This document shows positions 1 to 64,000 of a stretch of DNA of 64,000 nt, piece after piece (position 1 is the stretch's first letter; the number at the start of each line of letters is the position of its first letter). Under the pieces are notes generated by a model. It saw nothing but the letters and a program-made list of their open reading frames with translations, was not told the DNA's origin and did not search any database. The position numbers and the translations under genes are program-made. The DNA is from Eledone cirrhosa (Eukaryota). The stretch lies in NCBI GenBank assembly GCA_964016885.1, contig OZ024740.1, positions 312,046,001 to 312,110,000 of the forward strand. Reading direction: 5' to 3'.

Positions 1-71
1 TAAAGTTACTACATCTAGCTCCTCTTCAGAACGTGGTGGCATGTCAGTAAGTGCTTCACGTGCTGCTTTTA
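1..71 (-). CDS. IFT70: IFT70 coding exon 8 (cut by the window edge)
   Basis: KAAREALTDMPPRSEEELDVVTL after acceptor tttctag. Confidence 0.92.
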
Positions 72-2028
72 CTAGAAATATGAGAAAATAAAAATACATA
101 TTAAAGAATACATATGTGTGTATGTGTATGCGGGTGATAAATCCCACATCTGGCATCAAGATAGACATTTTGTGATAAAATTGTTTGATACTAGATCAGT
201 CCTAATTTAATTTTGATGTCTGCATATAAATAGGCATCATAACCATCCTCATCATTTAACATCTGTTTTCCTTGCTAGCAGAGATTGGATGGGTTGTTAC
301 AGTCAGTACTCAAGTGGAGTTACTGGCCTCTTTAACAGACTGGAGACCAGCATCTTTCTTACATAGTTTCCAATATTCTACCAAGTGCCCAAACAGGCCA
401 GGCGCCTGCATTTTACATGTTCTTGTGCTCTACTGAGTGCATTCTATCATGGCACCAACACTTGGGAGGCTGTCATATCTTTGATCAGTCATATCTTTGA
501 CACAGCTGAAGAGTCCTCCCTACCCTTCGTTTGGCAGGTTTTCTATGGTGCAATGCCATTCCTATTACCAACTAAATACTAAGCTAAGAAAAAACAGTAC
601 TCTTTGACTTAAATAAATACATTAAATGCAAGCATTTGTAGATCTGAAGATTTTAAAGACTTTTATAAATTAGAACAAATGAGAAAATAAAAATAAAGAA
701 TGAGTTCTATTACCCAACTTACTATTTTTTAGCTGATATTCAATGTTAGCTTTAAGATTGAAGGCCTGTACAAGTCCAGTCTCTTGCAATACCAAAGTGT
801 TACCAACACTCCTTGTTTCAAGCCCCATTGTAGTCATGCCAATATCAAGGTCTACAATTAAAAATTAATAGAAATAATATTGATGGCAACAAATATTTTG
901 TTATTACAAATATGAAAGTAAACATTTCATGTTGTCGTGTAGAAGTAATTGACAGTGTTTGTTACTTAGGTGACCTAATTAACAATTGAGGAGGTTGAAA
1001 ACATAGTAGCTAGAATGGAAAAAGTTTAGGGAGCTACTATCTCTGTTGACAACAAAGGGATTTTCTCTATGGGTTCTTGCATGAAATTGTGATGAAAAGT
1101 TTATATATATACTAATACAAGTTAATATAAATTAATATATGATAAACACATAAGTGTTTGTATTGTAAAAGACAAAGTTAGCTAGAATGAAATAAACTAA
1201 TTTAATTGTGCTTTTATTTTATTGATTTTATTGATTTATTATTTTAAATCGAGACAGGCAAACTATATTTTTATTTAAATTAGTTTATTTCATTCTAGCT
1301 AACTTAGTCTTTTACAATACAAACACTTATGTGTTTATCATATATTAATTTATATTAAGTTGTATTTCACGGCTCGGAAATGCTTCTTTCTTTGAGCTAA
1401 TTAATTGTAAAGGACTGTTTGAGTTTATAACTCTAAATATAATATAATATATATACTAATATAAATTTAATAATTTCATTAGGGTAAGATATTGTCTAGA
1501 CAAATGTATCCACATTATGCATGTTTATATGATAATATGTTTTATATATACTAGCAGAAAAACCACCCTAGGGTGGTTTTTCTGCTAGAATGTGTAGTGT
1601 GTATATTGATATTATACATGTAGATATGATACATCAAATAAAATCGTAATTGACAATATACACAGAAATTGAATGAAGTCTATGTTACACTGTCTTCTGT
1701 AATCAGTAAAGTAATCCATGATATATTTTAAAAAATATATTATATATAAACTGCATTAGGAGAAAATTAGTGATGGAAATATATATGATATTTTTATAAG
1801 TGTTATAATATAAGGGCTGCTAACTGGAAGTGTTGACATTTGAAAATTTTAAAGAAGTGAATCTTTAAATAAGCTATAAAATATATTTAATCAACAGCCA
1901 CGAAATTTAGCACATAAATTATGTAATATTCATTCATTATTTATTCAAAGTAATCCAACTTATTTTACAAACGGGGTAAAAAAATATATTCTGGATGCAG
2001 TCCTGCACTCCTTTCTTTATTATAGTTA

Positions 2029-2083
<55 letters not shown>

Positions 2084-2110
2084 TAGATATAGATAGATAT
2101 AAAATATTTT

Positions 2111-2162
<52 letters not shown>

Positions 2163-3141
2163 GAGTTGGACAAAATAATGGAAACACCTAGCATCATAGC
2201 ATCATAATTTTGAAATATCTATAAAGCCGTCAAAAGCTTGTATATTTTTATGTTTTTTGATTTATTATTAATGTTGCTTAATATGTTTTTTGATTTATTA
2301 TTAGTGTTGCTTAATATGTTTTGTTAAAATTGCTGTTTCTTTTCAGATATCGTCAGAAAAAGGTAATTAAAATTCATTAAAATGACAGATCTATAGGACT
2401 TTCAAAGAGGTCAAATTGTTGGTGTTCGTATGCCAGACGCTAGCGTAACGAAAACAGCCGAAATGTTTGGTGTATCAAGAAGTGCTGTCTCGAAAGTAAT
2501 GACAGCCTTTGAGAAAGAGGGAAAAACCTCCTCGTTGAAACAAAACTCCGGAAGAAAACCAAAACTTTCAGATAGGGACCGTCGAACTCTTACGCGAATT
2601 GTTAGAAAGGATCACAAAAGTACAGCTCCCAAAATTACTGCAGAGCTTAATGACCACCTCGAGAACAATAAAAATAAACAAGCTTTCGACGGTTTTATAG
2701 ATATTTCAAAATTATGATGCTATGATGCTAGGTGTTTCCATTATTTTGTCCAACCCCTGTATATATATACATATATACATATATATATATAAAATATCAT
2801 ACAAACATACATAATGTGGATACATTTTCTAGACAATATCTTACCCTTGAATTTTTATGTTACTGCTCCTAATTAAATTTTTTAATTTATATTAGTAGAG
2901 CTGACTTTATGTTCTAATAGTGACTACCTGTAGCACTTTGATTAGCCTATACTTTTGTCAGACAATATGATTAATTACTTTACGTATTAATCAATATATA
3001 TATATATATATATTTTGAATTGAGTTTGAATTATTTTTCCCACATCTTACGTTAACTATTTTCCCATTTTGACGCTATAGTCACTTATATATTATGGAAT
3101 ACTGTTGGCTTCTTGCTACAATACTTTCTATACCTTTCATT

Positions 3142-3181
<40 letters not shown>

Positions 3182-6100
3182 GTATTCCTTCGAGATCTCC
3201 TCTGTAAAGCATTTTAAAATTCACTCTCATCACTTCTGCCTACGTCTTCTTTGGCTTTCCTCTACAGCAGCTTCCTTCTGGAAACACCTGGAATTCTTCA
3301 CCTAACAATCATTATCCACATGCATCACAATCTTCCCTCTTGCACACTACATTTGATTTTTTTCAAACCAAGTTTTTCTCACAGCCCATCCATGCTTTGC
3401 TGTTCATGCATATTAATATCAAACATAAATTGAAGCATGCTTGCTTCATTTTTCTTCAGCCTCCACATATCCTCTGCAGTCACTGCCCACGTTTCACTTC
3501 CATGCTACATTGCACTTTACACACAGGCATCATACAGCCAGTCTTTCAATCATAGAGAGAAACCTTTTGTTGTCAACAGCAGCACTAGCTCGCTTAAACT
3601 TTTCTAGCCTGTTCTTATTCTAGCTACTATACATTCAGAGCAACCTCCTCCACTGATTATACAGTCACAGTCATTTGACCATGAAATACTTTTTGTTGTT
3701 TCTTTAGCCCCATTCCAGCATATATATGGCTCAAAGCTAATTGACAAGATATTTCAAACTGATCTACACAACCATTCTTTCATTATTTGGTTTTGTAAAT
3801 GTTGATATAGTACATCTAAATTTGGGTGAAGAGTGAAATATTTAAACAAAATACAAAACAGGAAAAGATGTTTTACCTGGGTGTTCTTGTGCTCCTCTCT
3901 CTATAATTTCATTGATATACTTTAATGAGGCAGAGTACTGCTTCATCATATAGAAACACAAGGCAATACTGTAGGCTGTCTCTGCATTGTAACCAGTTAC
4001 TTGCATAGCAGCTACAAATTTCTTGCATGCCTCTTCATAACGGTTCTCCTATTGAACAAACAAAAGGTACTTATAATAGTCAAACAACCAATTATATTGA
4101 TAACAAAAATATCTAAGATAATATTTAAATAAAATAATAAGTAATTATCTACAAAATTTCATAAATGCTTCTTAATTTGCATTGAAAGTTACTCTCTATA
4201 TTTCCAGAGATTCAGCTGAAAACATAATTATTAGAACTTCTTATCCTTTTGGTGATTATATTTTTCATGAGTATCACTGTATTTCAATTATTTTTCAATA
4301 TAATCAAGATGTTGGATGGGATTAATAAAACATCTGTAGCTTGAGATGAGGGTTGACAAATTTCTTTTTGGATAGGAAAATGCACCCAGTACACTCTGTA
4401 AAGTGGTTGGTGATATGAAGGACATCCAGCCATAGAAAACTTGCCAAAAAGGGATGAGAGAACTCTTCATTTATGTCAAGGCAAAAGAACATCTCTAGTG
4501 TTGGTGACATGATAAAACACCCAGCACACACCATAAAGTAGTTGGTGGTAGGAAGGGTATCCAATTGTAGAAAATCTGCCAAACAAAATATCAGTTGTGT
4601 TAAAGAGCAGGAAAAACAAATGTTAAATGATGCTGCTGCTGATGAAGATGTATTGCAGTAACTTTCATGGAAAAACTAGCATCTATTCCAACAGATGTGA
4701 ACAAAACATCATCATTATCATCCACTTCTATGTGCTGGATAAATTGTCATGGTCCAAGTCAGTTCTTATTCAGAATTACTGCTCTCCTAGAAGGGTCAAG
4801 TGACTCTGTCTCACTCATACATTCCATACTTGGTTTGGTTTCTATGGCTGGATGTCCTTTCTATCACCAACTACTAATGTTGAATTAATGTCCTCCCAAA
4901 ATACATATCAAAATACCTGCAGTAGATTCAAACTTAAAACCTATGAGTTGATAATCTGATAAGATATCTACCAAGAGACTCAATTTCTATATCTTACTGA
5001 CTCTTCAGTTCTGTAAATATGGAGCTGAACCATTTGTTTGTGGCATATATTAATGACATAGATGCCAACTTAAAGAATGCCACGGTACTGAAATATGCAG
5101 ATGACATCAAGCTGTACCTTGAAATCAAAAGGACTGATCCTGAAATCTACAACTCTTTCCTACAATCAGACCTGGACACAATGCAGCAATGGATCACAGA
5201 CTGGCAACTGAAGCTAGCTGTGGACAAGTGTACCACCATGCATTTTGGGAGGAAAAATCCAGCGTCCACATACTCCCTCCACAACACTGATATCAAGAAG
5301 TCCTCTTGTGAACGTGACCTGGGCATTACTGTCAGCAGCGATTTGCGTTGGACAAAGCATGTCTCTAAGATTGTCAAGAAGGCCGAGGGTGTCTTGGCAT
5401 CACTCAGCAAGACCTTTGTTAGCCGCTCTCCAGCCATCTATTTAAAGCTGTATACAGCTATGGTACGACCACACTTGGAATTCGCATCATCAGTCTGGAA
5501 CCCCTATCTTGCTCAGAACATTGACCACCTGGAAACTGTTCAGAGACGTGCAACCAGGCGCATACTCTCCATCGGACACCTACCATACTCTGAACGCCTT
5601 GCTTCCCTGGGCATGGATTCATTGAAGCTCCGACATCTGGCAATGGACTTGGTAAACACACACAAAGTTATTAACCATCTCACCAACAACAACCCTGAGC
5701 ACCTTTTTGATCTCCATGTGTCTAACACACGTGGACATGCCTACAAAATTAGAAAACAGCACAACTCCCATGACTTTCGGAAACATTTTTTCACGCATGG
5801 AACAAACTGCCTGCGTCAGTTCTTAGCTGCCGAGACACTGCATCTTTTAAAACCCTCATGCTTCCCGAAATTCGCAAAAACTACACCTGATGTACCCCTT
5901 CCATACACATGCACACATGTATATCATGACTCATGCACTGTTCATTTTCCTGACGTTTGTACATTACCCTATGTACTATACATTTTGATGAGTTGTAGTT
6001 CACCTGAGCACTGTACACAATATTTTCATTATTATCAAATAGACTAAACAGAAATTAAGATTCCTGCTAGCTTTTCGTCTTTATAGAACACTCACACTAC

Positions 6101-9100
6101 TTCACAACAATGCTATTTTATTACAATATAAATTGTCTATAGTATAAAAATATTGTTTGCGAAGAGTTTCTTCCCTTAGATTACAATTATTTTTGTTCGA
6201 GCTATAGTGGTGTTTTTTTTTTTAACAAGAATTAGCATGCATAATTCCAGAAGGAGTCGTTGGAGCGACGTAGTGACATACAGCGTTACTTGGGTATTTT
6301 AAAACCTGGCAGAACCTATCCCTCTCTAGGTCTCAACACAGCAGATTTCTTCCAGACAAGGATAGAGTGTGAGAGAAAGGAAATGAGAGAGATATAGAGG
6401 GAAAATTGACCCAAGGTTGGTACTTTTTTTATAGACCTCGAAAGGATGAAAGGCAAAGTTGACCTCGGAGGGATTTGAACTCAGAGAGCAAAACGAGTAC
6501 CACAAAGCATTCTATCCAACGTTCTAACAGTTCTGTCAATTGGCTGCCTATCAACAAGTATTTACTCCCATTTTTTAAATTATTCCAGAAATATATAATT
6601 TTATACAGTGAAAATGTTTAGACTAATAATGGATTCTGATTTAAGCACAAGGCCAGCAATTTAGGAAGGGAGAAGTCAATCAAATACATCAACCCCAGTA
6701 TTTGACTGGTACTTTATTTGCTAAACCCCAGAAGGATGAAAAGCAAAGTTGACTTTGGCAGGACTTGAACTCAAAATGTAAAGGGCAGTAACTAAATGTA
6801 CGAGACATTTTATCTGATGCTCTAACGACTCTGCCAATCCACAATCTTTTTTATTGAAAATAATTGTTTCTACTATAGGCACAAGGCCATCAATTTGAAA
6901 GGGAGGGGAAAGTCGATTAAATCAACCCCCAGTGCATTACTGGTGTTTATTTTATTGACCCTGTAAGGATGAAAGGCTAAGCTAACCTTAGCGGGATTTG
7001 AACTCAGAACGTAAAGGGCCATAATTCTATGCCACAAAAGCATAGTGTCCAACGCTCTACCGATACTGCCAATCCGCCGCCCTTTTTGAGTAAAAATAAT
7101 AAAAGTTATTTTTTGATATGGCAGGAAAACAGAAAAATGTATCCTACTAACCTTAAACAGGATGCAAGCTTGATTTAAATCAGTATCGGGATCTTGCGAT
7201 GGACACTGTTCAACTAGAGCCTGTTAGAAATTGATAACATTCAACATTAAAAGAAAGTTCACATAACACTTCTACATAAATATTTTAAATACAGATGAAA
7301 AATTTGTAGCTACCCCAGTAATTAATAGGGCTTATTAACAACAGAAAGCCTAAACTGATTTGATTTAATTAGCTAAAGTCACAAATACATAATGCATCTT
7401 CACATAAAGAAAATGTGGCAGGGAAGACTTCATCAGTTGGAGAATGCAACACAAAGAAAAGAAAACAAAAAGCTCATACTTTTTTAATCCCACTCATGAT
7501 AGCTCATTTTTAAAGGAATATATTGATAACATTTGAGAGTGCATGGCTTCTATAACTATTGCACAGACGTATTTTTTAAGTACAATGCAGCACCTAATCA
7601 TTTGAGAGTAAAACTGCATAGTCTTTGTAATGACTATAAAAGCAGCATCAAGTGATCATTGAACAAAGTAGATAAAAGTATCTAACGTTGTTCACAGTTC
7701 ACTTATAGATTGCTAAGATCATTACACCTGAAAATACTGGAAAATATTACAGACTGATAAGTTTCAGAAAGTTAGTACAATGTGGTAGAAATAGTTGAAG
7801 GGTAGAAATATTTGAATGACAAATAAAACAAAACAAAGTAATGTCTTACCCAGTATATTTCAATATAATATTTCAGGATTAATACCCTCCTTTCAAATGT
7901 AAAACTGAACCAGTTAGGGAAGAACACATCGATTGTTCATTTTTGTTTTAAACTCTTTTCATTTTACATTTGAAAAGAGGGTAATAGCTCTGAATTATTA
8001 CATTGAAATACACTGGGTAAAACATTATTTTTTTTGGTTTTATTTGTCATCCTTTGCCCTAACTGCATTGTAGCGGCTTTCTGAAACTTATCAGTCATTT
8101 AATATTTATATCATAATGTTTTGTATTAACTATACTACATTACAAATGATGTTTCGATGCAATATTTTCTATTAAACAAAAATGTTGTGTTAATTTCATT
8201 TTGAAGTCACTACTCTCACTTTTAAGTGGTAAAGTCTCATTTATCTCACTTTAAAGTGGCAATGACTCACTTTGAAATGAAATGTGCTCACTTAGAATTA
8301 CAAATACTGAAGGCTAGAAAGGCACTATGATTATCAATAAGGGAGACATACTAAATATAAATGAACTGAGAGAATAGGTGAATGTTAGACACACTGACTA
8401 CTGTATATGACAGAAGTAATTGTGTTGGTATCAACAAATTAGTTTTCTTTAAAGTTCCTCAGTTGGTTAAACAGTTGTGATACTGGCTAAGCTGGAGCAC
8501 AACTGATTTCTGTGGCCTTTTCTCCACATATTTACATAGGTTTGATGGGTCTGCCGTACAATATATTGCCATTTATCTTGAGATTTCTCCATTTAATCTG
8601 TAGGGCCCAGCATGCTGGTATCTGACCTGAATCCCTTTCCCTGTCATAGATAATATGTAGATGCCAGTATTCTACTCAACAGTTATTGTTCATTTTTATC
8701 ACCTGCCCATACCAGTAGAGTCATCTACACATATGAAAGGGAATGAGCAGAATGTGCTGGCATGTGAGTATTTTGTGACTTAGCAGTTCCACAAATCAAT
8801 AAAATAAGAACCAGACTTGATAAAAATAAACACTGGGGTCAATATGATCAGTTAGATCAAGACAGTACCCCAGTATGGCCACTGTCTGAGGACTGAAACC
8901 ATTAGAAGAGTAAAAAAGCATGTTGGACCTGTACTGGCTCTGACAATGAGTGTTCCAGTTGATTCAATCAATGGAACAGCCTTCTTATGAAATGAATATG
9001 CAAGTGGTTGCACATTCCACAAACACATGTACTCTTAATGGAGTTCTCGGGAAGATTCATCATAACACAGTGTGTGACATGGCTGGCTCTTTGAATTAAA

Positions 9101-11866
9101 TGCACAACTCATTTTCCACTGCCAAATAGACTAGAGCAATGTGAAATAATGTATCTTGCTCATGGACACAATACACCCCTAGGAATCAAACTCAAGACAC
9201 AGCTGAAAACCTTAACCACTAAGCCATGTGCCTTCACATACATATTTCTCAACATGCACACACACACAAACATATAAAAGAAAGGGAAGGTAATAGAAAA
9301 AAAAGAAAAAATTTGATTAAAGCTAGACTGAGATATTTTGAAGTAATTCTTACTTTTGCTCCTGGAAGGTCTTCTTCACCATATTTTATAGCAGCTTGCA
9401 GCTTAGTAACCTAGTGGAAAAAATCACATCAATTATTGTAGATTTTTTCATTTCTTTTCCTTTAGTCAGTGAGGCAAAGACAGTAATGGTGACCCCTTTT
9501 AGGGCCTCCAAGATTGGTGGGAAGAAGGAAAGTGTCCTCAAACCAGAGAACTGGTCTGCATACATGCAACATGATGGACAACAGTAATTACACACAAGGT
9601 GACCAAATGATGAGGATAACCCTTTCATGGCTGCATTTCTAATGAAATACTGTCTATTTTAATTAAACAATTAAGAATTTTGAGGACTTTGCTAAAATTA
9701 TTATTTATTTCATTACTAAGACAGTAACTTAATGTAAGGTTCTTATATAAAATAATGTTGGAAAGTGATCACAAAAACACAACTTGCGAAGTGAACACAA
9801 CGATGTCACTTGGCACACTGGTGTATGAAGGTCACTGTTAGCTCTCACTGTGCATGCAACTGTGTGTTGCCATCTGTTGGTGCACTACAGAACTAGTCAG
9901 AAAACTTTTTGAAACCACCTCATATGTTCTGTGTTTAAACCGTGTCATGGTCTACTTTGCCCATTCATCCTTTCGGGGTTGATAAAGTAAAGTGCCAGTT
10001 AAATACTAGGGTTGATTTAATTGGCTAGCCCCATCCCATTTGAAATTTCTGGCTTTGTACTTGGTTAATATTATTATTATTATTATTATCTATATATCTA
10101 AAACAGAGAATGTCTGTCTATCTGTCTGTCTGACTCCCATAAACTCGAGAACCACCCAACTGATTGTTTTCAAACTTTACACATGTAATACTTATGGTCC
10201 TGTGAGTATTTTGAGCAAATTTCAAATTTTCAATGCCTTAGGGACTGCATTAGGCGATTTAGAGATCTCTCTCTATAATTCTTAGTCTTTCTTTTTAGAT
10301 AGATACATAGATATAACGTTGCATCCTTATAATATCTGTCTGTCTGCCTGACTGTCTGCATTACAACATTATGACGCTATGTGTGTGTGTGTATATATAT
10401 GTATATATATAGTGTGTGTATATATATGTATATATATAGTGTGTGTATATATAGTGTGTAACGTTTTTTTAAATATTTACTTCTGCGTTCACAGATTGAT
10501 TTTTTTAGTTTCAGAAGATCCCATTAAGGGTGAAAGCAGCGATTCTTTGCTTAAACTTTAATCTGTTATTTTAATATATTCGTGTACAGATATTTTTGCA
10601 TCACAATAACAAAATATAAACAAACGTATTTATTTCACGAGGTTCGATAAGGATAAATATATATCAAATATATAAGAACCCTAGAGCAAATCCCGAGCAA
10701 CGCCGGGCCATTCTGCTAGTCTATATATCTAAAACAGAGAATGTCTGTATGTCTGTCTGACTCACTAAAACTTGAGAACCACTCAACCGATTGTTTTCAA
10801 ACTTTACACATGTAATACTTATGGTCCTGTGAGTGTTGTGAGCAAAAAATAAAACAAAAAATATAAACAAAAGTATTTATTTTGCAATAAAGTATTGATT
10901 TTCTTTGCACGGAAAAAAACCCTGGTAATCTATGACAAATTTTTTTTATAAGCACAAAATGTAGACACCATCCCCAGGCCGAGGTATTCCGTACTTCTCT
11001 GTACTGTTTCAGAAAGGAGGGATAAACATGCCAATCTATGTTTAGAAGCCCGAGCAACACCGGGCCATTCTGCTAGTTATTATTAAAGGAGGTGGATTGG
11101 CAGTATTATTAGAGCATCGGACATGCTTTGCAGCATATAGTTATGGCTCTTTACGTTCTGGGTTCTAATCCCGCTGAGGTTAACTTTGACCTTCATCCTT
11201 ACAGGGTTGATAAAATAAAATACTAGAAAGTCACTGGGGTCGATTTAATCAACTTTCCCTTCTCCACAAATTGTTAGTCCTATGAAACTAATATTATTAT
11301 TATTAAGGAAAAAGATTGGCAGAATCATTAGTATGTCAGACAAAATGTTTTATGGCATTTAGTTACAACCCTTTACATTCTAAGTTTAAATCCTACAGAG
11401 GTCATCTTTGTATTTCAGCCTTCTGGAGTTAATAAAATATAAGTGCCAGTCAAGTACTGGAGTTAATTAAATCAACTTTGTCCTTCCCCCAAATTTGCTG
11501 GTCTTGTGTCTAAATTAGAAATCGTTACTATTATATAAGAGGTTAACTTTGCCTTTCATCCTTACGGGGTCGATAAAATAAAGTACCAGTAATGTACTGG
11601 GTAATTGCTGGCCTTGTGCCAAAAGTAAAAACAATTATTATTATATAAAAGAGTAGTCAATTGGCAGAATTGTTAGAGTGTTGGTCAAAATGTTTTATTC
11701 TATTTAGTTATGACTTTCTACATTCTGAATGCAAATCCTGCTCAAGGTTAACTTTGTATGATATCCTTCCAGAGTTAATAAAACAAAGTACCAGTTATTT
11801 ACTGGAGTCAATGAAATTGGCTTTCCTCTTCCCTCAAAATTGCTGCCATTGTGCCAATATTCAAAA

Positions 11867-11900
<34 letters not shown>

Positions 11901-14900
11901 TGTATTATTATTTTTATTGCACATCATTACTGCTCTACTGAGCCTTGGGTATGAGCACTGTAGTTTTTGCTGATGTTGTTTCTATTGTATTGATAGTACT
12001 TTTCGTAATATGTGCACAGTGCCTAGTAGTGCTATCTTTTGTATGCTGTATATATTTGTAAGTCCTGGGGTCTTGCCTATGTATTTGTCTGTGTGTTTTT
12101 TTATCATTCCTAGAGCACCTATTATTATTGTTTCTGTTTTCATTTTCCACATTTGAGTTATTTCTATCTCTAGATCTTTATATTTGGAGAGTTTCTCTAT
12201 TTCCTTGGAAGATATTATTATTATTATTAATTATTCAGAAAGAAAGAAAATGAACCTAAGTTTGCTAAGTGTTGTAGCTGGAAATCATGAGAAACAACCA
12301 CATTCTTTAACTCTTTAGCATTTAAACCAGTTGTATCCAGCCACAATTTTTTCACCTCTTTCTCTTCAAACCAGCCATATCCAGCTATTCATACCGACGT
12401 TAAGGTATTATTCTCAAAATAAATAATATCAAAATCTCATAGATTCAATATTATGTGAGATAAAGCCTTTACAATAGTAAATATAGAATAATGCAAATGG
12501 TAAAGGGTTAAACATTGAAATAAATAACAATGACAAAACCAATAACTTTAAACTGAAACACATACTTTAACCTGATAATCTGCACTCTCAATTTGACATG
12601 CGATTTTCATTGCCTCTTGGTAGAGACATGCCTTGTATAATGACTGGGAATAATAAAGTTTGTAGTTCTCAACATCTGGATGTAGTATGGACAACTGTTC
12701 ATAGCAATCTGCAGCATCTACAAAGTTCTGTTGATGGAAATGGCAGTATCCCAGTAAAGATAGTGCTGCTCGCGACTAAAGAATGGAAAAAGATTAAACA
12801 ACAAAAGTTTATATATATACAAATGTGTGTAAATATGTATTATGTTATAGTTAAAGTAATTTAAAACTACTCAATTATAATTATAATATAAAATATTTGT
12901 ACTTTACTTTGAGTACACTTCACTTTGTTCACAATACTACTTATAAGAGATGTCTGGGAGGACAGTAGCTCTGATTAAGTACTAATTGAGATGGTCTCCA
13001 CTTAGCAGTATAATGCCAATTTTCCCACCTAACTGCCACCTTTCCATTAGATCCCCACCCACTCTACTCTTCATCTACCCCCTTCCCTCATCTACCCATG
13101 GTAGTGCGGAAAGCTAGGGTGGACTATCTTTGATTCATCTTCCCCACCTAACCCATGTCCCCACTCCCTTCACACTCACATCCCTGACACTTTTTCTGTC
13201 CAACCTAAGCCAACATGGAAAGCCAAGCATATCCCACAATATGTCAGACCCCACCTACGTGCCTAAGATTCATCTGTGTCCTGGCATTTCCTTCACCAAT
13301 GGTGAGATATCTCTCCCATTGGTATGCAGCATATAGCTTGTACCCTCTCCATTTTTACGCCCCCCCCCCACCTCACATAAACACCTCCCCAGTCTGACAC
13401 ACCAAGCACCCTAATGTTGTAATGAGACAATGCTGATGCCACAACAAAAAAGCACTCTGTCCATCCTATAAGCTGCTCGTACTGGTGCCACAACAAAAAA
13501 GCACCCAGTCCACTCTGTAAGGTGGTAGTGCTGGTACCACAAAAAAGCTCCCAGTCCAGGCTGTTGGCATTCGGAAGGGCATCCAACAGTAGAAAAGAAA
13601 ACCAAAAATGGATTGTATAAGCAAGTAATTGTGACCTGACCTATCTACCTTTGTAACGTGACAATCCATTTAATCAATGCATGGAAAATAGTCATTAAAT
13701 GGTGATGGTGAGGATGATGATGATGATAATGATACATATGCACACTACACAAGTAGATATAGTATGGTTCTATTAACCATACCATAATACTGCTAGAAAT
13801 AGCAGCCAAATTTCCTTCAAATCAAACTCTTCATTTTAAATTTAGAACACATAGGACAATGTAACACCTGTTGGAGTAGATGCCTTTGACAATAGGTTTG
13901 CTTGATTATGGATGACCCAGGGCTAAACAACAAAGACCCAATGACTCAATGAATGTTTAACCATTTGATCAGTAGTGCTACACCATCACAACATTATTCT
14001 GGCAGTATCGGTAGAGAGTCAGACGCCATGCTTTGACGCATAGAGTTGTGGCCCTTACTATTCTGAGTTCAAATCCCGCCGAGGTTAACTTTGCCTTTCA
14101 TCCATACGGGGTCGATAAAATAAAGTACCAGTAATGCACTGGGTAATTGCTGGCCTTGTGCCAAAAGTAGAAACAATTATTCTTCTAAATAAATATCTTA
14201 ATATAAATATAGATATTTGTTTTTACATGATTTTTTTTTTTTTTCTAAGCAAGCATGGTTTTGTAAATTCAAAGTTTTGCATGAATTATTAGAGTCATGT
14301 TTTTCTTAATGCTAATCATGGTTGGGGTTGTTTTAGGCACAGTAGTGTAACTAGAGTCGGGGGGAGGTCCACCCCGAGCGACACTGTTGGGTCTGCTGAA
14401 GGCTATAAGTGTTCTTTTAATGCTGCAGCATAATATCATAATTGTACACAGACAAGTTTAAATATATGTATATATGTATATATATATATATATATGTGTG
14501 TGCGTGTGTGTAGTGCACTTGAGCACTGTACATAATAATTTCATTATTATTATTATTATATATATAACTTCAAGAGTTATATATATTAAGAGCAATATGT
14601 ATTTTTTGTGGGGGCCCAGTGGGCAGCAAACTGAAGGGCTGCCCCAGGTGGCACACACTTTATTTATGTCACTGTGTAGGCATTTTTTCAGTTGTCAAGA
14701 TTTTTACCCTTATCAGAAGGAAGATAAAGTTGTGTTATAATGTTAATGGAATTATAGAGCAGATGTTACTTTCTACATGCCTAGAGCAAGAGAGAGAATT
14801 AGCATCTACAGCTAGACAGTGGAAATAATGTGTTTTAGCTGAAGTCAGTAAAAAAGTCTTTGATCTTATAACTTTTCAGAAATGTATACTCACTGTTGGA

Positions 14901-17344
14901 TGTGTTTCAAGCTGATGGTTCAATAAGCGTACTGCATCCACATAACGTTGGTCACGTATCTTTGAAAAACAAAAAGCAACAAAAATATATGCAGAAGATA
15001 CAGGATAAATATGTGTGTGTTAACTCTTACTGAAGATTGAAGTATGAATGCCCATTTATGTAGACATGAAGAATATCTCGAAACATGGGTAAGCTAGGAT
15101 ACAGACTCCCCATCCAACCTTCACTGATTTTGTCTTGCAAGAAATAGCTCTGACAGAATATTCTCACTTAAATACCATAGATTCCATAACCATGAAAATC
15201 TAATCATATACAAAACACAAATATATTCCATATACCAATTACGTGCTTGGGACAGAACACCCATTACAAACACACACACACTTTTAGAAAGGTACCACAG
15301 AAATCCATATTGCCATTTGAGAGAGTAATTGGAAGTTTGTATTGCTAATGTTCAGGGAGTGGTAGATGGAGAGGACTGTTCAGGTGAATGGAGAATGGAC
15401 ATAGTGCATGAGCACTATTTCTAGCAGGTTTAGTAACCACAAAGGAGGTTTCTTCATTGGCTTGTGTATTAGGAAGCAATGGGTGATATTGAAGTTGGAC
15501 TAAAATCTAAGGTTAGTGAATTAGAGGTAGGATTAGAGTGAATGTTTGTGATTTTTACTGGACATGAACATCAGCATCATCACCATTTTGCGTCCGTTAG
15601 ACCTCCCCCCACCCCCAAAAAATCCTATGCTACTGAGAAAATGACCCATGAACAGGAGACAAAATTATGTACCAACTGAATAATCATCATCCTGGGGTAT
15701 TTCCATAGGTTCAAGCCTCTGTATTATTTAGTGGCAAATCTTTCGAAAACTTTTCAAACAGATAGCTTCTATCAGTAGCAATACCAGGATAAATGTACAG
15801 ATGGAAGTGGGAGGTGTGTGTATGTGTGGGGGAGGGGGGGGGGTAATCATTTACACTGCTTTGATATAAAATATGTAACTAATTCCAGGATGAAATTGTT
15901 TTCTTTTTACTTAACTTATTCACTGATGATAAAAAAAATTAAGTTATCTATATTCTAACTGGAAGAAAAAGTATACATAACGACACAAAACAACCAGAGG
16001 CTCTTCGTGGTCATTCAACTTGTTAGAAATAGCAACCAAATCTCCCAATCACCAAACCCTACCACCTTTAAAAAAATGAGGATACAGTGGTAATATGCAG
16101 GCCTATTAACCTCTAAAAACCCAAACAGGGAGTATCATGAAAAAAGTGTCCCAAAACGGGAAGAGATGAGGCAAAATGGGGAGATTTTACATAATTGTTT
16201 CTACTTTTGGCACAAGGCCAGCAATTACCCAGTGTATTACTGGTACTTTATTTTATCGACCCCGTAAGGATGAAAGGCAAAGTTAACCTCGGCAGAATTT
16301 GAACTCAGACCATAAAGGGCCGTAACTCTTTGCTGCAAAGCTTGGCGTCCGACCCTCTACGATACTGCCAATCAATGAAAGCTATACCCATTTTCATAAG
16401 AGAAGACATCTCTCGCCCACCTCAAAGTGGGTGGGACATGTCCCATCGGAGTTGACAGGTTTGAATATGGTTCGCAATACACCAGAGTAGAAAATAAAAT
16501 TTGGATGGTCATAACTGGAATATCTTGGATCATAGATATTTTCAATCAGAGCTGACTTGTGGTTAAACAACAAAAACAAAAATAACAGGAGTGAGCAGAA
16601 ATCAATGCCACCGATCAATAACTGGAAAAGTTGTTAATAGCAAGGATTGACATATTCAGTTGAATGGTTAGCTAATAACTTAATTCAAGAAGGAATAAAT
16701 AAAATAAAAAAACTTTGCAGAAAATCCTATTGAGCTATGAAATATATTATAGATAAGACAGAATTTCGTCTGTCTGACACTACCATCCATTGGTGGATTG
16801 GCAGTATCGGTAGGGAGTCGGACAATATGCTTTGTAGCATAGAGTTACGGCCCTTTATGATCTGAGTTCAAATCCTACCGAGGTTAACTTTACCTTTCAT
16901 CCTTACGGGGTCGATAAAATAAAGTACCAGTCACGCACTGGAATAATTGCTGGCCTTGTGCCAAAAATAGAAACACTTATATACTGACTTTCTTAACTAG
17001 TTTCGGGTAACTAACGCTATGTTGTAACAACTTGCTGTGTGGAACAAAAAAAGTAAAGAAAAAGAAAAACATTAGTTAAAATGATACTGTAACCATTTAG
17101 CGTGCTGTGGGATTCTACATTTTTTATACTAACACCCAGAAAATAAAATTCTAAAAGGAAAATAAATAACTAGCGGATCAGAGAAAGATAAATTAATATA
17201 CATGACTTGCCGTGTAAGAGGGGGTCGTTGTTAAAAAAGTAAACGAAAAATAAGTTATAAAATATAAAATAATATGCACCAATAACTCACATGTCCATAA
17301 ATTGTTGATGTGAATTCTCCTTCTTTAATCTTTATCGAGGCCAT
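1..17344 (-). CDS. IFT70: IFT70/TTC30 (fleer/DYF-1) intraflagellar transport TPR protein, 5' part of a spliced gene that continues beyond the window start
   Basis: Exons 17344-17291, 14959-14894, 12775-12566, 9410-9354, 7220-7152, 4048-3877, 851-723 and 71-<1 are all GT-AG and phase-consistent (828 nt). Translation MASIKIKEGEFTSTIYGHIRDQRYVDAV...SRAALSLLGYCHF...DAADCYEQL...LQAAIKYGEEDLPGAK...IIERGAQEHP...RSVGNTLVL...AFNLKA.IEYQLKN...AAREALTDMPPRSEEELD matches TTC30/IFT70 motifs. Confidence 0.95.
723..851 (-). CDS. IFT70: IFT70 coding exon 7
   Basis: (D)LDIGMTTMGLETRSVGNTLVLQETGLVQAFNLKANIEYQLKN; donor GTAAGT. Confidence 0.92.
1114..1366. repeat. Near-perfect foldback (inverted repeat), ~92-bp arms
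   Basis: aatacaagttaatataaattaatatatgataaacacataagtgtttgtattgtaaaagac...ctaatttaa (1114-1205) is the reverse complement of 1274-1366, with 2-3 mismatches. Confidence 0.9.
2031..2159. repeat. (TA)n microsatellites
   Basis: Long TA runs; similar TA/CA tracts at 10380-10460, 26630-26795, 47484-47525 and 52563-52683. Confidence 0.9.
2160..2759 (+). mobile_element. Tc1/mariner internal-deletion derivative
   Basis: ~90-bp TIRs (caggagttggacaaaataatggaaacacctagcatc... / ...gatgctaggtgtttccattattttgtccaacccctg) with TA on both sides inside a (TA)n tract. The transposase N-terminal HTH remnant (FQRGQIVG...TAEMFGVSRSAVSKVM...SGRKPKLSDRDRRTL) runs straight into the right TIR, so there is no DDE domain. 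Confidence 0.92.
3190..3665 (-). mobile_element. RTE-like LINE 3' fragment (degenerate)
   Basis: Similar to 42200-43110; minus strand carries LPLLTTKGFSL / LHGSETWAV-type RT C-terminal remnants. Confidence 0.55.
3877..4048 (-). CDS. IFT70: IFT70 coding exon 6
   Basis: ENRYEEACKKFVAAMQVTGYNAETAYSIALCFYMMKQYSASLKYINEIIERGAQEHP; phase-1 donor GTAAAA. Confidence 0.92.
5033..6034 (+). mobile_element. CR1-clade LINE, 5'-truncated (RT C-terminus plus 3' UTR)
   Basis: YINDID...KYADDIKLY...LQSDLD...W..DWQLKL..DKC..MHFG...ERDLGI...LY.AMVRPHLEFASSVWNPY...LETVQRRATR...TRGH; (ATT)n tail; near-identical to the copy at 57100. Confidence 0.92.
6400..7085 (-). mobile_element. Three tandem tRNA-derived SINEs
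   Basis: Three reverse-complement copies of ggcag..tcg.tagag...gttctgagttcaaatcc.gcc.aggt.aactttgcctttcatcctt.cggggtc.ataaaataaagtaccag; B-box-like GAGTTCAAATC. Confidence 0.85.
7152..7220 (-). CDS. IFT70: IFT70 coding exon 5
   Basis: ALVEQCPSQDPDTDLNQACILFK; donor GTTAGT. Confidence 0.9.
7752..8097. mobile_element. Foldback/MITE with ~150-bp imperfect inverted arms
   Basis: gactgataagtttcagaaag...ttacccagtatatttcaat...accctcctttcaaatgtaaaa is inverted to ttttacatttgaaaagagggt...attgaaatacactgggtaaa...ctttctgaaacttatcagtc. Confidence 0.75.
8930..9235 (-). mobile_element. Second SINE family (related copies ~27100-27445, 29260-29490, 52100-52345)
   Basis: Shared core gttccagttgat.c.atcaa.gga...aagtgg.tgagcattccacagacac.tgt...cttaac.tagttctc.gggagattc; tRNA-like head (atggcttagtggtta) on the minus strand. 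Confidence 0.7.
9354..9410 (-). CDS. IFT70: IFT70 coding exon 4
   Basis: VTKLQAAIKYGEEDLPGAK; donor GTAAGA. Confidence 0.92.
10089..11076 (+). mobile_element. Two head-to-tail non-autonomous Helitrons (10089-10719 and 10720-11076)
   Basis: Each starts TCtatatatctaaaacagagaatgtctgt and ends with a cccgagcaac(g/a)ccggg hairpin then ccattctgCTAG. The pair sits between A (10088) and T (11077) with no TSD. Confidence 0.85.
11085..11880 (+). mobile_element. Four tandem tRNA-derived SINEs separated by (TTA)n tails
   Basis: Copies at ~11090, 11310, 11540 (partial) and 11655, each with the ctttcatccttac.gggtcgataaaataaagtaccag core. Confidence 0.85.
12307..12511. mobile_element. piggyBac-type MITE (family also at 29761-29974, 47949-48153, 49109-49297, 50032-50225, 59848-60064)
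   Basis: TTAA|ccctttagcatt ... aatgctaaaggg|TTAA-type ends; shared interior ggtattgttctcaaaataaataatatcaaaatctcatagattc. Confidence 0.8.
12566..12775 (-). CDS. IFT70: IFT70 coding exon 3
   Basis: SRAALSLLGYCHFHQQNFVDAADCYEQLSILHPDVENYKLYYSQSLYKACLYQEAMKIACQIESADYQVK; donor GTATGT. Confidence 0.92.
14000..14180 (+). mobile_element. tRNA-derived SINE, short subfamily
   Basis: ggcagtatcggtagagagtc...gagttcaaatcccgccgaggttaactttgcctttcatcc...gtaccagtaatgcactgggtaattgctggccttgtgccaaaagtagaaacaattat. Confidence 0.85.
14894..14959 (-). CDS. IFT70: IFT70 coding exon 2
   Basis: IRDQRYVDAVRLLNHQLETHPT; acceptor ttcaaag, donor GTGAGT. Confidence 0.9.
16193..16975. mobile_element. Inverted pair of short-subfamily SINEs (16193-16372 minus; 16792-16975 plus)
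   Basis: Direct reverse-complement comparison of the two copies. Confidence 0.85.
17291..17344 (-). CDS. IFT70: IFT70 coding exon 1
   Basis: ATG at 17344; MASIKIKEGEFTSTIYGH; donor GTGAGT. Confidence 0.9.
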
Positions 17345-17432
17345 TGTTGTTTATATCGCTTTGTGGTGATTATTAAAATAAATAGTTTTTTGTTCATAAC
17401 AGATCGTAGCTAGAAAGAATCAGATATACTTG

Positions 17433-17446
17433 GTCACCCTGACAAC
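17433..17446. promoter_or_regulatory. Candidate RFX X-box upstream of IFT70
   Basis: GTCACC-CT-GACAAC lies ~90 bp upstream of the IFT70 ATG. It resembles the 14-bp imperfect palindromic X-box typical of ciliary gene promoters. Confidence 0.5.
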
Positions 17447-17911
17447 TATAGATGCTATTAGAGAGGTGTCGTCAAGGGAAGTAACCATTATTATGGTTAC
17501 AATTACTGAGCAAATAGGTCGATTCTTACTAACACTAGCACAAGGCCAGCAATTTGGGGAAGGGGATATACTAGATGGTCTAGTATATCGACTCAGTACT
17601 CAACTGGTACTTTATTTTATCGACCCTAGAGGGATGAAAGGTAAAGTTGACCTCAGCGGGATTTGAACTTGTAACTTGAATTTGGATAAATAAGTCAATG
17701 TGTGATATACGGAATGCTGTATTTAAAAAAATCTTAATTAATTTCAATTCTTTCAAGACAAATGGACTCTTAAAATAGGGGGAAAATTAAGAACTTGTCT
17801 CTCAAAGTGAATTTACATGCTGATTATGACTTTTGTTAGCAGAGACGTGAAAACTAAGGACATCTTTCGGTTTTCAGCAGAATATAAGTCTATCCAGGTT
17901 AGTTGACTTCG

Positions 17912-18510
17912 TCCTTCATCAGACTGTATATCTCTCTGTCACTCGATTGAACTGTTGAAATTTTATAGTATTTTCTAAAGTATACAGCGGATGATTAGCC
18001 CCGTTTGTACCGAGCGAACAAACAGATAGCGATAGCCGTCAAGACACAGCATAGCTTAGTAAGGCCGTCAAGACACAGCATAGCTTAGTAAGGCCGTCAA
18101 GACACAGCATAGGTTAGTAAAGCCGTTTGCTTGCAAACGAATCGAATATTATAACCCATACTTACAATTTTGTAATTAGCTATGTTAGAGCGAGAAATCA
18201 AATTCTAATTTTGTTTTTAATTTGCAGCAAGGCCAACCGTAAAATCACTCGGTATGCAAATGAGTCTAATCAGCCGATGTAAACTTTAGAAAATAATATA
18301 TATTTTCAACAGTTCAATCGAGTGACTGAGAGGTATACAGTCCTGATGAAGGGGAGTGACCAAGAAACATGTTTGTTCCTCAATGCTACTGTTGAACAAT
18401 GGATGGCGATAGCCGCAAAGACACAGCATAGCTTAGTAAGACCGTTTGCTTGCAAATGAATCGAATATTAATATTCGATATAACCCATACTTACATTTTC
18501 GAAATTACCT
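17912..18510 (+). mobile_element. Hammerhead-motif-bearing ~320-bp repeat in partial-tandem plus inverted arrangement (Penelope pLTR / retrozyme-like)
   Basis: 17912-18000 is inverted to 18263-18352, and 18016-18170 is repeated at 18394-18505. Core acagtc-CTGATGA...GAAAC-ATGTT at 18337-18373; 29-bp x3 internal tandem at 18035-18121. Confidence 0.7.
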
Positions 18511-19229
18511 CTCCTTTTTTTTTCCAAGAGTCGCTGAGTTTTTCTATTCTTTCTTGACCTAAAAGAAAAATTTTAATTAGGTTTTTCTCTTTTTTTTTTT
18601 GCGTACAGCATTATCATGAGGGGGCTATCAATTATTTAAAAGTTAGTCACGGGTAGGGCCTTTCGCAGGTTCTCCCCAGACTGATAAAATCGATGCGTCC
18701 AATGCGCTTGCAACCAGGTTGTAGTGTTAAAACAATCAGATTTATAATTTTAGAGAGAAATATCAGTTTAAAAACTCATGGTTTCCCTAATGCATTTTTT
18801 TAACCAATTTGAAATGAAAATATTTAGAAATTAAAACAATATCATGGTATGTATCGGAGTATTTATAACGGCATTTCGGCATGCGCCAGAATGGAGAAAT
18901 TATTTCATATCTTTAAATTTATATTTCCCAAATGTTGAATAATAATTAGATTTTCTTCCCACAATTAAAATGAAGTTTCAGACAAGGTCTTTGTGGGAGG
19001 GTGGGGTTGAATGAAGCCATTTAGCACACAGAACCTTATTAGTTATAATTAGTAACTATGGTTTCAATCCTTATTTGTGTAAACTTGACTGATCCCACAA
19101 CTCAAATTTTTGTGTCATCCAGAATGAAAGGGTTTGTTATTGGAATCCCTTAAATATGACTATTTTAGTGACAATTTTGATTATAGAAATGGATTTAATT
19201 CGTTGTTGTTTATTCCCAGATCAACCTTG

Positions 19230-19600
19230 CTCGAGTAGACGTATTATCCAAAGTATTCCATTCTATTTTCTTTGGGCATTGCATCTGTAACAGTAATTTG
19301 ACACTCTCTTCAATAGTTTCTTTCACATTATCAAGCGGTCGCCAAGAAGCTGGCTTTTGTGGCCTTATAGACAAGTTTCGAGTCGCCAATATGTCTGAGA
19401 TTTTGGCGTATAAAACGGCCATCTTCTTATTCCCTAGTTCCGGAGATAAAGGAATGGATACTCATAAATAGCCTGCTCCCAGAGTCAATTCTAGCAGTTC
19501 CAGAATTCATACGACTAACCAGGATGTAGTGGTCAACTGTCTCAGACACCGATCCCTTTTGGTCTCACTCTCGGCCAGGCCAGAAGTTTGGTAAATACAT
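19230..19600 (-). mobile_element. Degenerate Gypsy gag-like remnant
   Basis: Minus-strand fragments YLPNFWP and RHIGDSK resemble Gypsy gag motifs (LPPFW; LGDRKPS); many stops. Confidence 0.35.
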
Positions 19601-19949
19601 TTTTAACAATACCCATTACAAGCAAACACGCATGCACATCATGCCTGATTCATAACATCACATAATTCAACTGTGGTTATTTGTTCTTCGTGTATTGTCG
19701 TTATAACTTTGACAAAAGTTAATTGTAAATTTTATTTACAGTTGTATGAATAACACTATAGATTGCTCATAATTCGTTCAGAATAACATTACAAATATAA
19801 TGTCGTTGATAAACACAAATTTAAACGCATAGAAGAGAGGGAAAACAAAGATAAAAGGGGGAAACAAACAAAAACAAAACGATCATTTCACCACTAAGTG
19901 CGACAATCAACCGCACATCACATCATAAGGGTTAACTAAACACTTTGAG

Positions 19950-20112
19950 GCAATTACCTCGGGTGATGGCGAGGCTAAGGCGTTGAAACAACCAGGCACC
20001 CCCACGGGCATCACCTAACACCTCAGGAAGCCGAGCCGCCAGCAATAGCAAGAACTTCGCTGTCAGCAGCCCTGCTCCACCAAACGTTTCGAACACCACA
20101 GGTTGGAAAAAA
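19950..20112 (-). mobile_element. CRE-like (RLE-type) non-LTR retrotransposon C-terminal fragment
   Basis: FFQPVVFETFGGAG..TAKFL..LAARL..VLGDARGGAWLFQRLSLAITRGN, a restriction-like endonuclease C-terminus. Confidence 0.7.
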
Positions 20113-21289
20113 TAATTACTAGATAACTAATAAATTATTAACTTAGCGACTCTGTTATTGTGGTTATTTCATTACCTATATGATCAGGGTAAATCACTGA
20201 CCCAAGTAAACATTATCATAATGATCACTGTTACTCACTTGCACACTCGCAATCTCTAGTCACACTATCAGCTACATCAATCTTCATTCTACGCAACGGT
20301 GACCACATCACTGAGAAATCCACACAACAGAATTAACACCACCATTCATCCTAGTATTAGACCCACTATACATCTAAGACCACATTATCCAACGTGTCCT
20401 TCCCTGCTTAAAAAACAAACAAAACAGTTGGGTGTTATATAAGAGTGATTTGATTACAATTTCTAGCTGATCGAGCGACCACACAGAGGTCATTCATTGA
20501 CCTGTTTTTTTTCATTATGGAAGTATGCAGTTTTTTTATTTAGATTCTTCACTAGATTTCTGTTTCCTGCAATATAAAAATTTCTTTTCCTCCTTCATAA
20601 ATCTGAGTTTGTATCCTCCACACCACCGTACACCTCTAACAAAGATGAAATATATATATTTCCAATGTCTTTTCGTGGATGACTATCTGAGACGATAGTA
20701 GTTCATCTATTATCGGTTACATAATAGGCCCATGACCAAGATACTAAACTCAAAGATCTTAGAGATTCCTTTAGCAAGTACGGTAAAATCTATATTGCAT
20801 CAAGGAGGTCTAATAATAGTTGTCTTCTGTATTCGCTAAGATTATTCAAAAAGTAATTTTTAACTTTGGCACAAGACCATACATTTAAGGTCTTGTGCTA
20901 ATGAGAAATACCTCAGCTACGCCCGTGGACAAAATGGCGAAGATATTGCTATGGAGAACAGCAAACGGCACCTTCTGCATCAGCCACCCCACCTCTTTCT
21001 TAAGTGGAATGCACTCCTCCCAGTTTTGCGGAGGAAATGGCCGTTAAGGGACCGGGGACACGAGAAGTCTCGACGGCAACCGGCACGAACAGGAAGTAAC
21101 CAGTCAAATTTCGGTATTTGGCTATATTTCGCTCCTCTGCAGTAAGGGCGGCAATGTCCGAGTTTGTGACCGAAGCGACAAGGCTGGTCACAAACCCGGA
21201 CATTGGTCCTAAAAAGGAAATACAATAGATTTTTGCTTGGTCAATGTCAAACGTTCTCCTGAATCTCGTAACTAAGCTGCACTGCCCAA

Positions 21290-22110
21290 GCGATTTAGGG
21301 GCCTACGTCTATGTAAAAGCTCATCATTCTTACTTACACCAATATTTTACTCCTTTCTAGTGGATAACATTCCCTCTTTTCCAATATAGACTAGCTCCAA
21401 CAGAGAGGTGGATGAAGCCCTACAACGGTGGGGGGATCTGGGTGTGTCAGTTCCTAATGCAGAGCAAGATTGATTGAAGTAGTGAGTCTGGAACAACTGA
21501 CGTTCGAGAGACACGTTCAACTCTCTTTGGTCAATCTGAACAATTTTTAAGGGGCCTCTCACTTTCTGAGTGTCAAATTCTCTGGGGATAGAGTTGATGC
21601 TTTGCCCGTGGCCGGCATCGGTGGCCTCCTCAGTATGGATGAGCTCCACGTCTCCATTGTCCCCAGATGCGACGGTGGGGTGGAGGTAAATGTTGCGATA
21701 GGTCACCTGACTCAACAGCCCTTCACGGAATATGTTGCTGCCTGAACGCAAATCACTTCCCTCGTCGTACCGAGATGAAACTAATTACCAAGCGGGCCCT
21801 GGAAGCAACCGAATTGTCAAGGGTTCATAGGAATAGACCAGATGGTCTCACCCTTTGTCCCATGAAAATCGTGGAATCCATAGTCGAACGGAATAATATT
21901 CTAAAATTCCAGGAATTATGGGCAAACTATTTCTTTAGCCTGTGGCGTTCGAGACGTTTGAGAAGTTGGACCGCTAATAGGTTCTTGTTATATTTGGCGG
22001 TTCGCTTTAGCCGGGTATCAGGTGATGCTCGCAAGGATGCTTAGTTATTCAGCCTCATAGCAGCATTATTACTCGCGGCAATATTATGAGTGAGTTGGCT
22101 TGCCTAAAAC
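21290..22110 (+). mobile_element. CRE-like (RLE-type) non-LTR retrotransposon 3' fragment, degenerate
   Basis: HGICC..NA.HF.R.....IT KRAL...RPDGLTL.P zinc-knuckle/RLE remnants, followed by VAFETF...SGDAR...SLI.A.I.RGN. Confidence 0.7.
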
Positions 22111-22559
22111 GTTAGAGGGAAACTCCAGCGCACCTTGTTGTGGTGTGTGATTGAGTGTGCGTGTGTATTCCCACTATTGCAATAAAATATTGTCATAAAT
22201 TTCTTAAGTAAAAAAAATACAGAAAAGAGATATAGTTAATTCACTTAACTGTAGCACACATCACATTACTGATGTAACTTTCATCGGCCCCACAAAAAAA
22301 AAAAAAATTAAATGAAAAGTCAACTCGAACGGGATTAGAACTCAAACAGTGCCATGACAAAAGTGGTTGTTGTTAAACACAAGAAGAAGAAATAGAGAGA
22401 GAAAGAGAAACAACGACTGAATGAATGTGTCGTCTTCAGGCTGAAAAGACATGATTTCAGTCTACGTTATTGGCTTTATGCCAATCTTTAAAATGAAGAC
22501 CTATCAATAGGGCATGTAAAGACAGTGTGAAAAGGGGTTTGTGGCACAACATCAAACTA

Positions 22560-22735
22560 GCAAATGACGGGTGACTGGGTTGAGATTTTACAGAGCTTAA
22601 ATAGAAGTTCCGCAAGAAATAAAAAGAACCCTAACACGAAAGATACACAAGGGAGATAATTCATAAGCGCTCTCCTGTGTGAAACTATTTCGCATGAGAA
22701 GTTAGAACACTCTGAAAGGGATATTTCACTTCTAG
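22560..22735 (+). other. CCDC47: Putative non-coding first exon of CCDC47 (start uncertain)
   Basis: The ATG exon begins with a splice acceptor at 26220, so an upstream exon is required. A donor-like tctag|GTAAAT sits at 22735 in a non-repetitive, CpG-containing stretch. Confidence 0.35.
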
Positions 22736-25700
22736 GTAAATATATCTTTTATTCTGTGATTTATTTCATCTTACCATCTTCTGTAAAATATTTGAGATAC
22801 TTTTACATTGAAATCAGTCTTGTTTTCTCATTTTTCAAAGATGCATTCCATTTTAAAGGCGTGATTCCTATTGAATATCTGTTGCTTGGGTTTACCATAT
22901 ATATATATTAAAACGAACTCATCTGATTGCCGGGAGCTATGTATTTTCTTGCCTATTCCTGAATGTTAATTAACTGAACTTTCCCAATTATTTAATAACA
23001 AATTGGGGTAGAAATATGTTGGGTATTCTGACGGTTATTCATAAATTACGTACGAAGCTTAATTCAACAGTTCCCCCTGTTCAGAATTTCACGGTTCTGT
23101 GAATAACCTCAGAGTAACACACCTATGTGGCCGCTCGACCTGTTAGTAATAGCAGTCAAATCATGCCCAATTGTATTTAAAAATAAAGGGTACGAAGAAT
23201 AGGATATTGAAGTTCCTAGATGCACGATGCCAGGAAGATAAATATGGGTTCTTCACAGCTGAAACGCTTCTTTTATTGGTCTTATTTAATCAGAGACCGA
23301 CCCTGGGCTAAATAACATTTAGGAGATGATTTGAGCCAACGTGGTATCCTCTACGCAGTCGCTTCTCTTTCTGAAAATAGGAGCTAAATCTTAAGGATAC
23401 ATTGGATATATAAAATGACAGAAATACTGGGATGCTTTTGGTCATTGATTAGAGCTGACCTGGGGCTAAATAACAATATTTGATGATTATTATTTCACTT
23501 TATGTACATGATATTTAAACAAGGTGACTTATCAAAATAAGTTCTGAGCTTAACATCGATTAAATTCTATGCAAATGTTTTAGTTATGCAGACAGGGTAT
23601 TTAACAAAAACTCCCAAATCCGCTTAAACGCTCATGTAATTATAATCGCATATCTATATTAGATTTATTAAGTTTAAATAGTCAGTAAATATGAATATTA
23701 TTATCATTATTTTTTTATCCTTACGCCTTTGTAAGTTGTTTAGCCCTATGTCACTCATGGGCGAGCTCACCTATGATGTATGACCATGTCGTTTATTTGG
23801 GTGTCGTTGATAAAAGATCTCCTTTGAAGAAAATGAAAATATCACACCAGGTTCACCGTATTTATTTCCCATGCTACACACGCACAAGCTGATGAAGGAA
23901 TTCTATCTTAAGGAAACCTAACGTGAACCCTAGCCAAACATAATCTTAATCTATACACAATGAATCCGATGAATCAGACGAAATATTTCCTATCAATGAT
24001 GCCCGTTTTGTATATCAGGAGTGACTGATAATAGTATGTATTGGAAGGGAAATTTGACTGCTATTTCTAGCGGGTGAAACGATCGTTGGATTCATCATTG
24101 GCTCCTGGACAACGTGTTGATAAAACTGCGCCGATTAAAATATTTGAAGTTTCAAACATTCTGTTTATTTTATTAAAAGTTATTTCCCATTCTAGCTTGA
24201 ATTTACAAATTTTAATATAAATGTTGGTATTTTTCTTTTAATTAATTTCCAGTCTAATTGAATACGTTCACTCACTCTGGTGCTACATTTCACGAGTTTT
24301 TGTTTATTTACTGACCGCATTCATGGGATGGTTATGAGTCAATATCTAGTGCGCAGCTTATATCCTGAGACAAGAGAACCTCTACTGTTAGGATTAGCAA
24401 CCAAATTTTCCTCTAATGATACCTTACCGTCTTTAAAAGAAAGAAAGGATACATTAGATTATGATAGGCCTAAAATACTCCTAAAATGGGATGACCACTG
24501 TTGGAATGCCTTTGATCATGGGTCTGCTCGATCAAGCTTGACCTGTGGCTTAAAACTTTGTCTTTCATCCTTACGGGGGTTGATAAAATAAAGCCCTAGT
24601 AATGCTCTGGGATAACTGCTAGCCTTGTGCCAAAAGTAGAAACAATTATTAAATGTACTTCTTTCCAGAGTTTTTCATCTTTCTGGTTTTGTGAGATAAG
24701 AGAAAACTGGTTTCATTCGAACTGGAATGTTAAAGAACTCAAAATCACGTTTGCTAATTCTGATACGCATTTGAAAGCCTTAGTTTGTTTTCTTTATATT
24801 ATTATATCTAAAGAGATCAAATCCCGCCGAGGTTAACTTTGCCTTTCATCCTTACGGGGTCGATAAAATAAAGTACCAGTAATGTACTAGGTAATTGCTG
24901 GCCTTGTGCCTAAAGTAGAAACAATTATTATATCTAAAGAGAGTGAAGGAACATGTATTTATTCATTGAGTAATATGATTAAAAGTAATTGTTAAATATT
25001 ATATATACGTACTATAGTCATTTCAAAATATTGGACGACAATTCATTGAGCTTATGTATTGGTTCTTGTGATCTCCAATGAATGTATATTTTACTTGCAT
25101 ATTAACAATTCCTTAAGTTGTGATCTTTTCATTTTATGTAGTTATAGATGAGGTTAATATCGCAATAAAATTTATAATTTTAACTATAACTGTGCCCTAG
25201 ACAAGTATATTCCTTTTGATATCAATCTGCCCCAAACCACCTCAGATTCTATGAAACAAATCACCCATTTTAATTTGATATAAGAACCTTTTGTTATGTT
25301 ACACTTACCATCTTAATAATGAAATAATAAATAATTTTAGTAAAACCTTCAAATTCTTCATTAATTCAAATACAGTGTATTTCATTAGAAATATAATAAA
25401 AGGGTTAAATCAGTCAGATAGTTAACTGCTGTTATGTATTAAAAAGCAGTCTGTATAATGAAATAATAATATTTTGAATAGAAGTTAACCTATCATCTTT
25501 AAATTGTACTTAGCTGGTGTATATATTATGGAATAATTTCATAAGTTTTAATGATGGTTACAATTTGATTTCTCAGCAACTTCAACAATTCAAATTATTA
25601 ATCTTCAACTTCACTTAGTAATCCATTTTCCTCACCAAGGAAAGCCGAAGTAGCTTGTAGGCTTTTCTATTTCCCTTTGGTATAAGTAAATTGTAGATTT

Positions 25701-26223
25701 AGATCATCATGGGCAACATTTTTCGAGCTGTGGGCCGCATAGGATGTGGCTTGTCATAAGGTGGGTCACACTACTAAAAAATTGAAAGCATTTTGAATTA
25801 GGTGTGTCATTCAGAAAGCGAAACAGGCTGCAGTTTGCCCAATCCCGCCGAGGTTAACTTTGCCTTTCATCCTTACGGGGTCGATAAAATAAAGTACCAG
25901 TAATGTACTGGGTAATTTCTGGCCTTGTGCCAATAGTAGAAACAATTATCATTATAAACGAGGAAAACTAAAGTTAGCCTCAAGTTTTAATAGAACCTGT
26001 GTACTGTTATAATGATATCTCAGGCTGTTGTTCTATCTTTAGATGAATGAAGCAGGACCATATTGATTCTGTTAATTACCTTCTAAATGATAACACTGTT
26101 ATGTTTATATTATTATCATTGTTATAATTTTGCTGTCAGAATGTGTTTTGTTTGTTTTCTCTCTGTTGCATTGATGGATACAAACGTAAAGTCACTAACT
26201 TTATACCTATTTTCTTGCAGGAA

Positions 26224-26356
26224 ATGAAAACAACGTTATCATACCTGTTATTCCTCCTTAGCTTGTTGGCTGCACTTCTTCATTGCATTACGTGCACTCA
26301 GTATGATTCAAGCATAGAAGACAATGAATTTGCTGAGTTTGAAGAATTTGATGAAG
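26224..26356 (+). CDS. CCDC47: CCDC47 coding exon 1 (signal peptide)
   Basis: cttgcag|gaaATG; MKTTLSYLLFLLSLLAALLHCITCTQYDSSIEDNEFAEFEEFDE; donor GTCAGT. Confidence 0.9.
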
Positions 26357-26710
26357 GTCAGTTACAAAAACAATTTTTGTGTAAAATTATCAATAAGTAT
26401 TTTTGTATTTCTTTCCACCCAATATAAAAAATGTTTTTCTCAAAAAAAAAAAAAAAAATCTAATAAGTGTATATTCTAAATATATAATAAACTTTGGTGG
26501 AATATTAATATAAGGTTTTATATTATTTTTTTTATTGTATAACTAGTCCACCCATGACGTTCACTTCAAAATATTTTTTTAAACTCATGTTCACTTAAAA
26601 ATAATTTTTAGATAATTAAAATATACACAGACACATATATATATAATGTGAAATGAAACTGGAAGGCCCATAGATATACATGTGTGTATGTATATATATA
26701 AATGTGTGTG

Positions 26711-26743
<33 letters not shown>

Positions 26744-29700
26744 CTGTGATCTATATACACTGGTCATAGACACACACATATATATATATACACACCACCA
26801 GCTCTCTTCCATTCTCCTTCTGTCTCCTCTCCCTCTCTATGTCTCTCTTTCAATCTACTCTGTCACAACCACTATCTCTTCCTCATAGAGATTGTCTTAA
26901 TTGTAGTTTTTACATAGTGCTAATCTGATGGAAGCTGTCCCTCTCTAAATTGGCAACTACACTTTTGCAGCATAGTTTTCTTAGAGAATGTTGTGCTACT
27001 TAAAAAACATCCACTGAGTTTGACACCTCACTCCACACTTGCTTATTCTGTTTATGTGGTCTGGTAACATAGCTTATTGGTACTTTCAATAGAATGTAAT
27101 GGACCTATGTTGGTTTCTACAATGAGTGCTCCAGTTGTTTGATCAATAGATCTGCCTGCTCGTAAAATTAACATCTAAGTGGTAGAGCATTCCACAGACT
27201 TGTGTAACTTTAACATAATTCTCAGGGAGATTCAGTGTAACAAAGTGTGTGACAAGACTGACTCTTTGAATTACAAGTACAGTCTATCTAACAGGCTTCC
27301 AAACAGTTCTTGTCTACCCAATTTCACTTAAAAGGCATGGGTAGGCCTGCGGCTATGGTAAATGACACTTGCACAAGATGCTACACAGTGGGATCAAATC
27401 CGGGACCTGATGATTGCAAAGTGAACTTAACCATTTAGCCATGCTGTGACGTACAGTAAGAGAAATAGAAAAAAAAATTATTTATCTTTGAGGTGTTAAG
27501 TCTTTTTAATACCAATAAATCATTCAGAGCAATGTGCTTTCCATTGGAGCACAACTCAGCTGTTTTAAAGTTTATACTTCTGACAGTTTGGTTTGTACTT
27601 CAGTCCTTTAATCTTGCAGCTACATTTTATTGTTAAATTAACAAGGTGTATTATTAATTGTTAGTTGTAATATCTGTTATGATCAAATGAAAATGGTACT
27701 AGAGTAGGTTACAAAACATATTTTATGTAGTTGATAACTTATATACATACATAGCAATCTGACCTTTGAGAAGTTATTAATTGAAAAACTGTGTTTCATT
27801 GCAGAAGATCCACTTGATTCAAATTCGAACCAAGATCAAGAAACGTATTTAAGAAGTGAATCAAAACAGTCTTCAGAAGATCAGCAGCAGCAACAGCAAC
27901 AAAAATGGTCCCAATATCCAGATAATACTGCTGAAGATGATGATGCTACAGTAGAGGTATTGTATTAGATACATATGTGATAAGATATATATATATATAT
28001 ATTCAGTGAAATTCTGTTACAACGAAATTCATGGGGTATAAAAAAAATTTGTTGTAATGAAAAATTCTTTATAACGAGATCGACCGAAACAAATCAAGCA
28101 TTTGTTTGTTGAGGGATTGAAAAAAAGTTTTGTTTTCCTAAAAACTTCATTATATATTATTCGTTATAACAGAATGTTATCTGTATATATATCATCAGCA
28201 TTTAATATTTATTTTCCATGCTGCTTACATTGGTTAGATGGCTGTCTCGTGCAGATACAATACCAATCAGGTGACTAGGTGGTGCATGTACACTTCGTTT
28301 TGGTTTGTTTTCTATGACTGAATGCCTTCATTATGCTGACCACTTTACATTGTGTACTGGGCACATGGTTTCTATGGTTGGATGCCCTTCTTAATACCAA
28401 CCATTTTACAGTGTGTTCTGGGAGTATTTTATCAAGACTCCAACACTACCACATTACAGGGTTAACAGGGTACTTTTTGTCATGGTACCAGCACTACTCT
28501 ATTACAACACTAGAGTGTTCAGTGTCCTTAGTGGGTGTTGGGGGTGGGTTACAGACGTTGTACTGTAGGGGTAGGGGTGTTTTTTTTTGTTTGTTTGTTT
28601 TTTTTTGTTTTTTTTTTGTAATTTTTCGGGATGAAAAATAATAAGACATTATAATCATACTCCAAACCTCATCTCATCACCTCCTGATTAAGCAATGTGT
28701 GTTAAACATTACACTGCACTAATTTTCACAATCAAGTTAAACTTTCAAATGCCCACCTGCACAATAGATTATGTTGCTACTCATACTCCTAATGTAATAT
28801 AGTGAGATATTCCATCTTAATTTGAGGTATAGCAATAATTTACCTCTAGGGTATGAATAAATTATGAATAATACTTAGAATTTTGCCGTCTTGTTTTTAT
28901 GTCCATTTTCCTTAGCTTGCATATAGGTTGAATGGTCTTTTTCTAGCTATTTGTTGCATTTCTTTGTCATCTCTTTCATTAGATTTAGGCTCTTTAAATC
29001 AAATCAACAGTGTAGATAGTTTGTAATGATCAGATTTCTAGTAAAGTATAATTTGATACTTGCCTATATTTTCATGATTTCTTTTTCTTTGCAGACTGAA
29101 GATGATGAAAATGCTTACTTAAATGATGATGAAGAGTTTGAAGGATTTGATGATAGAGGTAATTATGGCAAAGGCAAACAACATGAAGCATCTCCTGGAC
29201 TCACTATTCCAAATGTAAATAATTTTTTGTTTTTATTTTTGTGTGTTGAAAATGTTGTCTTATTTAGTGGTAAGAGTGTTGAGCGATTGTGTGTTGTGTT
29301 CTTGAACAAAGCACTTCATTTCACGTTGTTCCAGTATACTCAGCTGAAAATGAGTACCAGCAATAGCTGGGAATTTAACCTAGCGATGACTGACATCCTG
29401 TCCATGAGGTAGTCATGTACTTTCAGTCGCTACATGCCACGGAAACCAGGATAAGCACTGGCCTGATAAGCCTCCAGGCTCAAGACAGACTTAGATAGCC
29501 TTATTGTAAGATAGAAGATCTCATGATTTCCAATTGTTGCCATTATTTGGCGATGGCAAAAACCTGTTAAGATAGATTAAGGAAGAATGTGGATGATTTG
29601 GTTAGATTGTATCTGAGAAAGATATTGAGCTAGAGTGTACCTATGTATAGCTTAGGCTTGGCTGCGTGGCTAAGAAGTTTGCTTCTTAATCATGTGGTTC

Positions 29701-32700
29701 CAGTTTAAAAAAAAAAAGGGATGTGGAAGAACATACATTTATTGGTCTATTTTGGCTTATTTAACCCTTTAGCATTTAAACCAGCTGTATCCAGCCAGAA
29801 TTCTCTCACCTCTTTCTGTTCAAACCAGCCATAACTGGCTGCTCATATTGATATTAAGGTATTGTTCTCAAAATAAATAATATCAAAATCTCATAGATTC
29901 GATATTATGTGAAATAGTGTTTACCATGAAAATACAATACTAAATATAGAGTAATGTAAATGCTAAAGGGTTAGAATTAATTTAAAATACTATTTATCTT
30001 GCATATTATTCAAATGTCAATAATTCTGCCACAACTGTTAGATATTGTAATTATTTGCCTGCCATGTCAAAATGTAAATAATCTTAGGAATTTGTCATAA
30101 CTTTCAATTTTATCAGTCCCCCTCTCTTATATGAATTATCAATAGTAGGCATGATAAGGTTAACACTTCTAATGAAATTTATTGAACCGATCATTTATCA
30201 CTATAATGTTCTATGATGTTTTATTTTCAGATACCTTACCACTTACACACCAACTGGGATAGTTTTTATATGGAAATGTTGATGTTGGGTGGATTGTGTG
30301 CATATTTCTTGAACTTTCTGGCTGGAAAATCGAAAAACCACAAGTTAGCTCAAGCTTGGCTTAACGGACATAAGGAACTACTATATTCAAATTTCTTCAT
30401 CGTTGGTAAGTTAGGACATATCTCAGCATTATTATTACTCTAATGGTAGGCAGAATCTTTATAGTTTGACAAAATGTCTTGTGGTATTTATTCCAGGTGT
30501 TCAGTTCTGAGTTCAAATCCCACTGGGCATGCCCACGTGTGTTAGACACATGGAAATCAAAAAGGTGCTCAGGGTTGTTGGCAAGATGGTTAATAATTTT
30601 GTGGGTGTTTACCAAGTCAGTTGCCAGACGTCGGAACTTCAATGTATCCATGCCCAGGGAAGCAAGGCATTCAGAGTATGGTAGATGCCTGATGGGAGGT
30701 ATATTGAACAGTTTCCAGGAGGTCAATGTTCTGAGCAAGATAGAGGTTCCAGACTGGTGATGCAAATTCTAAGTGTGGCTGCACCATAGCTATGTACAGC
30801 TTTAAATAGATAGCTGGAGAGCAGCTGACAAAGGTCTTGCTGAGTGATGCTAAGACACCCTCTGCCTTCTTGACAATTTTAGAGACGTGCTTCGTCCAAC
30901 GTAAATCGTTGTCAGTAATGCCCAGGTCACGTTCACAAGAAGAGTTCTTGATATTAGTGTTGTGGAGAGATTATGTGGATGCTGGGTTTTTCCTCCCAAA
31001 ATGCATGGTGGTACACTTGTCCACAGACAGCTTGAGTTGCCAGTCCATAATCCATTGCTGCATTGTGTCCAGGTCTGATTGCAGGAAAGATCTATAGTGT
31101 TCAGGATCTGTCCTTTTTATCTCAAGGTACAGCTTGATGTCATCTGCATATTTCAATACTGTGGCATTCTTTAAGTTGGCATCTGTCATTGATATATGCC
31201 ACAAACAAAAGTGGACCAAGAACAGATCCCTGTGGTACACCAGATGACATCTCATACAGTGAGGAATGCTGTCGTAGATCTGTGACTACCTTTCTTCGAT
31301 TGAGAATGAAGGACTTAACCAGTTAAAAAGATCATCCTTCACACCCATTGCAGAAAGTTTTGCCATAAGTCTTTTGTGTGGCACAGAATCGAAAGCTTTA
31401 GCAAAGTCAAGGTAAACAACATCCACCCATGAGCCGTCGTCAGTGATCTGGGTGATCTCTTCAAGAAACTCGATAAGTTGATCACAGCAGCTGGAGTTAG
31501 GGATAAATCCAAATTGCGAGGGCCGGATAAAACTGAGGATTCCAGAAGTTCCAAAGTGTTTCTCTGATACAGGAGTCCATCAGTTTGGCAATGCAGTTAG
31601 TAAAACTGACTGGATGATAGTTTACAGGCGACGTGCGGTCACCCTTTTTGAACAGAGGAATGACACTGGCAGTTGGAACAGAGGAGTGACACTGGTACAT
31701 AACACCATCAAGACCAGGAGAGGCATGGTTGCGTTTATTTTTAAGGTGGCATTGCAGGTGTAAATTCCATAGTGATGAGTAATAGATAAGTGAGTAACAA
31801 AGGATTGAGGTGAGTGATAGGCATATGGTAATTTAATATGAACACAATGATCAGGTGAGGTTTAAATGATGATATTATCCATGTCAATCTCTGGTATTTG
31901 ATAATATTCAAATTTTTTTAATGGGTTAGAAGAGAATTGGCATTGCTTGTGACTTTTTTCAGAGTATACAAGTGAGGAAAGAAGAAATCACAGCTTGTGA
32001 ATTGCTGCAGTAGGAAACAATACATCATGATATTGAATTATCCCCTGACTGGATATCTGCTCCAAATGATTGCAGTAAGGTGTACATTGTTAAAGTCACT
32101 CAAGAGGCAGGTGGTTGTGTTAAGTAGTTAAATATTTTGTTGTGATTCTACATTTTTTTAGTATATGTGTATATTATTATCATCTTTGATTGAACTTTGC
32201 TATAATAATTTATTACATTTCTGTATGAATATATTTACATAATTATTGAATAAACATTTCTCAGCTGTTTGCTGATCAAAAGATGGTAAAAATGTCAAGT
32301 AATTAATATATGAGTAACATTACTTCAATTTTAACATTTTAAACCATACGGTATTTGTGCAGGCATTACTTTATGATTACAAAATTTGCTTTGCCACAAT
32401 GGTTCAATCAGACTGCATAGCAACTTAAACAACTTCTATTATAACCTTGTAAGTGGGATTTATGTGGAAATTTGTTGTATAAATATGTATATATATTTGT
32501 CCTTGTGTATACACTTTACTGATGTATATCAGTGACAGAGGTAAACCTTGCAAAGAAAAACAAAATAAATCAGTCGCATTCAAACTAAAGTATGCTGTAG
32601 TATTTGTTCTGCTTGAGTTACAGACACTCCCTTATCTTTGATGCAATGTACCACTGATTGGTCCATTGGACACCTAACTAATGATGTTATGGTATAAAAA

Positions 32701-35700
32701 TATAGATGTGTGTGTATTACTATTTTTAGATTGAACTTGACAGAACTTCCTAGATGCTCTTCCCTCATAATTCTTGTTTTCTAGCTGCTTATTCATAAGG
32801 GTTTCTGATTTAGGTACAAGGTCAACAATTTGTGGGGAGGGAAAAGTCAATTAAATCAACCCCAGTGTGTTACTGGAACTTTATTTTGTCGACCCCGTAA
32901 CGATGAAAGGCAACAGTAACCACAGCGGATTTGAACTCAGAATGTAAACGGCCGTAACTATATGCCACAAAGCACATTGTCGGGCGCTCCACCGATATCG
33001 CCAATCCACTGCCCTCGGCTGCCTATTCATAATGATGTTAAGTTAGATCGTTCTGCCATTAATATTTATATATCATATATATTTCATTTTAAAAAATCTT
33101 TTGCAGGGGACGATGGAGCTACTAAAGATGCTCAGTCAGGGATGTTGCTCAAAGAATCAGAGAATGTTTATGTTCTTTGGTGCAGTGGGCGTGTCTATGT
33201 TGAAGGAATGTTAGTTGAATTAAAGTTCATCAAACGACAAGATTTAGTTAACACCATTGCTCGAGCATTGAAACCTTCATCAGACCAAATTGTGAGTTAA
33301 ACATTATTGTTTTCATTATAACAATCATAAACTAATGATGTTTGATACTGACGATAAATTCTATATTTCTTCAAATTCTTACTATTGCTGTTGTTATCAA
33401 ATTAACTTACTAATTGTTGTGGATATATATTTTTTAATGATTTATTGCAAAGTATGCAAATGAGGCTAATCAACCGATGTATACTTTAGAAAATACTATA
33501 TAATTTCAACAGTTCAATCGAGTAGCAGAGAGGTATACAGTCCAGATGAAGGGTAATCACCCAGAAACATGTTGGCTGTTCCTTATGCTACTGTTGAACA
33601 AACGAATGACGATAGTCATCAAAAACAAAACATAGCATTTGCAAACGAATTGAATATTATTATTATTCGATATAACCCATATTTACATTTATGTAATTCG
33701 CAATGTTAGAGCAAAAAATCAAATTCTAATTTTGTTTTTATTACAAAATAATTTTAGTTTTAATCATACTGTTTTATTTTAAATCCAACCTAGGTTGTTA
33801 CAATAGACATGGAACCAAACACTATGGATAAATTTGTCTGTTGCATTGCCCAGAAAAAAGTTTGTGCCAAATTACATCGAGATATGTATGACCTTGTAGG
33901 TATCTAACATCTTTTTACAATTTTTTTTTTTCGTTTTTCTTTTTTTCCCCCCTTATTCCTGGGAGGGTTGTTGAGGCAGAGTCTTGAAATACGGCTCCCA
34001 GGGGGTCCTATCAGAAGCAACTATCTCCAGTTGATCCAGCTGGATCCCCAAGTGAGATCAACTGAGCTCATGAATGTTATCCAACCATCTTGTTCAGGGT
34101 CTACCCCTACGTCTCTTGCCAGTTGGCTTTGCCCGTAAAATCTGTTCATTGATTCTTTTGACATTCAAACCAGATGTATGTAGTATTGGAGCTGTAATTT
34201 CTTAATTTGGAGAGGTAGTGGCTCTACCTGGAGCAACTCCCTTATCTCTTTGCTATATTCCCTATTGAGTAACATTACTCCAATGACCAGAGGAACCCCA
34301 TTTGTATTCGTGATTGCATTCTTTCGGTCACATTCATAGGTAAAAATAGGCATGAACACTGAATTAAAGATAGTGAGTTTGGCTTTTACACCTACCTCCC
34401 TTCTTCTGATAAAAAGAATATGATGGCAAATTTATTTAACTGTTTTTATTTTTACAAAGCAGAATTATCATTTTGAGAACATAAAATAAAAGAATTATCT
34501 TGTAGTAGTTTAATCCTTTTATTATATTTCTAATGAAAGATACTGCCTATGATTTCCAAATGATTTCAAGAGTTTTAATTGTGTTAATACTAAATTTTAT
34601 TTTAAAATACTCAAATATATTCCTAGGATGAAAATACATAAAAATGTGTGTTATTCATGATGTGTGAGAGTGAAATACAAGTTTATGTATGTGATATGTA
34701 TAATGATTATATATTTATGCTATTGAAAGAAACGAGTTCATATCCTCATTGAAGGCTGTTTAGAGATATTTCAGGTCTCTTGTTTGTATTTTAATGTGAT
34801 GCCTGTGTGTGGAAAATAAAGGAGAATTGAAGAGTGATATTATTAGCAGAGGATTATGTGTTAGAAGTGACAGCTAGTAGTAGATTGAGGAAATATACTT
34901 AAATAATCAGTTGTTAGATGAAATTTTAACAAGTTCGATTATATAATTTTAAATTTATTGAATAGATTTGTAATTGTTTTAGTTTTTGCAGAGAAAATTA
35001 TTTATATATTCATTTTGCCTTTTAGAGCCAGTTTTGCACTGAAAAGAAAAGTGCTGAAAAATTTGATTTGCCCTCAAGTTATCAAATTTTAAGTGAAATT
35101 GGAGAAGCCACATCTGCTGTCATAGATAAAAGGGTAATGTTTCCTCAAGTTCTTAAATAAATTCTAACATATTTGAAAAAAAAAATATTTTGTATAATAT
35201 GCTAATTTGTGAAGCTTATTTTATGAATATATCTGGTCTGTATATTATTTAAGAAACATTAAAGCAAGAAATACTGAACTAATATTTAAAAACATGTCTT
35301 GAATAAAAAAAACTGTTTATTTTTAAAAATTATATTTAAGCTTGTATTCTCTTATATTTTATGATTAATTGTAATGTTTGCTTTTATTTCTAGGTTCACC
35401 ACATATTGACAAAATATGAAGGGCTTGTAGAATACATACATTTCTCAGACATGTATTCAGGACCTAAAAATCAAGAGTAAGTTATCTGGGTTGATTTTTT
35501 TTTATTTCTTTTCTTCATTCTTTTGACAAAAAGAAAAGTCAAAGACACTGAAAGGTGGGTGTGATTAGTTATGGAAAATGAAACAGAATTTCCTGCTCAC
35601 ATCTATGAAGGTTTAGTTAGTCTTCTAGAAAGTTGTATCTCATAGGAGGTTTCTCAGGTGTTTTAATGATGGGGCTCCAGTCCTATCATGAAAAGTAATG

Positions 35701-38700
35701 TGAAATGAAGCGTATTGCTCAAGAACACAGCATACCACCTGACCCAGAGATCGAACCCACAACCTTATGATTGTGATTCCAATGCCCTAAACACTAGGCC
35801 ATGTGCCTTCATTTTATGGATAACGTGCAATCAATAAGTTGAGATGAGTAGAGACTTGTGGTGGTGGCAATAACAGAAGAGAAAAGGCTCAGCAAGTTGT
35901 TTGTGTATATAGACTTACCTATCTATAAGCCAGATGGCTTCTGTACAAAATATAGGAATAGGAGAACTCTCTTACATGCAACATACAGTTTATATTGTGC
36001 AATTGTTGGTTGGCAGATCTTTTTAAATTTACTAAATATTACATTTGTACTTAAAAGCATGTAGTTTTGATGGGCATGGTGATAAACTGAAAATTGATGT
36101 TACATCAAAGAATAACTGAAAAATTTATTTTGTTGTTTCAGTGAATCAGTACCACAGAAAATGCCTGCATCAAAACCAGTCATAATATTTTGTTTCAATG
36201 GTAAGTTATTTTGATTTAAATTTATATCTAAAAAAAATTATTTCATAGTAAATTTTGTTGTGTACAACTACAAGATGCAGGGGTTAACTTTGCAAGCATC
36301 ATGACAAACTTCTCCATTTACCCTATCATCTGCACCACCCTTCACCAACCTCTTAATTTCATTTCTTCTTTCATCATCTTTAACCATATCATATTTGGTT
36401 TCCCCACTTCCTCTACTTCCTTCCATATTCATTTTCATTACTCTTCTCATCCAGTCACTTTCATCCTACCTCAACTCATGACCCAACCATCTCATTTTAT
36501 TTTTTTTTAACACTGGTTCTATTTCCATCATCCTCTGCAATTCATTGTTTGTCTTTCTCTTTCCCAGTAATATTCCACTCCTCCACCAGACCATTGTCAT
36601 TTCCATTCTTTCTAGCCTTCTTTGTTTGACTCCCATAAAATTGTGGCACTTCTCACACATACAACATACACCTTTCCCTTCAGTTTTAGTGACACTCTCC
36701 TCATTAGCACACCACTCAGTTCCTGAAACTTCTTCCATACAAATTTCACTCTAGATATTGTCACAGAGTTTTATCCACCCTCTCAATTCAACACATCTCC
36801 AAGCTAACAAAATGCTTTCACACCTTCCATCTTCATATCATTCCCAAGATTCAGCTCAGCATCCTCTCCATCTGGAGTTCCCTCCATACACACTTTACAC
36901 TTACATGTTGTTGCCACATTATTTAATAATTCCTTCACACCATGTTTTCGGTTCCTTCCACCTATTTATCTTCTCCCTCAGTTCATCCATACCCTCTGCT
37001 TTTAACACCAGGTCATTTGAGTACAGCAACTACCATGATAAACCTTTCTTTACATTTCCGACCAGTTTCTCCACCATAAATACAAATAGTAGTGGGGTTA
37101 ATACTGACTCCTGATACCCTCCAACATTCACTTCAAACTCATCACTGTTCCTGTTCTTATGATTGTACAATCTCTCTCATACATTGCCGTCACTACTCTA
37201 ACCAATCATTCCTCCACTTCAAACTCTCTCAATGCTCATGTCACTACTTCATGTGGAACCTTATCAAAAGCTTTCTTCAGATCAACAAACTCAAAAAGCA
37301 AATTCTTCCTCTTGTCCCTGTACTATCTCAAAATAGAAATTGTATCAATCATTCTTTTTCTCAACAAACATCCTAACTGCATTTCATCAGATTTAACTTT
37401 TTCTTTATGCTCTTTGCAATACCTTCATTCCATTTTTTTTATAATTTAAATGCTCTATAAGAACCAGAGTTTAAAGGATTGGGTTTTTTTCCCGCTGTAC
37501 TGGGAGATAAAAGTATTCAACTTGCTCAGCTATTCCCTCTGCTAGTTTGAGAACTGGATTGCTTGCAGTGTTGCTATCCCATTCATTCTCCACATTCAAA
37601 ATTCTCTCAATCTTTCCTTAAGTTTACAACAATTCATCCTTCAAGCGCATCTTTCTCTCCCTAACTGCCTTACAATTTTCAACACATGTCTCTAACCTTG
37701 TTCTAAATCCATTCTCTAAACAATCTTCTATGTACTTCTTCTACCCTTGCCACTTTACTATCCTCTTGATTGCTTTGTACTTCTGATGAGCTGCTTCCTT
37801 CATTATCAGTTCCCTCGCTCTCTGCCATTCTCTGAATCTTCCTCTTTTCTTATCAATCCTCTTTTCAACTTCATTATCCCACCACTATGTTTCTAAGTCT
37901 CCATCCACACACATCACCAACAGCTCCTAAGAAACCATCTTTCAGAAACTTCCAAGCACTCTCAAGTTTATTTCATCATACTCAGCTTCTCTCGTACAAC
38001 TTCGCTCCCTCACTGTTACTTCTTTTAACTTCTACAATTTTAGTCATGGTTGATATATACTCAGCTGAACTCTCCTCCCACCTTTCACCCTCATGTCACA
38101 GACAACTAGATGGAGTTGTATAACAACCTCATGTTCTGGGATTACCTTTGTTTCGTTAACATTCCTCCAACCTTGCCCACGTACCATTGATTAGTTAACA
38201 GTTGCCTAATCTACTCAATGCATACATAATGAGTTTGTTGTCTTCTTTCTGGAATTAGGTGTTACAACTTGACATGTCAACTCCATCAGCAAACTCCAAA
38301 ATCCTATCACCCTCTTTATTCTTGATACCATACCCATAACCCTCATGATCTCACACAAAACTATCCATACTGTATCCTATATGTCCATTCAATTCCTCTC
38401 CTACCGTGATAACTTCCTCATCTTTCATGTTTTCAATCTTTATTGCACACCAAAACTTGTCTTTCTCTTATGGGTGTTTAGCAAGGAGACCCACTCGACC
38501 TGCTCCTCTTTGCGCTGGCCATCATTGACATTGCTTGCTCTTCAACGTCTGGAACATGGACAATGTGACCCTGGATAGCTTGACCGAGTTGGTAGTTGAG
38601 GACCTTTGACTAATCATCCTAGCTCTAAACTCCTTGGACTTGAGATCAACCCTTCCAAGTCCGAGGTGATAAACAAGCTACGGTGAGGCCAAATTCCACA

Positions 38701-41700
38701 ACACCGTAGTCAGCATCCCATCTTGCTCAGGGCTCAACTAATGCTCAAAGATGCCATCTGGATTCTCAGCCCTCCAATTCTCTCGAAAGCCATACGAGAG
38801 TGCCTGGAGACTAAGCATGCAGACCTGTCGAGGATGACAGAGAGGTTGTGTCTCATTGACATGCACCCGCTGTTCTTTCTCCTGAGGAACTGCTTCGCCC
38901 TTTCTAAATTCTTCTTTATGCTATGCAGTGTGTCTTGTTACCCTTTTGCAGATCTCCTTGGTGAACTCGATGCCACCATCTGATGCTGTGCAATACAGCA
39001 CTGGAATGAAAGTAGCCTGTCTGAGGAAAGAGCCCTTTGAGGTGGAGTGGTTGTTGCAGCAGGTGTCACTGACCATGGTCTGCGACAATACCTTTGCCTT
39101 TTGTCTGAGGAGCGCAGTCGAAACACCACTCTGACTTAGATGTAGTCTGTCATCCTCTCCCCTTCCTCCTTTCTTCCGTTGCTTAACAATCCTAGCCCTT
39201 TCCCTACTTTTCCTCTCTTTTATTGTTTCATGTATTCTAAATACTTGTTTATAATGAATACTGACAACAAATATATTTAGCTATAATGTGTATGAATAAC
39301 AGGCTGCAATCTCTCTCTCACACTATCTGATTATCTCTCTTTCTCTCTCTCTCTCTCTCTCTCCATAGATATAACGTACTTATATGTCCTATTGCACTCA
39401 CTTCTAACATCTCAAAGGTGATGATCGACAGCCATTAATGTTCTCTATTACTTTGAATCACTCTCTCTCGTTAATGACCATCAGTATGGCTTTCATATAC
39501 CCAGATCTCGTGGAGATCTACTCTCCTATGTCATTCTGCAATAGGTTCTCATCTTTAAGAAATGTTGTTGCCCTGAACATCAGCAAAGCTTTTTGCCATA
39601 TGAGGCATGCAGATCTTGTGATAAAATTGCCCACTTATGGTCTTCATCTGCCTGTGTCAGATCACACCATTGTGACATGTGCTGATGGAGCTTACTCAGA
39701 CTCAAACTCTCAATTCTGAAGATACATCAGAGTTGATAATTTTGTGACCTATACTCACATCAACGACCTACTTGCCATCATCTCCAATAACATCAACTCT
39801 TACTCAGATGATACCATCTTTCATTCTTTTCAAAGATTCACCCAAAAGCCAGTTAAATACTTTGTACCAAATCTGCAGTGACTCTGAGAACAGTGACCTC
39901 AAAAACATCCTCAATGAAGTCATGCCAATCTTGTCTTCTTCAATGTGTAATGACACAATAATTACATATATCAAGAAAATATTGTCACACCTCACCCCCG
40001 TATTGAATATGAATATCACGGAACTAGAATCCTCAAGGCCATTACAAATACAAGAACTCATGGTCACTGAGGATCTCTCCTGTCAAAGCACATCTTCAGC
40101 ATAGACAAAACTGCATCACAAAAACTAGCTTTCTTCAGAGGCAGAAAATACTTGTCCCCAACAACTGCTAACTCTATACAAAGCTCAAGTGGAACGAACA
40201 ATAGTGTTGCTATCACGTCTTAGATGGTTTTCTATGTATAGACATCCTAGAATATATCCATAGAAAGGCCACTTGATTGCCATGATGTTTGTTCACTAAC
40301 ACTACACCCTCTTGCCTATAAGCATGCAGTCTTACCTCCTTCCTGTTTTACCACTACTTCAATGGCCTTTGCTTCTCAGAGTTGGTTAGTTTTATACCAT
40401 CTCCATTCAAGCATTTCCAACTCATTTCCATCCTCTTGTCACACAATTTCTTCCACCTGCAAGACACTGCACTAACCACAATGTTTAATTCTTTCTCCTC
40501 ACAGTGTTGATTCTATGGAATTTGTTCCTTGCAAGTTTTTTTGTTTTGTTTTTTTGCAGTTGTATAATATGTTATGTGAATCACTAATGGATTATTCATC
40601 AGGAACATTAAACATGACAATCTTACCACTCTCAGAAAGCCTGTGAAGCCCAAACCAATAGAAAAATTCAAATTGAAGCCACTGTAATTGCTTCCCTTTT
40701 CTGTAATCTGTTATAGATTGTGATGGTTCAGTATTATACTTTCCTGTACCACCTGAAAAACTAAGGAAATAACTAGCGTAGATTATATAATGACATTCTG
40801 TTAATGTTAGTATATTAAAACAAACACTCCTTCCTTATATCTGGTTTTAGTAGACTAGTGGTTATTGCCATAATACTCTGGGGATCATCATCATCATCAT
40901 CATTTAACGTCTATCTTCCACGCTAGCATGGGTTTAGACGGGAATTGTCCCACTTGAGGCAAGATTGGTTGTCTCGCTCGTATGGGACTGTCTGGCAGGT
41001 TTTCTACGGCTGGATGCCCTTCCTAACACCAACCACGTTTACAGTGTGGACTGGGAGGTTTTTACTGTGTTAGCTACACGGCCACATTACAGTATGGACT
41101 GTGTGTTTTTTTGTTGTGACAACCTCATTTATTTAGGACTGGATGTATATATATAACAGACCATGGTTATTACTATGGAATATTCCTCAGCCTCTAATGC
41201 TACTGTGTCCTACAAGCTGTTGTCTTTCAGGGAGATGGAGTCATGGTGTTGCCATATCAATGTATGTCTTCATCAGCCTATGATGAGGAGGCATCACATC
41301 TTTGAAGGGAAGGAGGAAGAGGTACACAAAAGGTGGTCATATTAGTGTGTTGATAGGTTGCTACTGTTTACATTACTCGACTATCTTATCCTGTGTTATT
41401 CAAAGCTGTCTTCAACATCAATACAATGCAGTATCAGTGACTGATTATAATCCACAGGTTTTTTAATGGGTTACCTATTATCCTGTTAGTTCTGCCATGT
41501 GTAGCTCTCAATAGTATGTTATGGTTTAAGGTTGGTAACAGATAGCTAACAGTTCTTGGTTCAGCTATATAGTATTGTATATAAATTACTAATGATAAAT
41601 AACTATGTTGTTATTTAGCACCTAATCACTCTTAATTCAGCAGACATGATATTCCTGCTTTTGTTATTTTTATTAGAGAGCATTGGAGAGAACCATTTTC

Positions 41701-44700
41701 AAATTCAATCTACAATTTAATTGTTGTTGCTGTTGTTTATCTCCAATCAGCCCTGATCAAAACACTCCAGTTGTGACTATCCTACCCCCTTTTTTTTTTT
41801 ACAGACATTATATATCAAGGTTTTCATTATCCAGTACCTCTTTCATTTTTTAAGGTGGTAGCGTGCAGTTTTAGTAGGATTTGGCTGCTATTTCTAACAA
41901 GTTAAGCGACAGCATAGCAGCTCCCTTGTTGGTTCAGTAATAACTTATGTTGTAGCTGTATGTTGCTGCTGTTTCATAAACTGTAATGTTCTCAAATCTT
42001 TCTTCTTTCAACCTATTACAGTACCTGGCCGAGGTCATACGAGTACAGGTGACATGGAATCTATGAAACCTTTGATGCAAATGATATTTCACTGTATTGA
42101 CAAAGTCAGTCGGATGCAACTTAGTAAAGATGTAAGTTTTATTAATTTTATTTCCATTGTTTCCATCTGTTGTCTCATAAAAATAATATTTGTTATATCA
42201 TCATCATTTTTATGTCAGCTTTTCCATGCTTACTTGGGTTCAACAAGGTCTTTTTCAACACACCATCTCTCTACTTGTTGCATTCCTTTGTCATCTCTGA
42301 GTTTCAGTGATTTGAGATCAGCTCTCACCAACTCCACTCGGGTCTTTCTCTATTATGGCGTCCTTCCACTGGGATTTCTTGGCACTTCTTCACCCAGCGA
42401 TCATCATTCATGTGCATTACATGTCCATACTAATGCAGTCTTTTCTCTTGCACATTAATTCTGATTCCTCTTAAACCCAGTTTTTCTCTCAGTTCATCCA
42501 ATCTCTGTTGTTCTCTTACATTTACATTGCACATCCACTGAAGCATGCTTGCTTCATTTTTCTCCAATCTACACAATCTCTGCAATCACAGCCCATATTT
42601 CACTACCATGCAGCATTGTACTTCGCACACAGGTGACATACGGCTGTCCTTTTGTTTGTAGGGAGAAACCTTTTGTTGTCAACTGGGGAAGTAGCACCCT
42701 AAACACCTTCCCTCCTATCCTTATTTAGCTACTATGCTCTCAGAACACCCTCTTTCACTGCTAACTAGATAGCAGAATCTATCAACCATTTCTATGGATC
42801 CTTCATGTGATCGAAAACGGATTATATCTCTGCCCTGCTTACTATCTATTACATATGAAGTCATTCTTTCTTGTTAGTCTGCCTGCTATCCTACTACACC
42901 TCTTCTGCACAAAAGATTTGCATTGTGTACATCATTTACAGTTTCTGCATATCAAACAGGGTCACTTCCTTGATGAGATCAGGGTCCTGTCTTCCTTCCT
43001 ACTTACTAGCACTTTAATTTTCACTATATTTGCATTCAACCATTTTGATTCTAAATTGTTTCCACAGTCAAAACTTATTCTCTAGATTCAGCTATAAGAA
43101 CCAGATAAGTCTATCTAGTGTCTTTCCTTAAATCAATGTATATAACCATAAGCCACCATAATTGGCCAGTCTAGCAGATAATCATGCTCAAGAATATTGC
43201 TTGAACAGATAGTTTTTTTTTCTGTTTTAATCTTAATTTTATACTGTAAAAACAATAAAGAAGTCAGAAAATGCTTGGCAGCAACCACTGAAGTGGAAAA
43301 ATCTAAACTGCTCTTTAAAATGTTATGCTTTTAATGGAGTAAATTGTAGCATGCAATGAAGTAGGGCTATTTGTTTATTTCACATATCAGACACACTTTA
43401 GTTTATTTTCAATCCTATTTTCTATGACACATCTCTCACTAACATTTCAGTTCTAGTGACATACTTATATACTTTTAGATTTATGGCATATTTATTTTCT
43501 ACTTCATCAGAATCATGTCAAAGATTGCTATTATCTTTATTAAATTACTTCATGTATATTAGAAAATTGTTTAAATAGTTACTGTTTATTTACTCACTGT
43601 GTACAGGCTCGTCAGAAGGCTGAAAGGAACCGACAAAAAGCTGAAGAAGCATTTCTAAAAGCTGCTCATGCTCAGCGTCAGGAAGCAGCACAACAAAGAA
43701 GAGAAGAAAAACGAAGAGCAGAGAAAGAAAAGATGATGAATGAAGATGATCCTGATAAAACTCGGAAGTGGGAGGTGAGTGATATGTGCTTTGAAGAAAG
43801 CATAAAGCAAAAACTTGTAGCATTATAAACAATTTATAGCCAGTGGTGTAAGTTTAACAAGTCTACAGCAATGGAATTTATGGATTCACTATATTAAAAT
43901 TGAGAAAAAGCCAAATAATCTGAAATCATAATCCTTCAGTTATTTATTAACTCTCTCTCACATTTAAACATTAAAGCAGGATTATTTTATACACACATAA
44001 ATTATTAATTGATTTTTCTTGGTATCTTAAGTGTAAATTTGAAAATATTTGTTTCACAAAATAATACTGTTATCTCCTTAAAGCATCCAACATGTTTCTC
44101 TTCTTATTTATCTTGACTTTGCTATCTGTTTTGTATCATAGGAACGAGAAAATAAAAGAGATTTGAAAAAGAAACAACCAAAAATGAAGGTATGTAAACT
44201 ATCCCTTATTTCTGTTTGTTGTCTCACTGTCTCTTCCTCCTATCATTTATACTCTACGCCACCTCCCAGACCCAGCTTTCAGCATATTGGCCAATAATTC
44301 TCAGAACTATAATTTTTACAGCTATTAATAACTGACATTTTTATGACACCAATTCTGCCAGTTTCACATGACCTGTGAAAGTTATGGACACTCCCTTTCC
44401 TCTTTGACTTCATCATCATCATACGTCCGCTTTTCCCTGCTTGCAAGGGTGGGATGGGTCCTATTCAGCACAGAATCTCTCCACTTGTCACGGTCCTTCG
44501 TCATCTCCACCGTGAGCATCACCGATCTGAGGTCTGCTCTCACCACCTCCACCCATGTTTTTTGTGGTCTTCCTCTACTACGTATTCCTTCAACTGTTAT
44601 TTTTTAAAAAACTCTAACACAATGTTGTAGTAGGTCAAATGCTTCATTGAGCTGAAGATAACTTCAGTTATGTTATCAATTATTCAGATTATATATTAAT

Positions 44701-46019
44701 TACTTCGTAAAATAACCATATGGATGTCTATGACATCTGTCAACACACACATTTCTAGGTATTACACATGTATAAATACATAGACATCTTTGCAGTACAC
44801 TGCCAACAGTAGTGTGGAACACATATTTGCTATGTGGATAGCTATTGTTCTACCAGCTCATGGATTCTAAGTTCTTGTCTCTTTCACTTGTTTCAATGGC
44901 ATCTATTTATGTAGACAACTCACACCCTGTTTCAGTAGTTATAAGTGGGTGATAACTAAACACTGGTTATATTGTGTATTGCAACTTATAAAAACCTATG
45001 ATAGTTAGTTGGGTTTTTTTTTAATCATTACATATTGAATATCTATTTAAGATGAAATACTGAATTTACTACTTATGGACTTGTTTAATTTATTCGTTGT
45101 GGGTCTTCTACATCATTATCATCATCATCAGACCAAGGATCTGATCTCTGGCTCTGGCCTGGACACTCACCAGATATCGGGCAGGGACCCATGTGCTGTT
45201 TGGGAGTTGCTCTATGTGGGTGCACAAGAGATGCAGTAGTGCAGTGGTATAACCGACGAATTAGTGTACGCGGACGACTTAAAATGCAAGAGTTGCTTGT
45301 TGGTGAGGACAAGCTGGAAGTGGTGGCATCTTTCTGCTACCTGGGTGACATGTGGTTAGCTGGAGGTGGAGCTGAGCTTGCTGCCATCGCGCGGTGCAGC
45401 TCCACATGGAACGAGTTTAGGCAGCTTCTCCCAATCTTTGAGACACTGGCTGCCATTAGTCACCAGGGGGCAGATTTACAATGCCTGTGTGAGAAGTGTG
45501 TTGCTCCATGCCAGCGAGACCTGGGCCCGTCATCCAACTGTCTGAATTGGCTCAAAAGAAATGACAAAGCTATGATCTGCTGGATGTGTGGTGTGACCAC
45601 TGAGGATGATATCGGCTCAACTGAGCTCCTGAAAAGACTGCTGATCACCGACCTTGAGGATGTGCTTCACACAAGATGAATGCGCTGGTATGGCCATGTC
45701 GAGCGCAGTGAAGGTTGGATCAGAAAAGTGATGAATGCCGATCCAGGAAGACTAAAAAGGTCTTGGATAGAGGATGTCTGTCGAGATCAAGCTAAGCTTG
45801 GCCTGGCCCAAGTGAGATCAGCAGACAGAAACATATGGAGTAGGACACTAAGGAGCGCTGTCAGGCAGGACCCACCCCACTTAGGGATTGTGTCCTGCAT
45901 AATCAAAAACTGGATGATGATGATGATTCCTGCTAATAATAATTCCATATAATTCAATCAAATGCTGTTTGTTTCATATATTTATCTATTTTTCTTTACA
46001 GCGGATGACACTTTCTTGA
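26224..46019 (+). CDS. CCDC47: CCDC47 (PAT complex subunit / calumin), complete spliced CDS, 486 aa
   Basis: Thirteen GT-AG exons total 1461 nt in one frame: 26224-26356, 27805-27956, 29095-29214, 30231-30405, 33107-33291, 33794-33895, 35026-35133, 35394-35476, 36142-36200, 42022-42131, 43607-43774, 44142-44189, 46002-46019. The protein has a signal peptide, an acidic EDNEFAEFE lumenal region, a TM segment (WDSFYMEMLMLGGLCAYFLNFLAGK.KN..LAQAW), WCSGR...GMLVELKFIKRQDL, HFSD.YSG and a basic coiled-coil C-terminus (QRQEAAQQRREEKRRAEKEK...KQPKMK). Confidence 0.95.
27805..27956 (+). CDS. CCDC47: CCDC47 coding exon 2 (acidic, polyQ)
   Basis: DPLDSNSNQDQETYLRSESKQSSEDQQQQQQQKWSQYPDNTAEDDDATVE; phase fits the flanking exons. 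Confidence 0.85.
28004..28183. mobile_element. Tc1/pogo-type MITE
   Basis: Inverted termini cagtgaaattctgttacaacgaa / ttcgttataacagaatgttatctg in TA-rich flanks. Confidence 0.6.
29095..29214 (+). CDS. CCDC47: CCDC47 coding exon 3
   Basis: TEDDENAYLNDDEEFEGFDDRGNYGKGKQHEASPGLTIPN. Confidence 0.9.
30231..30405 (+). CDS. CCDC47: CCDC47 coding exon 4 (TM helix)
   Basis: IPYHLHTNWDSFYMEMLMLGGLCAYFLNFLAGKSKNHKLAQAWLNGHKELLYSNFFIVG. Confidence 0.93.
30523..31770 (-). mobile_element. CR1-clade LINE fragment, antisense in a CCDC47 intron
   Basis: Minus-strand ORF pieces VIPLFKKGDRTSPVNYHPVS...; YLDFAKAFDSVPH; KYADDIKLYLEIKRTDPE...; NTRGHA; frameshifted; same family as the 5033 copy. Confidence 0.9.
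33107..33291 (+). CDS. CCDC47: CCDC47 coding exon 5
   Basis: DDGATKDAQSGMLLKESENVYVLWCSGRVYVEGMLVELKFIKRQDLVNTIARALKPSSDQI. Confidence 0.93.
33445..33745 (+). mobile_element. Single monomer of the hammerhead-bearing repeat
   Basis: Homologous to 18252-18510 plus 18135-18220; hammerhead-like motif at 33537-33579. Confidence 0.75.
33537..33579 (+). ncRNA. Minimal type-I hammerhead ribozyme-like motif (core point variant)
   Basis: Stem I ACAGTC/GGCTGT; core C(A)GATGA (intact CTGATGA in the 18343 copy); stem II GGGT-aatc-ACCC; GAAA; palindromic stem III region AACATGTT; GUU cleavage triplet. Confidence 0.6.
33794..33895 (+). CDS. CCDC47: CCDC47 coding exon 6
   Basis: VVTIDMEPNTMDKFVCCIAQKKVCAKLHRDMYDL. 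Confidence 0.9.
35026..35133 (+). CDS. CCDC47: CCDC47 coding exon 7
   Basis: SQFCTEKKSAEKFDLPSSYQILSEIGEATSAVIDKR. Confidence 0.9.
35394..35476 (+). CDS. CCDC47: CCDC47 coding exon 8
   Basis: VHHILTKYEGLVEYIHFSDMYSGPKNQ. Confidence 0.9.
36142..36200 (+). CDS. CCDC47: CCDC47 coding exon 9
   Basis: ESVPQKMPASKPVIIFCFN; phase 2 in, phase 1 out. Confidence 0.88.
36265..38470 (-). mobile_element. RTE-like LINE, degenerate (APE endonuclease to RT C-terminus)
   Basis: Minus-strand remnants GYGYG..N.EG..ILEFA, KVIPEHEVV.QLHLVVCDM, VDLKKAFD, GVHQ.SVL.PLLF, MRWLGH, MEGSRG; many stops. Confidence 0.75.
38480..39135 (+). mobile_element. CRE-like non-LTR retrotransposon RT fragment
   Basis: LNVW..D..TL, LGLEINPSKSEV and RL..ID.H..FFLLRNCFAL.K....L remnants. 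Confidence 0.6.
39400..40540 (+). mobile_element. Degenerate CR1/L2-group LINE RT fragment
   Basis: VVALNISKAF, KLPTYG, INDL, YSDD and LLTLYKAQV remnants. Confidence 0.6.
42022..42131 (+). CDS. CCDC47: CCDC47 coding exon 10
   Basis: PGRGHTSTGDMESMKPLMQMIFHCIDKVSRMQLSKD. Confidence 0.9.
42200..43110 (-). mobile_element. RTE-like LINE 3' fragment
   Basis: Minus-strand remnants LLPQLTTKGFSL, CVRSTMLHGSEIWAV, RLH*YGHV; (GAT)n-type tail. Confidence 0.65.
43607..43774 (+). CDS. CCDC47: CCDC47 coding exon 11 (coiled coil)
   Basis: ARQKAERNRQKAEEAFLKAAHAQRQEAAQQRREEKRRAEKEKMMNEDDPDKTRKWE. Confidence 0.93.
44142..44189 (+). CDS. CCDC47: CCDC47 coding exon 12
   Basis: ERENKRDLKKKQPKMK; donor GTATGT. 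Confidence 0.88.
45120..45927 (+). mobile_element. RTE-like LINE 3' fragment
   Basis: LEVVASFCYLGDM...AR...W..FRQLLP, RNDKAMICWMCGV, RWYGHVERS.GWI; (GAT)n tail. Confidence 0.8.
46002..46019 (+). CDS. CCDC47: CCDC47 terminal coding exon
   Basis: Strong polypyrimidine acceptor tttttctttacag|CGG ATG ACA CTT TCT TGA (RMTLS*), then an AT-rich 3' UTR with AATAAA near 46874 and 46894. Confidence 0.75.
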   Translation, partial: RMTLS

Positions 46020-47481
46020 AACATTTCAATTCTCATCTGGAAAATGGAAAACATTATGGACAATTTCCACTTCTTCGAAATTAATTTTCTGCATTCACTA
46101 AATTATAGCCAACTATTCAGAGTGAATTTAAAAAATGCCATATGTTTTTATTTTGTTTATTTTTTGACTCAAAATCTTTTCCAAATTCTTATTAAAAATT
46201 AAAAAAAAAAGAAAGAAAACAATTGAAAAAAAATAACAAGAAAAGAAGCTTGATTTTCCACTAATATTTATCTATTTAATTCCTTAAGAAGAACAACAAA
46301 AATATTAAATTAAATTTTACAAACATTCCCCTCTTCCCAATCAAGCCAATTATCCCAGTTTTGAAATTTTTGTATATGTAATACAATAAGAAATGTTTAC
46401 CTTTTCTGCATTTGTTTTATATATAATGTTCTGTGTGTGTGTTTATTAGTTAAATATCTACATTATTGTTGGAGGGTATCTGACATCAAACTCTCTCCTT
46501 AAGATTGCAAAGATAAACAACTTGGTTATTCGAAAATGTTCTAATCTTTCTAAACATTCAACTGCATTCATTAAGTTACAGTAGTAACAAGAGTGGGGAG
46601 AATTTACCAAGTAAACTATTTTTACCTTATATGGTGGGACAATAGGTAGAAAACAATGCAGTAGTAGTTTGTATTCCCAAGGTGAGTTATTGCTTTGATA
46701 ACATAAGATTAATAATGCCCCTGTAAAATGTTATCTTTTAGTGTATGTGTTTGCCATGAAACAATATTTCCTCAATAGACAGATAATAATCTGTAGAAAA
46801 TATGAAAAATCAAAGAGGCAGAAACATATGTTAACTGAAACTAATATGAGCTTATAATTCCTGAAATATCAGTAATAAAGTTGTTTAAATAGAAATAAAA
46901 GTTAAAAGTGTAAACACTGTAGAGTAGGGATGACTCTAGTCACAGTGAGTAGATGATAACCTCTCTTCTGTTGGTACTGTGATAAATTATACTATGTAGA
47001 CTCTGTAAGAGTTAATGCTGGTGCCATGATAAAATGCATCTGTAGATAGAATGTAAGAGCAGGACGTCCTCCAGCCAGTCATCTTGGATCCTTACAAACT
47101 ATCAATCCCATGCCAGCATAGAAAATAGATGTAATATGATGATACACACATATATATCTATATACATACAGAAGCAAATATACTGTCAAGTTGTAGTGGT
47201 GATAATTATATTTATAGGATAGGATAAAGATCCCATAACTCCTTGTGGAGTCAGAGGCACCGTCATATGGCGTGCCTAGGGTACTTTTATACCTAGTGGA
47301 GCTCAACCCTAACCAGACAACAGCCATTTTTTTTTTTTGTGCGTCTATTGAGGAAGAATCGCCTCCGAAAGGATAAAAGGGAAAGTTGACCTCGGCAGGC
47401 TTTGAACTCAAAGCGCTCAATGAGGTGGGACGAATACTGTCAAGCATTCTATCCAACATCTTAACGACTGTCAATTTGCTG

Positions 47482-47524
<43 letters not shown>

Positions 47525-49674
47525 TTTTATATGAGTTATCTGGCTCTCCCTCATACATTTATATATATAATTTTAAAAAATAACATAAAACAGAACATAA
47601 TGGGCACTGATTAACCATAAACAGTATATATTACAAAATCAGTGGAATGAAAAAGTTTAACATGACACCCCAAGCCTGTATGTCATGGAGTGTGCCTAAT
47701 ATCAAATTTTAATAAATACCTGGAAGGAAACATCATGGCTCAAACCATTGCCTTGGACATCGATATAACAATTGGTTGACTATATATTTACTGTAAGGAA
47801 CCATTTCAACGCATAATACACAAACTAAATTAAATAGAATTACACCATGTATAATATATATGTCACCTAAACATATCAGACATCAATCAAAACTTAGTGA
47901 AGCAGAATGTTTTGCAATATTGAGTAATCACCCTTGACATTTTTTAGTTTAACCCTTTAATGTTCAAACCGGCCAGAATTCTCTACCTCTTTGTTGAAAC
48001 TGGCTCAAACGGATGTTAAGGTATTGTTCTCAAAATAAATACTTTCAAAATCTCATAGATCCGATATTATGTGAGATAATTATGCAAGGTAAAGCCTTTA
48101 CCATGAAAATATAATAGTATATATATAGAGTAATGTGAATACTAAAGGGTTAAATTTTGCCTATAGGCATAGCATTTCATTTCATACTTGATAAAATCGA
48201 CTCCAAATACATAGTCGATTAATCTCTCCTTTAGTTTGTGGCTTTATGTCAGCATGACAAAGTTTTCATTGTCAAATGAAATATAAAATTTGACATTTAA
48301 TCTAGTTGTTGGTCTTCACTCCTCTTAAACAGATTCAGCTCTTCATATGCCCATATCTTGGTGAAATCTGTTTGTCTTTAAAACAGTTGTCTCTTATGTC
48401 CTCCACTTCCATGACAACTGCTGATATATGCCCCATTGATTAAAAGATATCTAGATCTTTATCACAATAGTCTGAAAGTTAACAATTACTAAATCAAAAT
48501 GGTCAAGATAAGTTGACCAGACAAATTTGACTGTTGGTAGACTGTAGCTCTGTCTTCATTTAGTGCCTCCTTTTTCAAGTTTGGTACTTATTTTATCACA
48601 CTGCTAAGTTATGGGATATAAACACAAACATATATATATGTATATGATGGGCTTCTGCAGTTTCCACTCAAAGCGATTGGTCAACACAAGGTTATCGTAG
48701 AAATTTGCCCAAGGTGCTATGCAGTGGGACTTAATCTAGAACCACAAGGTTGTGAAGTGAACCTTTTTAACCACTCAGCCATGACAGTCAAAATCCCTTA
48801 CCATATAGATGCTATCAGTCTCAAGCTTAATTCTAACACTAGAGCTATATGTCTATTACATCATATAATAGACATATATGATTGTACAACTTTATAATGC
48901 TCTGAAATGGTTAGTTATGTGAAACTACCCAATATACCAGACACCTGTCTACACAATCTCAACAGTTTTATGTTGAATATTTTCAAACATCAGGGTTAGA
49001 CTACTAGAGGATAAAAACTAACACTGGATAGTGCTATCCAACCAGTCTAGTTTAATATAGAATTGTATCAAATGCATAACTTTTGTGTGGAAAATGTAAG
49101 TTACAAATTTAACCCTTTAGCATTTACATTACTCCATATTTACTATTGTATTTTCACATAAACATTTTATTTCACATATCAAAATCTCAGATTTGATATT
49201 ATTTATTTTGAGAACAATAACTTAATATAAGTATGAGCTGCTGGTTTAAACAGAAAGAGGTAAGAGAATTTTGGCCAGTTTAAATGGTACAGGGTAAACA
49301 ATATGCTGCAGTGAACTTTTTTTTTTTGTTGGGTGGAGGATCTAAAAACTACTTCATGTCCACCTAAAACGTTGCTGTAGGCGTAAAAAAAACAAAAAAC
49401 TTGGCTATTGTCTCTTCTTTTGCCCTACTATCTAAGGCATCTTCAGTAGGTAATTTGGATCTATTTCTCTGTTAAGTTTGTTCTGCTATAACTAGAATCT
49501 GCCAACACTACACCCGATATCCCCCCCCTCCATACACACATGTATATCATGACTCGGACACTGTTCGCTTTCCTGACATTTGTACATTATTCTATGTACT
49601 ATACATGCACCTTTGATGAATTGTAGTGCACCTGAGCACTGTACACAATTTCATTATTATTATAAGGCCCCTTA

Positions 49675-49879
49675 GGGCGGTGGATTGGCAGTATCGGTAG
49701 AGGGCCGGATGCCATGCTTTGCAGCATAGAGTTACGACCATTTATGATCCGAGTTCAAATCTCGCCAAGGTTAACTTTCTTTCATCCTTACAGGGGTCGA
49801 TAAAATAAAGTACCAGTCACACACTGTGGATCGATTTAATCGACTTTCCACTCCCCAAAAATTGCTGGCCTTGTGCCTA
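49675..49879 (+). mobile_element. Full-length tRNA-derived SINE with 14-bp target-site duplication
   Basis: TATAAGGCCCCTTA at 49661-49674 and 49880-49893 flanks the element, immediately downstream of the (ATT)n tail of a CR1 3'-end fragment (49500-49660). Confidence 0.9.
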
Positions 49880-52800
49880 TATAAGGCCCCTTATAGCTGT
49901 GATAATGATAAAGTCAATTTTTACAGATAGTCATCAAATTTCACCTATCAATAATTAGTTAATCAACTCAACACAGAAATGTACCCCAAAACAAGTACTG
50001 CCACCAAGACTAATTCTATACTAACAGCATAGAACCCTTTAGCATATACATTACTCTACATATACTATTATATTTTCATAGTAAACACTTTCTCACATAA
50101 TATCGAATCTGAGATTTTGATATTTATTTTGAGAACAATAACTTAACATAAATATGAGTAGCCAGTTTGAACAGAAGAGGTGAGAGAATTCTGGCCAGAT
50201 ACGGCCGGTTTAAGTGCTAAATGGATCTTGAATTACTAAAATATTTATAAAACTTCCTTCTTACAGAATTTTGTACTGATGCAATTCTGGGTACACCTTT
50301 TTTTGAAATTATAGTTATGGATTAGAGCCTTTTTAAATTTGGAGTCTTACTCAATTGAGACATGGAGATTTGATTAGGTTTTTTTCACTCCAAACTTAAA
50401 TACATTGGAAGATTAAAGTTTTGACTTTTTGACAAATATCACCAAACCAAACAATTCACCATAGTGTGTGCTGATTTTAGCTTTAACTGGTGACTCCAAT
50501 AAGAAAAGGGTCTTTATAGATTTTTCTTAAAATATCAACCATTTGATGCTTATACATGATCCCATCAAAACATATCCAAATATAAATAAGATATTCACCT
50601 GATTTTCTCAACTATTATTTGGAGTGATTGACCCATTATTATGACCAGTTGCATTGGGATTCACATTTCAAATATAGCAAAATTGATATATTAGGATATC
50701 TTTTGAAGCAGCTGGGATGGAAGCTGTGTTGTACGAATTTACTTGGATTCAGATGTCCACTATAAATGGTGGAAAAGTGTTCCAATGAGTCATCAATAAA
50801 AGTATGTGGATGGTTGTTTTACTTTGTGGTGAATCAAAGGATAACTCATCTGACCCATTTTTGAATCTCCTGTCTTGTATTTGATTTATATATTTTGATT
50901 ATGTTGGCTATATTACATTACATGTTGGATTGATCATTAACTGTTGACTAACTGATGGTATTGTAGATAAGATATGAGGAACTGTTGTGATACAAAGTGA
51001 ATCATAAAGGAAAAGGAGGTTGTGACACAGCTTCATCTAGTTGTCTAATCGGAGGGTGAAAAATGGGAAGAAAACTTAGTGGAGGTTAAGATATAAAAAG
51101 CAAAATGAAATACACTGCCCATGTGTAGTATTTATTTCTAAAATTTGAAGAATTTAATGGAACAACTAATCCTTTGATCATTAGGCTGTTGTTTGAAACA
51201 TAACTTAAGAATTTCTTATATTAATTAAAACCTTCCACCATAATTTCATTTTAAAATGAGCAGTTGTATACCATAAAAATGACAGTTTTGGGTGTGTTGG
51301 TATCAAAAGTGTTAATGATTTTCCTGTACTTTAAAATAGCCTGTTCATGTAGGATGAACAACAGGTCTGGTCCATGACTCGAATATCAATATTAATACAA
51401 TGAAAGTGGTAATCACAAGTAAAAAACAAGAACAAAGATAAAGATTTGGTTTTATTCAAAACAGAAGAGAAATTTTCCTCTTGGAGTCAATTACTCAAAG
51501 AATTTTAGTTTTCTTTCTTGAAGAAAATTGTTTTGCATATTAGACATCGCACACATCAATCAGTCTCTTAATGAACTTGTTATAGCTAGTGCATGTCAAT
51601 AAGAACGATAGCAGCAGCAATGATGACAGCAACTGAATTGAAAACAATGTGACCACAATTTATATATTGCTTCATTTAAAGTCACCGCTGTCTGAACTGC
51701 AGGCTTTTAACGTCAGTGGTAGTAGCAAATTTCAGTTGTTTGATAATTTTAATACACAGACATGCTATTTGAATTATTAGATAAGTTTCCCCCCATTGTT
51801 ATAACTAAAGGACTAATTCAAGATACCCCAGCCACTGCCAACACAATATACAATACAAGAGAATTTGAATGATCAAATATGCTAATATAATATTTGTCTT
51901 AAACACTTTACTACAGTCATCATCAGTAGGATTGTTATAGAAATTGAACTATTTAACAAACACACATCTATTATCATTAAGAGAGACAGCTGTATAGCCA
52001 TTTGGTCAACACTGACAGCGTAGTGGAGATTTTTGACAGGAAATAATCTACTATAAATTAATACAGATGCATACATACAAACACATACACACATTCATCT
52101 GTTGTGTTGAACCTCTGTCAGTTCTGACAAGTGTTCCAGTTGATTCGATCATGAAAGTATTGCAGAAGTGGTTGAGCATTCCACAGACACATGTAGCCTT
52201 AACATAGTTCTCAGGGAGATTCCGTATGACACTGTGTAACAAGAATGGCTCTTGAATTACAGGTACAACTCATTTTTGTCAACTGAGAGGAGTAGAGCAA
52301 TGAGAAATGAAGCTGAACACCCTAACCACTAAGCTATGCATCTTCAAACATACATACTGTGTAAATTATAAATACGGCAGCAACAACTTGAATTATTTTA
52401 ATTATTCATCTTACAAATATTATTGCTATGACTGGTAATGTGTAATTTGTGAATGAAAGACATTTTGTTTCATTTTTTTTTTTATACTACATAGAAGAGT
52501 GGGATAGGGGGCTTGCATCGATTAAAAAACAAACAATAAATCAATTTCACTTGATTTCCTTAACATACATATATATACATACACATACACACATATATAT
52601 ATATATATATACATACATACATACAAACACACACATATATATGTATATATATATACATACATACACACACACATATATATATAACAAAACAAAAGCTCTT
52701 AATAGTATGTTTAAAAAAAAGAATAGGAAGCAAACAAAGAATTCCAAAACAATTTACAAAGCCAAAAAAAAAAAAAAACACTATTTTTATAAACAACCGC

Positions 52801-54837
52801 GGAATTGTGATTTCATAACCAGAAAGATATACAATTTATATTTACAGGAAAAGCAAGTCTCTGGGATGACAATTTCTTTTAAAATGTTCATTGAGAGTAT
52901 CAAAAGTGCTCCCATTAGATATATTTGGATTTGTGTTAGACACATGTATAATAAATCTCTAAAAAGTATTTTAAAATATGTATTTTCATAGAATTTCTTT
53001 CAGAAAAAGAAACAAAACAAAGAATAACCACTCCTCGACATAAGAAGAGTATCAAAGGGAATGGAAAATATATTGCTGGAGTAAGATGGTGTAGATAGTT
53101 TAGCTCTAATAGTTGTAATCACACACACTAGTTATTGCAACAAGAATAATGTTCAAATTTGTTCAAATACAATAACAAAGAACACCTAGCTTAAATTGAG
53201 TCAATTCATTCTCTTAGGTATTAAGAATATCACACATGCACACATACATACATTTTCACAAACGTTAGGGTAAGGAACATGATTTGAAAAGAAGAGATAT
53301 ATTTTAAATACTGTTTTTGTGAAGCATACACACACATACATATATAATACATTCCAGTTCAAACTGTTGAAAAATAATATGCTTGTATTTTTGCCTTCAT
53401 ATACATAATGAAATACATATGCACATATAAGTGTGTTTGTATATATGTGAATTATTTCTTGAAGCAAGATGCACTAAAACTTGAATGTAGAACAGAAAAA
53501 GAGATCCACAATCTGCATTGAAACAGTCTCAATTAAGAAATAAACATAATCAATTTCAATTTATATAGATATTTAACTGCTTATAGCAGAGAACATTCCA
53601 TCTTCATAATCAACAGTCTGTTGCTTCATCCTTTGAAGAAAAAAAAAAAAAAAGGTTGTCTCTACCAAATGCTATTTGTGATAGTTTCAGTTTGTCAAAA
53701 TATATTTTTCTGTAAAGAATATCTTTAGAAGTTGTGTTACCCCAAAGCTTGGTGCTGAGAACCTGAATATACTAAAGGTACATAAAATGAAATTATAAAG
53801 GTTGATTAATGCATGTTAACAAGATAGAAATAACTGTTCATAAACAGTACCTGTCTAACAATAAAAATTTAAGACCCAAGTTCTTGTAAGTTTAAGCAAG
53901 CAAATCCCCTTGGATAGAATACTCTCCTATGACAGTTAACTGTCATACCTCTTCCTGGCAGCGTAGTGAAATAGGAAATCAGTGGGATGTGAAAACAAGT
54001 ATCTTGTTTGTTCAGAGACACAAGAAAACATCTGCAATAGCTTTGGACTCACAATGGACCAACAAAAAAATTACCCAGAAACTTAAAATAAAATATTATA
54101 AACCTTTTTTTACTTCTCAAAGGGGAAGCATGAAATTATAAATGAAAATGGATTCTAGTTCCATTATGCAAATTCAAAGAGAAAAACAGTAACTAACCCT
54201 CTAGTATATATGTGTATTGTTCATAGCATTTTACTCATTATCTCTCGTCTTTTTATAAACAGTAAGGATTCTATATATTTATTTTTTGTCAAAAATGAAC
54301 ATTATTTCATTCACACCTATCTTCCACAAAATCCTGAAACATTTGGTGGCACTATTTTAAAACTTAGTTCTTTCACCTTTACAAATGTAGATAGATAAAG
54401 TGGAATACCAGCTTATATGCTGGCATGTAGGATGAAACATTACTCCATAGCAAATTTCCATTTGAACAATATGGTTAGGAAATATGATCAGAAAATTAAG
54501 AGGAAGGAAGTGGGGGAAGAGGAAGGTAACAAATAAAATAACAAAATGTTGGTTTTAGGCCCAAACTAGAAAGTAAGGAAGGGAGAAGGAGCAGACATGC
54601 ATAGAAACATGTGTGTGTGCAAACACACAGCCTCGTACGTAGATTTTCTCAAACAAAATCCAACATAAGCTATCAACGGTATAAAGTAGATTGATGCTGG
54701 AGTCGTAGAATCCTCAGCAGTAGCACCATCCATCCATCCATCCGTGATATCACAAGGAAGAGAACAGAGAAACTGTAGAAGATGGAGATGCTTTGGAGCT
54801 GAGATATTGCATGTTGTAAACGAGACCATGGGAGCAT

Positions 54838-56847
54838 TCATCGCACCACAGAAATTGGAGGAGGGGGTGGAGGTGGTGGTGCACGGCGACTTCCAGCTGA
54901 AAAATATAAAATGTAAACTACAATCAGAAGAATACTTAGGAATTGGTAAATATCTGAAAATCTAATGGCCAGGTACAAAAAGCCGTGAAAATAACATCAA
55001 TTACTAAAAAAATGTCAATTGGGGGGTTAATAAAATAAACAGCTTGATTACTTTGCTTTCTACGAGAAAACATGGTTAATAAAATTTAACCAAGAAGAGT
55101 GTAAAGTTTTGATAAACACAAGAAAAGGCTAATCATTAGAGAATACTATCTACACATACAACACAGAGCATGTGTTCAAGAAATGAACACGTTATGTGTT
55201 GACCTCTCTTCTAAACCAAATTGGAAGCCCCACATCAACAAAATCCTCAAATAGACATAATGACTGTAAGGCTTTGTCTAAGGAAGAAACTTAGTGTTGA
55301 TGATTAAACCAAACCTGATTATCTAAACTATGCATCTGTAGTTTGGGATAAAATTGGGAAAGATAATGTTGTATTTTGGAAAAATCTGGAACAGATCAAA
55401 AATAACTTAGCATTCTTTCTCATTGGCAGCAAAGGAGAAAATGCATGAACACATGTAGGCACACACAGAATTAGAAATCTGAGGCTTAAACCATTGGTGG
55501 AGTGATCAGCACAGATAAATGTTCCATATATAATCATACAGTAAACCATAATTGTCAAGCATGATTGCTAAGAGTTAGTTAAAGGCTTGCAGTGCTGCAA
55601 TTCCAACCAATATTTAGTAGTTGGGGTTGTTTCCTTTCTTTCTGGAATAAACTGGCTATGATCAGATCTGAAGAGGAAGATGGCCAAAATTTGTGTTAGT
55701 TCTCCAGGTCACAGCCCAGTAGTTGTAATAGTCAAAATTGAAACACATAACCCTGTAGTCAGTATTTTGCTGTTAATCTTATGTAAATTTCTGAGATAAC
55801 TTTAGGAAGAGGAGGATGAGAAAAAAAGCTCTCTTCTGTCATGACTGACCATGAGGTTGCACCTGGAAAATCCCTCTCCGGGCAAGGTGTTTTGTGGAAG
55901 ACCAACAGTAGCCCATGCATGCTAATCTCCCCTCTCCTTGCCACAGTACACAATGTACTTCCCAGCCCATAAGTCAAACTCATGACTTTACGATTGTGAA
56001 CACAACCACCTAATAACTCAGGCATGCACCTTCACAAAAAATAACTTTATTTGATGGAATAATATGTAGATAAGATAAACTACTGCAACAAAAGCCATGT
56101 TTAGCTAAAAGTTTTTTGACTGTTTCTCTGATTTGTCTATAAGATCATTCAAACACATGAAGTGAGACCTCAAAACCAGAGTGGTGTAAATTATCAAGTT
56201 AGTGTTGATATTGCGGCCTCACAGACCCAGCATCCAAAGGAAGTCAAGCTACAGTGTGGCCTGAAATGGGAGCCTAAGAGGCATTCTCATTAAAGTGGTG
56301 CCAGATTATTTAAAAGTTGAATACGAAGATGATGTAAAATAATATGCCGTGGTAGATTAGCCCCAGGTCAGCCCTTTTGAGCAGAACTATGATCAAAGGC
56401 ATTCCAACTGTGACCACCCAGTCTTTTTTAATATCTATGAATGCATGTTCCATTGTGCCCTTCTTTTTTAAAAGATAGTAGAATGTGATTATGTGATTTG
56501 AAGATTTGGTTGCTATTTCTAGCCAGCCAAGCAGCCACACAAAGGTTCCTAATGAGACAAATATATAATAGTAATCAAGGTAAACTACTTTTCAGTGAAA
56601 TTTCACAATTACTACATTATTTAATGAAATTAAATTGTAGAAAAACATTACTCAAATTATAAAGAAAAAAATACACGAAATCAACTAATTTAACTATTCC
56701 CTCTGGCTACATGTAACAAAAGATCTGAATTGGTTGACTTACCAGCATTTCTTGCACCGCGACTGGGATATGTCTTTGCACACCCAGTAAAAGGCTCAGG
56801 AGTTGGAAATTCCAATATATTATGGAAATGGCAACGTTTCATAATAT
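54838..56847 (-). CDS. WASP-interacting protein family (WIP/WIPF/verprolin-like), last two coding exons; upstream exons are outside the window
   Basis: Exon 56847-56743 (acceptor ttttatag, donor GTAAGT) encodes (D)IMKRCHFHNILEFPTPEPFTGCAKTYPSRGARNA, matching the WIP WASP-binding domain pattern (F.FH....LP.PEP......K.YPS). Exon 54896-54838 encodes AGSRRAPPPPPPPPISVVR*. Phases match. Confidence 0.85.
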
Positions 56848-57099
56848 CTATAAAAAAAATTAAAATAATGCAATAAGAGAAAGGATCAGCAAAACTTAAT
56901 TGTAATTATCAGCTCTGTAAATTGTTAAATACAAATCAATTACATCAACGTTTTCCTTGCTAGCAAGGGTTAAATGGAATTTCAATTGACTCGGTTGATA
57001 CTCAAATAGTGAAATATATACAAAGTCCATCATTATCATTATTAGTGCCATTACAGATCATTTACTACTTCTAACACACTATTCGGAGACTATTCTCTA

Positions 57100-58093
57100 A
57101 CAACTGAAGCTGGCTGTGGACAAGTGTACCACCATGCATTTTGGAAGGAAAAATCCAGCGTCCACATACTCCCTCCACAACACTGATATCAAGAAGTCCT
57201 CTTGTGAACGTGACCTGGGCATTACTGTCAGCAGCGATTTGCGTTGGACAAAGCATGTCTCTAAGATTGTCAAGAAGGCCGAGGGTGTCTTGGCATCACT
57301 CAGCAAGACCTTTGTTAGCCGCTCTCCAGCCATCTATTTAAAACTGTATACAGCTATGGTACGACCACACTTGGAATTCGCATCATCAGTCTGGAACCCC
57401 TATCTTGCTCAGAACATTGACCGCCTGGAAACTGTTCAGAGACGTGCAACCAAACGCATACCCTCCATCAGACACCTACCATACTCTGAATGCCTTGCTT
57501 CCCTGGGCATGGATTCATTGAAGCTCTGACGTCTGGCAATGGACTTGGTGAATACCCACAAAGTTATTAACCATCTCACCAATTGCAACCCTGAGCACCT
57601 TTTTGATCTCCATGTGTCTAACACACGTGGACATGCCTACAAAATCAGAAAACAGCACAGCTCCCATGACTTTCGTAGAATTTTTTCACGCTCAGAGTTG
57701 CTGAAGCATGGAACAAACTGCCTGCATCAGTTGTTAGCTGCCGAGACACTGCATCCTTTAAGACACTCATGCTTCCCAAAATACGCCAAAACTACACCTG
57801 ATGTACCCCTTCCATACGCATGCACACGTGTGTATCATGACTCGTGCACTGTTCATTTTACTGATGTTTGTGCATTGCCCTATGTACTATACATACACTT
57901 TTTGATGAGTTGTGGTGCACCTGGGCACTGTACACAATATTTCATTATTATTATTGTTGTTGTTATTATATCATGACTCATACACTGTTCATTTTCCTGA
58001 CATTTGTACATTATTCTATGTACTATACATGCACCTTTGATGAGTTGTAGTGCACCTGAGCACTGTACACAATAATTTCATTATTATTATTAT
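57100..58093 (+). mobile_element. CR1-clade LINE 3' part with duplicated 3' end
   Basis: Near-identical to 5205-6034; premature TGA at 57527; the last ~120 bp of the 3' UTR are repeated at 57968-58093. Confidence 0.92.
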
Positions 58094-59179
58094 AATACAT
58101 TTTTTGTTTGTTTGTTTGATACCAGAATAAAGCAATTTATTAAAGAACATCGTACAAAGAATGTGAAAGGGTAGTAACCTACAGTCTAAGGATTATCTGT
58201 GTGTGTTATCATAACTTGTTAATTATGAACCTCTGTCATGACAAAAAGCACCCAGTACACACTGTATAGTGGTCATGTAGGCGTCATGACAAAAAGCACC
58301 CAGTACTCACTGTAAATAAGGTTGGCGTTAGGAAGGGCATCCAGCTGTGGAAACCAAGCCAAGATCAGTTCTGTATGAGCAAGACATGGTCACCTGACCT
58401 AGCATTGCTCACAAGACAACTCGCCTAACCCATGCTAGTATGGAAAAATGGACGTAAAATGGGGATGATGATGATGATGATGTCCTCTTAGATGGAGTAA
58501 GGGACTGCATCTTGCTCAGATACATTCCTTTTTGTACAAAATTATCTAATGTTTCCTTACATTTTTAAAGATGCTAAGAAGTAATTTGAGGGAGATTTGG
58601 CAGGATGAATGACTGCATAAAAACACCTTTATTGGCTTGATGGTTAAGATGCTGGAGATGTTGATAATTTGCCTAGAAGCGTACTAAAATGCATTTTACC
58701 TTTCATATCACTGTGTTGCAAATTTTTGGACCAGATCTCCTGTTTGAGGATGGCTTCCTCCCTCCAGTCTTGGAGACAGACCTTTCCTACCTAACTAAAC
58801 AATAAGTAACAACTACAAAACATATCCTATAGCTGGATGCCCTTCTTTATTCCAATTCTTGTGTTGCAACCAAGGCACTGATTACAAAACAAATACTACT
58901 GGCAGTATCAAATGAGGGGCAATTACCCACTAAGTATTGGCAAGCTCAATAGAATCTAAAACCACATTGTTGCAAAGCAAACTTCTTACTCACACACCCA
59001 TGCTTATAGCAATGGCATGAAAAATAAAGAAGTTACATATAGAAGTAAACAAGATTTTAAAAAAACCCCCCAGAAAACCAGAAACAGAGTATTTCTCTAA
59101 CATATATGCTAATAAGAGTTAACGAACCCAATATGAAGTGAACCATTCTTCTTGAAACCTTACAAAGAAAAATAGTTAT

Positions 59180-59666
59180 TTAACCCTTTCATTACCATAT
59201 TTCTAATGAAAGACACTGCCTATGGTTTTCAAATAATTTTTTAAATAATTAAATATTCGAAGGGATTTAGTAATATAATTAACTTTCTCATTATTAAATT
59301 GGTGTTTAGAGCGGTGGAGTGGCAGTATTGATAGAGCGTTGGACAACATGCTTTGGAGCATAGAGTTACGACGCTTTACGTTCTGAGTTCAAACCCCGCC
59401 AAAGTTAGCTTTGCCTTTCATTCTTACAGGGTCAATAAAATAAAGCACCAGTAATACACTGGGGTCAATTTGATCAACCCCCCCCCCCCCCCCTCAAATT
59501 GCTGGCCTTGTGCCTAAAGTAGAAACAATTATTAAATTAGCATTTGGAGTATAACTGAACCAACGTTCTTACATAAAATTATGGCCGATGGTTTTTTTTA
59601 GATAAATATAACAGTATTGTATTATGGAACTAGTGGTTTCAGGTGGTTTGATATTAGAAGGGTTAA
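59180..59666. mobile_element. piggyBac-type MITE interrupted by a SINE (59310-59530)
   Basis: TTAAccctttc...gaagggTTAA ends with a full SINE inside. Confidence 0.6.
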
Positions 59667-60424
59667 ATGTAATGTTAAATATTTAATTACCAATACTGCT
59701 ATTTCTGTACTGCATTAGTTTCATATCAATCAGAGTAAAGACTATACTATTTCTAATTAAATTAATACTTTAGTTGTCTGTAACAATTTTAATTAGGGAG
59801 GTGACATATTGTCAAAATAATATTTTACAACCTAATTTTGCACATTTGTTTAACCCTTTAGCATTCACATTACTCTATATATGCTATTATATTTTCATGG
59901 TAAATGCTTTATCTCACAAAATATTGAATCTATGAGATTTTGAAAGTATTTATTTTGAGAACAATACCTTAACATCAGTTTGAGTGACCAGTTACAGCCA
60001 GTTTCAACAGAAAAGGGTAGAGAATTCTGGCCGGTTTTGGCCGGTTTGAACATTAAAGGGTTAAAATATATAAATAAGACAGATGTTACTTAGTTTTGTT
60101 TGGAAAAAAAAACAATTAAAACATTGAAATTCACGTTGGGAAGGAGGATAATGGTTTCAAGTTAGATGTGTGTTTTACTTTTATTTTTTTCAGAAGGGCA
60201 TAATCAAACACATTCCCAATTTATCAATGCCACCACCACCACCACTTTACATGCATTTTTTAAAGCTAACATGGGTTGGATGGGTCAGAGAACCAGACTT
60301 TGCTCATATGTTCCATTTTTGGAATGGTTTTTATGGTCTTCCTAACAACAACCCTTATCCCAAGTGTATCAGGTACATTATATAAGGCACCAGCACTAAG
60401 AGTATTCAAAATTTATTACTAATA

Positions 60425-60765
60425 CATCATCCTTATTACATCTATTTTCCATGCTTTGATGGGTTAGAGAAATTGTCATGTTGAGAGGTTAGACGGGTTA
60501 GACGACTATATCTCACGCATTTCCTTCTGGCATGGTTTCTATGGCTGGATGCCCTTAATGCCAACCACTTTGTGGCCTGTACCTACCAGATGCATTCTAA
60601 TGTGGTATCAGTACTATCACATTACAGTGTAGGCTGGGTGCATTTTATTGTGGAACTAGCACTACCTCTTTACAGTGTAGGCTGAATGCATTTTATTGTG
60701 GCACCAGCGCTACCACTTTATGGTGTGAGCTGAATGCATTTTATTGTGGCATCAGCCCTACCAAT
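60425..60765 (+). repeat. Dispersed (CAT)n-tailed repeat with internal ~43-bp tandem units (relatives at ~240-570, 4330-4630, 13380-13730, 28190-28510, 40885-41120, 58235-58480)
   Basis: Shared tttctatggctggatgccctt..taa..ccaaccactt core; tandem cagcactaccactttacagtgtaggctg..tgcattttattgtgg units. Confidence 0.65.
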
Positions 60766-62015
60766 ACATATTTATTATTGAACCTCCATTTCTATTCGAT
60801 ATAGAAAATATGGGAAATGTTTAAACATATTTCATTGAGTTTTCTATCATTGCACACATTTGGTGACACATTTCAGTTAGATAAATGGGAGTGTTGTTAG
60901 TAATACAGAATATCATTATGAAAGTGTAAAACTGTCTTGTCTACAACATATAATCATTCCTAGTTAGCTATTTGACAATCCCTGCATTAAACATGTTAGC
61001 AATATTGTTTTTTTATGAGGATGGCATTCTGAGTTCTCTAAATAGCCAGTATGACTATGTGGTTAAAGAAACTACAGACGCCTATAGTATACACACATAT
61101 ATGAGGATGTGAGTGTCTGTGTTTATATTGTGTAACTTAACAGCTTGACAAAAAGAGATCGACAATATAGGTACTAGACTTGAAAAAGTATGTACACGAT
61201 TGCAGTCTAATGGTTGAAATCAGTAAATGAGTATTTTACTCTTTTACCTTGATTTAGTTGATCATATCGACTCCAGTGCTTATTTTTCAAGCCTGGTACT
61301 TAATGTATTGATCTTTTATTTGTTGAACAGCTAAGTTATAGGACATAAAGGCAGGCAGCCAGACAGGCACACACACACACACAATGGGCTTCTTCAATTT
61401 CCACCTACCAAAATTCCACTCGCAAGGCATTAATCAACCTCAAGCTATAGTATAAGAGACTTTCCCAACGTACTGCACAGCAGTACTAAACCCAGAACCA
61501 ACTGGTTGCAAAGCATACAAATTAACCACTCAGCTATACCTACACCTATATATATATATACATATATAATACACATTGACTAAATTGATTTATAATAATA
61601 TGAGAAGTCACAATACAGGCTCATATTACAAAGTAGAAAAAGTTAACTTACAATATAATAAACCAAATTACAGGAATATAATATATCAAAGAAAAAAACT
61701 ACAACTTACTGTGGGCTATTATTTTTTGTTTTTAAATTCCTATATGTATAGGAGTTAATCACAGCATTCCTAGTTAGTTTCAAACAACATTACAACTAAA
61801 TGTTTACACAGTTTAAATGAATTATAAGGAAAATATATAATTTAGAAAAGAGTATCAACTGGATTAGGTAACATCCAGATAAAATGGCTTTGTCATGAAA
61901 AATGAATAACAGCAGACTGTAAAGCCAAAATTATTTTTAGCAGCTCTCATTTCAATATGAAAAACAGATAAAGCTGGGATGAATAAAATTAGTTTTTTTT
62001 CGTGAAAGTTCTTCT

Positions 62016-63257
62016 TCATACAACAAAAAGGTTAAAATGTATTTCTCCAACATGAATTACATAGATTTTCCCCAGAGCTGGCTTTTGTTGGTAGCCTGGT
62101 AATGGTGTGTGATACTGAAACAGTGGGTCATGCTGTAGCCATTCTGTTGTGAAACCATATCTTGTGTTGACATAAATGGAACAACCAAGAAGGGTTGCCA
62201 TACCAAATATTTCAGCATGAGTTGCCCAAGTACTTTCTCTTTTCATTCTCCGAATATGTTTTGAGAAACTATAGTCAATATAAGCTTCAAATTTTTCTCT
62301 ATGGCTTTCCATAAAATCACATAATTTTGCTCGTAATTTGCTGTGAAATGTCTGCTGCCCTGTCAATTCTTGGCTGATGCAGCGAAAAAAACAATTGCCA
62401 TCACTCATTACAGAGTAAATTGTCCCAAAATAACCTCCTTTTAAAATGGGGTTATTATTAACATTAGCCCTGGCATCATGAGATAAGTCCAAAAACTGAC
62501 ATATCCTTTCTTTCCATTGATGATCAATATATTTGGGAATGTAGTCAAGAGGGGGTGGAGGTTGATAAGTGGCAAAATGATTGATGAGAGAAGGATAGCC
62601 ATAGGGATAAGGGCAGTAGCGGGTAGGTGATGGAGGATGTCGAGTGTGAGTAGGAGAAGGTGGAGCTGAGCAATTACTAAGATTTCCATTTGACAAAGAG
62701 TGTTGATTATTAAGTAAGGGAAATTGGTTAGTTGGGGGAGGAGAGAAGCTGGGAGGAGAATACTGGTTATAGGGAGGAGAGGAAAAATTAGAAGGGGGAC
62801 ATTGGTTATAGGGGGGAGGAGATAAGGTAGTAGGAGAACATTGGTTAAAAGGGGGAGAGGAGAAGTTTGGAGGGGAACATTGGTTATAGGGGGGAGGGGA
62901 TAAGGTGGTAGGGGGTGGAGAGAAGCTGAGGGATTGATAATAGCTGGGAGGTGGTGCTGAGTGGGCCCTGGTATCTGGTTGTTGGGCATTAGTTGGGTAT
63001 ACAGTGTATGGAGGTGGGAACTGGGTAGCAGCGGATGAATATATAGCATTAACAGAACTGTTAGAGTTAGTATTTGGGGTATTTGTAGATGTTGTACAGC
63101 AGTTATTTGAGGTAGCTGGTGATGGTAACAAAGATGGAACATTGCCATTAGGAGTACAATTATAAGGCACAGGCTGGTACCAGTGGTTAACTGGATAGTT
63201 ATAGCAACTATTAGCAAGGTTGCTATATGAGTGAGAAAATTGAGGATTATTATTCAT
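62016..63257 (-). CDS. Intronless Pro/Ser/Tyr-rich protein with PPxY repeats and a C-terminal OTU-family deubiquitinase domain (413 aa)
   Basis: Uninterrupted ORF with OTU Cys loop MSDGNCFFRCIS (Cys codon 62391-62393), H..LR, WATHAEI..MA.LL...I.V and His loop IHFN (His codon 62037-62039). The N-terminal half has 13-aa repeats (SPPPYNQCSPPNF). A splice acceptor at 63280 is in frame with the ATG. Confidence 0.85.
   Translation of the reverse strand: MNNNPQFSHSYSNLANSCYNYPVNHWYQPVPYNCTPNGNVPSLLPSPATSNNCCTTSTNTPNTNSNSSVNAIYSSAATQFPPPYTVYPTNAQQPDTRAHSAPPPSYYQSLSFSPPPTTLSPPPYNQCSPPNFSSPPFNQCSPTTLSPPPYNQCPPSNFSSPPYNQYSPPSFSPPPTNQFPLLNNQHSLSNGNLSNCSAPPSPTHTRHPPSPTRYCPYPYGYPSLINHFATYQPPPPLDYIPKYIDHQWKERICQFLDLSHDARANVNNNPILKGGYFGTIYSVMSDGNCFFRCISQELTGQQTFHSKLRAKLCDFMESHREKFEAYIDYSFSKHIRRMKRESTWATHAEIFGMATLLGCSIYVNTRYGFTTEWLQHDPLFQYHTPLPGYQQKPALGKIYVIHVGEIHFNLFVV
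62722..62931 (-). repeat. 39-bp coding minisatellite (~5 units) inside the OTU ORF
   Basis: Repeating SPPPYNQC[SP]P.NF units; plus strand shows recurring acattggttatagggggg(a)gga. Confidence 0.85.
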
Positions 63258-64000
63258 TGGTACACACGGACTGAAACACTGAAATAGGAATCAATTTGGA
63301 CAAGCTACAGTCAAGTATTTTTTTTTCCTGCAGGCTACAAAAATAATTCCAAACTAAAGAAAAAAGTCAATATTTGAAGTGCAACAAAACGAAGTCACAA
63401 ATAACCAAATAAATGAATGTAAAATTAAATAAGCAAATAAGTTGCAGTAAAATAGGTATTTTTCCTCCACTTTTACGATTTTCATTTGTCAAATTTTGTA
63501 TGAAGTATATAAATGAAAAACACGTAGCTTAATAAAAATATGTTGATACATTTTTTAAAATCCAGTTTGAATGCGTTGGATGTTAAATAGTAGTTCCTAC
63601 CAACTGAAATTTTAGTTTTTGTATCCTCATAGAACAACAAATCATCAAATTGCTTCAGTTGTCACCAGTAATATTTTAACCCAGTGTCTGGCATTCCTCC
63701 TCCTATAATCCTAAATCTGTGGTTGAACATGCGCACAATTATTAGAGGAGAAAGATTTAAAGCAAGGCCTACTTATATATAGATTAACTAGATATGAGAT
63801 TATCCAGCTTACAGAAACCTTCAAAGTCTGCCAAAGCTAATATAGAGAAAATAACAACAGACAACAGCTGAACAAATGTGTATAGTAACAGTATCTTCTG
63901 CTGATGGACTTGGTAAGAAGTAATGCAGTTTGTGATGAAGTTACTAGTGAGAATATAGATAAAGCAATAAAATTTATACAGTCAGCAAACTTTAGAACAG

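Follow-up and report, generated by a model that had tools for sequence, protein, structure and literature searches.

An intact single-copy OTU gene within a WIPF intron of Eledone cirrhosa, predicted to encode a deubiquitinase of likely transposon origin

The reading frame and its WIPF host gene

The DNA analyzed is a stretch of 64,000 nucleotides from the genome of Eledone cirrhosa (contig OZ024740.1, 443 Mb long), which is referred to here as the window. Close to its end, on the minus strand, lies an intronless reading frame whose product we designate P0001 (Table 1). The frame is open over 424 codons, from 63290 to 62016, and encodes 413 residues from the ATG at 63257, as had been stated in the original prediction. 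The probability of a frame of this length, computed from base composition, is approximately 3e-9 per start, and the next-longest frame in the window is a 348-codon RT-like fragment (5001-6047). When the P0001 DNA was searched against its own genome (3.0 Gb) the one match was the gene itself, which is therefore single-copy, and the closest protein relatives in that genome are three distant ORFs with 32-41% identity. In another sample two alleles were observed, both within the tandem repeat, of which one is silent and the other is P168T.

The gene lies, on the same strand, between the Pro-rich and the WASP-binding exons of WIPF, nested in the approximately 18.5-kb intron that separates them. Nesting in a WIPF intron, with a length of more than 7 kb, had been proposed from the window alone, and flanking exons have now been found on both sides: the WASP-binding exon within the window and, about 11.3 kb past the window end, a 705-nt Pro-rich WIPF-like exon terminating in a phase-1 GTAAGT donor. 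Among 13 filtered candidates, none was convincing as a further WIPF exon lying between these two, and the WIPF WH2 exon was not found within 200 kb upstream. In the WASP-binding segment the sequence EFPTPEPF takes the place of DLPPPEPY of human WIPF1. A second host gene, which we take to resemble CCDC47, is represented by exon-like fragments at about 29020-46786 on the plus strand and lies tail to tail with WIPF; a contig of sequencing run X4 covers 46000-46786 of it.

Acceptor-like AG sites are present in the sequence just 5' of the ATG at 63280 and 63272, both of which had been named earlier as possible junctions. A WIPF-OTU fusion isoform made from the donor of the 705-nt exon is excluded because both acceptors run into stops, after 9 and 5 codons; the acceptors are in phase 0 and phase 2, against the phase-1 donor. 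From the sequence, the OTU gene likely has a transcript of its own, which would begin with a short non-coding 5' exon and would not contribute to the WIPF protein. Runs X1-X3 are genomic contigs from one sample. Run X4 appears to behave like RNA, judging from the contig that begins at the acceptor of the WIPF last exon. A 372-nt piece of X4 falls on the OTU ORF; similar short X4 pieces occur in non-exonic DNA, and their depth cannot rank genes.

Table 1. Features of the P0001 gene and of the WIPF exons found in the window
Feature	Position	Strand	Basis
Intronless ORF P0001, 413 aa and stop	62016..63257	(-)	ORF listing; MN(NN)PQ start shared with homologues
Pair of candidate splice acceptors immediately before the ATG	63271..63280	(-)	AG at 63280-63279 and 63272-63271; candidate only
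Two PPxY outside the repeat (PPPY 81, PPSY 103); same positions in P0002	62940..63017	(-)	motif scan
39-bp (13-codon) tandem repeat, 5.2 copies, 71% matches; PPPY only at residues 121 and 147	62713..62914	(-)	repeat search
Conserved tail block SAPPSPTH...PYGYP[SA]LINHF, residues 197-228	62574..62669	(-)	invariant positions in four homologues
Pre-OTU motif YIPKYIDHQWKERICQFLDL, residues 239-258	62484..62543	(-)	common to Helitron- and integrase-associated OTUs
OTU catalytic core, residues 279-413 (D286, C289, H407, N409; signatures W344-A-T346 and W373)	62019..62423	(-)	Pfam, AlphaFold2, Foldseek
First AATAAA 3' of the stop, candidate poly(A) signal	61315..61320	(-)	consensus match only
WIPF WASP-binding exon, phase 1-1	56743..56847	(-)	matches human WIPF1, E 2.2e-5
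WIPF last exon (AGSRRAPPPPPPPPISVVR, then stop) and 3' UTR	52796..54896	(-)	X4 contig starts exactly at its acceptor

The OTU domain and its homologues

The only Pfam domain over its cut-off in P0001 is OTU (PF02338), with 55.9 bits against a curated cut-off of 23.3 (E 7.9e-15). Both the domain and the full catalytic set had been recognized in the original prediction and are confirmed here, with D286-G-N-C289 at 62402-62391 and H407-F-N409 at 62039-62031. In an alignment of 57 rows, D286, C289, H407, and N409 line up with the catalytic residues of the other OTUs, and C289, H407, and N409 are invariant among four homologues. Residues 230-413 were modeled by AlphaFold2 from 80 sequences with a pLDDT of 89.3; a full-length model from 4 sequences (pLDDT 38) was set aside. 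Foldseek searches with the modeled domain gave OTUD5 (E 1.5e-8), OTUD1, and OTUD3 as the best matches. Viral folds were weaker than cellular ones (best E 1.6e-6), and a viral donor of the OTU domain finds no support in these model-based comparisons. A search of the ESM Atlas returned generic OTU clusters only. The Pfam scan revealed no ubiquitin-binding domain and no Tudor or glycosyltransferase domain in P0001, and the protein ends at V413, four residues after N409.

The modeled domain has the same small OTU fold and Cys-His-Asn/Asp arrangement as human OTUD1, OTUD3, and OTUD5 (PDB 4BOP, 4BOU, 3TMP), with TM scores of 0.60 over the query and 0.67-0.78 over the targets and a structural identity of 19-21%. 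P0001 differs from this subfamily in having no UIM, UBA, or ZnF, in an extra pre-OTU helix motif, and in W-A-T where the human proteins have W-[AG]-G. Cleavage by a Cys-His-Asn isopeptidase is established OTU chemistry, and C289 of P0001, activated by H407 and N409, is predicted to cleave the isopeptide bond after Gly76 of ubiquitin. Chain specificity is likely to be broad and targeting would likely come from the tail, since no ubiquitin-binding domain was found and OTUD1 without its UIM is reported to lose specificity (PMC3705208).

Three homologue clusters of P0001 were found among 25 candidates examined; they are unnamed and come from Logan and ENA only. Of 1.84 billion representatives, 2 match P0001 below 1e-30. 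Two sets of candidates for longer or shorter homologues gave none (0 of 65 and 0 of 3), and 600 pattern matches in metagenome contigs yielded no orthologue DNA. Identity to P0001 over the 135 residues of the OTU core is 119 for P0002, 99 for P0003, and 100 for P0004 (73-88%); over the 46 residues of the pre-OTU segment the values are 40, 31, and 30, and over the 110 residues of the N-terminus they are 79, 20, and 23, in the same order. The frames of P0001-P0006, which form four clusters, have no stops, the same MN(NN)PQ start, and all catalytic residues. Identity that is much higher in the core than in the N-terminus is the pattern that purifying selection would yield. P0001 is very likely a selected gene rather than debris, because a core identity of 73-88% and the same start are kept in three homologue clusters, which are known as proteins alone.

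The same comparisons bear on whether P0001 could be left over from a transposon or virus and unexpressed, or be a pseudo-enzyme, in either case without host function, which we consider most improbable. The transposon-type sequence marks described below and the very many Helitrons of this genome are points in favor of this reading. However, the gene is single-copy and has no mobile-element partner domains nearby, its frame and catalytic residues are intact in six sequences down to 73% core identity, and the domain is conserved far more than the tail.

Transposon-type marks and the origin of the domain

Beyond the two close homologues, scores fall to 100 bits or less (148 proteins). Among these next-best matches 15 carry TE-associated Pfam domains (Helitron_like_N, PIF1, DUF6570, Herpes_teg_N, integrase, hAT, RT, or endonuclease, in one protein below its cut-off), 3 are USP fusions, 2 contain SEC-C, which was counted as an OTUD3-like mark, and the rest are essentially OTU alone. 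For matches longer than 950 aa, TE-associated domains are found in 7 of 13. Three database matches from unrelated organisms (P0083, P0115, and P0137) have an OTU domain embedded within the catalytic domain of a USP (UCH).

Many of the next-best matches share the motif F/Y-x-P...W...C..L.L, about 45 residues before the catalytic Cys, which in P0001 has the form YIPKYIDHQWKERICQFLDL. An HMM of the pre-OTU segment from 13 TE-anchored domains, which were themselves matches of the P0001 query, gave P0001 11.3 bits, a score reached by none of 2000 shuffles, and OTUD3/5-like rows were below 0 or unscored. HMMs built from rows whose match began after the motif gave P0001 2.6 and 1.2 bits (reached by 3-5 and 11-13 of 2000 shuffles), and with the larger of these two training sets P0003 and P0004 scored 11.5 and 11.7 bits. 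Two columns, picked after viewing the alignment, further distinguish the groups: T346 is present in 17 of 19 TE rows against 0 of 15 OTUD3/5-like rows, and W373 in 19 of 19 against 5 of 15. Both residues are also common to a mollusc non-TE group.

Trees were calculated quickly from 154 rows and carefully from 57 chosen rows; the 'canonical' OTUD rows were labeled by eye and include no OTUD1, OTUD4, OTUD6, or ALG13, and there are no animal members of OTUD4, OTUD5, OTUD6, or ALG13 among the tree rows. In the 57-row core tree the P0001 clade emerges from a polytomy on a stem of 0.9, and most of the TE OTUs that bear the motif are set apart from it (98/93). Two groupings were put to AU tests, one with the motif clade (p 0.39) and one with the OTUD3/5-like clade (p 0.44), and neither was rejected. 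A transposon origin of the P0001 OTU domain appears likely from the sequence marks, and the core trees do not resolve it. The original interpretation holds in so far as the OTU gene is intact, conserved, single-copy, and intronless and lies within a WIPF intron, but it overlooked these marks of transposon-borne OTUs.

OTU domains have been described in Helitrons and Ginger1 (PMC9741609, PMC2836005), and the former describes transposon OTUs as untested for activity as of 2022. P0001 shares with the OTUs of Helitron/Helentron RepHel proteins and of Ginger1 the same minimal core, the pre-OTU motif, and the segments W-x-T-x-x-E and W-L-x-H-x-P-L-F. In contrast to them, it is single-copy and stands alone, with a Pro/Tyr tail but no Rep, helicase, or integrase, and is strongly conserved between genomes. 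A search of the window plus 200 kb with 17 TE-type or long proteins gave matches to the OTU ORF and to a single unrelated element at a distance of about 133 kb and to nothing else, so that no remnant of a Rep, helicase, or integrase was seen next to the gene; neither in this respect nor in copy number does P0001 have the form of an active or intact transposon. The many Helitrons of the genome (150 scored of 3704 candidates) are not a visible donor of the domain, because a search of the genome for the OTU family gave 7 matches only. Clusters of near-identical, regularly spaced Helitron Rep matches on contigs C20 and C27 suggest a recent or segmentally duplicated family.

Alternatively, the gene could derive from a host OTUD gene (OTUD1-like or mollusc 'OTUD3-like'), as a retrocopy or orthologue that evolves fast; it would then have no transposon ancestry but the same deubiquitinase function. 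OTUD1 is the best match of P0001 in the PDB by sequence (42.7 bits), the best folds are all of OTUD proteins, the AU test retains the OTUD3/5-like grouping, and an intronless, nested gene fits a retrocopy too. The OTUD1 match is not diagnostic, however, because a Helitron-type protein also matches OTUD1 first. None of the C-terminal UIM, UBA, and ZnF domains carried by OTUD1, OTUD2, and OTUD3 (PMC3705208) is present in P0001. The pre-OTU motif is present, W-A-T takes the place of the WAG of OTUD1, and no parent above 41% identity is found in its own genome. Such a host origin is, in our estimate, unlikely.

Individual assignments within the named families were also rejected. P0001 is not OTUD3, YOD1, ZRANB1, VCPIP1, or OTUD7, whose exons sit elsewhere (contigs C22, C15, C20, and C907); the OTUD3 exon was named by its likeness to 4BOU, and the others are presumed identities based on sequence features. 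Nor does P0001 have the C-terminal UIM that follows the OTU domain in OTUD1, as Pfam finds none and the chain ends at V413. The architecture had earlier not been recognized among the canonical OTUD1-7/OTUB/YOD1/ALG13 genes, and the searches run here gave no close relative among the named OTUD genes.

Domestication has been reported for deubiquitinases of the VTD class, for example, Drosophila ms(3)76Ca (PMC9741609). Like these, P0001 would be a lineage-restricted host deubiquitinase that is apparently transposon-derived. The class of enzyme differs, P0001 being an OTU, and germline expression was shown for the VTD proteins in that report, whereas P0001 is known from sequence. No description of the P0001 gene, or of any domesticated transposon OTU, was found in the open-access literature, supplements aside. 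We regard it as a real and apparently undescribed, lineage-restricted gene for a predicted deubiquitinase of known enzyme class, which likely arose by a known evolutionary route. The surprise is moderate, as there is nothing unusual in the chemistry and new genes are known to arise by domestication of transposons. A descendant that is conserved and stands alone would show that host deubiquitinases can be recruited from the transposon OTU class, in parallel with the reports on VTD. Octopod genomes would gain an apparently unannotated, lineage-restricted regulator of ubiquitin, and a compact enzyme of 180 residues is offered for testing the transposon OTU class.

The tail, candidate partners, and other OTU genes

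The tail that precedes the OTU domain contains 23% Pro and 8% Tyr, and PPxY-type motifs arise easily because of this composition; several motif types were tried. Four PPxY motifs are present in P0001 against 0.98 expected (p 0.010-0.017, shuffles). The original prediction described an array of such motifs amplified by a 39-bp tandem repeat. The repeat is real and two PPxY lie inside it, its five units ending in PPPY, SPPF, PPPY, SPPY, and PPPT, but the other two motifs, at residues 81 and 103, are outside. P0002 also has four PPxY motifs, and in these two proteins (p ~0.01-0.02 for each against shuffles) the motifs are kept although the repeat units differ. P0004 has a single PPxY, which is at chance level, and P0003, P0005, and P0006 have none; the tandem repeat is absent from the distant homologues. 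Multivalent docking on WW-domain ligases, which had been suggested as a possible role of the protein, is not sustained as its defining feature by this distribution of motifs and repeat. The array may be functional in the P0001/P0002 branch, yet it is not the part that the family conserves.

PPxY-WW and OTU-ubiquitin are textbook pairs, and the yeast deubiquitinase Ubp2 is a USP. P0001 could be a dedicated multivalent PPxY adaptor-deubiquitinase with the main task of binding the WW domains of NEDD4-family ligases or YAP and opposing their ubiquitination, and in this respect the retention of the four motifs in two proteins is suggestive, as is the finding that none of 56 other OTU matches having at least 150 residues upstream contains PPxY in the matching window. 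A precedent exists in the Ubp2-Rup1-Rsp5 system, in which Ubp2 is brought to a NEDD4-family WW ligase, Rsp5, via Rup1 (PMC4276913). The likeness is a functional analogy and is confined to the PPxY branch; Ubp2 relies on a separate adaptor and has no homology to P0001. With 0-1 motifs in the other homologues, no PPxY in 3 of the 5 repeat units, and a composition that makes such motifs easy, we judge a dedicated adaptor of this kind distinctly improbable.

Conservation of the tail is concentrated next to the domain. Invariant positions in four homologues amount to 29 of 43 in residues 198-240, compared with 23 of 197 in residues 1-197. The segment SAPPSPTH...PYGYPxLINHF, whose conservation is observed directly, would be the oldest candidate for docking, and this block is likely to be an ancestral docking or packing segment. 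The region 198-240 may pack on the OTU domain instead of docking; the confident model covers the chain from residue 230.

The interpretation that we favor, with moderate confidence, is that P0001, whose gene is intact, single-copy, and intronless and is nested in a WIPF intron, is a predicted active OTU deubiquitinase, likely domesticated from a transposon and likely selected, with a disordered Pro/Tyr tail that would dock on partners. The four PPxY motifs would add binding to the WW domains of NEDD4-type ligases in the P0001/P0002 branch only, probably as a later gain.

The conserved block includes YPxL, a motif of the kind that the V domain of ALIX binds (PMC4276913), and SAPP, which is near to PSAP; each of these short motifs is common in shuffles, and YPxL alone is reached by 14-21% of shuffles in three homologues. 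A loose match to the ALG-2 type-1 motif in four homologues was rejected, as 9-12% of shuffles also match the regular expression used, and the spacing deviates from PXYPXnYP with n=4 (PMC3397542). A far-reaching proposal, which we put forward as a speculation with little chance of being correct, is that cephalopods domesticated a transposon OTU protease and gave it a tail whose motifs resemble each of the three classes that recruit ESCRT/NEDD4, with YPxL and SAPP invariant and four PPxY in one branch. Such a protein would correspond, in a single animal chain, to Ubp2-Rup1 of yeast and would edit the ubiquitin of endosomal cargo or of NEDD4 ligases; if this were true, it would also be the first transposon-type OTU with a host function.

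Several other OTU genes were encountered in the genome. Two intact intronless ORFs with D-G-N-C...H-F-D, L002:1363-2112 (-) and L003:1276-1944 (+), are located about 8 kb apart on contig C10 and are divergent. They belong to a separate group (100/99) together with a named protein of Argonauta hians, a bivalve protein, and a hAT-OTU fusion, and possibly represent a second, older domestication. Proteins of at least 330 aa from this analysis had no matches in the surrounding 50 kb beyond the OTU ORFs. On contig C17, a divergent OTU-like ORF, L004:1408-1968 (+), reads D-G-N-S instead of D-G-N-C, lacks the catalytic His motif, and is a candidate pseudo-deubiquitinase. A YOD1/OTUD2-like gene is present on contig C15 as a single open frame (L028:1090-2061, plus strand).
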